Of a stretch of 64,000 nt of DNA, positions 1-64,000 are shown one piece after another (position 1 is the stretch's first letter; each line of letters starts with the position of its first letter). The notes beneath the pieces are model-generated. The model was not told the origin of the DNA. It searched no databases and saw only the letters and a program-made list of their open reading frames with translations. Both the position numbers and the translations under genes were made by a program. The stretch comes from Gammaproteobacteria bacterium (lineage in GTDB: Bacteria > Pseudomonadota > Gammaproteobacteria > JBCCGL01): the NCBI GenBank assembly GCA_965277715.1, contig OZ255836.1, forward strand, positions 3,936,001-4,000,000. The letters run 5' to 3'.

Positions 1-884
1 TGCCGCACTTTGGCCTGGCCGACCATATGTTGTTGTTGTCCCGAACCGGACTTATCGGCAATCCTGATAATATGAAAACCATTGGCCGTGCGCAGCGGTT
101 CGCTGATGGTGCCAACGTCTTTACCCTCAATCGCCTCTGAATAAATGCTGGGCATATTGGCGAGTAGCATCGTGCCAATATAACCGCCGTCAAGTGCTTC
201 GCTGGCGCTGGAGTGTTGTAACGCCAGCGTAGTAAAATCCTCACCATCGCGCAGTTGCTCAACGAGCGCCTGGGCCTGGCTGCTGGATGTAGCGATCTCT
301 TCTGAACTGGCGCCATCGGGCAGGCCAATCAATATCCGCTGTAATGTGTATTCGACTTGTTGTTGACCGCTTTTTGCCTGCTTGGCCAGGTAGTCGTTGA
401 TTTCCTGTTGGGATACGACAACCCTATCGAGCACCTCCTGGTTGCGCAGGCGGTGTATCACCATTTGGGTGCGCACTTCTTCACGCGCCTGGCGGTAGTC
501 ACGCCCCTCAGCGGTGAGCGATTGGCGAAATTCTGACAGGCTTTGGTTGTTGTCTTCAGCGATGCGTCGCAACGCACGGTTCAACTCCGTTTCGCCGACA
601 CGAATACCGATTGACCGGGCATGTTGCAATTGCACTTGTTGCTCAATCAACAGGGACAATACCTGGCGTTGAAAGCTTTTATCGTCTGGCAATTGTTGCC
701 CACGCTGTATAACGCGCTGTTCGTACGTTGTCACGGCCGATGCCAGGTCGCTATGTAAAATGATATTTTTATTGACAACGGCAACGATACCATCAAGGGA
801 TACTTCATCGGCGATGGCGCTGCCCGTGATAGGGAGACTGACAGCGGCCCAGAGCAGGGTTGCAGGTATAAGATGTGATTTCAT
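1..884 (-). CDS. surA: Periplasmic chaperone/peptidyl-prolyl isomerase SurA (3' end runs off the window)
   Basis: Manual translation from ATG at 884 gives MKSHLIPATLLWAAVSLPITGSAIADEVSLDGIVAVVNKNIILHSDL (signal peptide plus SurA N-terminal IVAVVN motif). Directly downstream of lptD. Not in the ORF track because it is truncated. Confidence 0.9.
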   Translation of the reverse strand, partial: MKSHLIPATLLWAAVSLPITGSAIADEVSLDGIVAVVNKNIILHSDLASAVTTYEQRVIQRGQQLPDDKSFQRQVLSLLIEQQVQLQHARSIGIRVGETELNRALRRIAEDNNQSLSEFRQSLTAEGRDYRQAREEVRTQMVIHRLRNQEVLDRVVVSQQEINDYLAKQAKSGQQQVEYTLQRILIGLPDGASSEEIATSSSQAQALVEQLRDGEDFTTLALQHSSASEALDGGYIGTMLLANMPSIYSEAIEGKDVGTISEPLRTANGFHIIRIADKSGSGQQQHMVGQAKVR

Positions 885-906
885 TTTTGGCAGTGACTGA
901 TAGAGG

Positions 907-3141
907 TTAATAGAGTCGATCAGAGTAGTTGAGAATATCACGTTCCAGGCGCGAACCTACACTATCACCAACGCTACCCAGTCCCTTCATTACCAACTCG
1001 AAATAGAGGGTGGTATCGTTGTCCTCTTCGCCGTCGCCGTCTATGTCATTAATCAGGTGGCGGCGTGCGGCGGTGCGAAACGCCCAGCAGCAACTTTCAT
1101 ACTCAAGGGCCAGCCAGGTTTGAATACTGCGTTTGTCATCCAACGAATAGTTCCAACTGCCGCTGGCACGCCAGCTATCGCTCAGGGCAACGTTGAACGA
1201 CAGGTCGACCTGATCCAGTGCAAGGGCACGAAAGCGGCGCCCCAGTGACAGGCTGTTGCCATTGCTTGTGTAGCGCAGTCGTGTGGTGAGCTGTCTTGTT
1301 GACTGGCGCTCACTCTCTCCCTGCCAAATGGCGCTGGCATACCACGCGTCCCCCAGCGAAGCACCGAGATCAACCACCAGGTTTGAACGTTCGGTGGTCT
1401 CGACACTGTTGCCGCTCAATGCCACGCGGCGATCATCAAAAAAGATGATTTGACCAATCGTGGCGTGTGCCCATTCGCGCCCGCTGTTTTCCTGAAAACG
1501 TGTGGTCAATGCCAGGGTCAATTGATTGGCGTCGTTAACACGATCAGCACCCGAGAAACGGTTTTCCCGAAATAGTTGGGCGAGACTAAAATCGAAGGTG
1601 CCGGAATCAAATACCGGAATATCAGATTGGTCCTCAAAGGGTACGTAGAGATAAAAGAGGCGGGGTTCCAGTGTTTGCACGCCGCCCGGTGTAGTACGGT
1701 CAAATAACAGCCCGGTGTCCAGTGAGAAAACCGGGACATTGCGACTAATAGTATTTGGGTTATTGTCAGTGCCCTCAAGACTGTAGTAAGTGTGCCAGCT
1801 ACTGAGCGAGGGGGTTAAAAACCCATAAGGCGCTTCCAGTGGCAAGCTGATTCGCGGTTGTACGTTGAGCCGCTCCCCGGTGATTGAATCCTGCCGCTCG
1901 AAGTTGACTAACTCCGAGTCCAGCTCTAATGACAAACCGGCAGGCAGTGCCATCGTCGTATCAAATGTGATTTGTGGCAGGCGTTGGTAAGGTCTACTAC
2001 TGGTGGCTATCGTTTCATTAATCGTTTGAAACCGCTGTACCTGGATGCGAAACTGGTGACGGCTGTCCAGGTTGTTGCTTGCGTGACTGAGGTCAACACG
2101 CTGCTCCAGGTGCGTGAGACTACTCAGTTCGAACGATCCGCCAAAGTCGTTAAAATAGTTGGCATCAGATACACGGCTGGCGTCGATACTGCTGCGCCAG
2201 CCGGGGAATGGGGTGCCACTATGGCGTAACTGGGTGAATGTGCGTCGGGTGTTGGTTTGTATATCATTTTCGAGGAATTCATTGTCTAGCTGCCAATGCC
2301 CTATATTGTTCAGGTAGCGCCATTCAGATTGTATTTGCAGGCCACGCCGGGTCATGTTGTGAGGGGTAATTGTGGCGTCTGCCTGGGGGGCAATATTCCA
2401 ATACCAGGGCACACTGATCTCTACACCGCGTATTTCACTTCGGGCAATAACCGGTGGTAGAAGGCCGCTTTTGCGTGCATTGCCGATGGGAAACCTAAAC
2501 CAGGGTACATAAATGAAGGGTACACCTTTAAATGAGATTGAAACGTGTTTGGCGGTGCCCTCTGCTGCATTGGGATCGAGTTCCATTGAGCTGGCCGACA
2601 GTTCCCAGCCCGTTTCACCAGGGGGACAATGGGTGTAGTCGACGTCTTCAAACGCAACGACACCGGCTTCTGTGCGGATGATTTGTGCCGCCTCACCTCT
2701 ACCCTGTTGAGGCTGGTTGGCTAACAGGGTATTTTGATCCAGTCGAAAAGAAAATTCAGCGGGGCCGGTTTGTAGCGCTTTACTGTTTATGTTGACGTCA
2801 ATTGATTCGCTGTGCAGCGTAGTGCCCTGGTCGGTGTAGTGCACGCTGCCGCTGGCGGAAAGGTCGCCCGTGCTGGGGCGGTAGTCGACATGCTGTGCCT
2901 CCAGTTGTTGGGCATCCTGCTGGAGGCTGACATCGCCATTGAGCACCATGGCATCGGGGTCACTGCTGACAACGCTGTTGGCGTTAACGCTTATCTCACC
3001 CGCTGGTGTGGTGGCGACTCTCTGCGGCGGTGTCGGGCACAATCCTGCTGTAGCAGTGGGGGGCGTTGCGTTGGCCGACGCGATAACACTGATACAAATA
3101 AGCGGGAGTAACGTGTAAAAGATGGGAGTGAGTTGTTTCAG
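907..3141 (-). CDS. lptD: LPS assembly outer-membrane protein LptD
   Basis: Motifs YTHCPPG, RKSGLLPP, PWYWNIAP, RLPQ, TLEPRLFYLYVP, LFRENRFSGADR and YESCCW. The frame stays open upstream of the ORF-track start to CTG at 3141 and adds a signal peptide. Confidence 0.95.
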   Translation of the reverse strand: MKQLTPIFYTLLPLICISVIASANATPPTATAGLCPTPPQRVATTPAGEISVNANSVVSSDPDAMVLNGDVSLQQDAQQLEAQHVDYRPSTGDLSASGSVHYTDQGTTLHSESIDVNINSKALQTGPAEFSFRLDQNTLLANQPQQGRGEAAQIIRTEAGVVAFEDVDYTHCPPGETGWELSASSMELDPNAAEGTAKHVSISFKGVPFIYVPWFRFPIGNARKSGLLPPVIARSEIRGVEISVPWYWNIAPQADATITPHNMTRRGLQIQSEWRYLNNIGHWQLDNEFLENDIQTNTRRTFTQLRHSGTPFPGWRSSIDASRVSDANYFNDFGGSFELSSLTHLEQRVDLSHASNNLDSRHQFRIQVQRFQTINETIATSSRPYQRLPQITFDTTMALPAGLSLELDSELVNFERQDSITGERLNVQPRISLPLEAPYGFLTPSLSSWHTYYSLEGTDNNPNTISRNVPVFSLDTGLLFDRTTPGGVQTLEPRLFYLYVPFEDQSDIPVFDSGTFDFSLAQLFRENRFSGADRVNDANQLTLALTTRFQENSGREWAHATIGQIIFFDDRRVALSGNSVETTERSNLVVDLGASLGDAWYASAIWQGESERQSTRQLTTRLRYTSNGNSLSLGRRFRALALDQVDLSFNVALSDSWRASGSWNYSLDDKRSIQTWLALEYESCCWAFRTAARRHLINDIDGDGEEDNDTTLYFELVMKGLGSVGDSVGSRLERDILNYSDRLY

Positions 3142-3232
3142 TGCATTTCACCGATGGTTATTTGTGTGAAGCATAACTGCCTTTTCAGATAAACTGAATC
3201 TTTCGGCAGTGGATAAATATGTGGGTTTTGAA

Positions 3233-3937
3233 ATGAGCACTGAAAATGACCGTTTGACTATGGAGGCATCCTGGAAGGCGCGCCTGCAAAGTGAGTTTCA
3301 ATTGCCCTATATGCAGGCGCTGCGCGATTTCCTGTTGGAGCGCAAGCGTGCCGGGGCCGTGATTTACCCACCGGGAAGCCATTATTTCCAGGCGATGACA
3401 CTCACCCCGTTTGATAAAGTCAAAGTCGTTATTCTCGGTCAGGATCCCTACCACGGGCCGGGCCAGGCGCACGGTTTGTGTTTCTCTGTATTGCCAGGTG
3501 TTGCGGTGCCGCCGTCGCTGGTGAATATTTATAAAGAAATTGCCAGTGACCTTGGTATCGAACCGGCTAAGCACGGCTTTCTGGAATCCTGGGCACAGCA
3601 GGGTGTGTTTCTGTTAAACAGTGTATTGACCGTTGAGCGGGGTAACGCGGGAGCGCATCAGGGTAAAGGCTGGGAGCGTTTGACGGATAGAATTGTGTCT
3701 TTATTGAGTGATGAGCGCGACGGTCTGGTATTTTTGCTATGGGGAAGCTACGCGCAACGCAAGGGGCAGATGATCGATCGCGATAAGCATCTTGTATTGA
3801 CAGCACCCCATCCGTCTCCGCTTTCTGCACACCGTGGTTTTTTTGGGTGTCGTCATTTTTCCCGTGCCAATGAATGGTTTCAGTCGCGTGGTGAGTCGGT
3901 TGTTGAGTGGGCGTTGCCTGGTGTTGAGACCTTGTAG
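3233..3937 (+). CDS. ung: Uracil-DNA glycosylase (family 1)
   Basis: GQDPYH and HPSPLS catalytic motifs; [11 protein letters not shown]. Confidence 0.97.
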
Positions 3938-4008
3938 AAATACATGTAGCGAGCCTCTCTTCTATGTAAAGCGTTGTTGAAAATGACACTTGATCCTTTG
4001 TTTGCTTT

Positions 4009-4057
4009 GTTAAACCTAAATTCCGCAGTAGATTCAACTGCGGAATTTAGGTTTAAC
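4009..4057. repeat. Palindromic REP/MITE-like element, family A, copy 1
   Basis: Perfect 21-bp inverted repeat GTTAAACCTAAATTCCGCAGT-agattca-ACTGCGGAATTTAGGTTTAAC. Related copies at 26430, 53129 and 59028. Confidence 0.9.
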
Positions 4058-4249
4058 GCACGCTTGGCGCGCACCCGGCAGGTTATGCGCAAGCGCGGTA
4101 TACCGGCACTACTGGTACTCGATTTGGTGAATATTCTCTTAGCTGATAACGGATGATTCAACATAGGCCGAGTTTTTCGAGGGTAAATAAAAAAGCCAGG
4201 CCCGGCTGTTCTGGATGCAGTGGAACGCCTTGGTTTTTACCCGGTTTTA

Positions 4250-4606
4250 TTATGCCTGGCGCGCATAACGCGGGTAGTAAACACAACCAAAAAACAGCAG
4301 CAGGCTGAATACAATTTGTAAAACCCCTAATGTGCGGTCGATCTGACTGGTATAAACAATATCAATGCCCAGGGCGAAGTAAGCCAGTGATAAAAAACTG
4401 GTCCAGGCGTGGGTGTATACACGGGCATGGAGTAGGCCACGCATCGGGAATAACAGTGGCACCAGCAGTACGATGAGTAGCAGGGCGCGTGGCACGGCAG
4501 TTGGGGGTGATAACCAGGTGTGCCAGTTAAGTAGCAGGGCCATTAACCCAAAGTAGCCTGTCAATGTTACCCAACGCGCCAGTAATTTTTTATTCGCGGG
4601 TTTGAT
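4250..4606 (-). CDS. DUF2069-family membrane protein
   Basis: PLLFPMRGLL...YTHAWTSFLSL pattern and usual position after wrbA. Start uncertain: TTG 4564, or ATC 4606 after a GAGGT SD. Confidence 0.75.
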   Translation of the reverse strand: MKPANKKLLARWVTLTGYFGLMALLLNWHTWLSPPTAVPRALLLIVLLVPLLFPMRGLLHARVYTHAWTSFLSLAYFALGIDIVYTSQIDRTLGVLQIVFSLLLFFGCVYYPRYARQA

Positions 4607-4615
4607 GGCGATACC

Positions 4616-5583
<968 letters not shown>

Positions 5584-5855
5584 TAGGTCGGTTTACTATC
5601 AACTATAGTGTGGGGTATATGTGGGGATTTTACACACTTGGCTGTGGCGTTGAGGCAGCAATTTGTCGTTACAGGTTAATTTTTTATTGGAATACAGTAA
5701 AAGGTTGACGATAAAGCTGTTACCATAATCGAAGAGACAGGAAACTTGACGTTGTGCAAGCCAAATGTTAGCTTTTACACAGTTTGCGCGAGTGGCGCGA
5801 CAGTGACTCACTTTAAAATATCATAAGTAAAAATACTACTCTCCGGAGACTTTAT

Positions 5856-6479
5856 ATGAAAACCCGCGCCCTTTTGAAACACATCGGACTGGTAACCGTT
5901 GCACTGACTGTAGCGATGGCCTGTGCGAGCACCCCCGACCCCGAGCCGGAACCTGCACCTGTGCCCACCTCTAACAATGGTATTAGTAGTGAAGCAGAGG
6001 ATGCTATTGCGCGTGCCAAGGCGGCACGTTACAGAGTCAATGGCTTAGGCTGTGAATGGAACGATACCGGTTCGTTGATTGACGAAGCCGAAGCCCAAGG
6101 TAAAGCAGGCCGCAATGTTATCGCCATTTCTATGGCGAACCAGGCTGAGGCAAGGGCGGTCAGTGCTTTGGAAGAGTGCCAGAAGCCTGCTGAGGCTGTA
6201 TCCAGTTCAATTAACTACACTGTATCCAGTGGCGATACCCTCTGGGGTATTTCGGCAATGAGTGATGTGTATGCCAACCCTTACCAATGGCCTCTGATCT
6301 ATCGCAATAACAGCGATAAAATCAAGGACGCTGATTTGATCTATCCCGGTCAGGTGTTTGACATTGATCTCAGCCCCAATAGTGCGCAGGTCGATGCGGC
6401 TATCGCACACGCCAAAAACCGGGGTGCCTGGTCTGTCGGTGCCGTGGAAGATGCCGATCAGGTATATCTGGGGCAGTAA
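5856..6479 (+). CDS. LysM-domain lipoprotein
   Basis: Lipobox AMAC, Pro-rich linker, LysM YTVSSGDTLWGIS...DLIYPGQ. Confidence 0.85.
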   Translation: MKTRALLKHIGLVTVALTVAMACASTPDPEPEPAPVPTSNNGISSEAEDAIARAKAARYRVNGLGCEWNDTGSLIDEAEAQGKAGRNVIAISMANQAEARAVSALEECQKPAEAVSSSINYTVSSGDTLWGISAMSDVYANPYQWPLIYRNNSDKIKDADLIYPGQVFDIDLSPNSAQVDAAIAHAKNRGAWSVGAVEDADQVYLGQ

Positions 6480-6503
6480 CTTTACATTTCCTGATAGACC
6501 CCT

Positions 6504-6538
6504 GCGAAAGGACCCTTATTGGGTCCTTTCGCTTTTTT
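6504..6538 (+). terminator. Rho-independent terminator after the LysM gene
   Basis: 12-bp stem GCGAAAGGACCC/GGGTCCTTTCGC followed by TTTTTT. Confidence 0.85.
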
Positions 6539-6665
6539 GTGTTTGTCGATATGAAGGTTTTCAGGGCAGTAATCGACCAGCGCGAAAAAGGGCCACAATC
6601 GATCCGCCACGGTGATTGAGAAAGCTCCCTAAACCCAATCCCATCCGTTAATTGAGGCTTTTAGA

Positions 6666-8459
6666 ATGGTCGCTACGGCTTGCCCATTTCCCAAGGTGGG
6701 AAAGCTAACACTTGAACGCGTGTTGGCTGCATTGGTGCAAGAGGGATATATCAGCGAGGAAAACCAGCGTTTGCTGCCGGTGATTGGCAATAGCGGGAAG
6801 CATCGCAAGCTGCACGCTTTTGAGATTGTTGCAGAGCGTAACTGGGATAATGAACAGAAACCCGGCAGCAAGCTGGATACTAAGACACTTATCGAATGGC
6901 TGTCTGAAAAATCGGCGTTACCGGTATTTACCATCGACCCTCTCAAGGTCGATGTACAGGCGTTAACCTCGGTGATGTCGTATGCTTATGCAGCACGGTT
7001 TAATATTATCGCCGTTGAAGTGAGCCATACGCGTGTTACCTTCGCTACAGCGGAACCCTGGGAGCGTGAATGGGAACGTGAACTGAGCAATGTCCTTAAC
7101 AAGGATATTGCCCGTGTGCTTGTCAGTCCAGAGAATATTCGTCGCTATCTGCTTGAGTTTTATGCTTTATCCCGTTCGGTGCTGGGTGCCGAGCAGGATC
7201 AAAACGACGGTGGTGCCACGTCGATTCAAAACCTCGAACAACTTATGGATCTGGGGCGTGCCGGTAAGCTGGATGCCAACGATCAGCATGTCGTCAATAT
7301 CGTTGATTGGTTATTGCAATACGCCTTCCAGCAGCGTGCCAGTGATATTCATCTGGAGCCACGGCGCGATCAGGGTCAGGTGCGGTTTCGCATCGATGGG
7401 GTACTCCACCCGGTCTACGATATGCCTGGGCCGGTCATGGCTGCCGTCACCAGCCGCATCAAGATTCTGGGGCGTATGGATGTGGCGGAGAAACGTAAAC
7501 CCCAGGATGGGCGCATGAAAACGCGTGGTACTGACAGCCTGGAAATCGAGTTGCGCTTGTCGAGTATGCCCACCGCGTTTGGCGAAAAGCTGGTGATGCG
7601 TATCTTCGACCCGGAAGTGGTGCAAAAGAATTCGGCTGCATTGGGCTTCACCCAGCGCGAGAGTATGCTCTGGGAAGGCATGGTCGAGCGTCCACACGGT
7701 ATTATTTTAGTCACGGGGCCGACCGGCTCGGGCAAGACCACTACACTGTATTCAACCTTGAAACAGCTCGCCCGCCCCGAGGTGAATGTGTGCACGATAG
7801 AAGACCCGATTGAGCAGGTCGATGCCACGCTGAACCAAATGCAGGTGCAGCAAAACATCGGGCTGGATTTTGCCAGTGGTGTGCGCACACTGTTACGTCA
7901 GGATCCAGATATTATTATGATTGGTGAGATTCGCGATCTGGAAACCGCCGAGGTGGCGATTCAGGCAGCACTCACCGGGCATCTGGTGTTGAGTACCTTG
8001 CACACCAATGATGCGCCTTCGGCCATTATGCGGTTGTTAGAATTGGGTGTGCCACACTACCTGATTAATTCGACAGTGATCGGTGTGCTGGCACAGCGAC
8101 TGGTGCGCACGCTATGCCCACATTGTCGCAGTGTGGACAACGTTGACGAGCAGGAATGGAAGGACTTTGTGGCGCCCTGGAAGTCGGCACCGCCACAAAA
8201 TATTAATAAGCCACAGGGCTGTCTCGAATGCCGTGACACCGGTTTTTTGGGGCGCACAGGCGTTTACGAAATCTTTACCCTCAGCCCGGAGATTAAAAAA
8301 ATCCTGTCACCACAATGCAGTATTGATGATATCCGTGCACAAGCTTTCAAGCAGGGCATGATGCCACTGCGCATCAGTGGTGCGCAAAAAGTGGCCAAGG
8401 GGGTCACGACCATTGAGGAAATTCTTAAAGTTGCCCCAGCACCATTACCCGGACACTGA
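6666..8459 (+). CDS. GspE/PilB-family secretion ATPase (stand-alone)
   Basis: ASDIHLEP, Walker A GPTGSGKTTT, LRQDPDIIMIGEIRD, TLHTND and CPHC/CLEC zinc motif. Confidence 0.92.
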   Translation: MVATACPFPKVGKLTLERVLAALVQEGYISEENQRLLPVIGNSGKHRKLHAFEIVAERNWDNEQKPGSKLDTKTLIEWLSEKSALPVFTIDPLKVDVQALTSVMSYAYAARFNIIAVEVSHTRVTFATAEPWEREWERELSNVLNKDIARVLVSPENIRRYLLEFYALSRSVLGAEQDQNDGGATSIQNLEQLMDLGRAGKLDANDQHVVNIVDWLLQYAFQQRASDIHLEPRRDQGQVRFRIDGVLHPVYDMPGPVMAAVTSRIKILGRMDVAEKRKPQDGRMKTRGTDSLEIELRLSSMPTAFGEKLVMRIFDPEVVQKNSAALGFTQRESMLWEGMVERPHGIILVTGPTGSGKTTTLYSTLKQLARPEVNVCTIEDPIEQVDATLNQMQVQQNIGLDFASGVRTLLRQDPDIIMIGEIRDLETAEVAIQAALTGHLVLSTLHTNDAPSAIMRLLELGVPHYLINSTVIGVLAQRLVRTLCPHCRSVDNVDEQEWKDFVAPWKSAPPQNINKPQGCLECRDTGFLGRTGVYEIFTLSPEIKKILSPQCSIDDIRAQAFKQGMMPLRISGAQKVAKGVTTIEEILKVAPAPLPGH

Positions 8460-8460
8460 T

Positions 8461-8499
8461 GGCTAACTGAACCCGTCAATACAAGGTAGACGGTGTACT
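8461..8499. repeat. Solo end of inverted-repeat element family B
   Basis: 8467-8499 matches the reverse complement of 56219-56251 at 30/33 positions by manual alignment. Confidence 0.75.
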
Positions 8500-8503
8500 G
8501 GAT

Positions 8504-9364
8504 TTAAATCGACAATGGCAAATGATGGGCCTGTTTTGCTGTTGCCTCCATCGCCATAATTGACTGGTAGTCATTGAGCGTTACCTGCCTGAAGCTGCTT
8601 ATATGCAGACGCTTGCGGTGGTGGTTGTCGAGTGTCGACAATGCCTCGTTAAATAAAGCGGTTATTTTAGTGGGGTCGATAAGCGGGTATTTATCCATAG
8701 GTAGCGCAAACGGTAATCCGGTGGTTTTCCCGGTAAATCCAATAACCCGCACGGCGTCCAGTAAAGCGGGAAAGGCATCCTCGATCAATGCCAGCGTGGC
8801 ACAGTCTATAGCGGCGACACCGGCACGCCCCTGGCCGACTGCACGTAGGCTATCGATATGCGCCCCGGAAATAAATGTGCTGGAAAAATAGTGTGTTTTT
8901 CCCTGCATCAACGGGCGCACTGCTGCGCGCAGCAGATTCATGCCGCTATTGGAGTCAGGGCCATTGATAATCACTGTCTTTCCGGCGCAGTCAGCAAGGG
9001 ATTGATCGTCACTGTCTGCAGGCACGATGATGGCGCTGCTGTAGCGTGACCCACTACAGCCCTGAACATCGAACACCGGTACACATAGAGGCTGTAGTGC
9101 ATCTGCATAAAGTGTGACTAAGGGATAGCCACAGGTCTGCCCAATCAACAGCTCGGGGGCGTTCAGAGTGGCTTTATCTGTGCCAAATTGCAGCGTGCTA
9201 TCCAGCAGAACATCACCGGGTAAATGTGTTTCCAGGCCTGCCAGCATGGCGCGGTAGAGTGCGGTCCACGCTGCGCGCAAATCATCGGTAAACGCATACA
9301 TGCCCCAACTACAAAAATACCTACAGGCTTTGGCCTGAGTGCCAGTTGGAGGCGTCTCATTCAT
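8504..9364 (-). CDS. PhnD/SsuA-like substrate-binding-fold protein (no obvious signal peptide)
   Basis: QTCGYPL, YSSAIIV, DSNSG and SGAH...AAIDC motifs of the phosphate/phosphonate-binding family. Confidence 0.7.
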   Translation of the reverse strand: MNETPPTGTQAKACRYFCSWGMYAFTDDLRAAWTALYRAMLAGLETHLPGDVLLDSTLQFGTDKATLNAPELLIGQTCGYPLVTLYADALQPLCVPVFDVQGCSGSRYSSAIIVPADSDDQSLADCAGKTVIINGPDSNSGMNLLRAAVRPLMQGKTHYFSSTFISGAHIDSLRAVGQGRAGVAAIDCATLALIEDAFPALLDAVRVIGFTGKTTGLPFALPMDKYPLIDPTKITALFNEALSTLDNHHRKRLHISSFRQVTLNDYQSIMAMEATAKQAHHLPLSI

Positions 9365-10268
9365 TGGCAAATGGGTGTATTGGTGAATCTATCGGTTTTA
9401 GCAGGTGTGCCAACAGCCAGTGGTGGTATCCACTGTAATAGTAGTGGTTATTTTTTTGCAGGGTACTGTCGCGGTTTTCGCGGTACAGTGCACCGAGCCG
9501 ATACCAGGGCGCGGTGGGGTGTTCGTGGTGGGTTACGTGGTAATTGTTGTTTAGAAACAGCAGACGAAAAAACCACCCGCATTCCACAATTACCGTGCGT
9601 TGCATTGTGCAGGCGGCTGCACGGTGCTCAAAAAACGAGCGCAACATGCTGAGGGCGTTAGCCAGGTAGGCAATGATTAAATAGTGCCACAGCGGAATCT
9701 GAAAATACACGTGAAGCCCGTACAGCAGACCCGTAATCAGTAGTAGGTGTAATGCCCATACACCAATAGCGGTCATTGACCCGGCGGTAATATCGCGCAA
9801 CAGTTTGCCAAAGAGTGCAACGGCTGAATGTGCCGGACCCAATAGTAATCGACCCAGTAGTGTCATCCTAATGGTGTGATAGTGACGCTGTAGTGCGTTA
9901 CTGTTTTTCCAGGTTGCCTGTGACACATAGTAGCTCTCCGGATCAATGCCGGGTGCGGTTAAGTTGTCTGTGGTGTGGTGCGCCATATGGGTTTGGCGGT
10001 ACACCGGGTAGGGGAATAGCAGGGTAATCGGCAGGTAGGCCAATAGGCTGTTAAACCAGGCAACGCGGGTCGGGTGGCCATGTAGCAGTTCATGTTGTAC
10101 TGAACCATGCAGAGCGCCAATCACCACCAGCAGTGCACCTGCGGGTAGTGGCCCGATTGTATGATAATACTGTAGGCAGGCCGCCCAGCAGGTATATACC
10201 GCAATAATCAACATCCAGGTAGGCCATTCAAATATCCCCTTGTTATCAAATAATGCGTTTATCCTCAT
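9357..10268 (-). CDS. Membrane fatty-acid-desaturase-family diiron enzyme
   Basis: His boxes HELLH, HMAHH and HVTHH; several hydrophobic segments. Confidence 0.85.
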   Translation of the reverse strand: MRINALFDNKGIFEWPTWMLIIAVYTCWAACLQYYHTIGPLPAGALLVVIGALHGSVQHELLHGHPTRVAWFNSLLAYLPITLLFPYPVYRQTHMAHHTTDNLTAPGIDPESYYVSQATWKNSNALQRHYHTIRMTLLGRLLLGPAHSAVALFGKLLRDITAGSMTAIGVWALHLLLITGLLYGLHVYFQIPLWHYLIIAYLANALSMLRSFFEHRAAACTMQRTVIVECGWFFRLLFLNNNYHVTHHEHPTAPWYRLGALYRENRDSTLQKNNHYYYSGYHHWLLAHLLKPIDSPIHPFANE

Positions 10269-10573
10269 ACAGTACTATTGCTAATAGGTAGTCAATTTGC
10301 GTTTAAGCTTAGAAATTGCTGATTGGTGAGGCAATGTGGGAATGCACGCATTGTGCCGGATTTTATCGACAGAATAATAAGATGATTTATTTTGTAAACA
10401 TATGTGCTAATAATAAACAACGATGATTTTAGTGGACGATTTTTTGTGGGTGTCTTATGATTCTGAAAATTTAGCTGTGTTTCCCAGGTGTCACTTAATA
10501 GCTTGAATTTAAAATATTTTTCAGGTTTTTACGGAAATTATTCGCTATAACCCACTCATTAGAGGTGCCTCAG

Positions 10574-12118
10574 ATGACCCGTAGAAAAAGCCGTCGTCGT
10601 AGTGAAGCCGTCACCGTTACGGTAAAGCCTCCGTTACAACAGCTACGCAATCCATATGCCCCAATTGAAGCGCTCAGTGAGCAGGATCTGGATCTGATTC
10701 ACGATGGTTCGATGCGCATTCTTGAGGACATCGGTCTCGAAGTGCTCAACGAGCGCGCACTCGATCTCTATGAGGCGGACGGTGCCCGAGTTGACAGGGA
10801 TGCAGGCTGTGCCCCCGGCTGTGGTACAGGTCGGGTCTACCTGGATCGTGACAGGGTAATGGCACTGATTGCCATGGTGCCCACAGAATTTACCCTGCAT
10901 GCCCGCAACCCGGCGCGCAATTGCACTATTGGCGGTAACGCCATCAATTTCACCACGGTTGCCAGCGCGCCTAATAGCGCTGATCTGGACAATGGCCGCC
11001 GCACAGGCAACTTTCAGGATTATTGCGATTTTATGCGGTTGACGCAGGATTACGATGTCATCAATTTTCTCAGTGGTTATCCTGTCGAGCCTGTCGATTT
11101 GCCACCTGCCAGTCGCCATCTGGATGCCACCTTTGCGGCGTTGACACTCACCGACCGCGCCTTTAGCTGTTACTGCCTCGGTGGTGGCCGTGTTAACGAT
11201 GGCATCGAAATGACGGCGATTGCACGCGGCGTCGACCGTGAAACATTAAAATCCCAACCGAGTATTATCACCGTGGTCAACACCAATTCGCCATTGCGGG
11301 TCGATGGCCCTATGCTCGATGGTCTGATAGAAATGGCGGAAAACGGCCAGCCCACCATCGTCACACCGTTCACCCTGGCGGGGGCCATGTGCCCGATTAC
11401 GCTGGCGGGGGCACTGGCGCAACAAAATGCCGAGGCACTGGGGACGATTGCCCTGTCGCAAATCGTCAACCCAGGGGCGCCGATGGTGTTTGGCGGGTTT
11501 ACCTCAAACTGTGATATGAAAAGTGGCGCCCCGGCGTTTGGTACACCTGAATACACCCGCGCCGCCTGGGCGGGTGGTCAGCTCGCCCGGCGCTACAAGC
11601 TGCCGTATCGTTCGTCTAACACCAACGCGGCGAATACACCCGATGCGCAGGCGGCGTGGGAGTCGCAAATGTCACTGTGGGGCGCGGTAATGGGGCATGC
11701 CAATGTCGTTAAACACGGTGCCGGTTGGTTGGAAGGGGGCTTATGCGCCTCGTTTGAGAAATTTATCCTCGATATTGAAATGTTACAAATGATGGCAGAA
11801 ACACTAAAACCCATCGACGTGAGTGAACAGACAATCGCGCTGGAATCGATTCGCCAGGCGGGCCACGGCGGGCATTTTTTTGCCACCGATCACACAATGG
11901 CACACTATGATTCCGCCTTTTACACGCCCATCGTATCGGATTGGAGCAACTTCGAAACCTGGGTTGAAAATGGCAGTAAAACAGCGCTGCAACGCGCCAA
12001 TGAAATCGTTAAACAGCGCCTGAAAGCGTACCGGGAGCCACCAATGGATGCGGCGGTAAAAGTCGCATTGCAGGATTATAGGGACACGCGCCGCGCAGAG
12101 ATTGCCGCAACACAATGA
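10574..12118 (+). CDS. Trimethylamine methyltransferase (MttB) family, non-pyrrolysine (MtgB-like)
   Basis: NSPL, P(I/V)TLAGALAQQNAE and DMKSGAPAFGTPE motifs. HGAGWLEGG has Trp where methanogen MttB has Pyl. Confidence 0.9.
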   Translation: MTRRKSRRRSEAVTVTVKPPLQQLRNPYAPIEALSEQDLDLIHDGSMRILEDIGLEVLNERALDLYEADGARVDRDAGCAPGCGTGRVYLDRDRVMALIAMVPTEFTLHARNPARNCTIGGNAINFTTVASAPNSADLDNGRRTGNFQDYCDFMRLTQDYDVINFLSGYPVEPVDLPPASRHLDATFAALTLTDRAFSCYCLGGGRVNDGIEMTAIARGVDRETLKSQPSIITVVNTNSPLRVDGPMLDGLIEMAENGQPTIVTPFTLAGAMCPITLAGALAQQNAEALGTIALSQIVNPGAPMVFGGFTSNCDMKSGAPAFGTPEYTRAAWAGGQLARRYKLPYRSSNTNAANTPDAQAAWESQMSLWGAVMGHANVVKHGAGWLEGGLCASFEKFILDIEMLQMMAETLKPIDVSEQTIALESIRQAGHGGHFFATDHTMAHYDSAFYTPIVSDWSNFETWVENGSKTALQRANEIVKQRLKAYREPPMDAAVKVALQDYRDTRRAEIAATQ

Positions 12119-12128
12119 AACTGCCCGA

Positions 12129-12980
12129 ATGAAACTACAAGAGCGCGTCGCACTGTTTCAGGAACGCCTTAGCCAGGTCATTGCCGGGAGTGGCCTCAAT
12201 CGTGCCGCCTTCGCCAAATCGGTGGGGGTTGACCGCTCTACGCTGTCGCAACTGATGGCGGCAGAGAACATACGACTACCGCGTGCCGACACAGTGACCG
12301 CCATCGCCGAACAGTACCAGGTGAGTATCGACTGGCTACTGGGCCTCTCGCAGGCCGGGCCGCTGGGCATGGATATGGTGCCCGGCCCACTGGAACTGGA
12401 GGATTTCAAAAACTCCTCCATCCACGACACCTTTCTTGAATGGTATCGCAGCGCCAGTGGTTATAAAGTGCGCTACGTGCCGACAACGCTGCCGGATCTA
12501 TTGAAGACCGAAGCGGTGGCAGAGTATGAGTTCAACCGCTACGGATTTGGCAAGGTCGATCAGTCGGTCCGCGATAACCAACTGTTGTTACTACAGCAAC
12601 GCCATCCCGGCAGTGAGCTGGAAGTGTGCCAGTCGGTGCAGGTATTGCGCGGTTTTGCACTGGGTGAGGGTGTGTGGGTCGGGCTTTCGGTGCAGGATCG
12701 CATTCACCAGTTGCAACGGATGATTGAGCTAACCGATGAACTCTATCCGGGGTTTCGCTGGTTCCTCTACGATGGCAAGGAAACCTGGTCGGCACCGTTT
12801 ACCCTATACGGCCCATTGCGTGCGGTGTTGTTTGTTGGTCAACTGTATGTGTTGATTAACAGCATTGACCATATCAGAAAACTAACCGGGCGGTTCGACC
12901 ACTTAATTAGAATGGCGGTGGTTCAACCACATGAAATATGCGGGCAACTGGAAAGCCTGATTAAAGAAATCAGACCGTGA
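12129..12980 (+). CDS. XRE-family HTH transcriptional regulator with C-terminal sensor domain
   Basis: FAKSVGVDRSTLSQL helix-turn-helix and VSIDWLLG. Confidence 0.8.
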   Translation: MKLQERVALFQERLSQVIAGSGLNRAAFAKSVGVDRSTLSQLMAAENIRLPRADTVTAIAEQYQVSIDWLLGLSQAGPLGMDMVPGPLELEDFKNSSIHDTFLEWYRSASGYKVRYVPTTLPDLLKTEAVAEYEFNRYGFGKVDQSVRDNQLLLLQQRHPGSELEVCQSVQVLRGFALGEGVWVGLSVQDRIHQLQRMIELTDELYPGFRWFLYDGKETWSAPFTLYGPLRAVLFVGQLYVLINSIDHIRKLTGRFDHLIRMAVVQPHEICGQLESLIKEIRP

Positions 12981-13001
12981 AGGTGGTTGAGAATACCCCT
13001 G

Positions 13002-13033
13002 GCACACCGTCAATAGACGTTAGACGGTGTACT
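13002..13033. repeat. Collapsed hairpin copy of element family B
   Basis: GCACACCGTC-aatagacgtta-GACGGTGTAC shares both termini with 56219-56415 and 8461-8499. Confidence 0.6.
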
Positions 13034-13066
13034 AAATAAACGCCGAAAAATCAAAGAGCACTGATT

Positions 13067-14386
13067 ATGTCAAAACACTATGATGCAATTATCATTGGCG
13101 CGGGCATTATTGGCACTGCAACGTCTTACGCGCTGGCAAAAAAAGGCTGGCGGGTACTGACTATCGATAAACTGCCCACCTGTGGCTACGGTTCAACGGC
13201 GGGTTCCTGCGCCATTGTTCACCCCTATTACTCCACCCTCGACGGTTCGGCGATGGCCTATGAAAGCCATTTTTACTGGAAGCAATGGGCTGAATTTATC
13301 GGTGGTGACGATGTTGATGAGCGCGGTTTGGCGCGTTATATCAACTGCGGTTCACTGGTGATGAAAACTGAGCAGAACGACTACCTCCAGTACACCTGTG
13401 ATCTGATGGATCAACTGAATATCCCCTACGATGACCTGACCCCGGAGCAGGTTATCGAAAAGCTGCCGATTATGACCATGGACTCCTTTGCCCCGGTAAA
13501 GCAGCCAGACGACCCACAATTTGGCGTAGCCAATGCGACCCCGCTACAGGGCGCGGTGTTGTTTCGTGCGGCGGGTTACATCACCGACCCACAGTTGGCA
13601 ACCCACAACATCATGCGCGCCGCCGAAGCCGCTGGCTCACAGTTTCGCTACGGTGACCGCGTCAGTGAAATCCGCCGTGAAATCTGCCCGTCGGGTGAGC
13701 GCGTGTGCGGGGTGACCCTGGAGAACGGTGAACGGCTCGACACCCCCGTTGTGCTGAATGCCGCCGGTCCCCATTCGTATTTGATTAACCAACTCGCCGA
13801 TGTTGAAAAAGACCTGAAAATCAAAACCCGCGCATTGCGCCACGAAGTCGCGCACGTGCCGATGCCGGAGGGGTTTAAGGGTGAATTTGAGTGTGTCACC
13901 TCAGACAGTGACACCGGTGTCTATACAAGGCCCGAGCATGGCAATCACCTGTTAATCGGCAGTGAAGACCCCGCCACCGACAAAAAAAACTGGGTCGACC
14001 CGGATAACTTCAATCCGCATTTTAGCGAACAGTGGAATACCCTGGTATTGCGTACCTGTCAGCGTATGCCCTCGCTCGGTGTGTCCACGCAAATGCGCGG
14101 TGTTGTCGAGCTGTACGATGTCAGTGACGACTGGATTCCCATCTATGACAAATCCGATCTCCCCGGTTTTTATATGGCGATTGGCACCAGTGGTAACCAG
14201 TTCAAAAATGCACCAATCGCGGGCGAGCTGATGGCGGAGATTATCGCCGCCAGCGAAAACGGCAATGACCAGGACAGTAACCCGGTCGACTTTCATTTGA
14301 AAAACATCGATTACACATTTAACAGTGGTTTTTATTCGCGCCTGCGGGCAGTGAGCAAAGACAGCCGTTTTTCAGTATTGGGTTGA
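13067..14386 (+). CDS. FAD-dependent oxidoreductase, DAO/sarcosine oxidase beta-like
   Basis: GAGIIG dinucleotide motif; YDVSDDWIPIY and GTSGNQFK. Confidence 0.85.
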   Translation: MSKHYDAIIIGAGIIGTATSYALAKKGWRVLTIDKLPTCGYGSTAGSCAIVHPYYSTLDGSAMAYESHFYWKQWAEFIGGDDVDERGLARYINCGSLVMKTEQNDYLQYTCDLMDQLNIPYDDLTPEQVIEKLPIMTMDSFAPVKQPDDPQFGVANATPLQGAVLFRAAGYITDPQLATHNIMRAAEAAGSQFRYGDRVSEIRREICPSGERVCGVTLENGERLDTPVVLNAAGPHSYLINQLADVEKDLKIKTRALRHEVAHVPMPEGFKGEFECVTSDSDTGVYTRPEHGNHLLIGSEDPATDKKNWVDPDNFNPHFSEQWNTLVLRTCQRMPSLGVSTQMRGVVELYDVSDDWIPIYDKSDLPGFYMAIGTSGNQFKNAPIAGELMAEIIAASENGNDQDSNPVDFHLKNIDYTFNSGFYSRLRAVSKDSRFSVLG

Positions 14387-14409
14387 ATAAATAAACTGAG
14401 AGAATATCC

Positions 14410-16830
14410 ATGAAAACACATACTCAAGTCGTCATTATTGGTGGTGGTGTAGTCGGTTGTAGCGTGCTGTACCACCTCACTAAATTTGGCTGGAAAGACG
14501 TGATGTTAATCGAGCGGTCAGAACTGACCTCCGGTTCCACCTGGCACGCGGCGGGCGGCTTTCACACCCTCAATGCCGATACCAATATGGCGGCCCTGCA
14601 AGGCTACACCATTGAGCTATACAAGGAACTTGAGGCGGCCTCTGGCCAGTCGTGTGGCCTGCACCACGTCGGTGGACTAACCCTGGCAGGCACCCCCGAG
14701 CGCTGGGACTACCTTAAATCGGCGCGTGCCATGCACCGCCATATGGGCTTGAATACCGAACTGGTCGGCCCTGAAGAAATCCGTCGGTTATCACCGATTA
14801 CCAATACCGATGGCGTGCTCGGCGCATTATACGATCCGCTAGATGGTCACCTCGACCCCTCTGGCACCACCCACGCCTATGCCAAAGCGGCTCAACAGCA
14901 AGGTGCTGAAATCGTGCTGCGCAATCGCGTACTGGAAACCAACCCACGCGCCGATGGTGGCTGGGAAGTCGTGACCGGACAGGGCACTGTTATCGCCGAG
15001 CACCTGGTCAATGCCGGTGGCTTATGGGCGCGTGAAGTGGGTGAAATGGCGGGTATTTACCTGCCACTACACCCAATGGAGCACCAATACTTAGCGACCG
15101 ACGATATTCCCGAGGTGTATCAGCACAGTAACGAGTTACCACACGTTATGGACCCTGAAGGTGAGAGCTATCTGCGCCAGGAAGGGCGTGGCCTGGTGAT
15201 CGGTTTTTACGAGCAAAACTGCGACCCGTGGGCGGTCGGTGGCACCCCGTGGACCTTTGGTCACGAATTGTTGCCAGACAAACTGGAGCGCATTGGTGAT
15301 TCCCTTGAGATCGCCTACCGGCGTTTCCCCGTGCTGGCGAGTGCCGGGGTGAAAACCATTATCAACGGGCCGTTTACCTTTGCACCCGATGGCAACCCGC
15401 TGGTGGGGCCGGTACCGGGGTTAAAAAATTACTGGTCTGCCTGTGCGGTGATGGCCGGTTTTAGTCAGGGCGGTGGTGTGGGGCTGACGCTGGCCGAGTG
15501 GATGGTCGAAGGCGAGCCATCGCGTGATGTATTCGCCATGGATGTCGCCCGTTTTGGCGATTACTGTACCCGTTCATACACACGCCTGAAAGTGCGTGAA
15601 AATTACCAGCGACGCTTCTCAGTGTCCTACCCTAATGAAGAACTGCCCGCCGCCCGCCCTTTGCACACAACACCCGCCTATGGTGTGTGGCAGCGGCAAA
15701 ACGCAGTGTTTGGTGCGGCTTACGGTATGGAGCATGTGAATTACTTTGCACCTGAAGGGGAGGCGGCGTACGAAATACCTTCCTTTCGTCGTTCCAATGC
15801 CTTTGCGACCGTGGCAGAGGAGTGCCACGCCGTGCGTACCGCTGTGGGTATTAATGAAATTCACAACTTTGGAAAATACCAAATCAGCGGTGTGGGGGCA
15901 CACGCCTGGCTGGATACAGTGATGGCGGGGAAAATCCCGCCCGTCGGCAGGTTGGCATTGAATCCCATGTTAAGCCCTAAAGGCAAACTGATCGGGGATT
16001 TTACGGTCGCGCAAGTGCGTCAAAATGTTTTCCAGGTCACCGCCTCATTTTCTGCCCAGGCGTTTCACTTGCGTTGGTTTTGGCAGCACCAGCCAGATGA
16101 TGGCAGCGTGCAGATCGAGAATATTTCACAGTCGCGCATTGGCTTTCAAATCGCTGGCCCCAATGCGCGGACATTATTGCAGCGCGTGACGCGTGCCGAT
16201 GTATCAAACCAGGCTCTGCCGTTTTTATCGGTGCGTGAAATCGATGTGGGGCAGTGCAGTGCTATCGTTCAGCGGGTGAGTTACACGGGTGATCGTGGTT
16301 ATGAACTCTACGTACCTGCCAGCCAACAGATCGCCTTATATACGCAGCTACACCAGGCCGGGCAAGACCTCGGCCTGCGACCTTTTGGTATGCGCGCCAT
16401 GATGAGTCTGCGTTTGGAAAAATCATTTGGCTCGTGGATGAACGAATACAAACCTGATTACACGGCCCTGGAAACTGGCATGGATCGGTTTGTCGATTAC
16501 CACAAGAAGGCTGATTTTATTGGTAAACAGGCGGCAGTTGATGAAAAGGCACACGGTGTAAGCCGTAAATTGTGTACATTTATTGTCGATGCCAATGATG
16601 CCGATGTTGTGGGTTATGAGCCCGTCTGGCACAACGATGAAGTGGTGGGTTTTGTGACATCGGGTGGGTATGCGCACTACACGCAGAAGAGCGTAGCGTT
16701 TGGTTTTGTGCCCGTTGAGTTGGCGGCTGACGGGTTGCAGGTGGCGATTGAAATACTCGGTGAACGCCGGTCGGCGGTGTGTTACTCGCAACCGTTATTT
16801 GATGTGGGTAGGCAGCGGGTGTTGGGGTAA
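14410..16830 (+). CDS. Dimethylglycine/sarcosine dehydrogenase-like (FAD domain plus GcvT folate domain)
   Basis: GGGVVG, LTSGSTWHAAG, GPFTFAPDG and SLRLEK motifs; 806 aa. Confidence 0.9.
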   Translation: MKTHTQVVIIGGGVVGCSVLYHLTKFGWKDVMLIERSELTSGSTWHAAGGFHTLNADTNMAALQGYTIELYKELEAASGQSCGLHHVGGLTLAGTPERWDYLKSARAMHRHMGLNTELVGPEEIRRLSPITNTDGVLGALYDPLDGHLDPSGTTHAYAKAAQQQGAEIVLRNRVLETNPRADGGWEVVTGQGTVIAEHLVNAGGLWAREVGEMAGIYLPLHPMEHQYLATDDIPEVYQHSNELPHVMDPEGESYLRQEGRGLVIGFYEQNCDPWAVGGTPWTFGHELLPDKLERIGDSLEIAYRRFPVLASAGVKTIINGPFTFAPDGNPLVGPVPGLKNYWSACAVMAGFSQGGGVGLTLAEWMVEGEPSRDVFAMDVARFGDYCTRSYTRLKVRENYQRRFSVSYPNEELPAARPLHTTPAYGVWQRQNAVFGAAYGMEHVNYFAPEGEAAYEIPSFRRSNAFATVAEECHAVRTAVGINEIHNFGKYQISGVGAHAWLDTVMAGKIPPVGRLALNPMLSPKGKLIGDFTVAQVRQNVFQVTASFSAQAFHLRWFWQHQPDDGSVQIENISQSRIGFQIAGPNARTLLQRVTRADVSNQALPFLSVREIDVGQCSAIVQRVSYTGDRGYELYVPASQQIALYTQLHQAGQDLGLRPFGMRAMMSLRLEKSFGSWMNEYKPDYTALETGMDRFVDYHKKADFIGKQAAVDEKAHGVSRKLCTFIVDANDADVVGYEPVWHNDEVVGFVTSGGYAHYTQKSVAFGFVPVELAADGLQVAIEILGERRSAVCYSQPLFDVGRQRVLG

Positions 16831-16957
16831 AGGTAGTGAAATAATTGAGCGCGTGCAGGATGATCTGGAAATGGCTGAGTGAATTAGCATCCGTTTGTTG
16901 GTGAATTTACATTGATAAAACGATTGAATAACTATCAGGTGATTTAGGTGTGCGTGA

Positions 16958-18433
16958 TTACGCACGGTTTTTTCTTCTGTGTAAATCAAATAGATGGAGA
17001 AGCAGTGACACAATAATGATCGAAAATAATATTGCTGCAATTGGGCGTTCGATAAAATCCAATGGCGTTTCGATACGGGCGAGACTGGCACGAAATTTTT
17101 GATCCATAATGTCACCGAGTACCATCCCCAGTATCAACGGTACAAGTGGTAGGTTTAAGCGTTTCAACAAGTAACCAAAAAAACCGAAAACACCACAGAT
17201 AATGCAATCGATGGCCGAGTTTCGCAGCGAGTAGACCCCGACAAATGTGAGCGTCAATATACCCATGCCAATAAACCGGGTGGGTATTTGTAGCACCTTG
17301 GTAATGTGTCTACTGGTTATCAGTAAAAAGACCAGAATAAGTAGATTGATAAAAAACAGACAGGTGTAAAGGCTGATGAGAAAATCGGGCTTTGTATGAA
17401 ACAACGCTGGCCCTGGAATAATGCCGTGTACATAGAAAACTGACAGCATCATAGCAGTCAATGCCTCACCGGGTATTCCAAGCGCCAGTAAGGGAATCAT
17501 CGCCGCTGCAGGAACGGCGTTATTGGCCGTCTCAGAAGCGATTAGCCCCTCGCAGGAACCTCGACCGAACTGTTCAGGTTTTTTTGATAGTTTTTGAGCC
17601 AGAGAATAAGCAAAAAACTGAGCTAGAAACTCACCAACACCAGGAATAATCCCCATAATGACACCGAAAATCGCAGAGAATAGCGTCGTGATTTTATTTT
17701 TTGCAATATCGACAAACCCTGATAATCGGCTGCCACGGATTTTGAGTACTTGTGTTGGTTTATGGGGCTGCGTTAACAATATGAGTGCCTGTGATAAAGC
17801 GAATATCCCAAGTAGCACCACAATTAAATTAATCCCGGGTGAGAGCCACTGCTGATCAAATGTAAAACGTTGTGAATAGCGGATGGGTTCAAGGCCAATG
17901 GTGTTTAAAAAAATACCGAAAAATAATAACATGCCTGCTGCGAGCGATTGGCCACGATGAGAAATTATCACCAGTACAGCACCCAATAACGCAGCCATAA
18001 AAATATCTCTTGAACCAAATAGGGGCGCCACTTTGGCGATCAGAGGTGATGTAGCAATTAGGCAGATTACTGAGAAAATACCACCAAAAAACGATGCGCA
18101 GTACGCCAATGATAAGGCCTTTGATGCCTGTCCCTTTTGTGTCAACGCATAACCGTCGTAGCAGGTAAGTGCATTTACCGGCGTACCTGGCGTATTAATT
18201 AGAATAGCGGGAATGGCACCACCGTACATTGAGGCGCCATAAATACCCAGCAACAGAGTTAGCCCGACTAGTGGATCAAGGCTAAAGGTGGCGGGCAATA
18301 AAATAGCAATTGCAACCGCTGGGCCAACACCTGGAATAGCACCAATTAAAATGCCGCCAAGCGCCCCAATGAATAAAGCACAAAATACGTCAATGCGTAG
18401 AATCGAAGTAATACCAGTAATTAACAATTCCAT
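16958..18433 (-). CDS. tctA: Tripartite tricarboxylate transporter large permease TctA
   Basis: GAIPG, YGGAIPAILINTPGTP, SETANNA and LGIPG motifs. Confidence 0.92.
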   Translation of the reverse strand: MELLITGITSILRIDVFCALFIGALGGILIGAIPGVGPAVAIAILLPATFSLDPLVGLTLLLGIYGASMYGGAIPAILINTPGTPVNALTCYDGYALTQKGQASKALSLAYCASFFGGIFSVICLIATSPLIAKVAPLFGSRDIFMAALLGAVLVIISHRGQSLAAGMLLFFGIFLNTIGLEPIRYSQRFTFDQQWLSPGINLIVVLLGIFALSQALILLTQPHKPTQVLKIRGSRLSGFVDIAKNKITTLFSAIFGVIMGIIPGVGEFLAQFFAYSLAQKLSKKPEQFGRGSCEGLIASETANNAVPAAAMIPLLALGIPGEALTAMMLSVFYVHGIIPGPALFHTKPDFLISLYTCLFFINLLILVFLLITSRHITKVLQIPTRFIGMGILTLTFVGVYSLRNSAIDCIICGVFGFFGYLLKRLNLPLVPLILGMVLGDIMDQKFRASLARIETPLDFIERPIAAILFSIIIVSLLLHLFDLHRRKNRA

Positions 18434-18482
18434 AGAGCTTACTCCATTAATAACTATTCGCCATTAATCTATTGCTTTGCTA

Positions 18483-19049
18483 TTAGAAGTAGACCAACAT
18501 AATATTTCGCAATGCATCGGGTAAGTAGTGATAGGCAGTACCACCGGGTATTTTTGCCTGTAAAAGTGACTTAAAGAGCACGACAACGACAATCCCAAAT
18601 GCGGCAGCAGTCGCTACATCACGCCGCCGACGAAAACCGCTGCGAATAACTAAAAAGCAGCAAAACAGTATCGTTGTGGGCAGATACCCCAATCGAGGCA
18701 CAATAAAAACATAAGTGAAAAAATAGGCAATGTATTCAAGTGGTAATAGCCAGTTTTTACATGTAGACAACGGTGCATACAATCTGTGGTCGACACCTAT
18801 GGTGCGTAGCGACTTAACCAGCAGGCCGATGGAAAACAGGCTCCACCCAATAAGTGCCACAGCTGGCCAAAAACGTGGCTGGGAAAAAAAACTAACACCG
18901 TTAAACCACGTTGTTTGCCAGGGTATAAGAATCAGAAAAAAGAGCGACAGGAATACCATTAATACTGCAAAAAAAACCATTGCAAAGGGATGTGGCCTGA
19001 TGGCCACATCGCCTACATATGTGCGCGCATGGGTTGGTTTATTTTGCAT
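18483..19049 (-). CDS. tctB: Tripartite tricarboxylate transporter small subunit TctB
   Basis: Four to five TM segments, PRFWP and LGYLPTT; lies between tctC and tctA. Confidence 0.82.
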   Translation of the reverse strand: MQNKPTHARTYVGDVAIRPHPFAMVFFAVLMVFLSLFFLILIPWQTTWFNGVSFFSQPRFWPAVALIGWSLFSIGLLVKSLRTIGVDHRLYAPLSTCKNWLLPLEYIAYFFTYVFIVPRLGYLPTTILFCCFLVIRSGFRRRRDVATAAAFGIVVVVLFKSLLQAKIPGGTAYHYLPDALRNIMLVYF

Positions 19050-19071
19050 AGAATAGAATCACTGTACGTGA

Positions 19072-20010
19072 TTATTTGCTTAGCAGCTCACCAATTTTAA
19101 GTGTAGTGGAACGATCTGCATTGATAATTTCCGTAGCCGCTGCCGCATCCTGCCAGTAAATTTGAGCGCCAGTCTCGGTAGCAATTTTTTGTGCCTTATC
19201 ACTCAAAACGGTTTTCTTTGCCACTGCAATAATTTTATCTTTTACCGCTTGTGGCGTGCCCTTTTTAACAAATAAACCGTTCCACAAGGCGATGTTTAGC
19301 GAGGGAACTATTTCGTGCATTGCCGGGACATTCGGTATTTTGGTGATTCGGTCGTGGGTAATGGTGGCGAGTATTTTTACTTTATCGAGGCAGGGAAGGA
19401 TCAACTGCAATGTGGTATTGATGACATCGGCATCGCCTGATGCGAGTGTATTGCAATCCAGTGCATCGAAGGCGGCTTGCGCTCCCCACTCAAAACCGAG
19501 TTTTTTTGCAGCGGTAAGTGACACTTTGGTTGGCACCAGTGGTGCACCGAAGTGACCGAGTGCGACTTTGTTACTTTTTGCATGTACTGCCAATCCTTGC
19601 ATACTGTCGTAAGGGGCGTCTTCGTTAGTGGCCAAGACAAAGGGGTAGGTAAGAAAAATACCCAGCGGTTCAAATGTGTCTTCATTCAAACCGTCGATGC
19701 CTAATCGCGGGCCGATCACCGGAACGCCGATCACAAATGAACCTATGACAGTGCCATCAGCGGGTGCATTGGCGACTTCCAGCGCACCGGGGAATGGCCC
19801 ACCACCACCACCGGGTTTATTGACGACAGCGGCGGCGACGCCGTATTCAACTTGAAAACGCTCAGCTATCAATCGGGTCAGCGTATCCTCCAGGTCACCC
19901 GGAGGAAAAGGTACGACGAAGGACACAGGTTTTTCTGGGTACACAGCCAAGGTGACTGACGAGACAGTGAATAGCGCGGTGGCAATAAGATAACACAGTG
20001 TTTTTTTCAT
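19072..20010 (-). CDS. tctC: Tripartite tricarboxylate transporter substrate-binding protein TctC (Bug family)
   Basis: Signal peptide; YPEKPVSFVVPFPPG, VVNKPGGGG and APADG. Confidence 0.9.
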   Translation of the reverse strand: MKKTLCYLIATALFTVSSVTLAVYPEKPVSFVVPFPPGDLEDTLTRLIAERFQVEYGVAAAVVNKPGGGGGPFPGALEVANAPADGTVIGSFVIGVPVIGPRLGIDGLNEDTFEPLGIFLTYPFVLATNEDAPYDSMQGLAVHAKSNKVALGHFGAPLVPTKVSLTAAKKLGFEWGAQAAFDALDCNTLASGDADVINTTLQLILPCLDKVKILATITHDRITKIPNVPAMHEIVPSLNIALWNGLFVKKGTPQAVKDKIIAVAKKTVLSDKAQKIATETGAQIYWQDAAAATEIINADRSTTLKIGELLSK

Positions 20011-20024
20011 TCGTTTGTCCTCAA

Positions 20025-20054
20025 TTGCTCGGTATACATTTGCTCGGTATACAT
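20025..20054. repeat. 15-bp direct tandem duplication in the tctC leader
   Basis: TTGCTCGGTATACAT repeated twice. Confidence 0.85.
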
Positions 20055-20144
20055 TAACGATTGTTGTATCCGAACGGATGCTTAGCTCTTATGTGTCAAA
20101 ATTTAGTCAGATTGCATGTTTCTCTGTGAATAGAATATTTTCAG

Positions 20145-20244
20145 TATTTAGAAAAAATCTAATACGTTGAAACATATACTGATTTATAGACTATATTTAG
20201 AAAAAAATCTAAATACGCTGAAACATATACTGATTTATAGACTA
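20145..20244. repeat. ~50-bp tandem duplication in the divergent tctC/P450 promoter
   Basis: TATTTAGAAAAAATCTAATACGTTGAAACATATACTGATTTATAGACTA followed by a near-identical copy. Each unit contains a TTAGA-A(n)-TCTAA dyad. Confidence 0.85.
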
Positions 20245-20294
20245 TTATTTATTTTTAAGTGTCAATATTTTGTTAAAAAAATGATTTTCTCACT

Positions 20295-21557
20295 ATGACG
20301 ATGTGTAACCCCAATGACGATGGCTATGCTGATCTTGCCGATTACGATAATTATATCGATGGTGTGCCGCATAGAACCTTCACGCGCTTACGCGATGAAA
20401 ACCCATTGTCGTGGTCAGATTTTGTCGGGGGGAAAGGTTTTTGGAATATTGTTCGCCACGCAGATATTTTGCGTTTGAACCGCAATTTCAAATTACTCAG
20501 CTCTGCGCAGGGTATCCGTATCGATGACCAATCGCAGGAAGAGTATTTGGCAAGACGTACCTTTCAGGAGTTAGACCCGCCTGACCATACAAAAATGCGT
20601 ATTCGCGTTGCCAGTGCATTTTCAAAACCGGCGATGGCCCGTTTTGAAATGCAGGTACACGCCTTGTGTGAACGCATTCTGGACACGGCTTTTTTGCGCA
20701 CTGAATTTGATGCGGTTAATGACATTGCTAGAGCATTACCAATGTATGTGTTGGGAAAGATATTGGGTGTTCCCGAGTGTGATCTCGACTGGTTGGTCAG
20801 CAAAGGTGATGCCTTGATCGCCAATACTGACCCGGACTATACCCAGCATGTAGTGGATAAGACCGATACTGAAGCCTACCGGCTTATGCCATTTCGATCA
20901 CCAGCTGGTGCTGAGTTATATACCTACGCACGGGCGCTGATTAATAACAAAATTGATAGGGGTGAAGATACAGGGGTACTGGGTATATTGCTGGAGGCTG
21001 ATGCGGATGGAAAAGTTATTTCAGAAACTGAATTACGCAATTTTTTCTGCCTGTTGGTGGCTGCGGGTAACGATACTATCCGCTATACACTGGCTTCATC
21101 GCTGCACCTGTTGGCAAACCAACCCCACTTGCTTGATCAAATGCAAAAGGCCGATGCGACTGCTTGGAAGACAATCCCTGATGAAATGATTCGCTGGGCA
21201 TCGCCGACATTTCATTTTCGACGCACTGCCACAGCAGATTTTGAAATGCACGGTAGTCAAATAAAAAAAGGCGATAAAGTGGTGCTTTGGTTTGTGTCTG
21301 GTAATAGAGATGCAGCTGTATTTGAGAGACCATTTGAAATCGACTTGTGGCGTTTGCATAACCCACACCTTGCGTTTGGCCAGGGTGGGCCGCATGTGTG
21401 TTTGGGGATGTGGTTGGCGAGATTGCAAGTGCGCGTGTTGTTGCAGATATTTGTGCAGCGTGTTGCGAAGATTGAGCAAACGGGGAAGTCTGCTTATCTG
21501 CGTTCTAATTTTGTAGGTGGCATAAAAAAACTGCCGGTACGGATTACCTTGCGATAG
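20295..21557 (+). CDS. Cytochrome P450
   Basis: DPPDH, I-helix AAGNDT, EMIR (ExxR) and heme motif FGQGGPHVCLG. Confidence 0.95.
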   Translation: MTMCNPNDDGYADLADYDNYIDGVPHRTFTRLRDENPLSWSDFVGGKGFWNIVRHADILRLNRNFKLLSSAQGIRIDDQSQEEYLARRTFQELDPPDHTKMRIRVASAFSKPAMARFEMQVHALCERILDTAFLRTEFDAVNDIARALPMYVLGKILGVPECDLDWLVSKGDALIANTDPDYTQHVVDKTDTEAYRLMPFRSPAGAELYTYARALINNKIDRGEDTGVLGILLEADADGKVISETELRNFFCLLVAAGNDTIRYTLASSLHLLANQPHLLDQMQKADATAWKTIPDEMIRWASPTFHFRRTATADFEMHGSQIKKGDKVVLWFVSGNRDAAVFERPFEIDLWRLHNPHLAFGQGGPHVCLGMWLARLQVRVLLQIFVQRVAKIEQTGKSAYLRSNFVGGIKKLPVRITLR

Positions 21558-21579
21558 AAATTTTTGTTGGGAGAGTGGG

Positions 21580-22866
21580 ATGAATAACGAACGATTAAGG
21601 GTACTTTTTTGTGACCATTTGAGTTTGGCTCGTGGGAAATATCTCAGCGTCAACAAAATGAATGATACAACTACCCGCCTGTGCCAGGGGGTGTATGCAC
21701 TTACCTACAGTAAAAATTTAGTGCCTGCACCCGGCGGTAGTTTGTTGCAGGGGTTGCACGATATGGTTTTGAGCTATTCGGCGAGTGACATCCGTGATTG
21801 CTGGCAGGCCGATACCAAAGTAGTTATCGCCGATCAGCTGGACAGTGCGGGTATTGCCCTGCCTATGTGTGGCCGCAGCTTGCTCAAACGCACTGTGGCA
21901 CAGTGGGTTGATAAAGGGCTTATGCCCAAGGTAGGTGTTGAGTTGGAAGCATTTGCCTTTGTGCGTGATGAACAGAGTGGATTACAGCCATACCATACTC
22001 CCGGTGCCTTTGTTTATGGTACTGGCCCGATGCTTGATCCAAATGGTTTTTCTGATGCTATCTGGTCAAAAGCCAGTGAGCTGGGGTTTGCGCTGGAATC
22101 AATGAGTAGCGAATTTGACGCCCCCCAGTTTGAATTTACCCTGAAATATAACGATGCCGTCAAAGCCGTCGACGATACGTTTCTGTTTCGCCAAATGGCC
22201 CGTGAGGTCGCTTATGAGCGCGGTATTGTGCTGACTTTTATGCCAAAACCTATCGATACGTTAGGCGGCAGTGGCGTACATATTAATATCAGTTTCAACG
22301 ACGACGCTGGCGAGAATATTATTCTCGATGACAAGGGTGTTCACGGGTTAAGCGATATTGCACAGGGCAGTATTGCGGGTTTGCTCCACCACCACACTGC
22401 GCTGGCGGGGTTAATTGCACCAACGGTCAACTCTTATCAACGTTTGCGGCCAGCCAGTCTTGCTGGGTACTGGAAAAACTGGGGCATCGACCACCGTGGC
22501 GTCACGGTACGTATAGCTAATGATACGCCGCAATCGGCGCGTATTGAACACCGTATGGGAGACGCTGGTGCTAACCCCTACACACAGGTTGCTGCAATAT
22601 TGCAGGCAGCGCTGTTGGGTGTCGAGCATCACTATGTACTTCCACCGCCCGAATCGCGGGATTGCCTTGAGTCACAAGATGCTACCTGCGGTGTAGGGGA
22701 GAGCCTGTCTGGTGCATTGGATGCATTAGAAAACGACTCGGTGTTTAGCACAGCAATAGGAGAAATGCTGATTGGAAATCATATCGGTATTAAGCGCGCC
22801 GAAATAGATGAAGTCAGTAAGGGCTGTGACAGTAATGTACGTGATTATTATATTTATTATATTTAA
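21580..22866 (+). CDS. Glutamine synthetase family protein (probable gamma-glutamyl-amine ligase)
   Basis: VGVELEAF, QFEF, FMPKP, GSGVHINIS, NSYQRL and RIEHR; divergent from housekeeping GlnA. Confidence 0.88.
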   Translation: MNNERLRVLFCDHLSLARGKYLSVNKMNDTTTRLCQGVYALTYSKNLVPAPGGSLLQGLHDMVLSYSASDIRDCWQADTKVVIADQLDSAGIALPMCGRSLLKRTVAQWVDKGLMPKVGVELEAFAFVRDEQSGLQPYHTPGAFVYGTGPMLDPNGFSDAIWSKASELGFALESMSSEFDAPQFEFTLKYNDAVKAVDDTFLFRQMAREVAYERGIVLTFMPKPIDTLGGSGVHINISFNDDAGENIILDDKGVHGLSDIAQGSIAGLLHHHTALAGLIAPTVNSYQRLRPASLAGYWKNWGIDHRGVTVRIANDTPQSARIEHRMGDAGANPYTQVAAILQAALLGVEHHYVLPPPESRDCLESQDATCGVGESLSGALDALENDSVFSTAIGEMLIGNHIGIKRAEIDEVSKGCDSNVRDYYIYYI

Positions 22867-22894
22867 CCTAAATTAATTAAAAGGGGGTTAACCC

Positions 22895-23593
22895 ATGCAA
22901 GTGTCAATCACCACGCAGTCAATACAATTTTCCAGTGATAATAGTCATCTGTACAATGCGTATCTCGCATCACCTGTACAGCCGTCGCCTCAACAGGATA
23001 TAGGGATCATTCTGTTACACGATTGCTGGGGAATGTCACAGCATTCACATGAAATTGCCGAAAATTTTTCGCGATATGGTTGCACTGTATTACTGCCCGA
23101 TCTTTACGATCAAACCCCGCCCACTACGCAAGCCCAGGCTGATGAGATGATGTACCAACTCGATTGGCATCAGGCGGCCAAGCATGTTGTGAATGGTGCT
23201 GCCCGCTATTTGATGACGCGCTGCACACGTGTTTGTGTTGTCGGTTTATCTATGGGTAGTGGCATCGCTATAATGTCTGCGACATTAAATACTCTTATTA
23301 ATAAATATGCTTGTTTTTATGGTTTACCCGAGTTGGTGACGTTACCGGTTGAGCGAATTAGTTCGCCGGTACAGGGACATTTTGTTGAATCGGAGGAAAA
23401 TGATTTATGGTGCCCACCAGATAGAGTACAGACGTTTATCGATTCGATGGCAGAGCACAATAAACAACTCGAAATACACTGGTACAAAGATGCGATGCAT
23501 GGGTTTATGAATCACCGTAAAACAGCGATGTATTGTGCTCAAGCGTGCAAACTAGCGACTGCCCGCACCTTGAAATTTCTAAATGCAACATAA
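22895..23593 (+). CDS. Dienelactone hydrolase family protein
   Basis: HDCWG, PDLY, GLSMG (Ser at the nucleophile position), FYG and HGFMN. Confidence 0.8.
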   Translation: MQVSITTQSIQFSSDNSHLYNAYLASPVQPSPQQDIGIILLHDCWGMSQHSHEIAENFSRYGCTVLLPDLYDQTPPTTQAQADEMMYQLDWHQAAKHVVNGAARYLMTRCTRVCVVGLSMGSGIAIMSATLNTLINKYACFYGLPELVTLPVERISSPVQGHFVESEENDLWCPPDRVQTFIDSMAEHNKQLEIHWYKDAMHGFMNHRKTAMYCAQACKLATARTLKFLNAT

Positions 23594-23595
23594 CT

Positions 23596-24261
23596 ATGGT
23601 TGATCCGAAAATAGCGGTGGGGCAACCCCGAGGCCTCTATATCGTGATGACCGATATTGACAATACACAGCGTGATGAATTTAACCGATGGTATGACAGT
23701 GAGCATCTTGCTGATGTGGCCTCAAAGCCGGGGGTATTATCAGGTATGCGTTACTTTGCCGGTGTGGCGGGAAAGGCCGATGGTCGGCAAGGTTGGCCAC
23801 AATATGTGGCAATGTATGAACTGCTTGATTGTGCTGTGGTGGAACACCCCTCGTTTGAACTGTTAGACACCCAACCGAGTGAGTGGAGTCTGCGCATGTC
23901 TCCCCGAGTCATTGGCCGTAATGTGCAACGTTATTTGGCGGAACTGCGGGTGAGCTGTAATGGTTGTGAACCGGGACAACCCTACCCACAACAGCTTGTG
24001 ATTGAGCGTGGGGATTCTGCACCTTCACCCCATGAACTGGATATATTGGTTAATAAGACCGAGAATAGTTTTTTTCGATACTATCGTGTACTTGAGGGCA
24101 ATAGTGACCACTTACTCATTTATGCGCCCAAGCAATTATCACAACATCTTTCCCCTTACTTGCGCAACCATGCTCCAGGGTCACCGTGTGTATACCATGC
24201 TGGAAAGGTATACACACGTGAAAAACGAGACCAACAAGGCGTGACAGAAAATGAACTATGA
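23596..24261 (+). CDS. EthD/DUF4286-like dimeric alpha-beta barrel protein
   Basis: EFNRWYDSEHL...PGVLSG.RY and YVAMYEL motifs. Confidence 0.6.
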   Translation: MVDPKIAVGQPRGLYIVMTDIDNTQRDEFNRWYDSEHLADVASKPGVLSGMRYFAGVAGKADGRQGWPQYVAMYELLDCAVVEHPSFELLDTQPSEWSLRMSPRVIGRNVQRYLAELRVSCNGCEPGQPYPQQLVIERGDSAPSPHELDILVNKTENSFFRYYRVLEGNSDHLLIYAPKQLSQHLSPYLRNHAPGSPCVYHAGKVYTREKRDQQGVTENEL

Positions 24262-24772
24262 ATCCGTACTGACACCGGAAATGACATTGGGGCCATTTTT
24301 CCCTCAACAATTACTGGATAAAAAATCCAATAGCTTGCAAGGTTTTGTCGATGGGTGCCCGATGGAGAAAATTGACCTGTCTGGCTGCGTTTACGATAAA
24401 GATAAACAAGGCGTGCAGCGCTGTTTACTCGAAGTTGAAATAATAGGCGCTCTGTGCCAAAACACGCATACAGTGGCGCGCACGCTGACGAATAATGACG
24501 GTTGCTATCAGTTTTTTATACAGAAACCGGTACAGGCAGCATTGCAACTGACGATTTTCTGCTCGGGAATTAATCGCCTATTAACGGTGATTTATTTTGC
24601 TGACGCGCTACCTGACTATGGTCATTCAGACTTCTTTCATTCTGCCGGTTCTCGGCAAACGCTATTGATAGCCCAGCCAGATAACACCAAACAAGCGTCA
24701 CCAGGGTGGTGTGGCTACCGGTTTGATATACGCTTGTGCGGAGAGAATGAAACCCCGTTTTTATTGGAATAG
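24251..24772 (+). CDS. pcaG: Protocatechuate 3,4-dioxygenase alpha-like subunit (divergent)
   Basis: TPEMTLGPF, GCVYD, GINRLLTVIYF and YRFDIRLCGENETPF; adjacent to a beta-like gene. Confidence 0.65.
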   Translation: MNYESVLTPEMTLGPFFPQQLLDKKSNSLQGFVDGCPMEKIDLSGCVYDKDKQGVQRCLLEVEIIGALCQNTHTVARTLTNNDGCYQFFIQKPVQAALQLTIFCSGINRLLTVIYFADALPDYGHSDFFHSAGSRQTLLIAQPDNTKQASPGWCGYRFDIRLCGENETPFLLE

Positions 24773-24773
24773 G

Positions 24774-25457
24774 ATGATGCAGCCTCCCCATAGCCGTATG
24801 AATATCGATGCTAACAATATTGCTCGCGTCAGCGCCGGGGATACCCACAGTATGGCGCGTACCCCTACTCAACCACTGCTAGCCGTTGGTTACGGTGATA
24901 ACCCTGCATCACGCTCTCCACTGCCTGCTATACGAGCTGACGAATATGATTTAACAGGTCTGTACGAAGAAAAAAACCGTGCCAGTGGCGATTATGTATG
25001 GGTTATAGGGCGTGTTGTTAATCAGAGAGGCGATCCACTGCCTGGACAATTGTTAGAAATGTGGGCAGCCAATTGCTATGGGCAATATGTGCATGAAATT
25101 TCGGCTGAGGAAAACCGTGATCCGTATTTTGCGGGTTGCGGTCGCACTTATACTGATGACCAGGGTTGCTATCAATTTATTACCCCGAAACCGGGTGCTT
25201 ATCTTGCCGCCCAAAAAATAAACTGGTGGCGGCCACCGCATTTGCATTTGTCATTGTTAGGTTCGGGAACACGACTAGTGACGCAAATGCTATTCCCCGG
25301 TGATCCGTTAAATGCACTCGATTTAACGTTGCAAACGATACTTGACACGGCAATGCAATCCAGGGTTATCGCCAAACTACTGGATACGCAACAACGATCT
25401 GATGGGCGAACCGTGCAGCGTTATCGATTTGATATAACCGTATGGGCCAAGCACTAA
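24774..25457 (+). CDS. pcaH: Protocatechuate 3,4-dioxygenase beta-like subunit (intradiol dioxygenase)
   Basis: Iron-ligand motifs GQYVH, KPGAY and WRPPHLH; RLVTQM.FPGDP. Confidence 0.75.
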   Translation: MMQPPHSRMNIDANNIARVSAGDTHSMARTPTQPLLAVGYGDNPASRSPLPAIRADEYDLTGLYEEKNRASGDYVWVIGRVVNQRGDPLPGQLLEMWAANCYGQYVHEISAEENRDPYFAGCGRTYTDDQGCYQFITPKPGAYLAAQKINWWRPPHLHLSLLGSGTRLVTQMLFPGDPLNALDLTLQTILDTAMQSRVIAKLLDTQQRSDGRTVQRYRFDITVWAKH

Positions 25458-25605
25458 GGAACGTGTACGAAATAAACACTGGGGTTCGTCAATGCATCGA
25501 TTTACCTTATATCTGAATTGGCTTGAGTGTGTTATTAAAAAATGGCACATTATTGAAATAACATAATAAAAGCGGAAGTTATTTCGTGCACGTTCCTTAT
25601 CGAGG

Positions 25606-26403
25606 TTAAGTGTGTTGCCCAATAAACCTCAGCACGAGGTTATTGCAGACATCAGGCTGCTCCCAGAATACTGCATGGCCTGCCCCAGGCACGGCAGTGA
25701 ACTGACAATCTGGAATCGGTTTGGCCAATAACTGCATTAATGCGGGCGGGGAGAGCAGATCGGCTTCTCCGGCAATCATAAGTACAGGCATACGCAGGGT
25801 TGCCAGCCGTGCATAATCCATTGCTTGGCGTAGCGGTTGGTGTAGGTCGATGGCTTCTGGTCTACGACTATTGTGCTCAATTTCCAGCCAGCGGCGCACA
25901 CCTTCAGGGTTAAACCCACGGTATGTCGGGCCAATTTCACGCAACTCGGCGGGTAGTGCCTGCATGGCAGCAGGCCATATTCGTTGTTGTATATTTACAT
26001 AAGCCTTATCTTTAACGCCACCCAGTGTACAGGCAGCTACCAGGCTAATTACCTGAGCAGGGTAGGTTGATGCATAGTCCAGCGCAACGATAGCGCCTGC
26101 CGCTATTGATACCAAATGAAAATGCTCAACCCCCAAATGCGTTACCAACGCATGTAAGTCATCACAAACATCGACAGTAAGTACTTTGGATGCGTCAGAT
26201 TGTGATCGACCCCAGCCCCTTCGGTCATAAACAATGCAACGATACCCCGCCGCAGTGAAGGCAGGTAATTGATTGTACCAACTGTCACAATTGCCAGATG
26301 CTGCGTGTAATAAAACGATGGCTGGTGTGTCGGCCGCTCCCCCGCTGTCCTGATACCAGAGGCGGGCGCCGGAAAAATTAAAATAGGGCATCAAAAGTTC
26401 CAT
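25606..26403 (-). CDS. Alpha/beta-hydrolase fold protein
   Basis: LLHA, YDRRGWGRS, GEAD and GAGHAVFWEQP. The nucleophile elbow is atypical (SIAAG). Confidence 0.85.
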   Translation of the reverse strand: MELLMPYFNFSGARLWYQDSGGAADTPAIVLLHAASGNCDSWYNQLPAFTAAGYRCIVYDRRGWGRSQSDASKVLTVDVCDDLHALVTHLGVEHFHLVSIAAGAIVALDYASTYPAQVISLVAACTLGGVKDKAYVNIQQRIWPAAMQALPAELREIGPTYRGFNPEGVRRWLEIEHNSRRPEAIDLHQPLRQAMDYARLATLRMPVLMIAGEADLLSPPALMQLLAKPIPDCQFTAVPGAGHAVFWEQPDVCNNLVLRFIGQHT

Positions 26404-26429
26404 AAAGTGCTGAGGTTATTAGCGCCTGT

Positions 26430-26463
26430 TTAACCTAAATTCAACTGAGGAATTTAGGTTTAA
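26430..26463. repeat. Family A palindrome, internally deleted copy
   Basis: AACCTAAATTC-aactgag-GAATTTAGGTT. Confidence 0.8.
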
Positions 26464-26707
26464 AGACAGAATTCAGGTATAACGGCATAAGTAGTCTATT
26501 TATTGGCCGCTGGCATCATTATTGTGTTGGTGAGGTAAACACAGGCTCGATATCAAAGTATTTGAGAATGGGCACAATGGGGCTAAATATACTCGTTGTA
26601 TCAGACCTTTTCATATGTCGGCCCACTGCTTTGTTATATTTTGTGAAAAAATCACATTTATGCAGGTTTTTTCTCAAGAGTTAACCTCGGTGGGTTATTT
26701 TTGTAGG

Positions 26708-26978
26708 TTACCTATATTCCGATTTTATCGCCTCAGTGTGCTCGCCCAAAGCGGGTGTTTCACGGGCGATAAAATCGCGCCCAGCACGTTGTGCCGCCGG
26801 GCTGACAACATGCTTTGCACCCGAGGGGGTAGGCGTTTCACAGCGCCGTAACTGGGAGTGCGTGGCCAGGCCGCTGACATCGTTCAGGTTGCCGTAGGCG
26901 ATATCAGCCGCGTTGAGTTTTTCTACTACCTTCGTGTGCGCATAGGCGGCAAATACCGGGCGGATAACCGCGTCCATC
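26708..26978 (-). pseudogene. 3' remnant of a CaiB/BaiF CoA-transferase (intact paralogue at 32985-34103)
   Basis: Near-identical to 32985-33255. Joined directly to the sequence found upstream of the intact copy (ATTGCTACGGTGGATC). Confidence 0.9.
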
Positions 26979-27005
26979 ATTGCTACGGTGGATCACATCA
27001 AACAA

Positions 27006-28160
27006 TTAAAACGACTTGGGTAACCCCAGTACATGCGTGGCGACATTAGACAATATTAAATTTGTCGAGATGGGGGCCACTTGGTAAAGGCGGGTTTCCC
27101 GGAATTTTCGCTCGACATCGTATTCGGTGGCAAAACCATAACCACCGTGGGTTTGCAGGCAGGTGTCAGCCGCTGCCCACGAGGCCTCTGAGGCCAATAG
27201 TTTTGCCATATTTGCCTCTGATCCACACTTCTCACCGGCATCAAATAGCGCGCAAGCATGTTCGACCATCTGCGCGGCGGCCTGGGTTTGCACATAGGCG
27301 CGGGCGATGGGAAATTGCACGCCCTGGTTTTTACCAATGGGCGCACCAAACACCTCGCGGTTGTTGGCGTAGTCGGTGGCTTTTTCGATAAACCAGCGCG
27401 CATCGCCGATACACTCTGCGGCGATCAAAATGCGCTCGGCATTCATGCCGTCGAGAATATAGCGAAAACCTTTGCCTTCCTCGCCCAACAGGCTCCCGGT
27501 GGGCACCCGTAAGTTATCGAAGAACAGCTCGGTGGTGGCGTGGTTGAGCATGGTGTCCAGCGTCTGAATCGTCAGCCCATTGCCGCGTGCTGTGCGTATA
27601 TCCACTAAAAAAACCGACATGCCATCGGTGGTTTTGGCGCATTGCTCGCGTGGGGTTGTACGTGCAAGTAACAACATTAGATCGGAGTGTTCGGTGCGTG
27701 AGATAAACACCTTTTGGCCATTGATCAGGTAACTGTCGCCATCGCGCACCGCGTGGGTGCGAATGCGCGTGGTATCCGTACCACTGCCTGGCTCGGTAAC
27801 GCCAAATGCCTGCAAACGCAATTCGCCCGAGGCGATAGCGGGCAGGTAGTGGCTTTTTTGTGCATCACTACCGTGCCGCAGTAGGGTGCCCATAGTGTAC
27901 ATCTGGGCATGGCAGGCGCCGCCGTTAGCACCACTGCGCTGAATTTCCTCCAGCACAGCACAGCCTGCAGCCAGATCGAGCCCGGATCCACCGTAGGCCT
28001 CGGGAATCAAAGTGGCGAGATACCCGGCGTCGGTGAGTGCGTTGATAAATGCAGTGGGGTACTGTTTTTTGGCATCCAGCTCACGCCAATAAGTGCCAGT
28101 GAAATCCGCGCACAACTTACTGACGGCTTCGCGTATTTCCGGGTAGGTTTGTTGCTTCAT
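27006..28160 (-). CDS. Acyl-CoA dehydrogenase family protein
   Basis: FGVTEPGSGTD, INGQKVFIS, ERILIA, REVFGAPIG and QTHGGYG. Confidence 0.93.
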   Translation of the reverse strand: MKQQTYPEIREAVSKLCADFTGTYWRELDAKKQYPTAFINALTDAGYLATLIPEAYGGSGLDLAAGCAVLEEIQRSGANGGACHAQMYTMGTLLRHGSDAQKSHYLPAIASGELRLQAFGVTEPGSGTDTTRIRTHAVRDGDSYLINGQKVFISRTEHSDLMLLLARTTPREQCAKTTDGMSVFLVDIRTARGNGLTIQTLDTMLNHATTELFFDNLRVPTGSLLGEEGKGFRYILDGMNAERILIAAECIGDARWFIEKATDYANNREVFGAPIGKNQGVQFPIARAYVQTQAAAQMVEHACALFDAGEKCGSEANMAKLLASEASWAAADTCLQTHGGYGFATEYDVERKFRETRLYQVAPISTNLILSNVATHVLGLPKSF

Positions 28161-28175
28161 AATCGGTTTAATGAC

Positions 28176-29024
28176 TTATTCAGAGTTTGGATCAATACCC
28201 GCCTTTTTCAACAAAGCGTATAGCCGCTCTTTTTCTTGAAGTGCGGCTTCTTTTTGCCTGTGCGCCTCCTGTTCGTTTTTTAGCGCGGCTTCTTTCTGCC
28301 TGCGTTCGTCGTTCATCGCCTTAACCGCCTCGCTTAGTGAACGCTGCCGGGACTTTTCCTCCCGGAGAATATTCTGTCGGGCCTGGTAAAGGTGGTAATC
28401 CTGCTCTTTCTCTGAAAATCGTTTCAATATGGCCATCGCCTGCCTCATTTCTTCGGTATCAAGTTCTGTGGGAAGTACTTCCCACTTGTCTGCATCCTTA
28501 AAAAAATACATCCATTGGTCTTTCGCTTCAAGGTTGTGGTGCCGTCGCCACTTTTCCAGTTCCAGTACATGGATAGCGCAGTGAGGCGAAAGCACACGCT
28601 GCTGTTCAAGATCCGCCATTTGAAAGCGGTGGTGATAACAGTCACTGTCCTTGAATAGGTTTTCACCCAATAGCCAGATGGATATCGAGGGTTGCAGCTT
28701 GTGATAGTCCTGCCCACTCTGGATCTGCGCACCGTAAATATCACTCCAACAATACAGCATTCGCTCCGGTAGATAGGGGAATACATTTAATTGTAGCTCC
28801 ACCTGATAGGTGTTATTGGCCGCATCACGGGCTTTTATATCGACTATGGTGAGTTTGTCTGACAGGTATTCTTTTTCATTGTAAGGGTTGAGGATTTCAA
28901 CGTCTGTGATGGGACTCTCAGGGGTGAGTACGCCATTGAGAAAGTGAATCAGCAGTGGGGTATTTTCCGGTGCGCCCAGGATGGCTTTAAAGACACAATC
29001 AATTTTTGGATCAATGAGGGGCAT
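28176..29024 (-). CDS. Rpn-family PD-(D/E)XK nuclease, copy 1 (282 aa; 1 tail repeat)
   Basis: IDPKIDCVFK, FLNGVL, VDIKARD...QVELQ and RMLY motifs of the PDDEXK_2/TIGR01784 family; charged coiled-coil tail. Confidence 0.9.
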   Translation of the reverse strand: MPLIDPKIDCVFKAILGAPENTPLLIHFLNGVLTPESPITDVEILNPYNEKEYLSDKLTIVDIKARDAANNTYQVELQLNVFPYLPERMLYCWSDIYGAQIQSGQDYHKLQPSISIWLLGENLFKDSDCYHHRFQMADLEQQRVLSPHCAIHVLELEKWRRHHNLEAKDQWMYFFKDADKWEVLPTELDTEEMRQAMAILKRFSEKEQDYHLYQARQNILREEKSRQRSLSEAVKAMNDERRQKEAALKNEQEAHRQKEAALQEKERLYALLKKAGIDPNSE

Positions 29025-29062
29025 GGTGTGTTTGTTGGCGGCGCTATAGTCGGTTTAATGAC

Positions 29063-30037
29063 TTATTCAGAGTCGGGATCAATACCCGCCTTTTTCAACA
29101 AAGCGTATAGCCGCTGTTTTTCTTGAAGTGCGGCTTCTTTCTGCCTACGCTCTTCCTGCTCCTTTTTCAATGCGGCTTCTTTCTGCCTACGCTCTTCCTG
29201 CTCCTTTTTCAATGCGGCTTCTTTTTGCCTACGCTCTTCCTGCTCCTTTTTCAATGCGGCTTCTTTTTGCCTACGCTCTTCCTGCTCCTTTTTCAATGCG
29301 GCTTCTTTTTGCCTGCGTTCGTCGTTCATCGCCTTAACCGCCTCGCTTAGTGAACGCTGCCGGGACTTTTCCTCCCGAAGAATGTTCTGACGGGCCTGGT
29401 AAAGGTGGTAATCCTGCTCTTTCTCTGAAAATCGTTTCAATATGGCCATCGCCTGCCTCATTTCTTCGGTATCAAGTTCTGTGGGAAGTACTTCCCACTT
29501 GTCTGCATCCTTAAAAAAATACATCCATTGGTCTTTCGCTTCAAGGTTATGGTGCCGTCGCCACTTTTCCAGTTCCAGTACATGGATAGCGCAGTGGGGC
29601 GAAAGCACACGCTGCTGTTCAAGATCCGCCATTTGAAAGCGGTGGTGATAACAGTCACTGTCCTTGAATAGGTTTTCACCCAATAGCCAGATGGATATCG
29701 AGGGTTGCAGCTTGTGATAGTCCTGCCCACTCTGGATCTGCGCACCGTAAATATCACTCCAACAATACAGCATTCGCTCCGGTAGATAGGGGAATACATT
29801 TAATTGTAGCTCCACCTGATAGGTGTTATTGGCCGCATCACGGGCTTTTATATCGACTATGGTGAGTTTGTCTGACAGGTATTCTTTTTCATTGTAAGGG
29901 TTGAGGATTTCAACGTCTGTGATGGGACTCTCAGGGGTGAGTACGCCATTGAGAAAGTGAATCAGCAGTGGGGTATTTTCCGGTGCGCCCAGGATGGCTT
30001 TAAAGACACAATCAATTTTTGGATCAATGAGGGGCAT
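29063..30037 (-). CDS. Rpn-family nuclease, copy 2 (324 aa; 4 tail repeats)
   Basis: Nuclease domain identical to copy 1 in translation; four RRQKEAALKKEQEE units. Confidence 0.9.
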   Translation of the reverse strand: MPLIDPKIDCVFKAILGAPENTPLLIHFLNGVLTPESPITDVEILNPYNEKEYLSDKLTIVDIKARDAANNTYQVELQLNVFPYLPERMLYCWSDIYGAQIQSGQDYHKLQPSISIWLLGENLFKDSDCYHHRFQMADLEQQRVLSPHCAIHVLELEKWRRHHNLEAKDQWMYFFKDADKWEVLPTELDTEEMRQAMAILKRFSEKEQDYHLYQARQNILREEKSRQRSLSEAVKAMNDERRQKEAALKKEQEERRQKEAALKKEQEERRQKEAALKKEQEERRQKEAALKKEQEERRQKEAALQEKQRLYALLKKAGIDPDSE

Positions 30038-30075
30038 GGTGTGTTTGTTGGCGGCGCTATAGTCGGTTTAATGAC

Positions 30076-31029
30076 TTATTCAGAGTCGGGATCAATACCC
30101 GCCTTTTTCAACAAAGCGTATAGCCGCTGTTTTTCTTGAAGTGCGGCTTCTTTCTGCCTACGCTCTTCTTGCTCCTTTTTCAATGCGGCTTCTTTCTGCC
30201 TACGCTCTTCCTGCTCCTTTTTCAATGCGGCTTCTTTCTGTCTACGCTCTTCCTGCTCCTTTTTCAATGCGGCTTCTTTTTGCCTGCGCTCTGATTCTTT
30301 CTGTCTGCGTTCGTCGTTCATCGCCTTAACCGCCTCGCTTAGTGAACGCTGCCGGGACTTTTCCTCCCGAAGAATATTCTGTCGGGCCTGGTAAAGGTGG
30401 TAATCCTGCTCTTTCTCTGAAAATCGTTTCAATATGGCCATCGCCTGCCTCATCTCTTCGGTATCAAGTTCTGTGGGAAGGGCTTCCCACTTGTCTGCAT
30501 CTCTGAAAAAATACATCCATTGGTCTTTTGCTTCAAGGTTGTGGTGCCGTCGCCACTTTTCCAGTTCCAGTACATGGATAGCGCAGTGGGGTGAAAGCAC
30601 ACGCTGCTGTTCAAGATCCGCCATTTGAAAGTGGTGGTGATAGCAGTCACTGTCATTGAATAAATTTTCACCCAATAGCCAGATGGATATCGAGGGTTGC
30701 AGTTTGTGATAGTCCTGCCCACTTTGAATCTGCGCACCGTAAATATCACTCCAACAATACAGCATCCGCTCCGGTAGATAGGGGAATATATTTAATTGCA
30801 GCTCTACCTGATAGGTGTTATTGGTCGCATCACGGGCTTTTATATCGACTATGGTGAGTTTGTCTGAAAGGTATTCCTTTTCGTTGTAAGGGTTGAGAAT
30901 TTCAACGTCTGTGATGGGATTCTCAGGAGTGAGTACGCCATTGAGAAAGTGAATCAGCAACGGGATATTTTCCGGTGCGCCCAGGATGGCTTTAAAGACA
31001 CAATCAATTTTTGGATCAATGAGGGGCAT
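30076..31029 (-). CDS. Rpn-family nuclease, copy 3 (317 aa; 3.5 tail repeats)
   Basis: Same motifs with a few substitutions; extra heptad RRQKESE. Confidence 0.9.
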   Translation of the reverse strand: MPLIDPKIDCVFKAILGAPENIPLLIHFLNGVLTPENPITDVEILNPYNEKEYLSDKLTIVDIKARDATNNTYQVELQLNIFPYLPERMLYCWSDIYGAQIQSGQDYHKLQPSISIWLLGENLFNDSDCYHHHFQMADLEQQRVLSPHCAIHVLELEKWRRHHNLEAKDQWMYFFRDADKWEALPTELDTEEMRQAMAILKRFSEKEQDYHLYQARQNILREEKSRQRSLSEAVKAMNDERRQKESERRQKEAALKKEQEERRQKEAALKKEQEERRQKEAALKKEQEERRQKEAALQEKQRLYALLKKAGIDPDSE

Positions 31030-31067
31030 GGTGTGTTTGTTGGCGGCGCTATAGTCGGTTTAATGAC

Positions 31068-32084
31068 TTATTCAGAGTCGGGATCAATACCCGCCTTTTT
31101 CAACAAAGCGTATAGCCGCTCTTTTTCTTGAAGTGCGGTTTCTTTTTGCCTGTGCGCCTCCTGTTCGTTTTTTAGCGCGGCTTCTTTTTGCCTACGCTCT
31201 TCCTGCTCCTTTTTCAATGCGGCTTCTTTCTGCCTACGCTCTTCCTGCTCCTTTTTCAATGCGGCTTCTTTTTGCCTGTGCGCTTCCTGCTCCTTTTTCA
31301 ATGCGGCTTCTTTTTGCCTGTGCGCTTCCTGCTCCTTTTTCAATGCGGCTTCTTTTTGCCTGCGTTCGTCGTTCATCGCCTTAACCGCCTCGCTTAGTGA
31401 ACGCTGCCGGGACTTTTCCTCCCGAAGAATGTTCTGACGGGCCTGGTAAAGGTGGTAATCCTGCTCTTTCTCTGAAAATCGTTTCAATATGGCCATCGCC
31501 TGCCTCATTTCTTCGGTATCAAGGTCTGCGGGAAGCGCTTCCCACTTGTCTGCATCTCTGAAAAAATACATCCATTGGTCTTTCGCTTCAAGGTTATGGT
31601 GCCGTCGCCACTTTTCCAGTTCCAGTACATGGATAGCGCAGTGGGGTGAAAGCACACGCTGCTGTTCAAGGTCTGCCATTTGAAAGTGATGGTGATAACA
31701 GTCACTGTCCCTGAATAGATTTTCACCCAATAGCCAGATGGATATCGAGGGTTGCAGCTTGTGATAGTCCTGCCCACTCTGGATCTGCGCACCGTAAATA
31801 TCACTCCAACAATACAGCATTCGCTCCGGTAGATAGGGGAATATATTTAATTGTAGCTCCACTTGGTAGGTGTTATTGGCCGCATCACGGGCTTTTATAT
31901 CGACTATGGTGAGTTTGTCTGAAAGGTATTCCTTTTCGTTGTAGGGGTTGAGAATTTCAACGTCTGTGATTGGACTCTCAGGGGTGAGTACACCGTTGAG
32001 AAAGTGAATCAGCAACGGGATATTTTCCGGTGCACCCAGGATGGCTTTAAAGACACAATCAATTTTTGGATCAATGAGGGGCAT
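31068..32084 (-). CDS. Rpn-family nuclease, copy 4 (338 aa; 5 tail repeats)
   Basis: Start taken at MPLIDPK, as in the other copies. Confidence 0.9.
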   Translation of the reverse strand: MPLIDPKIDCVFKAILGAPENIPLLIHFLNGVLTPESPITDVEILNPYNEKEYLSDKLTIVDIKARDAANNTYQVELQLNIFPYLPERMLYCWSDIYGAQIQSGQDYHKLQPSISIWLLGENLFRDSDCYHHHFQMADLEQQRVLSPHCAIHVLELEKWRRHHNLEAKDQWMYFFRDADKWEALPADLDTEEMRQAMAILKRFSEKEQDYHLYQARQNILREEKSRQRSLSEAVKAMNDERRQKEAALKKEQEAHRQKEAALKKEQEAHRQKEAALKKEQEERRQKEAALKKEQEERRQKEAALKNEQEAHRQKETALQEKERLYALLKKAGIDPDSE

Positions 32085-32157
32085 GGTGTGTTTGTTGGCG
32101 ACACTGCATAGCGATAACAAACGCCAGTCTACCATCTTCGTATAGGTAAACCATCAT

Positions 32158-32320
32158 CCTAGAAAACGCAGTTGAGCGCGAAAAAGCTGTGCAAGGCATT
32201 GGTGTGCATGGGAACGTTTAAAAATGCGTGGTCACCTTATTGGTGATGAGCAATTTTTACACTTTTCCAGGTGCGCCAAGGGCTTGTGCAGACTTTCGTG
32301 AGGCAACGATGTTTTCTAGG
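32158..32320. mobile_element. 163-bp MITE (family C) with terminal inverted repeats and 5-bp target-site duplication
   Basis: Ends CCTAGAAAAC/GTTTTCTAGG flanked by ATCAT on both sides. The paralogous region at ~35256-35270 has the empty site AAACC-ATCAT-GCACC. Confidence 0.9.
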
Positions 32321-32346
32321 ATCATGCACCTTCGTGGAGAATAACG

Positions 32347-32430
32347 TGTGAACCGGGAGACCCCTACCCACAACAGCTTGTGATTGAATGTGGAGGTTCT
32401 GCGCTCTCTTGATATAACCGCATGAGCCAA
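32347..32430 (+). pseudogene. Fused relics of the EthD-like gene and the pcaH 3' end
   Basis: 32347-32402 resembles 23965-24020, and TTGATATAACCGCATGAGCCAAGCAGTA resembles the end of pcaH (~25429-25456). Confidence 0.75.
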
Positions 32431-32447
32431 GCAGTAGGCTGTCGCCG

Positions 32448-32952
32448 TTAAGTGTGTTGCCCAATAAACCTCAGCACGAGGTTATTGCAGACTTTGGGCT
32501 GCTCCCAAAATACTGCATGGCCTGCCTCGGGCACGGCAGTGAGCTGGCAATCCGGGATCGGTTTGGCCAATAACTGCATTAATGCGGGTGGGGAGAGCAG
32601 ATCGGCTTCTCCGGCAATCATAAGTACAGGTATACGCAGGGTTGCCAGCCATGCATAATCCATTGCTTGGCGTAGCGGTTGGTGTAGGTCGATGGCTTCT
32701 GGTCTACGACTGGTGTGCTCAATTTCCAGCCAGCGGCGCCCCCCTTCAGGGTTGAACCCACGGTATGCCGGGCTAATTTCACGCAACTCGGCGGGTAGTG
32801 CCTGCATGGCAGCAGGCCATATTCGTTGTTGTATATTTACATAAGCCTTATCTTTAACGCCACCCAGTGTACAGGCAGCTACCAGGCTAATTATCTGGGC
32901 AGGGTAGGTTGTTGATGCATAGTCCAGCGCAACGATAGCGCCTGCCGCTATT
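32448..32952 (-). pseudogene. 5'-truncated duplicate of the alpha/beta hydrolase
   Basis: Near-identical to 25606-26107. The 5' part is deleted, with the junction jumping to sequence equivalent to 26676. Confidence 0.9.
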
Positions 32953-32984
32953 AAGAGTTAACCTCGGTGGGTTATTTTTGTAGG

Positions 32985-34103
32985 TTACCTATATTCCGAT
33001 TTTATTGCCTCAGTGTGCTCGCCCAAAGCGGGTGTTTCACGGGCGATAAAATCGCGCCCAGCATGTTGTGCCGCCGGGCTGACCACACGCTTTACACCCG
33101 AGGGGGTAGGCGTTTCACAGCGCCGTAGCTGGGGGTGCGTGGCCAGACCGCTGACATCGTTCAGATTGCCGTAGGCGATATCAGCCGCGTTGAGTTTTTC
33201 TACTACCTCCGTGTGCGCATAGGCGGCAAATACCGGGCGGATAACCGCGTCCATCGATGTACGGTTTTCCACGCGTTTAATGTTGCTGTCGAAGCGCGCA
33301 TCACTGGCAATGTCTGGGCGTTCCAGCACCTGTTCACATAAACGCTTCCACTCGCGTTCATTTTGAATAGCGATGACAATACTGCGCTGGTCACGGGTTT
33401 CGTAGGCGCCGTAGGGGGCGATAGTGGCGTGGTTGATACCCACCCGCTGCTGGATTTTTCCACTGTAGTCGTAATGCAATAACGGCACGGCCATCAGTTC
33501 GGCAACACTATCAAACAACGATACCTGAACCGTGCACCCCGCGCCGCTGGCTTCGCGCTCAATCAATGCTTCGAGAATAGCGGTGTAAGCGTGGTGGCCA
33601 CAGTTGATATCGCAAATCGAGACACCCACGCGACCGGGGGCGTTCGGTGTGCCACTCACCGACGTGATGCCCGCCTCACACTGCACCAGCAAATCGTAGG
33701 CCTTCATGTGCTGGTAGCTACCGTGCTCGCCATAACCGGAAATATCACAACAGATCAAGCGTGGATAACGTGCGCGCAAATCACTGGAACCGAAGCCAGC
33801 CCGTGCGGCAGCACCGGGGGCGAGATTTTGAATAAACACATCGGCACTGCGCAAAATGCGGTGCAACAGCGCGGTGTCCTGATCGTCTTTAATATTGACC
33901 ACCAGGGATTCTTTACCGCGATTCAACCACACAAAATAAGCGCTTTCACCGTCGACGACAGCATCGTAATTGCGGGCAAAATCACCCTCACTGCGCTCAA
34001 TTTTGATCACCCGTGCACCGGCATCGGCGAGACGGCAGGAGCAGTAGGGCGCAGCGACTGCCTGCTCCAGCGTAACCACGAGGGTATCTTTTAAATTCAA
34101 CAT
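32985..34103 (-). CDS. CaiB/BaiF family III CoA-transferase
   Basis: EQAVAAPY, LADAGARVIKIE, LNRGKES, ISGYG, KAYD and TPALGEHT. Confidence 0.93.
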   Translation of the reverse strand: MLNLKDTLVVTLEQAVAAPYCSCRLADAGARVIKIERSEGDFARNYDAVVDGESAYFVWLNRGKESLVVNIKDDQDTALLHRILRSADVFIQNLAPGAAARAGFGSSDLRARYPRLICCDISGYGEHGSYQHMKAYDLLVQCEAGITSVSGTPNAPGRVGVSICDINCGHHAYTAILEALIEREASGAGCTVQVSLFDSVAELMAVPLLHYDYSGKIQQRVGINHATIAPYGAYETRDQRSIVIAIQNEREWKRLCEQVLERPDIASDARFDSNIKRVENRTSMDAVIRPVFAAYAHTEVVEKLNAADIAYGNLNDVSGLATHPQLRRCETPTPSGVKRVVSPAAQHAGRDFIARETPALGEHTEAIKSEYR

Positions 34104-34135
34104 GGATTATTGCTACGGTGGATCACATCAAACAA

Positions 34136-34177
34136 TTAAAACGACTTGGGTAACCCCAGTACATGTGTGGCGACATT
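34136..34177 (-). pseudogene. Last 42 bp of a deleted acyl-CoA dehydrogenase duplicate
   Basis: Matches 27006-27047, then jumps to the rpn downstream flank. Confidence 0.8.
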
Positions 34178-34195
34178 CGACGTCGGTTTAATGGC

Positions 34196-35191
34196 TTATT
34201 CAGAGTCGGGGTCAATGCCCGCCTTTTTCAGTAAGGCACGTAACCGCGTCTTTTCCTGAAACGCCGCCTCTTTCTGTCTGTGCGCTTCCTGTTCGTTTTT
34301 TAGTGCGGCTTCTTTTTGCCTATGTGCCTCCTGTTCGTTTTTTAGTGCGGCTTCTTTTTGCCTATGTGCCTCCTGTTCGTTTTTTAGCGCGGCTTCTTTT
34401 TGCCTGTGCGCTTCCTGTTCTTTTTTGAGGGCTTCCTGTTCCTTTTTTAACGCGACTTCTTTCTGCCTGCGTTCGTCGTTCATCGCCTTAACCGCCTCGC
34501 TTAGTGAACGCTGCCGGGACTTTTCCTCCCGAAGAATGTTCTGACGGGCCTGGTAAAGGTGGTAATCCTGCTCTTTCTCTGAAAATCGTTTCAATATGGC
34601 CATCGCCTGCCTCATTTCTTCGGTATCAAGGTCTGCGGGAAGCGCTTCCCACTTGTCTGCATCTCTGAAAAAATACATCCATTGGTCTTTCGCTTCAAGG
34701 TTGTGGTGCCGTCGCCACTTTTCCAGTTCCAGTACATGGATAGCGCAGTGGGGTGAAAGTACTCGCTGCTGCTCAAGATCCGCCATTTGAAAGCGGTGGT
34801 GATAACAGTCACTGTCCCTGAATAGATTTTCACCCAATAGCCAGATGGATATCGAGGGTTGCAGCTTGTGATAGTCCTGCCCACTTTGAATCTGTGCACC
34901 GTAAATATCACTCCAACAATACAGCATTCGCTCCGGTAGATAGGGGAATATATTTAATTGTAGCTCCACCTGGTAGGTGTTATTGGCCGCATCACGGGCT
35001 TTTATATCGACTATGGTGAGTTTGTCTGAAAGGTATTCCTTTTCGTTGTAGGGGTTGAGAATTTCAACGTCTGTGATTGGACTCTCAGGGGTGAGTACAC
35101 CATTGAGAAAGTGAATCAGCAACGGGATATTTTCCGGTGCGCCCAGGATGGCTTTAAAGACACAATCAATTTTTGGATCAATGAGGGGCAT
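34196..35191 (-). CDS. Rpn-family nuclease, copy 5 (331 aa; 4.5 tail repeats)
   Basis: Same nuclease domain; tail of HRQKEAALKNEQEA units plus an extra heptad LKKEQEA. Confidence 0.9.
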   Translation of the reverse strand: MPLIDPKIDCVFKAILGAPENIPLLIHFLNGVLTPESPITDVEILNPYNEKEYLSDKLTIVDIKARDAANNTYQVELQLNIFPYLPERMLYCWSDIYGAQIQSGQDYHKLQPSISIWLLGENLFRDSDCYHHRFQMADLEQQRVLSPHCAIHVLELEKWRRHHNLEAKDQWMYFFRDADKWEALPADLDTEEMRQAMAILKRFSEKEQDYHLYQARQNILREEKSRQRSLSEAVKAMNDERRQKEVALKKEQEALKKEQEAHRQKEAALKNEQEAHRQKEAALKNEQEAHRQKEAALKNEQEAHRQKEAAFQEKTRLRALLKKAGIDPDSE

Positions 35192-35406
35192 GGTGTGTTT
35201 GTTGGCGACACTGCATAGCGATAACAAACGCCAGTCTACCACCTTCGTATAGGTAAACCATCATGCACCCGCATGGAGAATAATGTATTGCACAGTAAAT
35301 TTTTAGTGGCTTTCAAATAACCGTTGTCTATTTCTTGGGTTCTCGCTGCTTAATATTGTAAATTATTGAAAGTTATTAATGCTATTAAACTTGGATGGGT
35401 ATATCG

Positions 35407-35799
35407 ATGAGTAAAAAGCAGGTAATCGGCGGGCCACTGGTCATCAATGGTCGGCAGTTGTCGCTGTCGCGGGCGATCCGGGCGGGTGATTTTGTTTTCC
35501 TTACCGGGCAGGTGCCGATGCGCGATGGCGTGCCGATGACCGATGGCAGTATCGAAGATCAGACACGCGCCTGTATCGAACACATTCAGTCGGTTTTGGC
35601 TGAGGCAGGCTGCACGTTAAGTGATGTGGTGAAGTCGATGGTCTGGTTGAAAAACCGCGAGGACTTTCCCGGCTTTAATCGGGTTTACGCCGAGTATTTC
35701 CCGGAAGACCCACCGACGCGCTCGGCGCTGGTCAGCGATTTTCTAATCGATGTCCTGGTCGAAATTGAGTGCGTTGCCTATAAACCCATTGCGTCGTGA
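35407..35799 (+). CDS. RidA/YjgF family protein
   Basis: FVFLTGQV, DVVKS, FNRVYAEYF, PPTRS and VEIECVA. Confidence 0.9.
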   Translation: MSKKQVIGGPLVINGRQLSLSRAIRAGDFVFLTGQVPMRDGVPMTDGSIEDQTRACIEHIQSVLAEAGCTLSDVVKSMVWLKNREDFPGFNRVYAEYFPEDPPTRSALVSDFLIDVLVEIECVAYKPIAS

Positions 35800-35937
35800 T
35801 GCGCCGTTTTTGCGGTTGAAAAACCAACGTCGAAAAATGTGTAATCCAGGCGAAAATGGCGTAACTGGTTTCTAGGGTATAGGAAAAACTGCTGCCCACC
35901 AACATCGCATCTATCGTATCCTGCCGGGAGAAAAACA

Positions 35938-36822
35938 ATGAATAACGACGTAATTATTACCTGCGCGGTTACCGGCGCTGCCGATACCGTTTCCAAAAGC
36001 CCGCATGTGCCCGTGACACCGGAGCAGGTCGCCAATGCGGCGATTGAAGCGGCAAAGGCCGGTGCAGCTATCGCCCATATCCATGTGCGTGACCCGGAAA
36101 CTGGGCAGGGCTCGCGTGATCCGGCGCTGTTCAAAGAGGTGGTTGACCGTATTCGTGACAGCGGCACAGACGTGGTATTAAACCTCACCGCTGGTATGGG
36201 AGGCGACTGGGTGCCAGACCCTGCCAACCCTCATAACGGCGGCCCCGGCACCGATATGATCGGCCCTGAAGAGCGCCTCGCCCATGTGCTTGAATGCCTG
36301 CCGGAAATATGCAGCCTCGACTGCGGTTCGATGAATTTTGACGACACCACCTATGTCTACCTCAGCCCACCCGCCTACCTGCGCAAGATGGCTGAAATGG
36401 CCAAAGACGTAGGGGTTAAGCCTGAGCTGGAAGTTTTTGAAATGGGGCATTTGCGCTTTGCACAGGCGATGGTTGATGAGGGACTGATTGCCGGTAACCC
36501 AATGTTTCAGATTTGCCTGGGTTTAACCTGGGGCGCGCCCGCCGATACCGCCTCAATGAAGGCAATGGCCGATATGCTGCCCGCTAACGCCCACTGGTCA
36601 GCCTTTGGTATTGGCCGTCTGCAAATGCCGATGATGGCACAATCGGTCATATTGGGCGGCAATGTACGCGTGGGCCTGGAAGACAATATCTACCTAGACC
36701 GTGGCGTGAAAGCCACCAATGGCGATTTGGTTAAACGTGCGGTGGAGATTGTTGAGCGTTTGGGGGCGCGTGTATTAGCCCCGCAGGAGGCGCGTAGCCG
36801 CCTGGGCTTACGGGGCGGTTAA
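35938..36822 (+). CDS. BKACE family beta-keto acid cleavage enzyme (Kce/CdhC-like)
   Basis: [22 protein letters not shown] and [11 protein letters not shown]. Confidence 0.9.
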
Positions 36823-37119
36823 GCTTTTCTTCTTCCTGCCCTCAGCGGCACGCTGTCTTCTCACTTCCTTGGGGTCAGCGATCAATGGTCGGTAAATTTC
36901 CACACGGTCACCTGCTTTTAATGGGGTGCCGTGAGGAGTCAGCTTGCTAAAGATACCCAAGTCACACTGTGGCAGCGCAATATCGGGGAATTCACCCAAT
37001 ATCCCTGAGTGCAGCACGGCTTGTTCGGCGGTTGTGCCGGGGGCGACTTGCAGGGCGATAATCCGTTGTTTATCCGGGCGGGCGTAGGCAACTTCTACGT
37101 TGATAGGGGTATCTGACAT
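36808..37119 (-). CDS. rnfH: RnfH/RatB ubiquitin-like protein
   Basis: VEVAYA, GIFSK and [22 protein letters not shown]. Confidence 0.92.
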
Positions 37120-37288
37120 GCGGATGATCTGGCCGGTAATGAGTCTGCCTCGTTATAAGCCAAGTTGTACGCGGCGGCAACTGGGGCACTGCAAATAATA
37201 TCCACCAATCCCCCTATCAACAAATTGAATAATATCGACCCGTCAATTTATGCTATGTTGCCGCCCAAAATAAACACAAGGGGCGGTT

Positions 37289-38581
37289 ATGACTGAGGTC
37301 ATCGCGACCAATGAAACAGTGCTGGTGGTTGGGGCAGGTGTCAGCGGAATTACCGCAGCGCTTGACGTGGCTGAGCTGGGCAAAAAAGTTATTCTGCTGG
37401 AAAAACGCCCCTTTGTCGGTGGCCGGATTACCCAGTTGTATAAATACTTTCCCAAGCTGTGTTTTCCCACCTGTGGCCAGGAAATCAACCAACGCCGTAT
37501 CAAAGCCAATAAGAACCTTACGGTGCTGACAATGGCAGAGGTCACCCAGGTGGCTGGAGAAGAGGGTAACTACCAGGTCTCTATCACCATCAAACCGCGC
37601 TATATCAATGAAAACTGCACGGCCTGCGGTGATTGTGCCAAGGCCGTAGAAGCCACCTTTGACAATGACTTTAACTACGGGCTGGGCGGCACCGAAGGCG
37701 GCAAGCGCAAAGGGGCTTATCTGCCCTATAACCTCGCCTACCCACAGCGCTATGTCATTGACCCACTGATGATCGGCACCGAGGAGGCGAATAAAGCCAA
37801 GGCGGCCTGTAAAGTCGATGCTGTCGATCTGGACATGCAGGCGCAAACACTCGACCTGAACGTGGCGGCGATTATCTGGGCCACCGGCTGGCAACCTTAC
37901 GATGCCGCGAAAATCCAGCCCTACGGGTATGACCGCTACGCCAACGTGATCACCAGCGTGGAATTCGAGCGCATGATGGACCCCTTCGGCCCAACCGATG
38001 GCAAGCTGTTGCGCCCCTCGGACGGCAGCGAGGCAAAAAATGTGGCGTTTATTCAGTGCGCCGGTTCGCGTGATGAAAACCATTTGAAACACTGCTCGCG
38101 CATCTGTTGCATGGCCTCCTTGAAGCAGAGCACCTACCTCGGTGAAAAATTTGGCGATGAAGGTAAAGCGACAATTTACTACATCGACATTCGCGCCATC
38201 GACCGCTTTGAAGGCTTTTACAAACAGGTACAGGCGGATAAAAACACCACCTTTATCAAATCCAAAGTGGCCAATATCACGGAAGATGAAAACGCCAACC
38301 CGGTATTGCACGGCGTCGATACCGAAGGCTATCACCGCTATGCCACAGCGCATGATCTAGTCGTACTGGCCGTGGGCATGCAACCCAGTGGTGGCAATTT
38401 GCCCGGTGAGGTGCGCGTTAACCAACACGGCTACATCGAACAGGACGTGAACAACGGCGGTATTTTTGCCGCAGGCTGTGCAGCCGATGCACTGGATGTT
38501 AACCGTGCGGTGCAATCGGCATCCGCCGCCGCCCTGCGGGCTATCCAGGTGGTCAACCGCGCCGCCTCTGTGGAGAACTAG
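37289..38581 (+). CDS. qmoA: QmoA (HdrA-like flavoprotein)
   Basis: GAGVSG, YKYFPKLCFPTCG, QCAGSRD and CSRICCMASLKQ; 430 aa. Confidence 0.88.
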   Translation: MTEVIATNETVLVVGAGVSGITAALDVAELGKKVILLEKRPFVGGRITQLYKYFPKLCFPTCGQEINQRRIKANKNLTVLTMAEVTQVAGEEGNYQVSITIKPRYINENCTACGDCAKAVEATFDNDFNYGLGGTEGGKRKGAYLPYNLAYPQRYVIDPLMIGTEEANKAKAACKVDAVDLDMQAQTLDLNVAAIIWATGWQPYDAAKIQPYGYDRYANVITSVEFERMMDPFGPTDGKLLRPSDGSEAKNVAFIQCAGSRDENHLKHCSRICCMASLKQSTYLGEKFGDEGKATIYYIDIRAIDRFEGFYKQVQADKNTTFIKSKVANITEDENANPVLHGVDTEGYHRYATAHDLVVLAVGMQPSGGNLPGEVRVNQHGYIEQDVNNGGIFAAGCAADALDVNRAVQSASAAALRAIQVVNRAASVEN

Positions 38582-38584
38582 ACA

Positions 38585-40816
38585 ATGGCAGCAGAAAAAA
38601 CAACTGGTGCGTATATTTGCAGTGGCTGCGGATTGGGTGATCGGCTCGATACCGCGCAACTGGAAACCGTTGCCACCCGTGAAGGTAAAGTCAATTACGT
38701 AAAACACCACGACTTCCTGTGTAACGCCGAGGGCGTTTCGATGATCCGCGACGATATTGAAGCGGGCACCAGCCACGTCGTCATCGCCGCCTGCTCGCGC
38801 CGCGCCAAGACCGATGCGTTTAACTTCGATAACGTGGCCATGTCGCGCGCCAATCTGCGTGAGGGCGTCATCTGGATTCGCCCGGACGATGAGGCCTCGC
38901 GAGAGACCACCCAGGATATGGCCAGCGACTACCTGCGCATGGCCTGTTTTGAAAACAAATTTATGCAACGGCCAACGCCTTCCGGTGAACAATCGCTGGA
39001 TAAAAATATCTTGGTCGTCGGCGGTGGTGTGTCGGGAATGACCGCTGCGCTGGAATCAGCGCGTGCCGGTTATGCGGTAACACTGGTTGAAAAGTCGGGC
39101 AGGCTCGGCGGTATTGCCGCCCAGCTGTACCGGCAAATGCCCGCAACCGCGCCCTATATCGACCCCCAGGTCACCGATATCGATGCGCTGCGCGCCGATA
39201 TTGAAAGCCATGCCAGTATCAGTGTTCACCTGAATTCGATTGTGGCTAAAACAGCGGGTGCGCCGGGCCGTTTTCAAGTCGATATCGCCACCGAGAGCGG
39301 CAGCCAGTCACACACCGCCGTAGGTGCTATTGTACAGACCAGCGGCTTCAAACCCTACGATGCTAACCAACTGCCGGAATTTGCCTACGGCCAAAGCCCG
39401 GATGTGGTTACCCAGCTCGAACTGGAAGCCCTGGCAAAAGCCACTGACGGGCAAATGCTGCGACCCTCTGATGGCAAACCGATTAACAGTGTGGTGTTTG
39501 TCCAGTGCGCCGGGCAGCGTAGCGACAAAGCCAATCACCTCGCCTACTGCTCTGGTTTTTGTTGTGGTACCTCGATTAAGCAGGCAATGTACTTCAAAGA
39601 CAACAACCCGCAGATCGACACCACGATTTGCTACACCGATTTGCGTACCCCCGGCGCCGGAGGCGAGGATTTTTACCGTAGCGGTCAGCAAAAAGGCATT
39701 ATCTTTAGTAAAGCGGTCGTCAACGAAGTCGTCCCCGGTGAGAACAACCTGGCGGTACGGGTGCACGATCTCATCCTCGCGCAAGACGATGTGATCGATG
39801 CCGATTTAGTCGTGCTCGCCACCGGCATGGTCGCCAACTCCGGTCCCGATCCCTACGCCGTACCGGCGACCGACAAGGGCGATGAAGGCAGCGCCACTGA
39901 AGTGAAAATCCCCGTCGAGTCAATCCTCAACCTCGACTACCGCCAGGGTACAGACCTGCCACAACTCGCGCATGGTTTTAACGATTCACACTTTATCTGC
40001 TTTCCCTATGAAACCCGCCGCACCGGCATCTACGCCGCTGGCCCCGTGCGCCGCCCAATGGATATAGCGCAAACCAAAGACGACGCCACAGGCGCCGCAA
40101 TGAAGGCGATTATCGAAGTTGAAAACGCCGGTAAAGGCATGGCCGCGCACCCGCGCTCGGGTGATTTGAGCTTCCCCACATTCCGCGCTGAAGGGTGTAC
40201 CCAGTGCAAACGCTGTACCGTCGAATGCCCGTTTGGGGCGATCAATGAAGACGAAAAGCGCTACCCGGTATTTAACGAATCGCGCTGTCGTCGTTGTGGC
40301 ACGTGCATGGGGGCCTGCCCGGTGCGGGTTATCTCATTTGAAAACTACTCAATCGATACGGTTGGCCAGCAAATCAAAAATATTGATATGCCGGATGAGT
40401 TTGAAGAAAAACCGCGTGTGTTGGTATTGGCCTGCGAAAATGATGCCTACCCGGCGTTGGATATGGCCGCACAAAATCGCATCCACTACAGCCCGTATGC
40501 CCGTGTGGTGCCAGTGCGCTGTCTTGGCTCGGTGTCCATGAGCTGGATAACCGATGCGCTCAATACCGGCTACGATGGTATCGTCATGATGGGCTGCCAG
40601 AAAGGCGCCAACTACCAGTGCCACTTTGTGCGCGGCTCTGAAATGGCCCACGAACGGCTCGGCAAAGTCAGCGATACGCTTGAATCCCTGAGCCTGGAAG
40701 CCGAGCGCGTGGCTGTGCACGAGGTGGCGATTACCGATATTGCCCGTGCGCCCAAATTGATTGACGATATGTTGGACGTCGTCGAAAAAGTGGGCATGAG
40801 CCCGTTTAAATTTTAA
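38585..40816 (+). CDS. qmoB: QmoB (HdrA-like FAD domain + ferredoxin + MvhD domain)
   Basis: YICSGC, FICFPYETRRTGIY, CTQCKRCTVECPFG, CRRCGTCMGACP, ACENDAYPA and VRCLG; ends SPFKF. Confidence 0.9.
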   Translation: MAAEKTTGAYICSGCGLGDRLDTAQLETVATREGKVNYVKHHDFLCNAEGVSMIRDDIEAGTSHVVIAACSRRAKTDAFNFDNVAMSRANLREGVIWIRPDDEASRETTQDMASDYLRMACFENKFMQRPTPSGEQSLDKNILVVGGGVSGMTAALESARAGYAVTLVEKSGRLGGIAAQLYRQMPATAPYIDPQVTDIDALRADIESHASISVHLNSIVAKTAGAPGRFQVDIATESGSQSHTAVGAIVQTSGFKPYDANQLPEFAYGQSPDVVTQLELEALAKATDGQMLRPSDGKPINSVVFVQCAGQRSDKANHLAYCSGFCCGTSIKQAMYFKDNNPQIDTTICYTDLRTPGAGGEDFYRSGQQKGIIFSKAVVNEVVPGENNLAVRVHDLILAQDDVIDADLVVLATGMVANSGPDPYAVPATDKGDEGSATEVKIPVESILNLDYRQGTDLPQLAHGFNDSHFICFPYETRRTGIYAAGPVRRPMDIAQTKDDATGAAMKAIIEVENAGKGMAAHPRSGDLSFPTFRAEGCTQCKRCTVECPFGAINEDEKRYPVFNESRCRRCGTCMGACPVRVISFENYSIDTVGQQIKNIDMPDEFEEKPRVLVLACENDAYPALDMAAQNRIHYSPYARVVPVRCLGSVSMSWITDALNTGYDGIVMMGCQKGANYQCHFVRGSEMAHERLGKVSDTLESLSLEAERVAVHEVAITDIARAPKLIDDMLDVVEKVGMSPFKF

Positions 40817-40833
40817 AGAGAGGGTGTCGGAAT

Positions 40834-41463
40834 ATGAGTAGCGAAAATACCGCTCACTACCGCAACAACTTTCTGCGCGAAGTGGAAATGAACGTTGAGG
40901 AAGGCCACTGGGTAAAGATGTGTATGCAGTGTGGCGTTTGTTCTGGCTCCTGCCCCCTGGGCACGCACTGGGAACACCCACCACAGAAAATTTTCCAGAT
41001 GATCCGTGCAGGGCAGCGCGAGGCCGTGCTCACCTCTGACTCCATGTGGATGTGTACCTCCTGCTACAACTGCATGGCGCGCTGCCCACGTAAACTGCCC
41101 ATCACCCACATCATGCACGGCCTGGCGCACTACGCAAAGCGCCTTGGCCTGTCACCCAAATACCAACCCACCGAACGTTTCTCACAAATGTTTTGGGATA
41201 ACCTCATGCAAACCGGGCGCGTCAACGAACTGCGCCTAGGGGTTCGCCTGTACTTTATTAACGGCTTTGTCGAAGGCATTAAAACGGCGTTAAAAATGCT
41301 GCCAATTGGCCTGGGGATGATGCGCACCAGGCGGGCCAACCCATTAGAACTGCTCAGTGGTCACGGCGTTAAAGATGTGAAAGGTTTTCACGCCATAATG
41401 AAAAAAGCCCAGGAACTGGAAGCGGCGCGTATCGCCGCGAACACAGAAAAACTAGCGAGTTAA
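40834..41463 (+). CDS. hdrC: HdrC-like iron-sulfur subunit
   Basis: CMQCGVCSGSCP and WMCTSCYNCMARCP. Confidence 0.88.
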   Translation: MSSENTAHYRNNFLREVEMNVEEGHWVKMCMQCGVCSGSCPLGTHWEHPPQKIFQMIRAGQREAVLTSDSMWMCTSCYNCMARCPRKLPITHIMHGLAHYAKRLGLSPKYQPTERFSQMFWDNLMQTGRVNELRLGVRLYFINGFVEGIKTALKMLPIGLGMMRTRRANPLELLSGHGVKDVKGFHAIMKKAQELEAARIAANTEKLAS

Positions 41464-41471
41464 GTCACACC

Positions 41472-42374
41472 ATGGCAACCAAAGAATATTCATTTTACCC
41501 CGGCTGTTCATCACAGCGTGGCGCCTCGTCATCGAACTACCTGAAATCGGTTGAAACGATGTGTGAAGACCTGGATATTAAACTCAACACGATCCCCGAC
41601 TGGAACTGCTGCTCGGCGTCAATCGGTTACAGTGGCGGGGGGGAGCTGCCCCGCCTGGCGTTGTCTGCGCGCAATATCGCGCTCTCTGAACAACACAATC
41701 CCGGTCAGGAAATTGTCGCCTCCTGCGCCGCCTGCTGGTTGTCGACGCGTGAAACCGCCGAGCGCCTGCGTGACAACGATGACCTGATGGCGGAAACCAA
41801 TCAGGCACTGGCCGAGGCGGGTTTGAAGCTGAAGAACGAAACCCCCATCAAGCATATGGTGGAGGTGATGATCGAAGATTTTGGCTACGAAAAACTGGCT
41901 GAAAAGGTTAAGAAACCGCTCGAAGGTTTAAAGGTTGCCGGTTATGTAGGGTGCCAGACAAACCGGCCTTTTGGGATTGAGGGTGAATCTTTTGAGAACC
42001 CCAAATACCTCGATAAACTGGTGGAGACAATGGGGGGAGAGGCGGTTGACGATTACGAGAAGAAAGTCTCGTGTTGTGGTGGGGCTTTGGCCTTTTCTGA
42101 GCCGGAGAAGAGTCAGGCCTTGATTAAGGATATTATCGAATCGGCTTACGATCATGGGGCGGATATTATTACTACCCCGTGTCCGGTGTGTCAGATGAAT
42201 GTTGAGGTATACCAGGATCAAATCAATGCCAAGTATGGGACTAAGTTTAATATGCCGGTGACGTATTACAGTACGTTGATGAATGTTGCCTATGGGCATG
42301 ATGCCAAGGAATCTGCTTTGGATGGGCAGATTATCCCTGCCAAGAAACTGGAGGAGATTGCTGCCAGGCGTTAG
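41472..42374 (+). CDS. hdrB: HdrB-like CCG-domain subunit
   Basis: YPGCS, WNCCS, CAAC, YVGC, SCCGG and PCPVC. Confidence 0.88.
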   Translation: MATKEYSFYPGCSSQRGASSSNYLKSVETMCEDLDIKLNTIPDWNCCSASIGYSGGGELPRLALSARNIALSEQHNPGQEIVASCAACWLSTRETAERLRDNDDLMAETNQALAEAGLKLKNETPIKHMVEVMIEDFGYEKLAEKVKKPLEGLKVAGYVGCQTNRPFGIEGESFENPKYLDKLVETMGGEAVDDYEKKVSCCGGALAFSEPEKSQALIKDIIESAYDHGADIITTPCPVCQMNVEVYQDQINAKYGTKFNMPVTYYSTLMNVAYGHDAKESALDGQIIPAKKLEEIAARR

Positions 42375-42480
42375 TTCAGCTAACCAGACCCGTATATCAT
42401 CTTGACTGTCCTGGGCTTCTTTAAGACTGAAGATAAGTGCGGTACAAGGCCGTAAGAATACCTTGCTAATCAAGAGAGGT

Positions 42481-42632
42481 GTCGGCAACTGCTCCTGCGT
42501 TGCTCTATCTTCTGTGTCCCTACAGTCGTCGGCAACTGCTCCTGCGTTGCTCTATCTTCTGTGTCCCTACAGTCGTCGGCAACTGCTCCTGCGTTGCTCT
42601 AGCTCCTGTATCCATACAGTCGTCGGCAACTG
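42481..42632. repeat. 47-bp tandem repeat, three units plus a partial fourth
   Basis: GTCGGCAACTGCTCCTGCGTTGCTCTATCTTCTGTGTCCCTACAGTC at 42481, 42528 and 42575 (diverged), partial at 42622. Confidence 0.9.
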
Positions 42633-42754
42633 TTTCTGTGGAAAATAAGATATAAATCCCGTGCGCAGTTGTCCTTCTCTTACTAACGCAAGTGGCACTA
42701 TCTGCATGGTTTGAGTAGCTGGTACATATTTGACCCATCGCGTACTATCGCACT

Positions 42755-43672
42755 ATGCAAATCGCCAACCCAATCTACGATGTCGTCTTCAAATACCTGA
42801 TGGCCGACGAGCGCGCCGCCAAGCTGATTATTGGTGAAATCATCGGTATGGACGTCATCGACATCGCCCTGCAACCGCAAGAGCGCCTGGCCAACCTGCC
42901 TGAAAAAAACCTCACTGTCTACCGACTCGATTTTTCCGCCAGGATTAAAACCCGCGATGGGCAGTTCAAACAAGTCATTATTGAAATCCAGAAAGCCAAA
43001 TACACCAGCGATATTATGCGTTTCCGGCGCTACCTGGGGCAGCAGTACAGCGATGAAAAAAACGTCCACGAGACTGTTTCGGCCACGGGGCACAGTACAT
43101 ATCAGGCGCTACCAATTATTACCATCTACTTTTTGGGCCATACGCTCAACCACTGCACAGCATCCGTTATCAAAGTAGGCCGAATCTATACCGATGCGAT
43201 TACCGGCGAAACACTGGTCGACAAAGAAACCTTTATCGAAAGCCTGACCCACGACAGCTATGTGGTACAAATTCCCTACCTGAAAGCCCAACGCCGCAAC
43301 GACCTGGAGAAACTACTGGAAATATTCGACCAGGACCTACAGGTGGAGAACAGGCACAGACTGTCGATTGATGAGACGCTGTTTCCAAAGAAATACCACG
43401 TATTGATCAGGCGTTTGCAGGCGGCGATTAGTGAGCCAGAGGTTATCGACACCATGCAGATTGAAGACGAGATACTGCTGGAACTGCAAAACAAGGAACG
43501 CGAGATCGAGGCAAAAGAACAACTGGTTGAAGAACAAAGCAAAGCGCTTGAGGAAAAAGACCAGATTGTCAGGGAACAAGGGCAAGCACTTGAGAAAAAA
43601 GATCAGATACTCAAAGATAAAGACAAATTAATCGATGAACTAAAAAGCCAACTCAAGCGATTATCTGAGTAG
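42755..43672 (+). CDS. Second-lineage Rpn-like PD-(D/E)XK nuclease with heptad coiled-coil tail
   Basis: NPIYDVVFKYLM, RLDF...IIEIQK and RFRRYLG; tail with ALEEKDQ/ALEKKDQ/ILKDKDK heptads. Confidence 0.75.
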   Translation: MQIANPIYDVVFKYLMADERAAKLIIGEIIGMDVIDIALQPQERLANLPEKNLTVYRLDFSARIKTRDGQFKQVIIEIQKAKYTSDIMRFRRYLGQQYSDEKNVHETVSATGHSTYQALPIITIYFLGHTLNHCTASVIKVGRIYTDAITGETLVDKETFIESLTHDSYVVQIPYLKAQRRNDLEKLLEIFDQDLQVENRHRLSIDETLFPKKYHVLIRRLQAAISEPEVIDTMQIEDEILLELQNKEREIEAKEQLVEEQSKALEEKDQIVREQGQALEKKDQILKDKDKLIDELKSQLKRLSE

Positions 43673-43921
43673 GTTGCAAAAAATTGCTAATGGGTCAAAC
43701 CTCAATTTTGGCATGCGTATCGACACCGAATTCAACGTTAGTTAATCAGCAACCCAATTACAGTACTCTGCATAATTTCAAGTTTTGAGTCGATCTGGCA
43801 GGTCATAGGGGTGAGGGAATACAGAAAAAGACCACTTTGGCCCACTCTCTGTTTTCCCACCTAACCCATAAATCTGTGGCGGCGCCTGTACACCGCCACA
43901 GGCCATTCGGGATTTAAATTA

Positions 43922-45289
43922 TTAGCTTCCCAGTACCTCAATGATGGCTTCGTTGGTGATTTCAACGATGCTGTCGAGCGTCGCTTCGTCGGTGGTCAGC
44001 GGTGGCGCTATGCAAATCACTTCGCTGCGTACACGGGTGTAAAGGTTGCGGGCCATTAATGCTTTGGTGAGTTTGCCGCCAAGGTTGAATTCGGGTTCAA
44101 ACCAGGATTTGTCGGCTTTGTCTTTGACCACTTCAACACCCATCATTAAGCCCAGGCCGCGCACATTGCCCACGTGTGGGTGGCTGTCCAGCGTTGAATG
44201 CAGGTTTTCCAGCATACGTTTGCCTTTGTCCGCCGCCTGGCCGGGCAGGTCTTCCCGCTCAATAATGTCGAGTGTCGCCAGGCCCACGGCACACATTGTC
44301 GGGTGGCCGCTGTAGGTGTAGGCGTGCATCCACGGCTTGCCACTGTTGTTGAGGGTGTCGGCGATTTCATCGCTGATGCCAATGCCGCCGAGTGGTACGG
44401 CGCCAGAGGTGATTGATTTGGCAAATTGCACTAAATCGGGCTGTACGCCGTAGTGTTCCAGGCCAAACATTTTTCCGGTGCGACCAAACCCGGTGATGAC
44501 TTCATCGGCGACTAGCAGTACGTCGTATTTGTCGCAGATTTCACGGATGCGTGGAAAGTAGTCGTCCTGTGCGACGATGACGCCGCCCGCCCCCTGTACA
44601 GGCTCGGCGATGAACATGGCCACGGTTTCCGGGCCTTCGGCGAGGATGGCTTTTTCCAGTTCGTTCGCCGCTGCAATACCCTGTGAGGAGCCGTCTTCTG
44701 GCATCGGGTAGTGGTAGGGGTCGGGTGATGGGATGTGGCTAAAGCCGGGAATGCGGGGTTCAAACATGGGCCAGTAACCGCTGATGCCGGTTGCGCACAT
44801 GGCGGCGAAGGTCACGCCGTGGTAGCCCCAGATGCGAGAGATGACTTTGGTTTTTTCCGGTTTGCCTTTCAGTTTCCAGTAAGAGCGCGCCAGTTTGAAG
44901 TTGCTGTCGGTACTCTCGCCGCCACCGGAGGTGAAGTAGAAGTTGTTGATCTGTGGGTAGCAGATACCGGCCAGGCGTTCGGCCAGCTCAATCGCGGGCC
45001 GGTTGGTGCCGCCCGCGTAGCTTGAGCAAAATGCCATTTCGTTCATTTGTTTGGCGGCGGCATCGGCCAGTTCTTTGCGGCCATGTCCTGCGCTGACGTT
45101 CCATAAGCACGATAGGCCATCGATAAATTTGTTGCCATCGGCGTCGATGAGGTGAGAACCCTCACCGCGTACCCAGACGCGGCCATTGGTATGGCCCGCC
45201 GGGCTGTGCAGGGGGTGGATCATGTGTTTGTGGTCTTTTTCCAGCAGTGCCGCGTTTTCAGATACGGCTTCGCTTGCAGATGCGCTCAT
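43922..45289 (-). CDS. Class III PLP aminotransferase (omega-amine type)
   Basis: YHGVT, FIAEPVQGAGG, ADEVITGFGRTG, FAKSITSG and HAYTYSGHP. Confidence 0.93.
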   Translation of the reverse strand: MSASASEAVSENAALLEKDHKHMIHPLHSPAGHTNGRVWVRGEGSHLIDADGNKFIDGLSCLWNVSAGHGRKELADAAAKQMNEMAFCSSYAGGTNRPAIELAERLAGICYPQINNFYFTSGGGESTDSNFKLARSYWKLKGKPEKTKVISRIWGYHGVTFAAMCATGISGYWPMFEPRIPGFSHIPSPDPYHYPMPEDGSSQGIAAANELEKAILAEGPETVAMFIAEPVQGAGGVIVAQDDYFPRIREICDKYDVLLVADEVITGFGRTGKMFGLEHYGVQPDLVQFAKSITSGAVPLGGIGISDEIADTLNNSGKPWMHAYTYSGHPTMCAVGLATLDIIEREDLPGQAADKGKRMLENLHSTLDSHPHVGNVRGLGLMMGVEVVKDKADKSWFEPEFNLGGKLTKALMARNLYTRVRSEVICIAPPLTTDEATLDSIVEITNEAIIEVLGS

Positions 45290-45555
45290 TGGCAACCTCC
45301 GAGTGTAAAGTGTCTAGGTTATACCCCTGGCAGAGGGATACCATCGAAGGTTCAAATGTGCCAGAAGGAGGGGCATTATCGCTGTGTGGCAGCGGTTTTC
45401 GCAAGCGCCAGTTTATGTGGGGTTATGGGGTGGGTTGGCCCAAATAGTGGTGGGTATATTTGATTGTTTTCGCCGTTATTTGGCGGTTGTCTTTTTCCGC
45501 TGTTTCTGTGGAAAGTGGATTGATGCTAATTGCTGGTAGTACGAGTAGGTTTTTG

Positions 45556-46977
45556 TTATTGACGCCATCCCCGTGCCATGTCGATGGCGCGTTTAAATTG
45601 CTTGTGGTATTTCCCAAAATCGCCATCGGGTTGATACGCTATTTCTGGCTGGTTATGCGGCTGTAGTGAAATTTTATCGGCACCGGCCAGTTGTGCAGTG
45701 CCTATCGCGGTGAGTTCTGCCATGGGTTTTACGCGCACAGTGCGGGATAACACATTGGCGAGAAACTGACAGAAGTAAGGGTTGACCGAGACACCGCCGT
45801 CAATGGAAATGCTGTCCGCTACGCGGGTGAAGGTGCTCATCGCGTCGATGACTTCGCCCGCCCGGAATGCCACGCCTTCGAGGATCGATTGCATAAGGTC
45901 CTGCTTTGTCGTCTCTAATGACAACCCTGCCCATATCCCCGCTGCCCGCCTGTCCCAATGCGGGCAGGCGAGTCCCGCCAACGCAGGGACAAACACGAGG
46001 TCTCGTTCAATTGCGGCGGGATGCTGGAATTGGTTGATTTGTGCGTAGTCGTCGAATAAGCCCATTTTCCGCCCCCATTCAACCGCTGACCCAGCACAGT
46101 AAACACCGCCATCAAGCGCATAAACTGGCGGGCTTTTGCTGTGTTGCCAGGCAATCGTGGGCAGTAGTCCCTGTTCCGGGGAGCGCTGTACGTCGCTACC
46201 GGTGATGCTTAATGCAAAGGCACCAGTGCCAAAGGTGATTTTGGCGTCTCCTTTATTGCGGCAGCCATGCCCATAAAGTGATGCCTGTTGATCGACGACG
46301 CTGGCCGTTACGGGAATACTGCGCCCCTGCGATGTTATCGTTGCCAGCGCGCCAGTGGTGGGTACTATTTCCGGTAGTGCGGCTAAAGGTACGTGAAATA
46401 GTGCGCAGAGTTCCCGGTCCCAGTGGCCGGTTTGCAGGTTCATCAATGCGGTTCTCGATGCGGTGGTGATATCGGTGATAAATTTCCCGGCCAATCGATC
46501 CATGAAAAAGGCGTCGGTGGTGCCCAGGCGCAATTTGCCCTGGTGCAATAGGGTTTTTGCCCCGGGTATGTGCGTGACTATCCAGGCTAACTTGCTCGCC
46601 GAAAAATATGGGTCGAGTGGCAATCCTGACAATTCCAGTACCCGCGCCTCGTGACCCGCTTTCCTGAGTTGTTCAATGTTTGATTGTGTTCGGTTATCCT
46701 GCCAAACGATGACCGGGCTAATGGCCTGTTTGGTCTCGGCGTGCCAGGCCAGACAGCTCTCACCCTGGTTATCGATACCCATCGCATCGACGGGCGGGCT
46801 TGTCGATAGGCAGGTTTCAATACTGGCAATCAATTCGTCTGGATCGTGTTCTACCCAACCCGGCTGCGGGTAGAATTGTCGATGCTTAACCACCTGGGTG
46901 ATGGTGACCCGGCCATCGTCGCCAACGCACAGTGCGCGGGTACTGGTGGTGCCCTGGTCTATTGCAAGAATTGGCAT
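45556..46977 (-). CDS. FGGY-family kinase, glycerol kinase-like
   Basis: AIDQGTTSTR, VWQDNRT, YFSASK, TTASRT, DQQASLYG and KITFGTG. Confidence 0.85.
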   Translation of the reverse strand: MPILAIDQGTTSTRALCVGDDGRVTITQVVKHRQFYPQPGWVEHDPDELIASIETCLSTSPPVDAMGIDNQGESCLAWHAETKQAISPVIVWQDNRTQSNIEQLRKAGHEARVLELSGLPLDPYFSASKLAWIVTHIPGAKTLLHQGKLRLGTTDAFFMDRLAGKFITDITTASRTALMNLQTGHWDRELCALFHVPLAALPEIVPTTGALATITSQGRSIPVTASVVDQQASLYGHGCRNKGDAKITFGTGAFALSITGSDVQRSPEQGLLPTIAWQHSKSPPVYALDGGVYCAGSAVEWGRKMGLFDDYAQINQFQHPAAIERDLVFVPALAGLACPHWDRRAAGIWAGLSLETTKQDLMQSILEGVAFRAGEVIDAMSTFTRVADSISIDGGVSVNPYFCQFLANVLSRTVRVKPMAELTAIGTAQLAGADKISLQPHNQPEIAYQPDGDFGKYHKQFKRAIDMARGWRQ

Positions 46978-47023
46978 GGTGACTCCATACGAGCGCCTAA
47001 ACCCGACAGGCTCCAGGCGCCGT

Positions 47024-47926
47024 TTAGTGATTGAATAACGTTCTGCGTACTGATTCGGTAATCGCCACTACGGCGGGGTGTTTGAGTTTGCGCTCGGTCG
47101 ATATGGCAAAGTAGGCTTCTTCGACTCCTTCAGCCGATCCAAGCCGCCGGGCGTGGTACATCAATGACACCTCATCAGTGATCACCGTTGGCGCTGGAAA
47201 CACACCAATCCCGGCCTGACCACAGGCTTTTAATAATGCGCTATCGTCAAATTCGGCAATAACACGAGGCACAATGCCCATTTGATCGAACCAGCTATCA
47301 AGGCTGTGCCGCAGTGCATTTTGAGGGGAGGGCAGTAACATGGGGGCCTGATCCAATGAGTGCGGAAAATGTTTACTGTAACGACGGGCAATGCGCGTAT
47401 GGGCAAAAAAACTGATAGCGCTCGAACCCAGCCGGTGGTTATACGCTTTAACGTGTGTGCCCGGTGGTATTGATCGATCTGAGATAATCAGGTCGAGTCG
47501 ATGAACTGCCAGGTCTGCCAGCAATGACGCTAAATCATTTTCGCTACAAACAATCCGCAGCGTCTCTTTCAATGAGAAGACCGGCTCGATCACGCGTAGC
47601 GCGATTATTTTTGCAATCGGATTGACAATCCCAACACGAAAGCTATCCACCATTAGTGTCTGTTTGCTCTTGACCCGTTGCGCTAGTTCACTGCCAAGAT
47701 TAAAAATTTCCTCGGCATAGTGATTGACAACGTGCCCCGTCTCTGTGAGCGCCAGGCCACGACCCATGCGATTAAACAACGGCTCGCCAATGGTGTGTTC
47801 AAGCAGTTTCAACTGACCGCTGATGGTTTGTGGTGTCAGGTGAAGTACCTCTGCCGCTTTCTTCACGCTCCCCTCGCGTGCCACCGTGCAAAAATACATC
47901 AGGTGAGTGTAATTAAGGTGTCGCAT
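47024..47926 (-). CDS. nhaR: LysR-family Na+-responsive activator NhaR
   Basis: LNYTHLMYF, LTPQTISGQ, EFDDSALLKA and ERKLKHPAV; divergent from the nhaA locus. Confidence 0.9.
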   Translation of the reverse strand: MRHLNYTHLMYFCTVAREGSVKKAAEVLHLTPQTISGQLKLLEHTIGEPLFNRMGRGLALTETGHVVNHYAEEIFNLGSELAQRVKSKQTLMVDSFRVGIVNPIAKIIALRVIEPVFSLKETLRIVCSENDLASLLADLAVHRLDLIISDRSIPPGTHVKAYNHRLGSSAISFFAHTRIARRYSKHFPHSLDQAPMLLPSPQNALRHSLDSWFDQMGIVPRVIAEFDDSALLKACGQAGIGVFPAPTVITDEVSLMYHARRLGSAEGVEEAYFAISTERKLKHPAVVAITESVRRTLFNH

Positions 47927-48136
47927 CTTTAGTATCGACGATTAAGTAATTTATTGGTGTACAGATAATTGATGTACTCTAGGGGAATGGGGTTAAGCGC
48001 CGAGGGCAATCGCAACCTTCTGGCCGTAAAGTAGCGTGCAGTGGTGAATGTAGTCATAGCAATCCCGGTATTGAATGATGGCAGTGTTTTTCACTCTTTT
48101 GAATGAGTATGAAAATCGATGTTTATCGATACTCAC

Positions 48137-48173
48137 TTCGAAAATATCGAATAGTAACATCGAAAACTACGTG
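48137..48173. promoter_or_regulatory. Putative NhaR (LysR T-N11-A) binding sites
   Basis: Dyad TTCGA-AAATA-TCGAA at 48137-48151, plus a weaker ATCGAAAACTACG 22 bp downstream, between nhaR and the next gene. Confidence 0.6.
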
Positions 48174-48241
48174 CCTTCGAGTCTTTTGACCGCTGTATAT
48201 TGGCAGCGTATTCAGTTTCTACTCACGACACGGTATTGCCA

Positions 48242-48577
48242 ATGGTTTCACGTATTCTAAAGCGAGTGCTATCGATTACGGTAGCGTTTATAGTATTTGG
48301 CTTTATCGATAATTTTTTTATGGTGATTTTTGGTAATCAGATCGATATAGCATTTATTACTATGGGGGTAACCAATACGATGCTGGCGGCTGGGTTGGGC
48401 AATACGCTGTCGGACGCTATTGGTATTTTATCTGGTCGCTGGGTGGAAAAACTGGTACACCTGAAGTTGCCGGTTCCCGACGATGGTTTGTTATCAAAAA
48501 ATCAAATTATTGCCGCAGAAACTTTTGGGATAATTGTCGGTTGTCTGATCGGTCTCTTTCCGTTGTTTATTTTATAA
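48242..48577 (+). CDS. TMEM65-family small membrane protein
   Basis: FGFIDN..M..G..ID, TMLAAGLGNTLSD and C-terminal GCLIGLFPL match the TMEM65 signatures as I recall them (FGFLDN, TMAAAALGNLVSD, GCILGMFPL). Confidence 0.8.
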   Translation: MVSRILKRVLSITVAFIVFGFIDNFFMVIFGNQIDIAFITMGVTNTMLAAGLGNTLSDAIGILSGRWVEKLVHLKLPVPDDGLLSKNQIIAAETFGIIVGCLIGLFPLFIL

Positions 48578-48680
48578 TGTTTTATATGTTTAAGGCGTTA
48601 GCACAGGTTTATCTTGTAATAAAAACTTACAAATTATATTTGTGTGAAAAATAGTTAAATTATTGAGTATTGTCTAAATT

Positions 48681-49880
48681 ATGAACACCAGAAGTGAATC
48701 ACTGCCCATCGCACAGGCGTTGCGCGATTTTATGAAACTTGAATCGGCTGCGGGAATTCTTTTATTGATCACCGCAGCGCTTGCCATGGTGGCAGCGAAT
48801 ACGCCCATGGTGGCGCTTTATAATAGCCTGTTAGATACGCCCGTGGCTTTTCAGGTCGGTGCATTGGTTATCCAGAAACCTCTGTTACTGTGGGTCAACG
48901 ATGGACTGATGGCCATTTTTTTCTTTCTTATCGGATTAGAGATTAAGCGCGAGTTTCTCGAAGGGGAGCTGTCGTCTGCCTCCCAAGTCATGCTACCGGG
49001 TATGGGCGCGCTTGGTGGGATGGTCGTACCGGCGGGAATCTATGCGTGGATTAACTGGAACGATGCAATTGCGTTGGATGGTTGGGCAATTCCGGTAGCG
49101 ACAGATATTGCATTTGCATTGGCACTATTGACTGTCTTTGGTAGGCGCGTGCCTATCGCGCTCAAAATCTTTTTACTGACGCTGGCTATATTTGACGATC
49201 TGGCGGCTATTGTCATCATTGCATTGTTTTATTCCGGTGACCTCTCGCTGACCGCTTTATTGGTTGGTGGTACCGCCTTGGCGATAGCCATCGGTATGAA
49301 CCGAATAGGCATCACGAGCACATCGGGTTACATTCTTTTGGGCGTTGTGTTGTGGGTGGCCGTGTTGAAGTCCGGCGTGCACGCAACGCTGGCCGGTGTG
49401 CTGTTGGCATTTTGTATTCCTATGCGTGATAAACAAGGCAATTCACCGTTGCGGGAATTGGAGCACAATCTGCACGGCCCCGTTGCGTTTGCGATCCTGC
49501 CTCTATTTGCGTTTGCGAATGCAGGCTTGCCGCTATTGGATGTAGGGTTGGACGATCTTTTTCATCCCGTTACCACGGGTATTGCCGTCGGATTGTTTTT
49601 GGGTAAGCCTGTAGGCATATTGCTGGTTGTCGGTTTGGCGGTGTTATTGAAGTGGGCTGCATTGCCAAAAGGCGTGACCTGGGGGCAGCTATTGGGTGTG
49701 TCATTCGCCTGTGGCATTGGGTTTACCATGAGTCTTTTTATTGCGGGCCTGGCATTTGAGCATGGCAGTGGTGATTATTATGCCGGTGACCGGCTCGGGA
49801 TAGTGGTTGGTTCTGTTTTATCCGCCGTTTTCGCCTACCTGGTATTGCACATCAGTTTGCCAAAATTGCGCAATAACTGA
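48681..49880 (+). CDS. nhaA: Na+/H+ antiporter NhaA
   Basis: WVNDGLMAIFF, GLEIKRE, ATDIAFA, LAIFDD, SGVHAT, FAFANAG and GIGFTMS. Confidence 0.97.
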   Translation: MNTRSESLPIAQALRDFMKLESAAGILLLITAALAMVAANTPMVALYNSLLDTPVAFQVGALVIQKPLLLWVNDGLMAIFFFLIGLEIKREFLEGELSSASQVMLPGMGALGGMVVPAGIYAWINWNDAIALDGWAIPVATDIAFALALLTVFGRRVPIALKIFLLTLAIFDDLAAIVIIALFYSGDLSLTALLVGGTALAIAIGMNRIGITSTSGYILLGVVLWVAVLKSGVHATLAGVLLAFCIPMRDKQGNSPLRELEHNLHGPVAFAILPLFAFANAGLPLLDVGLDDLFHPVTTGIAVGLFLGKPVGILLVVGLAVLLKWAALPKGVTWGQLLGVSFACGIGFTMSLFIAGLAFEHGSGDYYAGDRLGIVVGSVLSAVFAYLVLHISLPKLRNN

Positions 49881-49900
49881 GAATATATAAAACTCAACAC

Positions 49901-50470
49901 TTAATTCGCCATGAGCACCTGATCGATTGCGCTAATGATGTGATCCAAACCCTCATCAAGCCCTTTCATCTGATAGTGAATTCGCCCGTGTTTATCGAGC
50001 ACAGTGATCATATTGGAATGCGCAATATCATTCCCCTCACTATCCATCGGTTTATAGCGCACACCAATTAGCGCCGATAGTTCTAATACATCGTCGGGGT
50101 CGCCGTTTAGTATGTTCCAGACACCGTTTACCAGGGTGTGATCGCGCATGTAGCGAACCAGAACATCGGGTGTGTCACGCACTGGGTCGAGCGATATTAA
50201 CAAAAATTGAATGTGCTTTTTTTGTTCTGCCGATAACGTCGCCTCTAGACTTTTTAACCTGGCTAGAATAATCGGACAACTGTGTTCACAGTAGGTATAG
50301 ATAAATGCTACAACCTGCACTTTGCCAGTAAAATCGCTGATTGTGATTGGGGTGCTATTTTGATCGACCCAATTGGAATTAGCGTGATAGATCGAATCAC
50401 CGGGTAACTCGGCAGCGATAGCGTATCCAGGGAAGAAAAATATCAGCAGAAATAATTTAATTGTTTTCAT
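49901..50470 (-). CDS. SCO1/SenC copper chaperone
   Basis: YTYCEHSCP (CxxxC), ISLDPVRD and HSN. Confidence 0.9.
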   Translation of the reverse strand: MKTIKLFLLIFFFPGYAIAAELPGDSIYHANSNWVDQNSTPITISDFTGKVQVVAFIYTYCEHSCPIILARLKSLEATLSAEQKKHIQFLLISLDPVRDTPDVLVRYMRDHTLVNGVWNILNGDPDDVLELSALIGVRYKPMDSEGNDIAHSNMITVLDKHGRIHYQMKGLDEGLDHIISAIDQVLMAN

Positions 50471-51293
50471 TGTCATGCCCCCTAGAATTGGTTGCTGTGG
50501 CATCGTCACTGTCTGTATTTTTTGCGCAGCGAAACCCCAGTGATTCCATTGTGTAACTCGCCCGGTAACTGCTGCGCAAGGCGTATCGCATAAACGCGGC
50601 ATAATCACTCGGATCGATCGCAGCGGCTGCACCTGCACCGCAAAATAATTGGCTTTCCAATTGTGTATCACCACGGGATTCTCCCGTCACCAGTGCGGTA
50701 TTAAAATCACTCACTAACTCCCATACGATGCCGTGCATACCGTGGACTCCCCAGAAATTGGCGGGTGTATCGTCAATATTGGGTAGTGGATCGCTTGCCG
50801 GTCTGGCGTACCAGTCGAGTATTGTGCGCTGAAATTGTGGGTCTTCATTACCGTTTGCAGCACTGGCGCTCGCCTGGGCGGCGAATTCCCACTCGCCGGT
50901 TGATGGCAGGCGTTTACCGAGTGATTTGCAATAGGCGCGTGCCGCAAACCACGGGATATTCACCACAGGCTGGTTGGCGACAGCGGGAAAACTCTCTGCC
51001 GATAGATGTTTTAGGTAATTTGCGTCGCTGAAAATGGGTTTTATATTGTGTTTTTTCCAACGGGGGACTTTATCAGTGAAGGCAAGATAGTCCTTATTGC
51101 TAACTGCAAATCGATCGAGTACAAATGCGTTAATCTCAATGTCGCTGGAACCGTCGGCGCGCTTGAACAACGGTGAGTAGCGCCCACCAGGTATCAATAC
51201 CATCGTGTCACTGGCGTGTACTGCCCACGAATGTGCAATTAAAAGCAGGCCACCGCACCATGCCGTGGCCCGCTTTCTGTACAGCGCGTTCAT
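50457..51293 (-). CDS. Formylglycine-generating enzyme family (NirV-like) periplasmic protein
   Basis: PVVNIPWFAARAYC, RLPSTGEWE, MHGIVWE and LGFRCA. Confidence 0.85.
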   Translation of the reverse strand: MNALYRKRATAWCGGLLLIAHSWAVHASDTMVLIPGGRYSPLFKRADGSSDIEINAFVLDRFAVSNKDYLAFTDKVPRWKKHNIKPIFSDANYLKHLSAESFPAVANQPVVNIPWFAARAYCKSLGKRLPSTGEWEFAAQASASAANGNEDPQFQRTILDWYARPASDPLPNIDDTPANFWGVHGMHGIVWELVSDFNTALVTGESRGDTQLESQLFCGAGAAAAIDPSDYAAFMRYALRSSYRASYTMESLGFRCAKNTDSDDATATNSRGHDNENN

Positions 51294-51297
51294 CGTC

Positions 51298-52722
51298 TCA
51301 GTGCTGTGCGCGTTTTGCGGCAACTTGCTGTGGTGTAATTTCACCGCCGTTGTTACCCCAGCTGTTCAAGATGAAAGTCAGCACATTGGCCATTTTTTCA
51401 TCACCTAGCTGTACCGCAGGCATAATGCCTTTATAGTTTTGTCCATTGACGGTAATTTTTCCTGACAAACCTTTTAGCAATACGTCGATTGCACGTGATG
51501 GGTCGCTTAGTAAGTAGTCTGAACCGGCGAGTGGTGGAAACGCGTTTGTAATACCCGTGCCGTTTGCCTGGTGGCAGGCGGCACAGTTTTGTTGATACAC
51601 GCGTTCACCAAATAAAATGCGCTCGGATTTATTTTTAGCGCCTGCGGCGGGGATACCACTGGCAATTGTTTGTATACCCCCACCTTCGGGTAGGTACACA
51701 GTCTCCTGTTGTTTACCTGAATAAATTACCGAATCGTCTGCGCCGTTGACTTTCAACATACCCAGCGCACCTTTGTTAAATGCGCGGAAAATAGCGTGAT
51801 CGACGAGGATAAATGTACCCGGCACATCGACGCGAAACTCGACCACCACGGAGCCACCTGCGGGCACCAGTGTCGATTGCACGTTGTGATTAATCAGGTC
51901 ACCGCCTTCAACGTAGACATTATCAAAAATTTCGCCGATCACGTGAAATGATGAAACTAAATTAGGGCCGCCATTGCCCACGAATAAGCGCACTGTTTCA
52001 CCGACATTAGCGGTTATCGCATTATCGCCCGCCATCGCTCCGACCGAACCATTGAACACAACATAATCAGGTATTTCGCTGAGCGCTTTTTGCATATCGA
52101 AGGGTTGCAAACCTTCTTCACCGTAACCCCCGTGCGTGTAAAATTCGCTTTGCATCACGTAATATTCTTTATCTACTTTGGGTAGCCCATCTTCTGGCTC
52201 AACCAAAATCAGCCCGTACATACCGTTGGCAATATGCATACCGACCGGCGCCGTTGCGCAATGGTAAACATACAGGCCGGGGTTGATTGCTTTAAATGAA
52301 AACTGTGAAGAGTGGCCGGGTGCGGTGAACGAGGACGTCGCGCCGCCGCCAGGCCCGGTTACTGCGTGTAAATCAATATTGTGGGGCATTTTGCTGGTCG
52401 GGTGATTGTTGAGATGAAACTCGATTTCATCGCCTTCACGAACGCGGATAAAATGGCCTGGCACATCACCACCAAATGTCCAGAAAGTGTATTCAACACC
52501 ATCGGAAAGCCGTCCGACTTTCTCTATTGTATCCAGGTTGATAATCACCTTCGCCGGATAGTTCCGCGTAATGGGTGGCGGTACCTGCGGTGCCACGGTG
52601 AGTTGTGCATGTTCTTCGGGCAATGCCGCGTTAGCGACTGAGAAGTATGACATTGCCAGTACAACAGACAGGGCTTTTAACCACGGCTCGATACATCTCG
52701 ATTGCGCTTTCTCACGTTTCAT
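51298..52722 (-). CDS. nirK: Copper nitrite reductase with C-terminal cytochrome c domain
   Basis: [31 protein letters not shown] and VDH copper ligands; heme motif CAACH. Confidence 0.95.
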
Positions 52723-52906
52723 TTTCAATACCCTCAAGGTGAGTAATTTTTCTCATAGATACTTGCGTATCTTGGCCATTTAGAAATATTGTGATTTGGG
52801 CAGGTCGATGTTTTAAAAATTGAAAGTTCGATCAGGCGCACCTGTATTAATACCCACGACCATAATCTCTTCACTTAATTATTAATGGCTGTACCGTTTT
52901 AGGATA

Positions 52907-52941
52907 CTGATTAAGATCGAGTTTTTATTGATCTGTATCAA
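52907..52941. promoter_or_regulatory. FNR/DNR-type boxes upstream of nirK
   Basis: Perfect TTGAT-CTGT-ATCAA at 52928-52941 and degenerate CTGAT-TAAG-ATCGA at 52907-52920. Confidence 0.85.
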
Positions 52942-53099
52942 TAGAATTGGGTTTTTAGCAATCGAGATAGAGATCGTCCATGAGTGCTAACAAGCGAAGG
53001 AGGCGTACTCAGAATGCTTGAGCTAAGGCGTTGCTATCGATAAATGTAGCTTTTGGTTGGCAAATACAGCCAAAAGTTACATTAGGGGAGGAGAAACCA

Positions 53100-53124
53100 G
53101 CTACCCCCAAGAATAGGGGGTAGC
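53100..53124 (-). terminator. Hairpin downstream of fhs, probable terminator
   Basis: GCTACCCCC-aagaata-GGGGGTAGC, with a second hairpin at 53043-53083. Confidence 0.55.
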
Positions 53125-53128
53125 ATTC

Positions 53129-53157
53129 AACCTAAATTCCTCTGCGGAATTCAGGTT
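53129..53157. repeat. Family A palindrome, short copy
   Basis: AACCTAAATTCC-tctgc-GGAATTCAGGTT. Confidence 0.75.
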
Positions 53158-53171
53158 CAAGCAATTTAAAG

Positions 53172-54848
53172 CTAAAACAACCCCTCAACAACGCCCGCAT
53201 CATTAATGCGAATATGATTGGCCGAAGGCACACGCGGCAACCCAGGCATGGTCATAATGTCACCGCAAACCACTACCATAAACTCCGCTCCGGCAGATAA
53301 ACGCACGTCGCGAATCGAGACGGTGTGGCCACTGGGCGCGCCCATCAATGTCTGGTCGGTAGAGAAGCTGTACTGGGTTTTGGCCATGCACACAGGAAAA
53401 TGACCGTGGCCAGCATTTTGAAACCCCTCGATTTTTTGGCGGACCTTGTTGTCGGCAATAATACCTTCAGCCCCGTATAGTTTGGTGGCGATGGTTTCGA
53501 TTTTGTCCCATAGTGGCATTTCATCAGGGTACAGCGGTGCAAACTGGCTGCTGTCACTGTCGGCAATCTCTGCCACCCGGTGTGCCAATGCCTCGGCACC
53601 TGCGCCACCATCCGCCCAGTGCTTACACACAAACGCTTCACTGCCAACAGCGGCGACGGCCTCCTGGATGGCGGCGACTTCCGCCTCGGTGTCACCCGAG
53701 AAGTGGTTGATGCCAACCACAGCCGGTACGCCAAAGCTGTTGACGTTGCTAATATGGCGCAGGAGGTTGGCGCAGCCTTGTTTTACGGCATCGACATTTT
53801 CTGGCCCCAGCTCGGTTTTGGCGACCCCACCGTGCATTTTTAATGCACGCACCGTCGCGACGATGACAACCGCACTTGGCGCCAATCCGGCTTTGCGGCA
53901 TTTGATATCGAAGAATTTCTCAGCACCGAGATCGGCACCAAAACCGGCTTCGGTGACAACGTAGTCGGCCAGGCTCAGTGCGGTTTTGGTGGCGACGACG
54001 GAGTTACAGCCGTGGGCGATGTTGGCAAATGGGCCGCCGTGGATAAGTACCGGGTTGTTTTCCAGTGTTTGTACCAGATTGGGGTGGAAGGCTTCACGCA
54101 GTAATACGGTCATGGCGCCGTGAGCGTCGAGCTGGCGGGCAGTGACGGGCTGCATATCGCGGGTGTGGGCAACGACGATGTTGCCGAGGCGGTTTTCCAG
54201 GTCTTCGAGGTCGCTTGCCAGGCAGAATATGGCCATGACTTCAGAGGCCACGGTGATGTCGAAGCCGTCTTCACGTGGAAAGCCATTACCGGGGCCGCCG
54301 AGCGAGATGGCCGCCTGGCGCAGGGCGCGGTCGTTCATATCGAGTGCACGGCGCCATTGAATGCGGCGGGAGTCGATGTTGAGTGCGTTGCCCCAGTGGA
54401 TGTGGTTGTCGAGCAGGGCGGCGAGCAGGTTGTTGGCGGCACCGATGGCATGAAAGTCACCGGTAAAGTGTAGGTTGATGTCTTCCATCGGTACGACTTG
54501 TGCGTAGCCACCACCCGCCGCGCCACCTTTTACACCAAATACCGGGCCAAGACTGGGTTCACGCAGGGCCATTATGGCGTTTTTGCCGATGCGATTGAGG
54601 GCGTCACCCAGGCCGATAGTGGTAGTGGTTTTACCTTCACCCGCTGGTGTGGGAGAGATGGCGGTAACCAGGATCAGCTTGCCGTCGCGCTGGTTTTCAC
54701 CCAGCTTATCGGTGAGGATTTTTGCCTTGTGAGGGCCAAATTGGTAGAGCGCTTCGGCGGGTATATTGGCTTTGCCAGCAATGCTGTTAATCGACTGCAT
54801 ACTGGCAGCGCGGGCGATTTCTATATCGGTTTTTACTTCGTTGGCCAC
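53172..54848 (-). CDS. fhs: Formate--tetrahydrofolate ligase
   Basis: [36 protein letters not shown] and MTMPGLP. Confidence 0.97.
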
Positions 54849-55217
54849 AGTGGTTACCTCGGTTGTCTATAAAGGTGAGCGGGGTCAATGGGGTGTGCCT
54901 TAACCGCCCGGTTGATTCTGGTTTTTTAGATTGAAGATTCAAAAAGTGGGTTGCCAAGTGTCCGCAGCCCCCCCGTATATTAACGCTGGCATTATACGTT
55001 TTCAGGTTTTTATATGATTGGTGCTAAAACGCCTGTTTTTTGTGTGGGGCGGCCATAGGGTTTATCAATCAGCCGATTGGTTGGCGATTGGTTGGCGATT
55101 GGGTTTTAGTAAAATATTTTCCGGCACTTTCTACAGCAGGGTGCAGAGGAGGGGGATCCCCTGAAAGACTCGCGTTCTTAGTCGGCATTTTCTAGGCGTA
55201 CTGTTTTTAGCACTTTT

Positions 55218-55302
55218 TTGGTAGTGAGGCATTGTTAACTTTTCCAGGTGTGCCAAGGGCTTTTGCCGGGTTTCATTTTGTTCGGTAACTGCGTTTTCCA
55301 GG
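55218..55302. repeat. Degenerate partial relative of the family C MITE
   Basis: 55238-55262 matches 32261-32285 at 24/25 positions; ends in GTTTTCCAGG, like the MITE right end. Confidence 0.6.
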
Positions 55303-55483
55303 TTTAGGTGAAAGAGGATCTGCTTCCAGGCGGCTATCAGGTTTCAGTGTGCCTGGTATTGGCGTAAGCGGGTAACCCCGTGTCGTTTGAGTGCTAGTTT
55401 ATTCGTATTTGACGCCTTAGCATCCGCCGACTGCGGTCGCTATATTGTACCGCTTAGTGAATTTAGCCTTGGAGGTATCAAGC

Positions 55484-56197
55484 ATGTCCGACGAAGAGCA
55501 AATGGATGACGATATTGATTTAGCATCGTTACCCGATGATGAGTTGGTCGAGCAAATGCACGACGATCTTTACGACGGTTTGAAAGAAGAGATCGAAGAG
55601 GGCACGAATATTCTATTGGGCCGTGGTTGGGCCGCAGATAAGGTGTTGGCCGAGGCACTGGTCGGCGGTATGACGATTGTCGGCATCGATTTTCGCGATG
55701 GCATTTTGTTTGTGCCCGAGGTGTTGATGGCGGCCAACGCGATGAAAGGTGGCATGGCCATATTGCGCCCATTGCTGGCGGAAACCGGCGCCGAGTCGGT
55801 GGGCAGTATGGTAATTGGCACGGTGAAGGGCGATATTCACGACATCGGCAAAAACCTGGTGGGAATGATGATGGAGGGCGCGGGCTTTGAAGTGTTCGAC
55901 CTCGGCATCAATAATCCGGTGGAGGATTATCTGGCGGCGCTCGAAGAACACAAACCGGAAATCCTCGGTATGTCGGCGCTGTTGACCACCACCATGCCCT
56001 ATATGAAAGTGGTTATTGATGAGCTTAAAGCCAAAGGCCTGCGTGACGATTATATTGTGCTTGTTGGTGGCGCGCCGCTAAATGATGAATTTGGCCAGGC
56101 GATTGGTGCCGATGCGTATTGCCGCGATGCCGCTGTAGCGGTTGAAACCGCCAAGGCGCTGGTGCTTGAGCGGCGTGAAAAATTAAAATCCGCCTGA
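55484..56197 (+). CDS. Cobalamin-binding corrinoid protein
   Basis: GDIHDIG (DxHxxG), SALLTTT and VGGAP; GGAGGT SD; very acidic N-terminus. Confidence 0.93.
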   Translation: MSDEEQMDDDIDLASLPDDELVEQMHDDLYDGLKEEIEEGTNILLGRGWAADKVLAEALVGGMTIVGIDFRDGILFVPEVLMAANAMKGGMAILRPLLAETGAESVGSMVIGTVKGDIHDIGKNLVGMMMEGAGFEVFDLGINNPVEDYLAALEEHKPEILGMSALLTTTMPYMKVVIDELKAKGLRDDYIVLVGGAPLNDEFGQAIGADAYCRDAAVAVETAKALVLERREKLKSA

Positions 56198-56218
56198 TTG
56201 CACTGCTGTGTTATCCCG

Positions 56219-56415
56219 AGCACACCGGCTACCTTATATTGACGGGTTCAGCGCAACGCCCAACAAATTAATGTTACACGACGGGTTAGCCCACAGACAC
56301 CCCAGAACTGGGTTGTTTTTACTCACCATAACACCACTATGGCTGCGTAAAAACGCCTTGCTCTGCCACGCTTGTGGGCTAACTGAACCCGACAATAGCA
56401 GGCAGACAGTGTGCT
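56219..56415. mobile_element. 197-bp MITE-like element (family B) with 33-bp imperfect terminal inverted repeats
   Basis: 56219-56251 versus 56383-56415 are complementary at 27/33 positions. Nested stems GTTAGCCCACA/TGTGGGCTAAC and GTTTTTAC/GTAAAAAC. Confidence 0.7.
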
Positions 56416-56448
56416 AGTACTTTCTTCCCTGGCTATAAGCATGCAACG

Positions 56449-57147
56449 ATGAACAGCACATCTGAAACGGTGATTATCGCGTGTGGCGCACTGGCACGTG
56501 AAATCACCGCGCTGATAAGCGTCAATAACTGGCAGCATCTGCGCATTGAGTGCCTGCCCGCCAGGTTGCACAACACCCCGCTGGAGATCGCCCCGGCGGT
56601 GCGCGAGAAAATCCATCACCTTCATGGACTGGGCCACACCCGGTTATTTGTCGCCTACGGTGATTGCGGTACGGGCGGTGCACTGGATCGTGTGCTTGAG
56701 GAAGAGGGCATCGAGCGTTTACCGGGGCCACACTGCTACTCTTTCTTTGCCGGTGAGGCGGCGTTTGAAGCGCTGCACAACGCCGAGCTTGGTACGTTTT
56801 ACCTCACCGATTTTCTGGTACGTCACTTTGACCGCCTGATTATTCGCGATATGGGAATCGAAAAACATCCCGAGTTGTTGCCTATGTACTTTGGCAATTA
56901 TAAAAAACTGGTGTACCTGGCGCAGACCGACGATGCGGCACTGCGCGATCAGGCACAACAGGCAGCCCGGCGTTTGGGGCTGGCGTACGAATACCATGCG
57001 ACCGGTTACGGCGGTCTGCATGCCGCATTAAACACGCTGGCCACGCGGCCACCCGACGCTGTTGCCCATCGAACTGCCCACCGGGCTGATCACCAGGTTG
57101 ATCACCAGGCCACTCACCAACAGGAAACCATTACATGGCACGCATGA
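56449..57147 (+). CDS. DUF1638-family protein
   Basis: IIACGALARE, LHNTP, YGDCGTGG, HCY and FYLTDFL; typical of corrinoid methyltransferase clusters. Confidence 0.85.
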   Translation: MNSTSETVIIACGALAREITALISVNNWQHLRIECLPARLHNTPLEIAPAVREKIHHLHGLGHTRLFVAYGDCGTGGALDRVLEEEGIERLPGPHCYSFFAGEAAFEALHNAELGTFYLTDFLVRHFDRLIIRDMGIEKHPELLPMYFGNYKKLVYLAQTDDAALRDQAQQAARRLGLAYEYHATGYGGLHAALNTLATRPPDAVAHRTAHRADHQVDHQATHQQETITWHA

Positions 57148-57434
57148 CCGTTGTTTATTGGCGTGATATTCCCGCGCAAGTCATCGTTAAGCAGGGTCGT
57201 CAATCGGCCAAGGCAAAACTCTCTGAGCGTTTTGAGCACGGTATCGACCGCGCCGCGATGCGGGCGGGCCGTGGCGGCAGTGATGCCTACCTGGAGGATT
57301 GGCGCCGCGAGAATGAAGACTGTGGCAGCGGTGATATGCAGGCGTTGGCGGATGCACGCGCCGCCGGGCTGGAAGCCGAATACGATGCCGTGCGGCTGGA
57401 AAAATTAGTAAAGGCGGGCGGTAACGCTGAATAA
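57135..57434 (+). CDS. Small conserved protein ('Virulence factor' family) of corrinoid clusters
   Basis: YWRDIPAQV, IDRAAM and YLEDWR. Confidence 0.8.
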   Translation: MARMTVVYWRDIPAQVIVKQGRQSAKAKLSERFEHGIDRAAMRAGRGGSDAYLEDWRRENEDCGSGDMQALADARAAGLEAEYDAVRLEKLVKAGGNAE

Positions 57435-57574
57435 AAGATGTGGATTGTAGGCCATGTCGCCGATACGTATGAAGTAGGCCATTGATGCATAGCATCTGTG
57501 GGCCAAGGTGATGAAAATCCCGTCGGTTTACAACGCAGATTTGTAACCCTAAAAAACGCACTATAGAGAAGCTG

Positions 57575-57616
57575 AATACCCCCAAATGGATGGATATCCA
57601 TTTGGGGGTATTTTTT
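57575..57616 (+). terminator. Strong hairpin plus U-tract immediately upstream of the methyltransferase SD
   Basis: 17-bp perfect stem AATACCCCCAAATGGAT/ATCCATTTGGGGGTATT running into a T tract. Confidence 0.65.
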
Positions 57617-57628
57617 GAGGATTTGAAT

Positions 57629-58528
57629 ATGACAGATACAGTGGTCGGCTCCGCCAGTAAAGAGGTGGTTATTGGCTTTGAACGACCGTTTGTGATTATT
57701 GGCGAACGCATTAACCCCACCGGGCGCAAAATTCTCGCCGCTGAAATGAAAGCGGGGGATTACACGCGGGTTGAGGCGGATGCTATCGCACAGGTAAAGG
57801 CGGGCGCGCACATGCTCGATGTCAACGCGGGCATTCCGCTGGCCGATGAACCGGCGATTCTCGCCGAGGCGATCCAGCGTGTGCAGGCGTTGACCGATAC
57901 CCCGCTGTGTATCGATTCCTCGATTGTCGAGGCACTGGAGCGCGGCTTATCGGTTTACAATGGCAAAGCGCTGGTAAATTCAGTGACCGGTGAAGACGAG
58001 CAAATGGAGCGGGTATTGCCGCTGGTGGCAAAATACGGTGCCGCCGTGGTGGCGATTTCCAACGATGAGACCGGCATATCTGAAGACCCAAACGTGCGCT
58101 TTGAAGTGGCGAGGAAAATCGTCAACCGCGCCAGTGATTACGGTATTCCGGCGTGTGATGTGGTGGTCGATCCACTGGTTATGCCTATCGGCGCCATCAA
58201 CACGGCCGGTGTGCAGGTGATGGCATTGATTCATCGCCTGAAACACGAGCTAAAGGTCAACAGCACCTGCGGCGCGTCTAATGTCAGCTTTGGTCTGCCC
58301 AACCGCAACGGCGTTAACTCGGCGTTTTTGACGATGGCGATTGCGGCGGGGCTGACCTCGGCGATTACCAACCCACTGCACGAGGAAGTCCTGCTGGCGA
58401 CACGGGGCGCCGATGTGATGATGGGCCATGACCCCAACTGCGCCCGCTGGATCAGCCATTACCGCGAACCGCCCGCTGAGGGTGCAGAAGGAGGGCGGGG
58501 TAACCGCCGCAGGCGCCGCGCCTCATAG
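57629..58528 (+). CDS. Methyltetrahydrofolate:corrinoid methyltransferase (pterin-binding domain)
   Basis: IIGERINPTG, LDVNAG, IDSS, VDPLV and GASNVSFGLP. Confidence 0.92.
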   Translation: MTDTVVGSASKEVVIGFERPFVIIGERINPTGRKILAAEMKAGDYTRVEADAIAQVKAGAHMLDVNAGIPLADEPAILAEAIQRVQALTDTPLCIDSSIVEALERGLSVYNGKALVNSVTGEDEQMERVLPLVAKYGAAVVAISNDETGISEDPNVRFEVARKIVNRASDYGIPACDVVVDPLVMPIGAINTAGVQVMALIHRLKHELKVNSTCGASNVSFGLPNRNGVNSAFLTMAIAAGLTSAITNPLHEEVLLATRGADVMMGHDPNCARWISHYREPPAEGAEGGRGNRRRRRAS

Positions 58529-58578
58529 CGCTGGCACGGCACGTAATCCACACCACACTCACTGATAGGGGATAGGCA

Positions 58579-58989
58579 ATGGCTGATAACAACATAACCG
58601 GCACAGGCCGTTGCCTTTGCGGGGCGATACGCTATACCGTTCACGGCCCTCTGCGCAAGGCGATCGCCTGTCACTGCAAACAGTGTCAGCGCGCCTCGGG
58701 GGCCTATTTTATGGCCACCAACGCCGCGCTCGACGCGGTGAAAATCGACGACTCGGCGAATACGCTGCAATGGTTTCGCGACCCGGAAGGTGATTGGGCC
58801 GAGCGTGGTTTTTGCAGCCGTTGCGGTTCCAATCTCTTCTGGAAGCGCGATGGTGCGGGCACCTTAAGCATCACCGCAGGCACCCTGGATGACCCCAGTG
58901 GCTTAGAACTGATAAAACATATCTTTGTCGATTACAAAGGTGGTTACTACACAATTAATGACGGCCTACCGCAGCACCCCGAAAGCTGA
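58579..58989 (+). CDS. GFA family (glutathione-dependent formaldehyde-activating-like) protein
   Basis: GRCLCG, CHCKQC and FCSRCGS. Confidence 0.88.
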   Translation: MADNNITGTGRCLCGAIRYTVHGPLRKAIACHCKQCQRASGAYFMATNAALDAVKIDDSANTLQWFRDPEGDWAERGFCSRCGSNLFWKRDGAGTLSITAGTLDDPSGLELIKHIFVDYKGGYYTINDGLPQHPES

Positions 58990-59027
58990 TACAAAGGGGC
59001 TGGAGACTACGGCGCTGGCGAGGGCTT

Positions 59028-59117
59028 TTAACCTAAATTCCGCAGTTGAATTGTAGCGAGGGCGTCTAAGGTGCTGAAGGTGGTCGCAGTAGACTCAACT
59101 GCGGAATTTAGGTTTAA
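59028..59117. repeat. Family A element, long copy (90 bp)
   Basis: TTAACCTAAATTCCGCAGTTGA ... TCAACTGCGGAATTTAGGTTTAA around a unique core. Confidence 0.88.
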
Positions 59118-59143
59118 GGCACCCTCTTATCGGAGAATATTGT

Positions 59144-61165
59144 ATGACTGATGACGCGCAAGTCGTGTTTACCCCCTCTGGCCGCCGTGGCCGCTTTGCC
59201 CAGGGCACCTCGGTGCTGGAGGCGGCACGTGCGCTGGGCGTCGACCTGGACTCGGTCTGTGGTGGCCGCGGCCTGTGTGGCCGCTGCCAGGTGATACAGA
59301 GTGTAGGCGAGTTTTCCAAGCACGGTATCAGCTCAAAAAAGACACACCTCTCTGCGTTCAGCCGCACCGAACAAGCCTACGAAAAACGCAATAGCCCACT
59401 GGTCGATGCGCGCAGGCTGGGGTGTTCGGCAAAGATCGAGGGCGATGTGGTGATCGATGTGCCTGCCGACAGCCAGGTACACCGCCAGGTGGTGCGCAAG
59501 CGCGCCGAGGTGCGCGACATCAACGTCGACCCGGTGGTGCGCCTGTATTACGTCGAAGTACAGGAACCCAATATGTACGACCCGACCGGTGATTTCAAGC
59601 GCCTGATCCAGGCGCTTGAATTTGAATGGCGGCTGACCGACCTGCGCTGGGGGGATCTGCGGGTGTTGCAGCGCTTACAGGCAAAATTGCGTGAGGGTGA
59701 GTGGAAGGTCACCGTCGCGGTGCACAACAACAACCAGGTAATCGGTGTTTGGCCGGGGTTTGTCGACCGCGTGTATGGCGTGGCGGTGGACCTTGGCTCG
59801 ACCACCATAGCGGCGCATTTATGTGACCTGTCCAGTGGTGAAGTGCTCGCCTCCGGCGGCGTAATGAACCCCCAAATTCGCTTTGGTGAAGACCTGATGA
59901 GCCGGGTTTCCTATGTGATGATGAACCCGGATGGGGTCGATGAAATGACCCGCGTTGTACGCGCCTCACTGGTCGAACTCACCCGTGAAATTGCCGCTGA
60001 AGCCGGGGTGAAAACCCGCGATATTATGGAGTACACCATCGTCGGCAACCCGGTGATGCACCACCTGCTGCTCGGCATCAACCCCATCGAACTGGGCGGC
60101 GCACCGTTTGCGCTGGCCACCGATGACGCTGTGCGCGTCTGGGCGGGTGAGCTGGACCTCGACATCCACCGCAATGGCCGCGTTTACGTACTACCCTGCA
60201 TCGCCGGGCATGTCGGCGCGGATGCCGCTGCCGTGTTACTCTCTGAGGCGCCGCACCTGCGCGAGGAAGTCTGCCTGATCGTCGATGTGGGCACCAATGC
60301 AGAGATTATTCTGGGCAATAACCGACGCCTGCTGGCGGCCTCCAGCCCCACCGGCCCGGCCTTTGAAGGCGCGCAAATTAGCTGCGGACAGCGCGCTGCC
60401 CCCGGTGCGATAGAGCGTGTACGCATCGACCCTGAAACACTGGAACCCAAATACAAAGTCATCGGTTGCGACTTGTGGTCAACCGATGAAGGCTTTGCCG
60501 AGGCGTCCAAAGTAGTGGGCGTCACGGGAGTCTGCGGTTCCGGGATCATCGAAGTCGTCGCGGAAATGTTCCTCGCCGGGATCATCACCGAGGATGGTGT
60601 GATCGATGGCGCCTGCGCCGGGCGCAATGCCCGTATCCACGCAGACGGGCGCACCTTCTCCTACCTACTACACACGGGCGATGTCGAACTGAAGATCAGC
60701 CAGAACGATATCCGCCAGATCCAACTGGCTAAGGCCGCGCTGTATGCCGGGGTGCGTTTGCTGATGGATCATATGTACATCGATAGCGTCGAGCGGATTC
60801 GCCTGGCGGGGGCATTTGGCAGTCATATCGACGTGAAATACGCCATGGTGCTGGGCATGATTCCCGATTGCAAACTGCAACACGTCACCTCGGCGGGCAA
60901 CGCAGCGGGCACCGGGGCGCGCATCGCCCTGCTGGACAAAAACTCCCGTGAGGAATTGGAATTACTGGTGCGCGATGTAGAGAAAATCGAAACAGCCGTT
61001 GAACCAAAATTTCAGGAACACTTTGTCGATGCGATGGCGATTCCACATAAAACCGCTGCATTTGTCCAGCTTGGCCACGTGGTTAAGTTGCCGCAACCGT
61101 CGGCAAAACCCGCCAGCAACCAGGACGATGATGGGCGTCGGCGTCGGCGCGCACGCAAACGGTAG
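59144..61165 (+). CDS. ASKHA-domain corrinoid reductive activator (RACo/RamA-like, DUF4445) with 2Fe-2S domain
   Basis: CGGRGLCGRC, VDLGSTT, VDVGTNAE, GPAFEG, GVCGSG, LAGAFG and GNAAG. Confidence 0.92.
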   Translation: MTDDAQVVFTPSGRRGRFAQGTSVLEAARALGVDLDSVCGGRGLCGRCQVIQSVGEFSKHGISSKKTHLSAFSRTEQAYEKRNSPLVDARRLGCSAKIEGDVVIDVPADSQVHRQVVRKRAEVRDINVDPVVRLYYVEVQEPNMYDPTGDFKRLIQALEFEWRLTDLRWGDLRVLQRLQAKLREGEWKVTVAVHNNNQVIGVWPGFVDRVYGVAVDLGSTTIAAHLCDLSSGEVLASGGVMNPQIRFGEDLMSRVSYVMMNPDGVDEMTRVVRASLVELTREIAAEAGVKTRDIMEYTIVGNPVMHHLLLGINPIELGGAPFALATDDAVRVWAGELDLDIHRNGRVYVLPCIAGHVGADAAAVLLSEAPHLREEVCLIVDVGTNAEIILGNNRRLLAASSPTGPAFEGAQISCGQRAAPGAIERVRIDPETLEPKYKVIGCDLWSTDEGFAEASKVVGVTGVCGSGIIEVVAEMFLAGIITEDGVIDGACAGRNARIHADGRTFSYLLHTGDVELKISQNDIRQIQLAKAALYAGVRLLMDHMYIDSVERIRLAGAFGSHIDVKYAMVLGMIPDCKLQHVTSAGNAAGTGARIALLDKNSREELELLVRDVEKIETAVEPKFQEHFVDAMAIPHKTAAFVQLGHVVKLPQPSAKPASNQDDDGRRRRRARKR

Positions 61166-61167
61166 GG

Positions 61168-61638
61168 TTGATGCCCGTAGCCATCATCATCAAAGCCACC
61201 GACCCCGCGCTGCCCGCAGCACAGACCCTAATCGCCGGGCTGGATGCCTATCAAGCGCCTATGTACCCTGCTGAGAGCAACCACCTCGATGCGCCCGATA
61301 CACTAAAAGCCCCCAACGTACACTTTCTCGGTGCGTTCCGTTATAACGCAATAATAGGCTGTGGCGCCGTTAAACTGCTCACCGGCTACGGTGAAATAAA
61401 ACGGGTATACGTGCCGCCGCGCAACCGGGGGTTGGGCATTGCAAAAAAACTGATGGCTGCGCTGGAAGGCATCATTATCGAAAGCCACCGACAATGGTCA
61501 CGCCTGGAAACCGGCATACACCAACCCGAGGCGATTGGCCTATACAGTGCGCTCGGCTATCAACACTGCGGCCCCTTTGGTGATTACCGTGAAGACCCGG
61601 TGAGCGTCTTTATGCAGAAAAAACTCACCAGCGATTAA
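61168..61638 (+). CDS. GNAT acetyltransferase
   Basis: GEIKRVYV, RGLGIA, RLETG and AIGLY. Confidence 0.88.
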   Translation: MMPVAIIIKATDPALPAAQTLIAGLDAYQAPMYPAESNHLDAPDTLKAPNVHFLGAFRYNAIIGCGAVKLLTGYGEIKRVYVPPRNRGLGIAKKLMAALEGIIIESHRQWSRLETGIHQPEAIGLYSALGYQHCGPFGDYREDPVSVFMQKKLTSD

Positions 61639-61689
61639 TTCAGGTAGGTATTATTAGCCTCACTGTTTCCTTTCTCTCCCAGAGTGTTT

Positions 61690-62475
61690 ATGTCCCCGTC
61701 CGCTTTTGATCTCGACGCGTTGTGTGTCTTTGCCCATTCACTGGCTGACTACGCACGCACCGTCAGTGGGCAATACTTCCGTCAGGCCTTGCCCATCGAT
61801 GCCAAAAACGATCAAACACCGGTCACCATCGCCGACCGTGAGATCGAGCGCGGTATGCGCGATATAATCGTGGCGCAGTACCCGCAGCACGGTATTTTTG
61901 GCGAGGAATTTGGCGCCGAAAATACGCAGAGCGAACTTGTCTGGGTACTCGACCCCATCGACGGGACACGGAGCTTTATCACCGGCACCCCGACCTTTGG
62001 CAGCTTGATCAGCCTGCTTGAAAATGGCACCCCCGTACTCGGTGTGATCGACATGGCAGCACTGGGTGAACGCTGGCTCGGTGGGCGTGAGCGAAAGGCC
62101 GAGATAAATGGTGAACGCTGTGCGGTGAGCGCATGTGAGGCCGTGCAAAGCTGTCGCCTGGCATCGACCTCGCCGGATATGTTTACCGAAGCCGAGCTGG
62201 GCGGGTTTAAACGGTTGCTGACAAAGACAGCCTTCTACCGCTACGGGGGGGATTGTTACAACTACGCCTTGCTGGCGTCTGGGCATATCGATTTAGTTGT
62301 CGAGGCTGACCTGCAACCCTACGATTACTGCGCACTGGTGCCGGTGGTGGAAAGCGCGGGTGGTTGTATCAGTGACTGGCAGGGCAAGCCACTGACGATG
62401 CAGTCGAGTGGGCATGTTGTGGCATCGGCGACCCAGAAGCTGCACCGCGAGGCCTTGGATATTTTGAATGCTTAA
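61690..62475 (+). CDS. Inositol-monophosphatase-family phosphatase, HisN-like
   Basis: PVTIAD, GEE, WVLDPIDGTRSF, GGDCYNY and PYDY. Confidence 0.85.
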   Translation: MSPSAFDLDALCVFAHSLADYARTVSGQYFRQALPIDAKNDQTPVTIADREIERGMRDIIVAQYPQHGIFGEEFGAENTQSELVWVLDPIDGTRSFITGTPTFGSLISLLENGTPVLGVIDMAALGERWLGGRERKAEINGERCAVSACEAVQSCRLASTSPDMFTEAELGGFKRLLTKTAFYRYGGDCYNYALLASGHIDLVVEADLQPYDYCALVPVVESAGGCISDWQGKPLTMQSSGHVVASATQKLHREALDILNA

Positions 62476-62513
62476 TCGCTGCCGGGTTTATTGAAAATTT
62501 TCACCCTCACCCC

Positions 62514-63797
62514 TCATCCCTCAATCCCAGCAAACGCCTGCCCAGCCAATTCAACAGTCCTATCAATATCCTCTTCACTGTGCGCCGCTGAGACAAAACC
62601 GGCTTCAAATGCCGAGGGTGCCAGGTAACAGCCCGCCGATAGCATGGCATTGAAATAGTGTACAAACCGCTTTACATCACACTGCATGACATCGGCAAAG
62701 CACTGTATCGGCCCCTCGCTAAAAAATACCCCAAACATGCCACCGGCCTGGTTGGTCGTTAATGCGATGCCGGATTGCGCTGCCGCTGTGCGCAGGCCCT
62801 CGGTTAGGCGTGTGGTTTTCATTGTCAGTTGTTCAAAAAAACCTGGTTCGCTGATCAATTCCAGGGTGGTCAAGCCGGCAACCATTGCCACTGGGTTGCC
62901 CGATAATGTGCCTGCCTGGTAGACGGGGCCAAGTGGGGCGATGTGTTGCATAATCTCCCTGCGGCCACCGAATGCACCGACGGGCATACCACCGCCGATA
63001 ACCTTGCCGAGAGTGGTCAAATCCGGCGCGACAGAATAGTGCGCCTGCGCCCCTCCCAAGGCCACGCGAAACCCTGTCATTACCTCATCAAAAATCAATA
63101 CCGCCCCCGCCTTATCGCATACCTCGCGCAGCGTTTCGAGAAAACCTGGCAGGGGGGGCACACAATTCATATTGCCGGCCACCGGCTCGACGATAATACA
63201 GGCGATTTTGTCACCGTGCTGGGTAAAATAGTCGCGCACTTGCTGTGCATCGTTGTAATCCAGCGTCACCGTATGCCCGGCCACTGAGTCAGGTACACCG
63301 GGGGAGCTGGGTACACCTAGCGTCAATGCCCCTGATCCGGCTTTGACCAGCAGCGAATCGGCGTGGCCATGATAGCAGCCTTCAAATTTGACAATGGTGT
63401 CACGCCCGGTAAAGCCGCGTGCCAGACGAATAGCCGACATGGTGGCCTCGGTACCGGAGCTCACCATGCGCACATGCTCTATTGAAGGCATCAGCGTGCA
63501 AACGCGTTCAGCCAATGCCGTTTCCAGCCGGGTGGGGGCGCCAAAACTCAACCCTTTTGCAGCGGTTTCCTGAACTGCCTGGATAACTTTTGGGTGGGCG
63601 TGGCCCAGTACCATCGGCCCCCAGGAACCAACGTAATCGATATAGCGCTTGCCATCGACATCCTCTACATAGGCGCCATTGGCACGTTCGATAAAGACGG
63701 GCGATCCACCAACACTGCCGAATGCCCGCACGGGCGAATTAACACCGCCGGGTATGGAGAGGCTGGCTTGATTGAGCAGCGATTGGGACGCGTTCAT
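62514..63797 (-). CDS. hemL: Glutamate-1-semialdehyde 2,1-aminomutase
   Basis: [34 protein letters not shown] and QAGTLSGNP. Confidence 0.97.
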
Positions 63798-63933
63798 TGA
63801 GGTACCTGTGAGACGGTTGCAAAAGTGAATTCTAACTTTTTTTAAGATCAATACCTAAGATGTTCGGAGCATATTCAGCGGATTAATTTAGGGTAAACTA
63901 CACGGCTTTCAAAAAGTAGATATAGAGCAGGCG

Positions 63934-64000
63934 ATGAGCTACAAAAAGTATATGTGCGTGGTATGCGGCTGGATTTACGACGAGGAGGCCGGTGATCCCG
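63934..64000 (+). CDS. Rubredoxin (5' part; runs off the window)
   Basis: MSYKKYMCVVCGWIYDEEAGDP; divergent from hemL. Confidence 0.88.
   Translation, partial: MSYKKYMCVVCGWIYDEEAGDP

Follow-up and report, generated by a model that had tools for sequence, protein, structure and literature searches.

In E. coli, the closest described system, rpn genes carry an intragenic antitoxin, RpnS, and the number of repeats sets the pairing of RpnL with RpnS (Zhong et al. 2023, PMC10400941). Tandem rpn arrays were noted already in that work, and repeat variation was proposed to stop inhibition in trans among co-resident copies (Koonin commentary, PMC10400984). Both the arrays and the notion that repeat number keeps co-resident copies apart have thus been published before. 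The locus described here lies in a window of 64,000 nucleotides from a Gammaproteobacteria bacterium (GCA_965277715.1 OZ255836.1:3936001-4000000). New are a family-wide ladder of heptads in the protein tails and a conserved internal GAGG-N6-ATG at Met197, accompanied by a preference for AGG codons and a peak of synonymous constraint. We favour, with a probability of about 0.5 and by analogy with E. coli, the reading that five paralogous Rpn genes each make a nuclease (L) and a short protein (S), which would form length-matched toxin/antitoxin modules.

Organization of the rpn locus

Genes rpn1 to rpn4 are arranged head to tail (Table 1). The first of them in the direction of transcription, rpn4, is the sole array member with an upstream region of its own. 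The stop codon of rpn1 is followed, after a gap of 15 nt, by the start of an acyl-CoA dehydrogenase gene at 28160. The fifth gene lies 2,111 bp beyond rpn4, inside a decayed segmental duplicate. The intergenic junctions combine the 3' flank found after rpn1 with the 5' flank found before rpn4 and rpn5. The initial annotation, made from the sequence, is borne out in its description of four intact genes with identical spacers, of a fifth copy some 2.1 kb away and of almost identical nuclease domains: the first 717 nt differ at 5 to 34 sites per rpn pair and the whole proteins are 95-98% identical to that of rpn1. The nearest relative of rpn5 is rpn4 (14 of 717 nt differ). Private substitutions number 12 in rpn3, 6 in rpn4, 4 in rpn5 and 2 in rpn1. 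The region shared upstream of rpn4 and rpn5 probably contains the promoter or 5' UTR. No Shine-Dalgarno motif precedes the main ATG of the rpn genes.

Table 1. Features of the rpn locus (positions counted from the first nucleotide of the window)
Feature	Position	Strand	Remarks
rpn1	28176-29024	minus	282 aa; PD-(D/E)XK nuclease domain and 4-heptad tail
rpn2	29063-30037	minus	324 aa; 10 heptads; AF2-modelled
rpn3	30076-31029	minus	317 aa; 9 heptads
rpn4	31068-32084	minus	338 aa; 12 heptads; ORF extendable to 32135
rpn5	34196-35191	minus	331 aa; 11 heptads; ORF extendable to 35242
Inter-gene junction, 38 bp	29025-29062, 30038-30075, 31030-31067	minus	3 copies, 100% identical
Upstream region common to rpn4 and rpn5, 73 nt	32085-32157, 35192-35264	minus	1 difference in last 70 nt
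Heptad (21-nt)/14-aa (42-nt) repeat region	29117-29326 (rpn2), 28230-28313 (rpn1), 30130-30318 (rpn3)	minus	
Heptad repeat region	31122-31373 (rpn4), 34250-34480 (rpn5)	minus	
Candidate internal start, rpn2	29447-29461	minus	ATGAGGCAGGCGATG: GAGG, 6 nt, ATG of Met197
Identical candidate internal start, other genes	28434-28448, 30439-30453, 31494-31508, 34601-34615	minus	same in all five genes
Predicted small in-frame RpnS-like product	29063-29449 (rpn2), 28176-28436 (rpn1)	minus	128 aa (rpn2), 86 aa (rpn1)
Predicted small in-frame product	30076-30441 (rpn3), 31068-31496 (rpn4), 34196-34603 (rpn5)	minus	121 aa (rpn3), 142 aa (rpn4), 135 aa (rpn5)
Duplication copy A	25605-32157	.	intact hydrolase, CoA-transferase 3' remnant, intact acyl-CoA dehydrogenase, rpn1-4
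Duplication copy B	32447-35264	.	hydrolase 3' remnant, intact CoA-transferase, 76-nt dehydrogenase homology block, rpn5

Nuclease family and genomic context

Profile searches assign all five genes to the Rpn-family PD-(D/E)XK nucleases, in agreement with their initial naming. The proteins match PF12784 (PDDEXK_2) at 164.5-171.2 bits (E 4e-50 to 4e-48; gathering cut-off 27.4) over residues 6-225, profile positions 1-224 of 229. They reach 97.7-104 bits (cut-off 52.1) with TIGR01784, the NCBIfam model of the Rpn family recombination-promoting nuclease/putative transposase, to which E. coli RpnA scores 160.9 bits. In a search reaching E 0.01 none of the five hits PF04754 (Transposase_31, YhgA-like), the family of RpnA-E, for which RpnA itself gives E 1.6e-91. 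All 32 aligned sequences share residues D9, D62, E76, Q78 and R88, which hhalign pairs with D11, D63, E82, Q84 and R94 of RpnA; mutants of RpnA at these positions are described in Kingston 2017 (PMC5350276) as having lost or altered in-vivo phenotypes. The profile match of A2 to RpnA in hhalign is weak (E 0.17), no solved structure was found with the A2 profile at E <0.15, and the best Foldseek match has E 0.019.

A defence-island context is not supported. PADLOC gave no match for the two Rpn proteins submitted and only partial matches for 20 neighbours, to generic domains and, weakly, to one helix-turn-helix regulator, while Pfam identifies catabolic and redox genes around the locus.

Origin and maintenance of the array

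Copies A and B form a direct segmental duplication in which the metabolic genes have decayed, as first noticed. The hydrolase remnant (32448-32807) corresponds to an intact gene at 25606-26403, the CoA-transferase remnant (26708-26980) to an intact gene at 32985-34103, and the acyl-CoA dehydrogenase of copy B is reduced to a 76-nt block (34106-34181) matching the 3' end of the gene. The five rpn ORFs are all intact, again as noted initially, and the ten rpn pairs give dN/dS of 0.00-0.09 with pS up to 0.17, which indicates purifying selection on every copy. Since one junction sequence occurs three times and no terminal inverted repeats were found flanking rpn5 or the array, the array is attributed to tandem duplication, in line with the proposed expansion by duplication and recombination. 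In the favoured reading the copies go back to a single illegitimate tandem duplication, followed by unequal homologous recombination, and to a single larger duplication of the segment.

The copies might instead belong to a mobile element of the selfish kind, annotated as "putative transposase", that has inserted repeatedly. In other genomes the family is multi-copy and dispersed: one 4.26-Mb chromosome carries 5 loci, and 8 lie on contigs of a second assembly. Relatives are present on 717 plasmid and 9 phage records, and databases name the family transposase/invertase. However, independent insertions are at odds with the missing inverted repeats, with three identical junctions, which are the expectation of tandem duplication, and with the copying of rpn5 along with its neighbour genes. 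Zhong 2023 (PMC10400941) also rejects this origin for rpn genes generally, and we consider it very improbable here. Alleles of mixed strains concatenated by the assembler are hardly credible as a source of the array, even though such repeats are hard to assemble from short reads. The window's own protein is listed in the database on a contig of 4,294,796 bp, the copies carry private substitutions and give a coherent tree with low dN/dS, and similar arrays occur in independent assemblies (e.g. L038, L039, L032 and L034).

Tail repeats and the heptad ladder

The number of heptads, counted between N238 and the conserved end, is the main difference among the copies. TRF detects 42-bp arrays of 4.4, 3.6, 5.5 and 3.8 copies in rpn2 to rpn5, and the rpn2 repeats match at 99% across 4.4 units at the DNA level. 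The ladder first described as 1, 4, 3.5, 5 and 4.5 units is this same one, shifted by a constant one unit. Its half-unit steps are found as two successive ERRQK-type heptads in rpn3 and two successive ALKKE-type heptads in rpn5. The five proteins do differ in length and are all 2 mod 7, a congruence that results mechanically from the 21-nt repeat unit and so is not the independent sign of selection for coiled-coil register that had been read into it. Tail length mutates fast, through gain and loss of repeat units and ahead of point substitution: rpn1 and rpn2 are 6 heptads apart, although only 5 of their first 717 nt differ.

The ladder is family-wide. Of 63 tails that could be analysed, 60 have their best self-match at a lag of 7, 14 or 21; as the repeat sequences differ between lineages, this recurrence suggests that structure constrains the period. 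Of 48 pairs whose cores are at least 90% identical, 31 have lengths separated by a multiple of 7 other than zero, 6 have the same length and 11 show some other difference; when the 10 pairs within the window are set aside, the first count becomes 21 of 38. In the 60-80% identity range, multiples of 7 account for just 73 of 682 pairs. Two or more intact tandem copies occur in 7 of 79 related loci, and in 6 of these no two copies are equally long, every difference being a multiple of 7 aa; one array, L028, contains two equally long copies. Arrays of the same subfamily are found in Thiohalocapsa sp. ML1 (L038), Ca. Aalborgicola (L039), Ca. Methylumidiphilus (L044, L049) and a Methylomonas koyamae MAG (L034), among others; their tails step by multiples of 7 aa, with protein lengths such as 268/296/275/303 (L038), 293/314, 302/295 and 283/269 aa. 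As in rpn1-4, the copies follow one another head to tail, at short gaps of constant length (17 nt, four times in L038), and have similar nuclease domains (at least 98% identity in L038, L039, L044 and L049; 86-87% in L032 and L034). Their repeat sequences are unlike those of the window, relatives share 44-63% identity with its proteins over the best segment (at most 51% for array-bearing loci), and among the loci fetched no array reaches five intact members or shows the half-unit pattern of the 14-aa repeat.

The nucleases could be functional and their tail length without function. Quick slippage and recombination of 42-bp units, in a charged helix that puts up with length changes of any multiple of 7 aa, would then yield the ladder and the all-different lengths as neutral by-products, and the array would reflect duplication-prone DNA, perhaps promoted by the nuclease. 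The near-perfect DNA repeats of rpn2, the divergence in length of rpn1 and rpn2 and the mechanical congruence all agree with this, as does the equal-length array L028, and fast slippage alone also predicts distinct lengths within arrays. Neutrality accounts less well for a 7/14/21 period kept despite lineage-specific repeat sequences, and for a variable part set between conserved anchors and behind a conserved internal start, the build of a working module. In E. coli, moreover, one extra repeat abolishes Rpn pairing (Zhong 2023, PMC10400941). We regard neutral length as unlikely, while giving it real weight beside length-matched L and S proteins.

Predicted structure of the tail

The tails were initially described as coiled coils. 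They are 48-63% charged, with one Leu per 14 aa and 4-26 i/i+4 pairs of opposite charge. In the best register 0-25% of a/d positions are strongly hydrophobic (22-45% counting Ala), and a canonical coiled coil is rejected since this share stays at or below 25% in any register. The AF2 model of rpn2 is one continuous straight helix over residues 208-316 (mean pLDDT 77.6). The composition resembles that of ER/K single alpha-helices (SAH) in its richness in E, K and R, its many i/i+4 salt-bridge pairs, its 7-residue periodicity and its lack of a hydrophobic seam. Most known SAH domains, however, belong to motor and scaffold proteins of eukaryotes. Weak pairing of tails could still be supported by the Ala-Ala-Leu patch that recurs every 14 residues.

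Such a helix might act without any antitoxin, as a ruler that sets the distance from the nuclease to the C-terminal motif, a possible docking or dimerisation point, and so determines cleavage geometry or reach. Besides the charge, the salt-bridge pairs, the sparse Leu and the straight AF2 helix, this is favoured by the description of SAH domains as rigid connectors in PMC5812594 and PMC5347031, and by the type I restriction enzymes EcoR124I/II, whose repeat number sets the recognised spacer length, a parallel drawn in Zhong 2023 (PMC10400941). A ruler leaves unexplained the conserved internal SD-ATG and the free-standing ORFs for the C-terminal module presented below, and seems to us quite doubtful.

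A candidate internal start at Met197

Each rpn gene probably also makes a second product, judging from the candidate internal start of Table 1. Met197 is present in all 32 aligned sequences. The Arg codon located 3 codons upstream is AGG in 57 and AGG or AGA in 61 of 67 genes, which were chosen for the motif R-x-A-M and are mutually related, so that these counts are not independent events; at the remaining 1,313 Arg positions of the same genes, AGG is used in 8.4%. By cluster, AGG or AGA is present in 28 of 31, while the adjacent codons, for Gln and Ala, are variable. Not all genes have the same start geometry: among the 10 of 67 without AGG, the 6 with CGA or CGC have GGAG six nt further upstream. 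An unbiased scan for synonymous constraint in 41 representatives peaks at codons 192-197 with a ratio of 1.5-1.7 (background mean 1.12, sd 0.13).

Among 24 small database proteins fetched, 16 begin exactly at the Met197 equivalent, some on contigs of 270-560 kb, and 15 of these 16 have 71, 78, 85, 92 or 99 aa; they could be gene-finder calls on remnants of broken genes. Intact ORFs for the C-terminal module only lie directly downstream of full-length copies in L016, L032, L034 (two) and L040. No match to PF14261/DUF4351 was found in three S regions at E up to 10; this counts against an E. coli-like S, as do the single long helix of the AF2 model, the weak profile match to RpnA and the catabolic neighbourhood.

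In the mechanism we propose, each gene would yield the full-length nuclease L and, from the internal Shine-Dalgarno and ATG of Met197, a shorter S of 86-142 aa. The two would have in common a conserved helix (residues 197-236), the strongly charged helix whose length changes in 7-aa steps by gain or loss of 21/42-bp repeats, and the conserved hydrophobic end RLYALLKKAGIDP. S may be the antidote to its own nuclease: by analogy with E. coli RpnL/RpnS it would bind and silence the toxic L of matching length, because both conserved anchors could be satisfied only with equally long spacers. The conserved internal start lends indirect support to the proposed match between tail length and antitoxin. 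The five genes would then constitute five mutually insulated toxin/antitoxin modules, possibly anti-phage. The repertoire imagined in the initial annotation keeps its Rpn nucleases, tandem duplication and repeat gain or loss, and loses its coiled coil.

Comparison with known systems

EcoR124I and EcoR124II, as cited in PMC10400941, resemble the rpn tails in principle only: their short helix repeats (TAEL) are a length code for specificity, but they belong to the HsdS specificity subunit, have a 4-aa unit and are read out as the length of the DNA-target spacer rather than as a partner.

The locus differs from E. coli RpnA-E and RpnP2 in several respects. Pfam places the present proteins in PF12784 and RpnA in PF04754, the repeat unit is 7/14 aa rather than 4 aa, and the repeats start 41 residues past the candidate start, compared with 8-20 in E. 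coli. The S region of 86-142 aa lacks DUF4351 and is modelled as one long charged helix, whereas RpnA-S is a solved compact three-helix bundle of about 50 aa; the locus also stands outside a defence neighbourhood. The likeness extends to the D, D, E-x-Q and R residues of the PD-(D/E)XK nuclease (PMC10400941, PMC5350276), to the TIGR01784 threshold passed by both, to variable repeats in a C-terminal helix common to L and S, and to tandem arrays through direct duplication. Some genes are followed by a separate copy of the small module, and a candidate internal SD-ATG, here a sequence feature, would give a small C-terminal protein. The internal start and the heptad ladder fit an E. coli-like RpnL/RpnS toxin with intragenic antitoxin.

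Five intact Rpn genes that differ in the length of their tails

The locus is real and cleanly structured. The products of rpn1 to rpn5 all match Pfam family PF12784 (PDDEXK_2; 164-171 bits) and pass the NCBIfam Rpn family model TIGR01784 (98-104 bits versus a cut-off of 52.1), so that profile searches with both models uphold the initial annotation of a tandem array of five intact Rpn nuclease genes. The three inter-gene spacers of rpn1 to rpn4, which lie head to tail, are each 38 bp long and mutually identical, and rpn5 is found 2,111 bp from rpn4, as had been described from the sequence. The starts of rpn4 and rpn5 were placed at the methionine that aligns with homologues; both ORFs can be extended by 17 codons. 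Over the whole protein the other copies share 95-98% identity with rpn1. Gene pairs differ at 5-34 sites of their first 717 nt, nearly all synonymous, in agreement with the near identity of the nuclease domains noted initially. The dN/dS ratio among copies is 0.00-0.09, with pS up to 0.17, and purifying selection has therefore maintained all five copies, whose ORFs are intact as reported. The protein cluster of the rpn2 product has 8 member sequences, a hint of further copies in the source genome.

The main difference among copies is a repeat region of two alternating heptads, QE(E/A)(R/H)RQK and EAALK(K/N)E. The five protein lengths, all equal to 2 modulo 7, are those first read; the ladder of tail units also stands, with the initial unit counts offset by a constant one unit.

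Features of the window
Feature	Position	Strand	Description
MttB-family methyltransferase gene	10565-12118
Copy A of the segmental duplication	25605-32157		Intact alpha/beta hydrolase, 3' remnant of family III CoA-transferase, intact acyl-CoA dehydrogenase, rpn1-4
rpn1	28176-29024	minus	Intact ORF, 282 aa, 4 heptads
rpn2	29063-30037	minus	Intact ORF, 324 aa, 10 heptads
rpn3	30076-31029	minus	Intact ORF, 317 aa, 9 heptads
rpn4	31068-32084	minus	Intact ORF, 338 aa, 12 heptads
Junction zones	28975-29115; 29988-30128; 30980-31120		~140 nt each
ORFs antisense to repeats	29123-29350; 30141-30329; 31133-31397	plus	62-83 aa
Secondary synonymous peaks in rpn2	~29855-29863; ~29546-29554	minus	Codons 59-61; codons 162-164
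MITE-like insertion	32158-32320		163 bp; flanks 32153-32157 and 32321-32325
Copy B of the segmental duplication	32447-35264		Hydrolase 3' remnant, intact CoA-transferase, 76-nt block including dehydrogenase 3' end, rpn5
rpn5	34196-35191	minus	Intact ORF, 331 aa, 11 heptads
Site homologous to that of the MITE-like insertion	~35258-35268		Upstream of rpn5, insertion absent
Flanking genes	37289-42374; 53172-61165		HdrA-like, FlpD, 4Fe-4S and CCG-domain genes; further on, one-carbon genes (see below)

Residues D9, D62, E76, Q78 and R88 are invariant in a 32-sequence alignment. They are aligned by hhalign, in a weak match (E 0.17), with D11, D63, E82, Q84 and R94 of E. coli RpnA; mutants of these RpnA residues have lost or changed phenotypes (Kingston et al. 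2017, PMC5350276). RpnA belongs to PF04754 and not to PF12784, but nonetheless passes the TIGR01784 model; by their sequence the window proteins are therefore members of the broad Rpn family as defined by NCBI, in a Pfam family other than that of the characterised E. coli proteins. A PDB sequence search with the profile used for the RpnA comparison brought up charged-helix look-alikes alone, none of them below E 0.15. Foldseek found no match of the AlphaFold2 model to the PDB at E <=0.001, its best hits being PD-(D/E)XK nucleases such as McrC (E 0.019).

A predicted charged helix in place of a canonical coiled coil

The tails had been described as coiled coils, a description that the sequence does not support. 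In the best heptad register strongly hydrophobic residues occupy only 0-25% of a/d positions and there is one Leu per 14 residues, which rules out a canonical coiled coil. Charged residues make up 48-63% of the repeat region, which has up to 26 i/i+4 opposite-charge pairs; this is the composition of ER/K single alpha-helices (PMC5347031; PMC5812594). The AlphaFold2 model (32-row alignment; mean pLDDT 77.6, pTM 0.61) consists of an alpha/beta domain of PD-(D/E)XK-like type, followed by a helix at 191-205 and an unbroken helix at 208-316. Complex prediction with two copies of residues 197-324 gave a median score of 0.30 against a mark of 0.42 and is neutral on binding. The modulo 7 congruence, initially taken as a sign of preserved coiled-coil register, is a mechanical outcome of repeat units of 21 nt and not independent evidence. 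Plus-strand ORFs over the repeats have repetitive Leu/Phe-rich translations and look like by-products of the repeats rather than genes.

A candidate internal start at Met197

Met197 is invariant in the 32 aligned sequences, and the five window genes all have ATGAGGCAGGCGATG at this point, which reads as GAGG, six nt and ATG. Codon usage was followed in 67 genes related to one another and motif-selected. The Arg codon that forms GAGG is AGG in 57 of them and AGG or AGA in 61, versus an AGG share of 8.4% among the 1,313 other Arg codons of the same genes; it is AGG or AGA in 28 of 31 single-linkage clusters (80% identity), whereas the Gln and Ala codons next to it are variable. Six genes with CGA or CGC have GGAG six nt further upstream. 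Synonymous-codon identity, scanned in 231 five-codon windows (codons 3-233) of 41 representatives less than 90% identical, is highest at codons 192-197 (ratio 1.5-1.7 versus a mean of 1.12, sd 0.13), with secondary peaks at codons 59-61 (1.6) and 162-164 (1.5). The latter, ~100 nt upstream of the candidate start, could correspond to an internal promoter comparable to that of E. coli rpn. A promoter and terminator scan of the array found no minus-strand promoter-like site and no terminator, and an internal promoter is thus not proposed. No Shine-Dalgarno (SD) motif was found at the main rpn start; for comparison, at least 15 of 45 other window ORFs have one at their longest-ORF start.

Small proteins of 53-172 aa were searched with rpn1 residues 185-282, yielding 30 matches of which 24 were fetched. 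The first residue is the Met197 equivalent itself in 16 of the 24 and Met193 in one; 15 of those 16 are 71, 78, 85, 92 or 99 aa long, and some are encoded on contigs of 270-560 kb. In three others an in-frame deletion fuses the first ~20 residues to the C-terminal module. Such nuclease-less forms of 105-135 aa that retain the main start are recurrent (database proteins P0121, P0125 and P0137; positions 5977-6342 of locus L005 in a related genome). Intact ORFs for the C-terminal module only are found directly downstream of full-length copies at the related loci L016, L032, L034 (two) and L040.

Heptad ladders and arrays in relatives

Thirty homologues, fetched out of 120 listed (best non-self identity 64% among those listed), share one plan: a nuclease domain, an EMRQAM-x-L-x-RFSEKE..YHLYQARQN block, charged 7-aa repeats and a ...LLKKAGIDPD end. 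The repeat run is variable, with lineage-specific sequences, between a conserved block and end. A scan of genome contigs found 460 relatives, of which 79 loci were kept; the source genome is absent from these and the best locus is 63% identical. From 88 genes with the N-terminal motif, 67 were retained (>=240 aa, X-free, carrying R-x-A-M).

Of the 63 tails of sufficient length for analysis, 60 match themselves best at a lag of 7, 14 or 21. Lengths were compared in 890 pairs with equal-length cores, out of 2,211 possible. At core identity >=90%, the length difference is a non-zero multiple of 7 aa in 31 of 48 pairs, zero in 6 and some other value in 11 (21, 6 and 11 of 38 minus the window's own ten pairs); at 60-80% identity multiples of 7 occur in only 73 of 682 pairs, about chance. 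The heptad ladder is a family trait. Two or more intact head-to-tail copies are present at 7 of the 79 loci; in six all lengths differ, and steps are always multiples of 7.

Head-to-tail arrays at related loci
Locus	Genome	Protein lengths (aa)	Gap
L038	Thiohalocapsa sp. ML1	268 / 296 / 275 / 303	17 nt, four times
L039	Ca. Aalborgicola MAG	293 / 314	37 nt
L044	Ca. Methylumidiphilus MAG	302 / 295	94 nt
L049	Ca. Methylumidiphilus MAG	302 / 295	94 nt
L032	Uncultured proteobacterium MAG	276 / 283	219 nt
L034	Methylomonas koyamae MAG	283 / 269	220 nt
L028	Thiorhodospira sibirica	336 / 336	253 nt

The two nearest genomes have the closest homologues (51-63% best-segment identity) scattered over many loci with no tandem: L001, L004, L006, L010 and L013 on one 4.26-Mb chromosome, and L002, L003, L005, L007, L008, L009, L014 and L071 in one other assembly. 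Their lengths, taken from database proteins, still form a heptad ladder of 268, 282, 289, 296 and 310 aa.

Origin of the locus and host context

Self-comparison of the window revealed a direct segmental duplication around the rpn genes (copies A and B, spanning 25605-35264). The decay of neighbouring duplicated metabolic genes reported initially is borne out by remnants of all three, and it is complementary: from the contents of both copies, hydrolase, CoA-transferase and acyl-CoA dehydrogenase each survive exactly once, split between the duplicates. The rpn gene was retained in both and amplified in one. In the 38-bp spacer, the 3' flank after rpn1 is fused to the 5' flank before rpn4 and rpn5. 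A single founding junction was later propagated, the pattern expected when unequal crossing-over follows a tandem duplication. Neither rpn5 nor the array is flanked by inverted repeats. Site patterns give the tree ((rpn1, rpn2), (rpn3, (rpn4, rpn5))), with which 6 of 52 variable sites are incompatible, indicating some gene conversion among copies.

The junction zones, composed of a gene's last 51 nt, the spacer and the next gene's first 50 nt, are identical or nearly so in all array members, while divergence at the synonymous sites outside them is 14-17% in the same genes. A neutral spacer evolving at this rate would carry ~5-6 differences among older copies, and none is seen; the cause would be local gene conversion or else constraint, from translational coupling or a processing site. 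Upstream of rpn4, 73 nt from its start, the MITE-like insertion ends in imperfect terminal inverted repeats of 17 nt (CCTAGAAAAC...) and is flanked by a direct duplication of 5 bp, ATCAT; its 10-nt terminal words have no other occurrence in the window. The rpn4 gene may have been cut off from its original promoter by this insertion.

The array has a GC content of 47-48%, like the 20-27 kb flank and below the window mean of 52%, which is not diagnostic of transfer. Rfam and tRNA scans found no RNA genes in the window. Further along the flanks than the HdrA-like and FlpD genes are genes for a formate-THF ligase, a corrinoid protein, a pterin-binding methyltransferase and a RACo-type activase. 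With the MttB-family gene counted in, this content points to a methylamine or one-carbon metaboliser as the probable host.

A proposed pairing by heptad number

We privilege, at about even odds (roughly 0.5), a mechanism in which the full-length nuclease (L) pairs with the short product predicted from Met197 (S). Both would carry two common conserved anchors, helix 197-236 and the hydrophobic end RLYALLKKAGIDP, held apart by a rigid spacer. In either orientation of helix pairing, parallel or antiparallel, the two anchor contacts would form together only with spacers of equal length, and the heptad number would thus act as an address. New addresses would arise from repeat slippage, and genes would multiply by unequal crossing-over. 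The main rival explanation, functional nuclease genes whose tails drift neutrally in length, has to be weighed with the mechanical origin of the 7-aa steps on one side and the conserved candidate start on the other; we consider it unlikely. Extending addressing by heptad number to the whole PF12784 clade is more doubtful than the mechanism itself. There, heptad number alone would decide which intragenic antitoxin silences which nuclease, side-by-side copies would be insulated with specificities made by slippage and crossing-over, and the array would be a self-expanding repertoire that phage mimics could not silence all at once.

The value of the locus lies in its being a ready-made set for length-coded toxin-antitoxin pairing: a natural test set of five co-resident genes with products 95-100% identical outside the tail, in which essentially only heptad number varies.

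Comparison with the E. coli Rpn system

E. coli rpn genes encode a toxic nuclease, RpnL, and its antitoxin RpnS, which is the variable C-terminal domain, made from a start site within the gene (Zhong et al. 2023, PMC10400941). Their common helix has 4-aa repeats in strain-variable number, and RpnL is silenced only by an S with equal repeat number; free-standing S genes lie downstream of some rpn genes, arrays originate by tandem direct duplication, and one Rpn encoded on a plasmid confers protection from some phages (Zhong et al. 2023, PMC10400941). In multi-copy bacteria repeat variation is proposed to block inhibition in trans (Koonin commentary, PMC10400984). Both papers leave open what drives the fine-tuning of repeat number and whether co-resident copies avoid trans-inhibition (PMC10400941; PMC10400984). 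Since they already state this model, the initial interpretation of an expandable repertoire tuned by tail length is largely the published one carried to this locus. We found no literature description of 7-aa ladders in Rpn proteins, although the supporting information of Zhong et al. (Figs S1B, S6, Dataset S1) may show some. Zhong et al. (PMC10400941) also tested a C. difficile rpn gene; no Clostridioides plasmid homologue is among the best 60 of 717 plasmid records.

The present locus differs from E. coli RpnLS in Pfam family, in a repeat period of 7/14 instead of 4 aa, in repeats that begin 41 residues past the candidate start, and in five co-resident genes differing essentially in repeat number alone. 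It lies among catabolic genes, and no defence genes were recognised around it. At 86-142 aa the S candidate is longer than RpnS; it has no DUF4351 match and is modelled as one long charged helix, whereas the E. coli domain is a three-helix bundle. The gene-within-gene signature, a conserved internal SD-ATG, is thereby extended to a second Pfam family with another repeat period and a differently modelled S module, which suggests a principle that predates the E. coli type or reaches beyond it.

What the first reader, a model, noticed from the sequence alone, without database searches (positions are those of the whole stretch)
48242..48577. Bacterial TMEM65 homologue inside the nhaR-nhaA sodium-homeostasis locus
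Seen: a 111-aa protein with three hydrophobic segments lies between divergent nhaR and co-oriented nhaA, just downstream of a LysR-type dyad. It carries FGFIDN, AAGLGNTLSD and GCLIGLFPL motifs. Established: these match the core of eukaryotic mitochondrial TMEM65, recently implicated in mitochondrial Na+/Ca2+ exchange, and NhaR is a Na+-responsive activator of nhaA. Inference: a minimal prokaryotic TMEM65 acting as a Na+-coupled transporter or an NhaA accessory. That would be independent genomic-context evidence for an ancestral Na+ role of the family.
Basis: partly seen in the sequence, partly recalled or inferred. Interest (0 to 1): 0.8.

Follow-up and report, generated by a model that had tools for sequence, protein, structure and literature searches.

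The report
Minimal bacterial TMEM65 in nhaA operon
A sponge-associated bacterium carries a stripped-down, 111-residue version of the mitochondrial TMEM65 protein between the sodium regulator gene nhaR and the sodium/proton antiporter gene nhaA. It could be a simple model for a debated mitochondrial sodium/calcium exchanger, but the link to nhaA is local to a few lineages.

Summary
ORF 48242-48577 (+) encodes a 111-aa, three-helix protein that matches Pfam PF10507 (TMEM65) over the whole model (E 9.2e-20, 71 bits against a cut-off of 25). It lies between divergent nhaR and co-oriented nhaA.

It keeps the four residues reported as required for human TMEM65 activity: D132, D167, G170 and E178 correspond to D23, D58, G61 and E69. 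It also keeps the TM3 glycine zipper.

A 13-nt T-N11-A box sits 92 nt upstream of its ATG. The box matches a published E. coli NhaR consensus in 11 of 13 positions. No terminator was predicted before nhaA. An NhaR-controlled TMEM65-nhaA operon is therefore plausible.

The wider claims are weak:
- Only 9 of 185,579 species genomes hold a close relative.
- nhaA is adjacent in 1 of 10 other close-clade loci, and there the gene order is reversed.
- 5 of 9 carrier genomes have no detectable NhaA.
- The ORF has the lowest GC of 53 window ORFs, which suggests horizontal acquisition.

An obligate NhaA accessory and "ancestral" context evidence are not supported. My best reading is an autonomous small cation (Na+/Ca2+-type) exchanger recruited to the NhaR regulon.

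The parts
47024..47926 (-). nhaR, a LysR-type Na+-responsive activator, divergent from the TMEM65-like gene
   Evidence: NCBIfam NF008284 equivalog at 234.3 bits (cut-off 219), plus HTH_1 and LysR_substrate domains. It is 35% identical to E. coli NhaR, with a well conserved N-terminal HTH stretch.
48115..48130 (.).
   Evidence: Significance was not established; the region is AT-rich and holds many dyads.
48138..48150 (+). Candidate NhaR box TCGAAAATATCGA (T-N11-A). A second TCGAAAA heptamer lies 22 nt downstream at 48160-48166.
   Evidence: It matches 11 of 13 positions of the E. coli NhaR consensus TCgaAAAAatCtA proposed in PMC6307784. The window has 4 matches with up to 2 mismatches against 1.31 expected, and this is the only one in the nhaR-TMEM65 spacer. 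The box ends 92 nt before the ATG. The E. coli box TCGTAAAAAACGA ends 91 nt before the nhaA start codon.
48186..48214 (+). Tentative promoter TTGACC-17-TATTCA (an alternative -10, TATATT, lies at 48196-48201), read by eye
   Evidence: Read. The consensus scan reported no + strand promoter here. This is inference only.
48242..48577 (+). TMEM65-like gene: 111 aa, three TM helices, domain only
48578..48680 (+). 103-nt spacer (22% GC) with an AT-rich hairpin at about 48602-48644 and no terminator-like site
   Evidence: The RNA fold gives -24.4 kcal/mol with z -1.98. No Rfam family matches.
48681..49880 (+). nhaA, a complete Na+/H+ antiporter
   Evidence: PF06965 covers 2-374 of 374 positions at E 7.6e-141; NCBIfam NF007112 scores 532 bits. 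It is 55% identical to E. coli NhaA.

Best explanation
The ORF encodes a minimal, domain-only bacterial member of the TMEM65 family.

Proposed mechanism (inferred). It inserts N-in with three TM helices. It pairs through its TM3 glycine zipper into a parallel homodimer of six helices. A membrane-embedded cluster of acidic and polar residues (D23/N24, N54/T55/S57/D58, E69) then exchanges cations, most likely Na+ (or Li+) against Ca2+ as reported for mitochondrial TMEM65.

Proposed regulation (inferred). In this sponge-associated bacterium the gene was probably acquired horizontally. It now sits as the first gene of an NhaR-controlled TMEM65-nhaA transcription unit. Na+ that enters in exchange for Ca2+ would be expelled again by NhaA. 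This is the same two-limb Na+ circuit as in mitochondria. The protein works on its own and is not a subunit of NhaA.

Shown: family membership, conserved residues, gene order, the NhaR-like box, the patchy distribution and the compositional oddity. Inferred: dimer, ion specificity, co-transcription and NhaR control.
For: Family and residues:
- PF10507 at E 9.2e-20 over the full model.
- Sixteen residues are invariant between minimal and long forms, including D23, N24, N54, S57, D58, G61, G100, C101 and G104.
[quoted passage not shown] Its primer sequences place D132 in FGFLDN and D167/G170 in LGNLVSDLAG. These align with window D23, D58, G61 and, at +11 from the aspartate, E69.
- The glycine zipper G96xxxG100xxxG104 is present.

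Topology and dimer hints:
- K+R count is 7 on the N-terminus plus loop 2 and 0 on the other side, so the topology is fixed.
- One natural protein, P0070, has two PF10507 domains separated by an extra hydrophobic segment. That gives a 3+1+3 layout, which would keep the two domains parallel.

Reported activity: passages of PMC13254257 and PMC12830682 report that purified TMEM65 in liposomes performs Na+-dependent Ca2+ exchange and forms a homodimer.

Regulation:
- NhaR is divergent from the gene.
- The NhaR-like box at 48138-48150 is the only match in that spacer (window total 4 against 1.31 expected). That is roughly 0.006 expected per 315 nt by my arithmetic.
- The box lies at the same distance from the start codon as the E. 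coli nhaA box.
- No box with up to 2 mismatches and no terminator-like site lies between the gene and nhaA.

Second case: in L001 nhaA is followed after 38 nt by the homologue, so the order is reversed. The TMEM65 proteins are 69% identical and the NhaA proteins 52%. Chance adjacency in 10 loci is about 0.5-0.8% (rough).

Autonomy:
- 5 of 9 carrier genomes lack detectable NhaA.
- 6 of 9 have no CaCA (PF01699) hit, and a seventh has only a hit with two in-frame stops.
- Among 31 relatives of G006, CaCA is intact in 0 of the 4 TMEM65 carriers and in 16 of the 27 others.
- In G002 nhaA is followed by a CaCA gene, so pairing an Na+/Ca2+-type exchanger with nhaA occurs elsewhere.

Population data: the nhaR-TMEM65-nhaA arrangement is intact in contigs of two further sponge-metagenome studies, and only synonymous changes fall in the ORF.
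Against: - No transport, expression or binding data exist for any bacterial member.
- Context is not conserved. 9 of 10 other close-clade loci have unrelated neighbours: a DMRL-synthase paralogue in L006-L008, MFS, FtsZ, AzlCD and amine oxidase.
- No Na+ transporter was found among the 142 scanned neighbours of distant loci.
- The NhaR consensus comes from one E. coli study that calls its sites hypothetical. The window NhaR is only 35% identical to E. coli NhaR.
- The box is absent from the nhaA upstream region of L001 and from the nhaR spacer of G001.
- The 103-nt spacer with a hairpin could hold a separate nhaA promoter or an attenuator.
- Inducing an Na+-importing exchanger when cytoplasmic Na+ is high is physiologically awkward.
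- Carrier genomes are MAGs of unknown completeness, so 'no NhaA' and 'no CaCA' are not proofs of absence. The four CaCA-less carriers among G006's relatives may represent a single lineage.
- P0067, the other tandem form, has a short linker that would invert the second domain. It may be a gene-model artefact.
Confidence: 0.45

Rival explanations
1. Hitch-hiker. A horizontally acquired small membrane-protein gene landed between nhaR and nhaA by chance. Its function (whatever the TMEM65 fold does in bacteria and phages) has nothing to do with Na+ homeostasis, and nhaA keeps its own control.
For: - The ORF has the lowest GC (0.40-0.41 against a mean of 0.525, sd 0.04) and ties for the lowest GC3 among 53 window ORFs of at least 100 aa. 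Both flanking spacers are AT-rich.
- The distribution is extremely patchy.
- Proteins 68% identical occur in MAGs labelled as different phyla.
- Homologues occur in a jumbo Vibrio phage and in large viral contigs.
- Neighbours vary among the close relatives.
- The spacer before nhaA holds dyads and a hairpin that could belong to nhaA's own control region.
Against: - A second, independently arranged nhaA-TMEM65 pair exists in L001 with a 38-nt gap. By chance this is expected in under 1% of ten loci.
- The NhaR-like box lies upstream of the TMEM65 gene, not in the spacer before nhaA.
- No terminator-like site separates the two genes.
- The arrangement is stable and the ORF carries only synonymous changes across sponge metagenomes.
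Confidence: 0.25
2. Transporter or channel for another ion pair (for example Ca2+/H+, Li+/H+, or a K+ or Mg2+ leak). On this reading the gene is co-regulated with nhaA as part of a general salt and alkaline stress response, not through an Na+/Ca2+ exchange circuit.
For: - The conserved membrane acidic residues fit any cation site.
- In E. coli NhaR also controls genes outside Na+ export (abstract of PMC6307784).
- Long family members are fused to EF-hand, C2, GAF and PAS domains, which points to Ca2+ or regulatory inputs but does not fix the counter-ion.
Against: The only experimental data for the family, read as passages, report Na+- and Li+-dependent Ca2+ efflux. The four required residues are all conserved here.
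Confidence: 0.15
3. NhaA accessory or regulatory subunit. The small protein binds NhaA and tunes its activity, stability or pH response, by analogy with the proposal that TMEM65 regulates NCLX.
For: - It is adjacent to nhaA in the window and in L001.
- One preprint proposes that mammalian TMEM65 acts through a partner exchanger (PMC10592617, passages).
Against: - NhaA was found in only 4 of 9 carrier genomes, and 0 of the 4 carriers among G006's relatives have it.
- In G002, G004 and G009 both genes are present but lie on different contigs.
- The window NhaA is a complete, ordinary NhaA.
- Family members occur in phages and eukaryotes that have no NhaA next to them.
Confidence: 0.1

Closest known systems
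Mitochondrial TMEM65 (Pfam PF10507), reported as the Na+/Ca2+ exchanger of the inner membrane or as a regulator of NCLX
   Same: - Full-length match to the family model.
- Three TM helices.
- FGF(I/L)DN, LGNxxSD and GCLxGxxPL motifs, the TM3 glycine zipper, and the residues equivalent to D132, D167, G170 and E178.
- N-terminus on the cytoplasmic or matrix-equivalent side by the positive-inside rule.
   Different: - It is only the 109-position core.
- It has no presequence or matrix extension and no poly-acidic C-terminal tail.
- The TM2-TM3 loop is about 7 residues shorter.
- It is bacterial and chromosomal, in an operon-like unit with nhaA.
- Its function is untested.
E. coli nhaA-nhaR system (NhaR, a Na+-responsive LysR activator of nhaA)
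   Same: - NhaR equivalog and complete NhaA.
- A TCG-N7-CGA box at the same distance from the first start codon.
   Different: - In E. coli nhaR lies downstream of nhaA and is co-oriented with it.
- Here nhaR is divergent, and an extra gene lies between the box and nhaA.
CaCA family Na+/Ca2+ or H+/Ca2+ exchangers (PF01699; YrbG, NCX_Mj, NCLX)
   Same: - The proposed job is the same.
- A CaCA gene follows nhaA in G002.
- CaCA is mostly missing from genomes that carry the TMEM65-like gene.
   Different: - No sequence relation was detected (hhalign probability 0.04).
- CaCA proteins have ten or so helices with inverted repeats in one chain, against 3 helices per chain here.
SemiSWEET / SWEET (architecture only; recalled from general knowledge, no call)
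   Same: A roughly 100-aa, three-helix bacterial protomer that must pair to form a transport path. Eukaryotic or fused forms have a 3+1+3 layout; compare P0070.
   Different: No fold match was found (Foldseek on the PDB gave nothing at E <= 0.001). The substrate is different and there is no sequence relation.

Membership tests
TMEM65 (PF10507) | Match to the family HMM above the gathering score over most of the model | tested here: met
   71.1 bits against a cut-off of 25, E 9.2e-20, profile positions 3-107 of 109.
TMEM65 (PF10507) | Three transmembrane helices with a glycine zipper in the last one | tested here: met
   AF2 helices 2-40, 46-75 and 86-104, pLDDT 88.3. G96xxxG100xxxG104, with G100 and G104 invariant.
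TMEM65 (PF10507) | Residues reported as required for activity of the human protein (D132, D167, G170, E178) | tested here: met
   The paper text and primers were mapped through eukaryote-type representatives to D23, D58, G61 and E69. The E178 mapping rests on an ungapped +11 offset. The paper's supplementary figure with the mutants could not be seen.
TMEM65 (PF10507) | N-terminal targeting or matrix extension and poly-acidic C-terminal tail of the mammalian protein | tested here: not met
   The protein starts 12 residues before the domain and ends with it. These parts are not in the Pfam model and are not expected in bacteria.
TMEM65 (PF10507) | Homodimer | not testable with these tools
   The complex-prediction job was lost and the tool then became unavailable. 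Only indirect hints exist: the glycine zipper and tandem-domain proteins.
TMEM65 (PF10507) | Na+(Li+)-dependent Ca2+ transport | not testable with these tools
   Needs a flux assay.
NhaR regulon | NhaR operator upstream of the gene | tested here: inconclusive
   The box at 48138-48150 matches 11 of 13 positions of a published consensus. The window has 4 matches against 1.31 expected, and 5 of 100 shuffles reach 4. Its spacing equals that of the E. coli nhaA box. The consensus itself is provisional.
NhaR regulon | Na+- and NhaR-dependent transcription | not testable with these tools
   No RNA run holds the stretch.
NhaA accessory subunit (hypothetical class) | Co-occurrence with NhaA in the genomes that carry it | tested here: not met
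   PF06965 was found in 4 of 9 carrier genomes. These are MAGs, so absence is not proven.
NhaA accessory subunit (hypothetical class) | Conserved adjacency to nhaA | tested here: not met
   1 of 10 other close-clade loci and 1 of 110 loci overall.

The most novel reading that the evidence does not exclude
The 111-aa protein is the smallest natural Na+/Ca2+ exchanger, acting as a homodimer of 2 x 3 helices unrelated to CaCA. In these marine and sponge-associated bacteria it replaces the missing CaCA exchanger. It is co-expressed with NhaA under NhaR, so that one operon encodes both limbs of the Na+ circuit that mitochondria use for Ca2+ efflux. If so, it would show that the TMEM65 core alone is a transporter. 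It would also give the field a tractable bacterial model and a route to a structure.
Probability: 0.3. Interest if true: 0.85.

Novelty: new variant of a known kind. Interest (0 to 1): 0.6.

Why it matters
Whether TMEM65 is itself the mitochondrial Na+/Ca2+ exchanger or a helper of NCLX is under debate (passages in PMC13483046). No solved structure turned up: a sequence search of the PDB gave nothing below E 0.3.

A bacterial protein that is nothing but the conserved core would matter in three ways:
- It keeps every residue reported as essential.
- It occurs in genomes without detectable CaCA or NhaA.
- In two lineages it is wired to nhaA.

Together these give an independent, genome-based argument for an autonomous cation-transport role, and a small target for expression, flux assays and structure work.

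I found no paper that links TMEM65 with bacteria or NhaA. The key paper by Zhang et al. 2025 is not held, so I cannot exclude that it mentions prokaryotic homologues.

Tried and rejected
Tools that failed or were closed:
No verdict.
- Fold search pdb_via_wide was not accepted twice.
- Zhang 2025 and Garbincius 2025 are not held. Supplements are closed, so the mutant and conservation figures of PMC12830682 and the OrthoDB figure of PMC13254257 were not seen.

Searches that gave nothing:
- Expression: no RNA holder was listed for window 47000-49900.
- Foldseek of the monomer against the PDB: 26 rows at E <= 10, none at E <= 0.001. The PDB sequence search gave only chance hits to adrenergic receptors (E 0.3-0.57).
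- Na+ riboswitch or other RNA: no Rfam family at gathering score in the window. In 47850-48750 there was only a sub-threshold mt-tmRNA hit at E 1.3.
- Relation to CaCA: hhalign probability 0.04.
- Plasmids: no match in 72,556 records.

Ideas tested and dropped:
- G002 might have TMEM65 and nhaA on abutting contigs. No overlap was found, and another small ORF lies upstream of that nhaA.
- I tried to build an alignment covering both halves of the tandem protein P0070 for a fold. All 64 other sequences aligned to its second domain, so I dropped the fold.
- Is nhaR-nhaA adjacency usual in relatives? NhaR was found in only 1 of the 5 NhaA-bearing relatives of G006 searched, 24 kb from nhaA. No insertion scenario could be reconstructed.
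- Shared motif between the window spacers and those of L001 and L112: only short AT-rich words were shared.

Incomplete survey:
- Of the 245 neighbour ORFs computed for the distant loci, 142 were scanned with Pfam. The 103 left out were chosen by hand: mostly near-duplicate loci and small ORFs, to fit the cap. The tblastn with NhaA and NhaR covered all 110 loci.

Full report
**What is there.**
The window holds an ORF at 48242-48577 on the + strand. From its ATG it encodes 111 residues. An in-frame TTG at 48200 would add 14, but every aligned homologue begins at the ATG position.

The protein matches Pfam PF10507 (TMEM65) at E 9.2e-20 and 71.1 bits, against a cut-off of 25, over positions 3-107 of the 109-position model. 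No NCBIfam model matches it. AlphaFold2 with a 25-sequence alignment gives three long helices (2-40, 46-75, 86-104), mean pLDDT 88.3 and pTM 0.78.

The gene upstream, 47024-47926 on the - strand, passes the NhaR equivalog model (234.3 bits, cut-off 219). The gene downstream, 48681-49880 on the + strand, is a complete NhaA (PF06965 positions 2-374 of 374). It is 55% identical to E. coli NhaA.

**Is it a working member of the family?**
Aligning the window protein with bacterial, phage and long eukaryote-type members leaves 16 invariant positions: F19, G20, F21, D23, N24, G31, A50, L52, G53, N54, S57, D58, G61, G100, C101 and G104.

[quoted passage not shown] It also says that G140L and Q195E behave like wild type, and that a glycine-zipper mutant is not expressed. 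The mutagenesis primers printed there place D132 in FGFLDN and D167/G170 in LGNLVSDLAG. Through eukaryote-type representatives that carry these strings, the residues map to window D23, D58 and G61. E178 maps to E69 by an ungapped +11 offset. All four are present.

TM3 carries G96xxxG100xxxG104. Lysine plus arginine number 7 on the N-terminus and the TM2-TM3 loop, and 0 on the other side. The protein should therefore have a fixed N-in topology.

What is missing relative to the mammalian protein is everything outside the core. There is no N-terminal extension and no acidic tail, and the TM2-TM3 loop is shorter.

**How common is it, and where?**
A word-seeded search found 57 homologues of 61-195 aa among 66 candidates. 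Nearly all are about 111 aa, all carry PF10507, and most come from metagenomes.

A profile search of 1.84 billion cluster representatives found 1,952 family members at E <= 0.001. Of the best 150 most are 200-800 aa, and only about 15 are of the minimal size. Long forms carry EF-hand, GAF, C2 and PAS domains.

In a FastTree of 212 domain sequences, 61 of the 69 proteins of 135 aa or less form one pure clade with the window protein (SH-like support 89). A few phage-type minimal forms and 22 long forms join at the next supported node. The tree has few columns and no root, so it gives no direction of transfer.

In prokaryotic genomes the minimal clade is very rare:
- A pattern scan of one genome for each of 185,579 species confirmed 9 loci.
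- PF10507 rings in 0 of 14 control genomes.
- It was found in 4 of 31 relatives of G006 and in 1 of 31 relatives of G001. In both cases these were only the genomes already known.
- The nine records are labelled Gammaproteobacteria (including two Candidatus Poriferihabitaceae), one Alphaproteobacteria and two Campylobacterota.
- One of 50,697 phage records carries a homologue, the 349-kb Vibrio phage 2.275.O. No plasmid does. 21 viral contigs do.

The window itself is held by runs of a coded organism and, at 61-88% of sampled words, by sponge-metagenome runs of three other studies. Single contigs from two of these span 46500-50500 with 20 and 24 differences, no indels and no joint that skips the gene. 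The three differences inside the ORF are synonymous.

A tblastn with the window NhaA and NhaR against all 110 related loci found NhaA once and NhaR never. The one case is L001. There nhaA (2564-3763) is followed after 38 nt by the homologue (3802-4137), the reverse of the order in the window. The NhaR orthologue of that genome lies on another contig.

The two TMEM65 proteins are 69% identical and the two NhaA proteins 52%. This is not one recently shared cassette.

The other close-clade loci have unrelated neighbours:
- a DMRL-synthase paralogue directly upstream in L006-L008;
- MFS in L002;
- FtsZ in L003;
- amine oxidase and EamA in L004;
- AzlC/AzlD in L005;
- KdsB-like in L009;
- a CCA/poly(A) polymerase family gene in L010.

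L002 and L003 end 286 and 119 nt after the gene, so their downstream side is unseen. In G002 the nhaA contig does not abut.

I scanned 142 of the 245 computed neighbour ORFs of the distant, mostly phage-like or eukaryotic, loci. None is an Na+/H+ antiporter. One is a CDF cation-efflux protein on a 429-kb viral contig, and one is a bestrophin.

So nhaA is adjacent in 2 of 11 close-clade loci counting the window. With one or two nhaA copies per 2,500-5,500 genes, one further hit in ten loci is expected by chance in about 0.5-0.8% of trials (rough arithmetic). The association is real enough to take seriously, but it is not a property of the family.

**Against an obligate partnership.**
PF06965 was found in 4 of the 9 carrier genomes (G001, G002, G004, G009) and not in G003, G005, G006, G007 or G008. 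Among the 31 relatives of G006 it is in 9, and in none of the 4 carriers.

CaCA (PF01699) gave hits in 3 of 9 carriers. One of these (G007) is a 141-aa frame with two in-frame TAG stops. The same search rings in 11 of 14 control genomes. Among G006's relatives CaCA is intact in 0 of 4 carriers and in 16 of 27 non-carriers. The hypergeometric P is 0.043, but the four carriers may be one lineage, and completeness is not given for any of these genomes.

These counts argue that the protein needs neither NhaA nor a CaCA exchanger. They raise the possibility that it stands in for CaCA.

In G002 nhaA is followed on the same strand by a CaCA gene. Pairing nhaA with a Ca2+ exchanger therefore has a precedent.

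**Regulation.**
The 315-nt nhaR-TMEM65 spacer contains the dyad ATCGATGTTTATCGAT (48115-48130). It also contains the T-N11-A box TCGAAAATATCGA (48138-48150), with a second TCGAAAA 22 nt further on.

PMC6307784 (passages read) proposes the E. coli NhaR consensus TCgaAAAAatCtA. The window box matches 11 of 13 positions. With up to two mismatches the 64-kb window has 4 matches against 1.31 expected (5 of 100 shuffles reach 4). Only this one lies in the spacer, and none lies between the TMEM65 gene and nhaA.

In E. coli K-12 the nearest match upstream of nhaA, TCGTAAAAAACGA, ends 91 nt before the start codon. The window box ends 92 nt before the TMEM65 ATG.

The window NhaR is 35% identical to E. 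coli NhaR overall. Its N-terminal helix-turn-helix stretch is much better conserved.

No terminator-like site lies between the two genes. The 103-nt spacer (22% GC) folds into an AT-rich hairpin without a U-tract (-24.4 kcal/mol, z -1.98). No Rfam family, including Na+ riboswitches, matches.

I read this as a probable NhaR-dependent promoter in front of the TMEM65 gene, with read-through into nhaA. This is inference. The consensus is provisional, and the box is absent from L001 and from G001's nhaR spacer. No RNA data exist.

**Origin.**
The ORF has GC 0.40 and GC3 0.41. The 53 window ORFs of at least 100 aa average 0.525 (sd 0.04) and 0.567 (sd 0.072). It is the lowest in GC and ties for lowest in GC3. 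nhaR and nhaA are at 0.51. Together with the patchy distribution, the cross-phylum similarity and the viral copies, this points to horizontal acquisition. The context therefore cannot speak for an ancestral role of the family.

**Mechanism proposed.**
The protein is a fixed-topology three-helix protomer that dimerises in parallel through the glycine zipper. Passages in PMC13254257 cite a report of a TMEM65 homodimer and of liposome reconstitution.

One natural protein (P0070) has two domains separated by an extra hydrophobic segment. This 3+1+3 layout would keep the domains parallel. The other tandem protein (P0067) has a short linker and may be a gene-model artefact.

The buried D23/N24, N54/T55/S57/D58 and E69 would form the cation site. 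In sea water the inward Na+ gradient could drive Ca2+ out, and NhaA would then return the Na+.

The weak points are the lack of any assay and the oddity of inducing an Na+-importing exchanger under Na+ stress. Another ion pair is also possible.

**Verdict.**
The Na+ link is plausible in this lineage and in one other. The accessory-subunit and 'ancestral' readings are not supported.

The protein is a new, minimal prokaryotic variant of a known and currently debated family. In the searches run here I found no paper that describes it.

Noticed in passing
L111 (G002:C253) 2-3070, minus strand: Co-directional cluster of a small hydrophobic ORF (about 100-142 aa, not TMEM65-like), then nhaA (1407-2597), then a CaCA Na+/Ca2+-exchanger-family gene (2-1228, runs off the contig). 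This genome also carries the TMEM65-like gene elsewhere.
   Followed up: partly
L112 (G001:C188) 1135-4987: The NhaR orthologue of G001 (49% identical to the window's) is divergent from an S30AE/hibernation-factor-like gene followed by a Bax1-I (TMBIM/BI-1 family) membrane protein. It is convergent with a Proton_antipo_M (Mrp/Nuo-type) gene. Its nhaA-TMEM65 pair is on another contig.
   Followed up: partly
L006 5399-6321, L007 5394-6318, L008 5281-6321: In the Poriferihabitaceae-type genomes the TMEM65-like gene lies 5-25 nt downstream of a 6,7-dimethyl-8-ribityllumazine synthase paralogue on the same strand. This association is conserved but unexplained.
   Followed up: no
L011/L090, L012/L091, L094, L097, L098 and other viral contigs; phage record MG592671.1 194145-194450: TMEM65-like genes occur in large phage and giant-virus contigs (up to 429 kb) and in Vibrio phage 2.275.O. 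Many metagenomic copies are about 270-300 aa, with an N-terminal extension that has no Pfam match. On L098 a CDF cation-efflux gene lies two genes downstream.
   Followed up: partly
proteins P0089, P0094, P0097, P0111, P0067, P0070: Long family members fuse the TMEM65 domain to GAF+C2 (with or without PAS) or to EF-hands. Two proteins carry two TMEM65 domains in tandem, one of them with an extra hydrophobic linker segment.
   Followed up: partly
window 28179-35242, minus strand: Five paralogous PD-(D/E)XK_2 'transposase' (Rpn-like) genes. Four are in tandem at 28179-32135 and a fifth is at 34199-35242, interrupted by a family III CoA-transferase gene.
   Followed up: no
window 49901-52737, minus strand: Directly after nhaA, on the opposite strand: a SCO1/SenC copper chaperone, an FGE-sulfatase-domain protein, and a copper nitrite-reductase-like multicopper oxidase with a C-terminal cytochrome c domain. 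This is an apparent nirK-type cluster.
   Followed up: no
window 10565-16827 and 53172-61162: Methylated-amine and one-carbon genes surround the locus: an MttB-family methyltransferase, DAO/GcvT fusion dehydrogenases, formate-tetrahydrofolate ligase, a corrinoid protein, a pterin-binding methyltransferase and a RACo activase. This fits a sponge-symbiont lifestyle.
   Followed up: no
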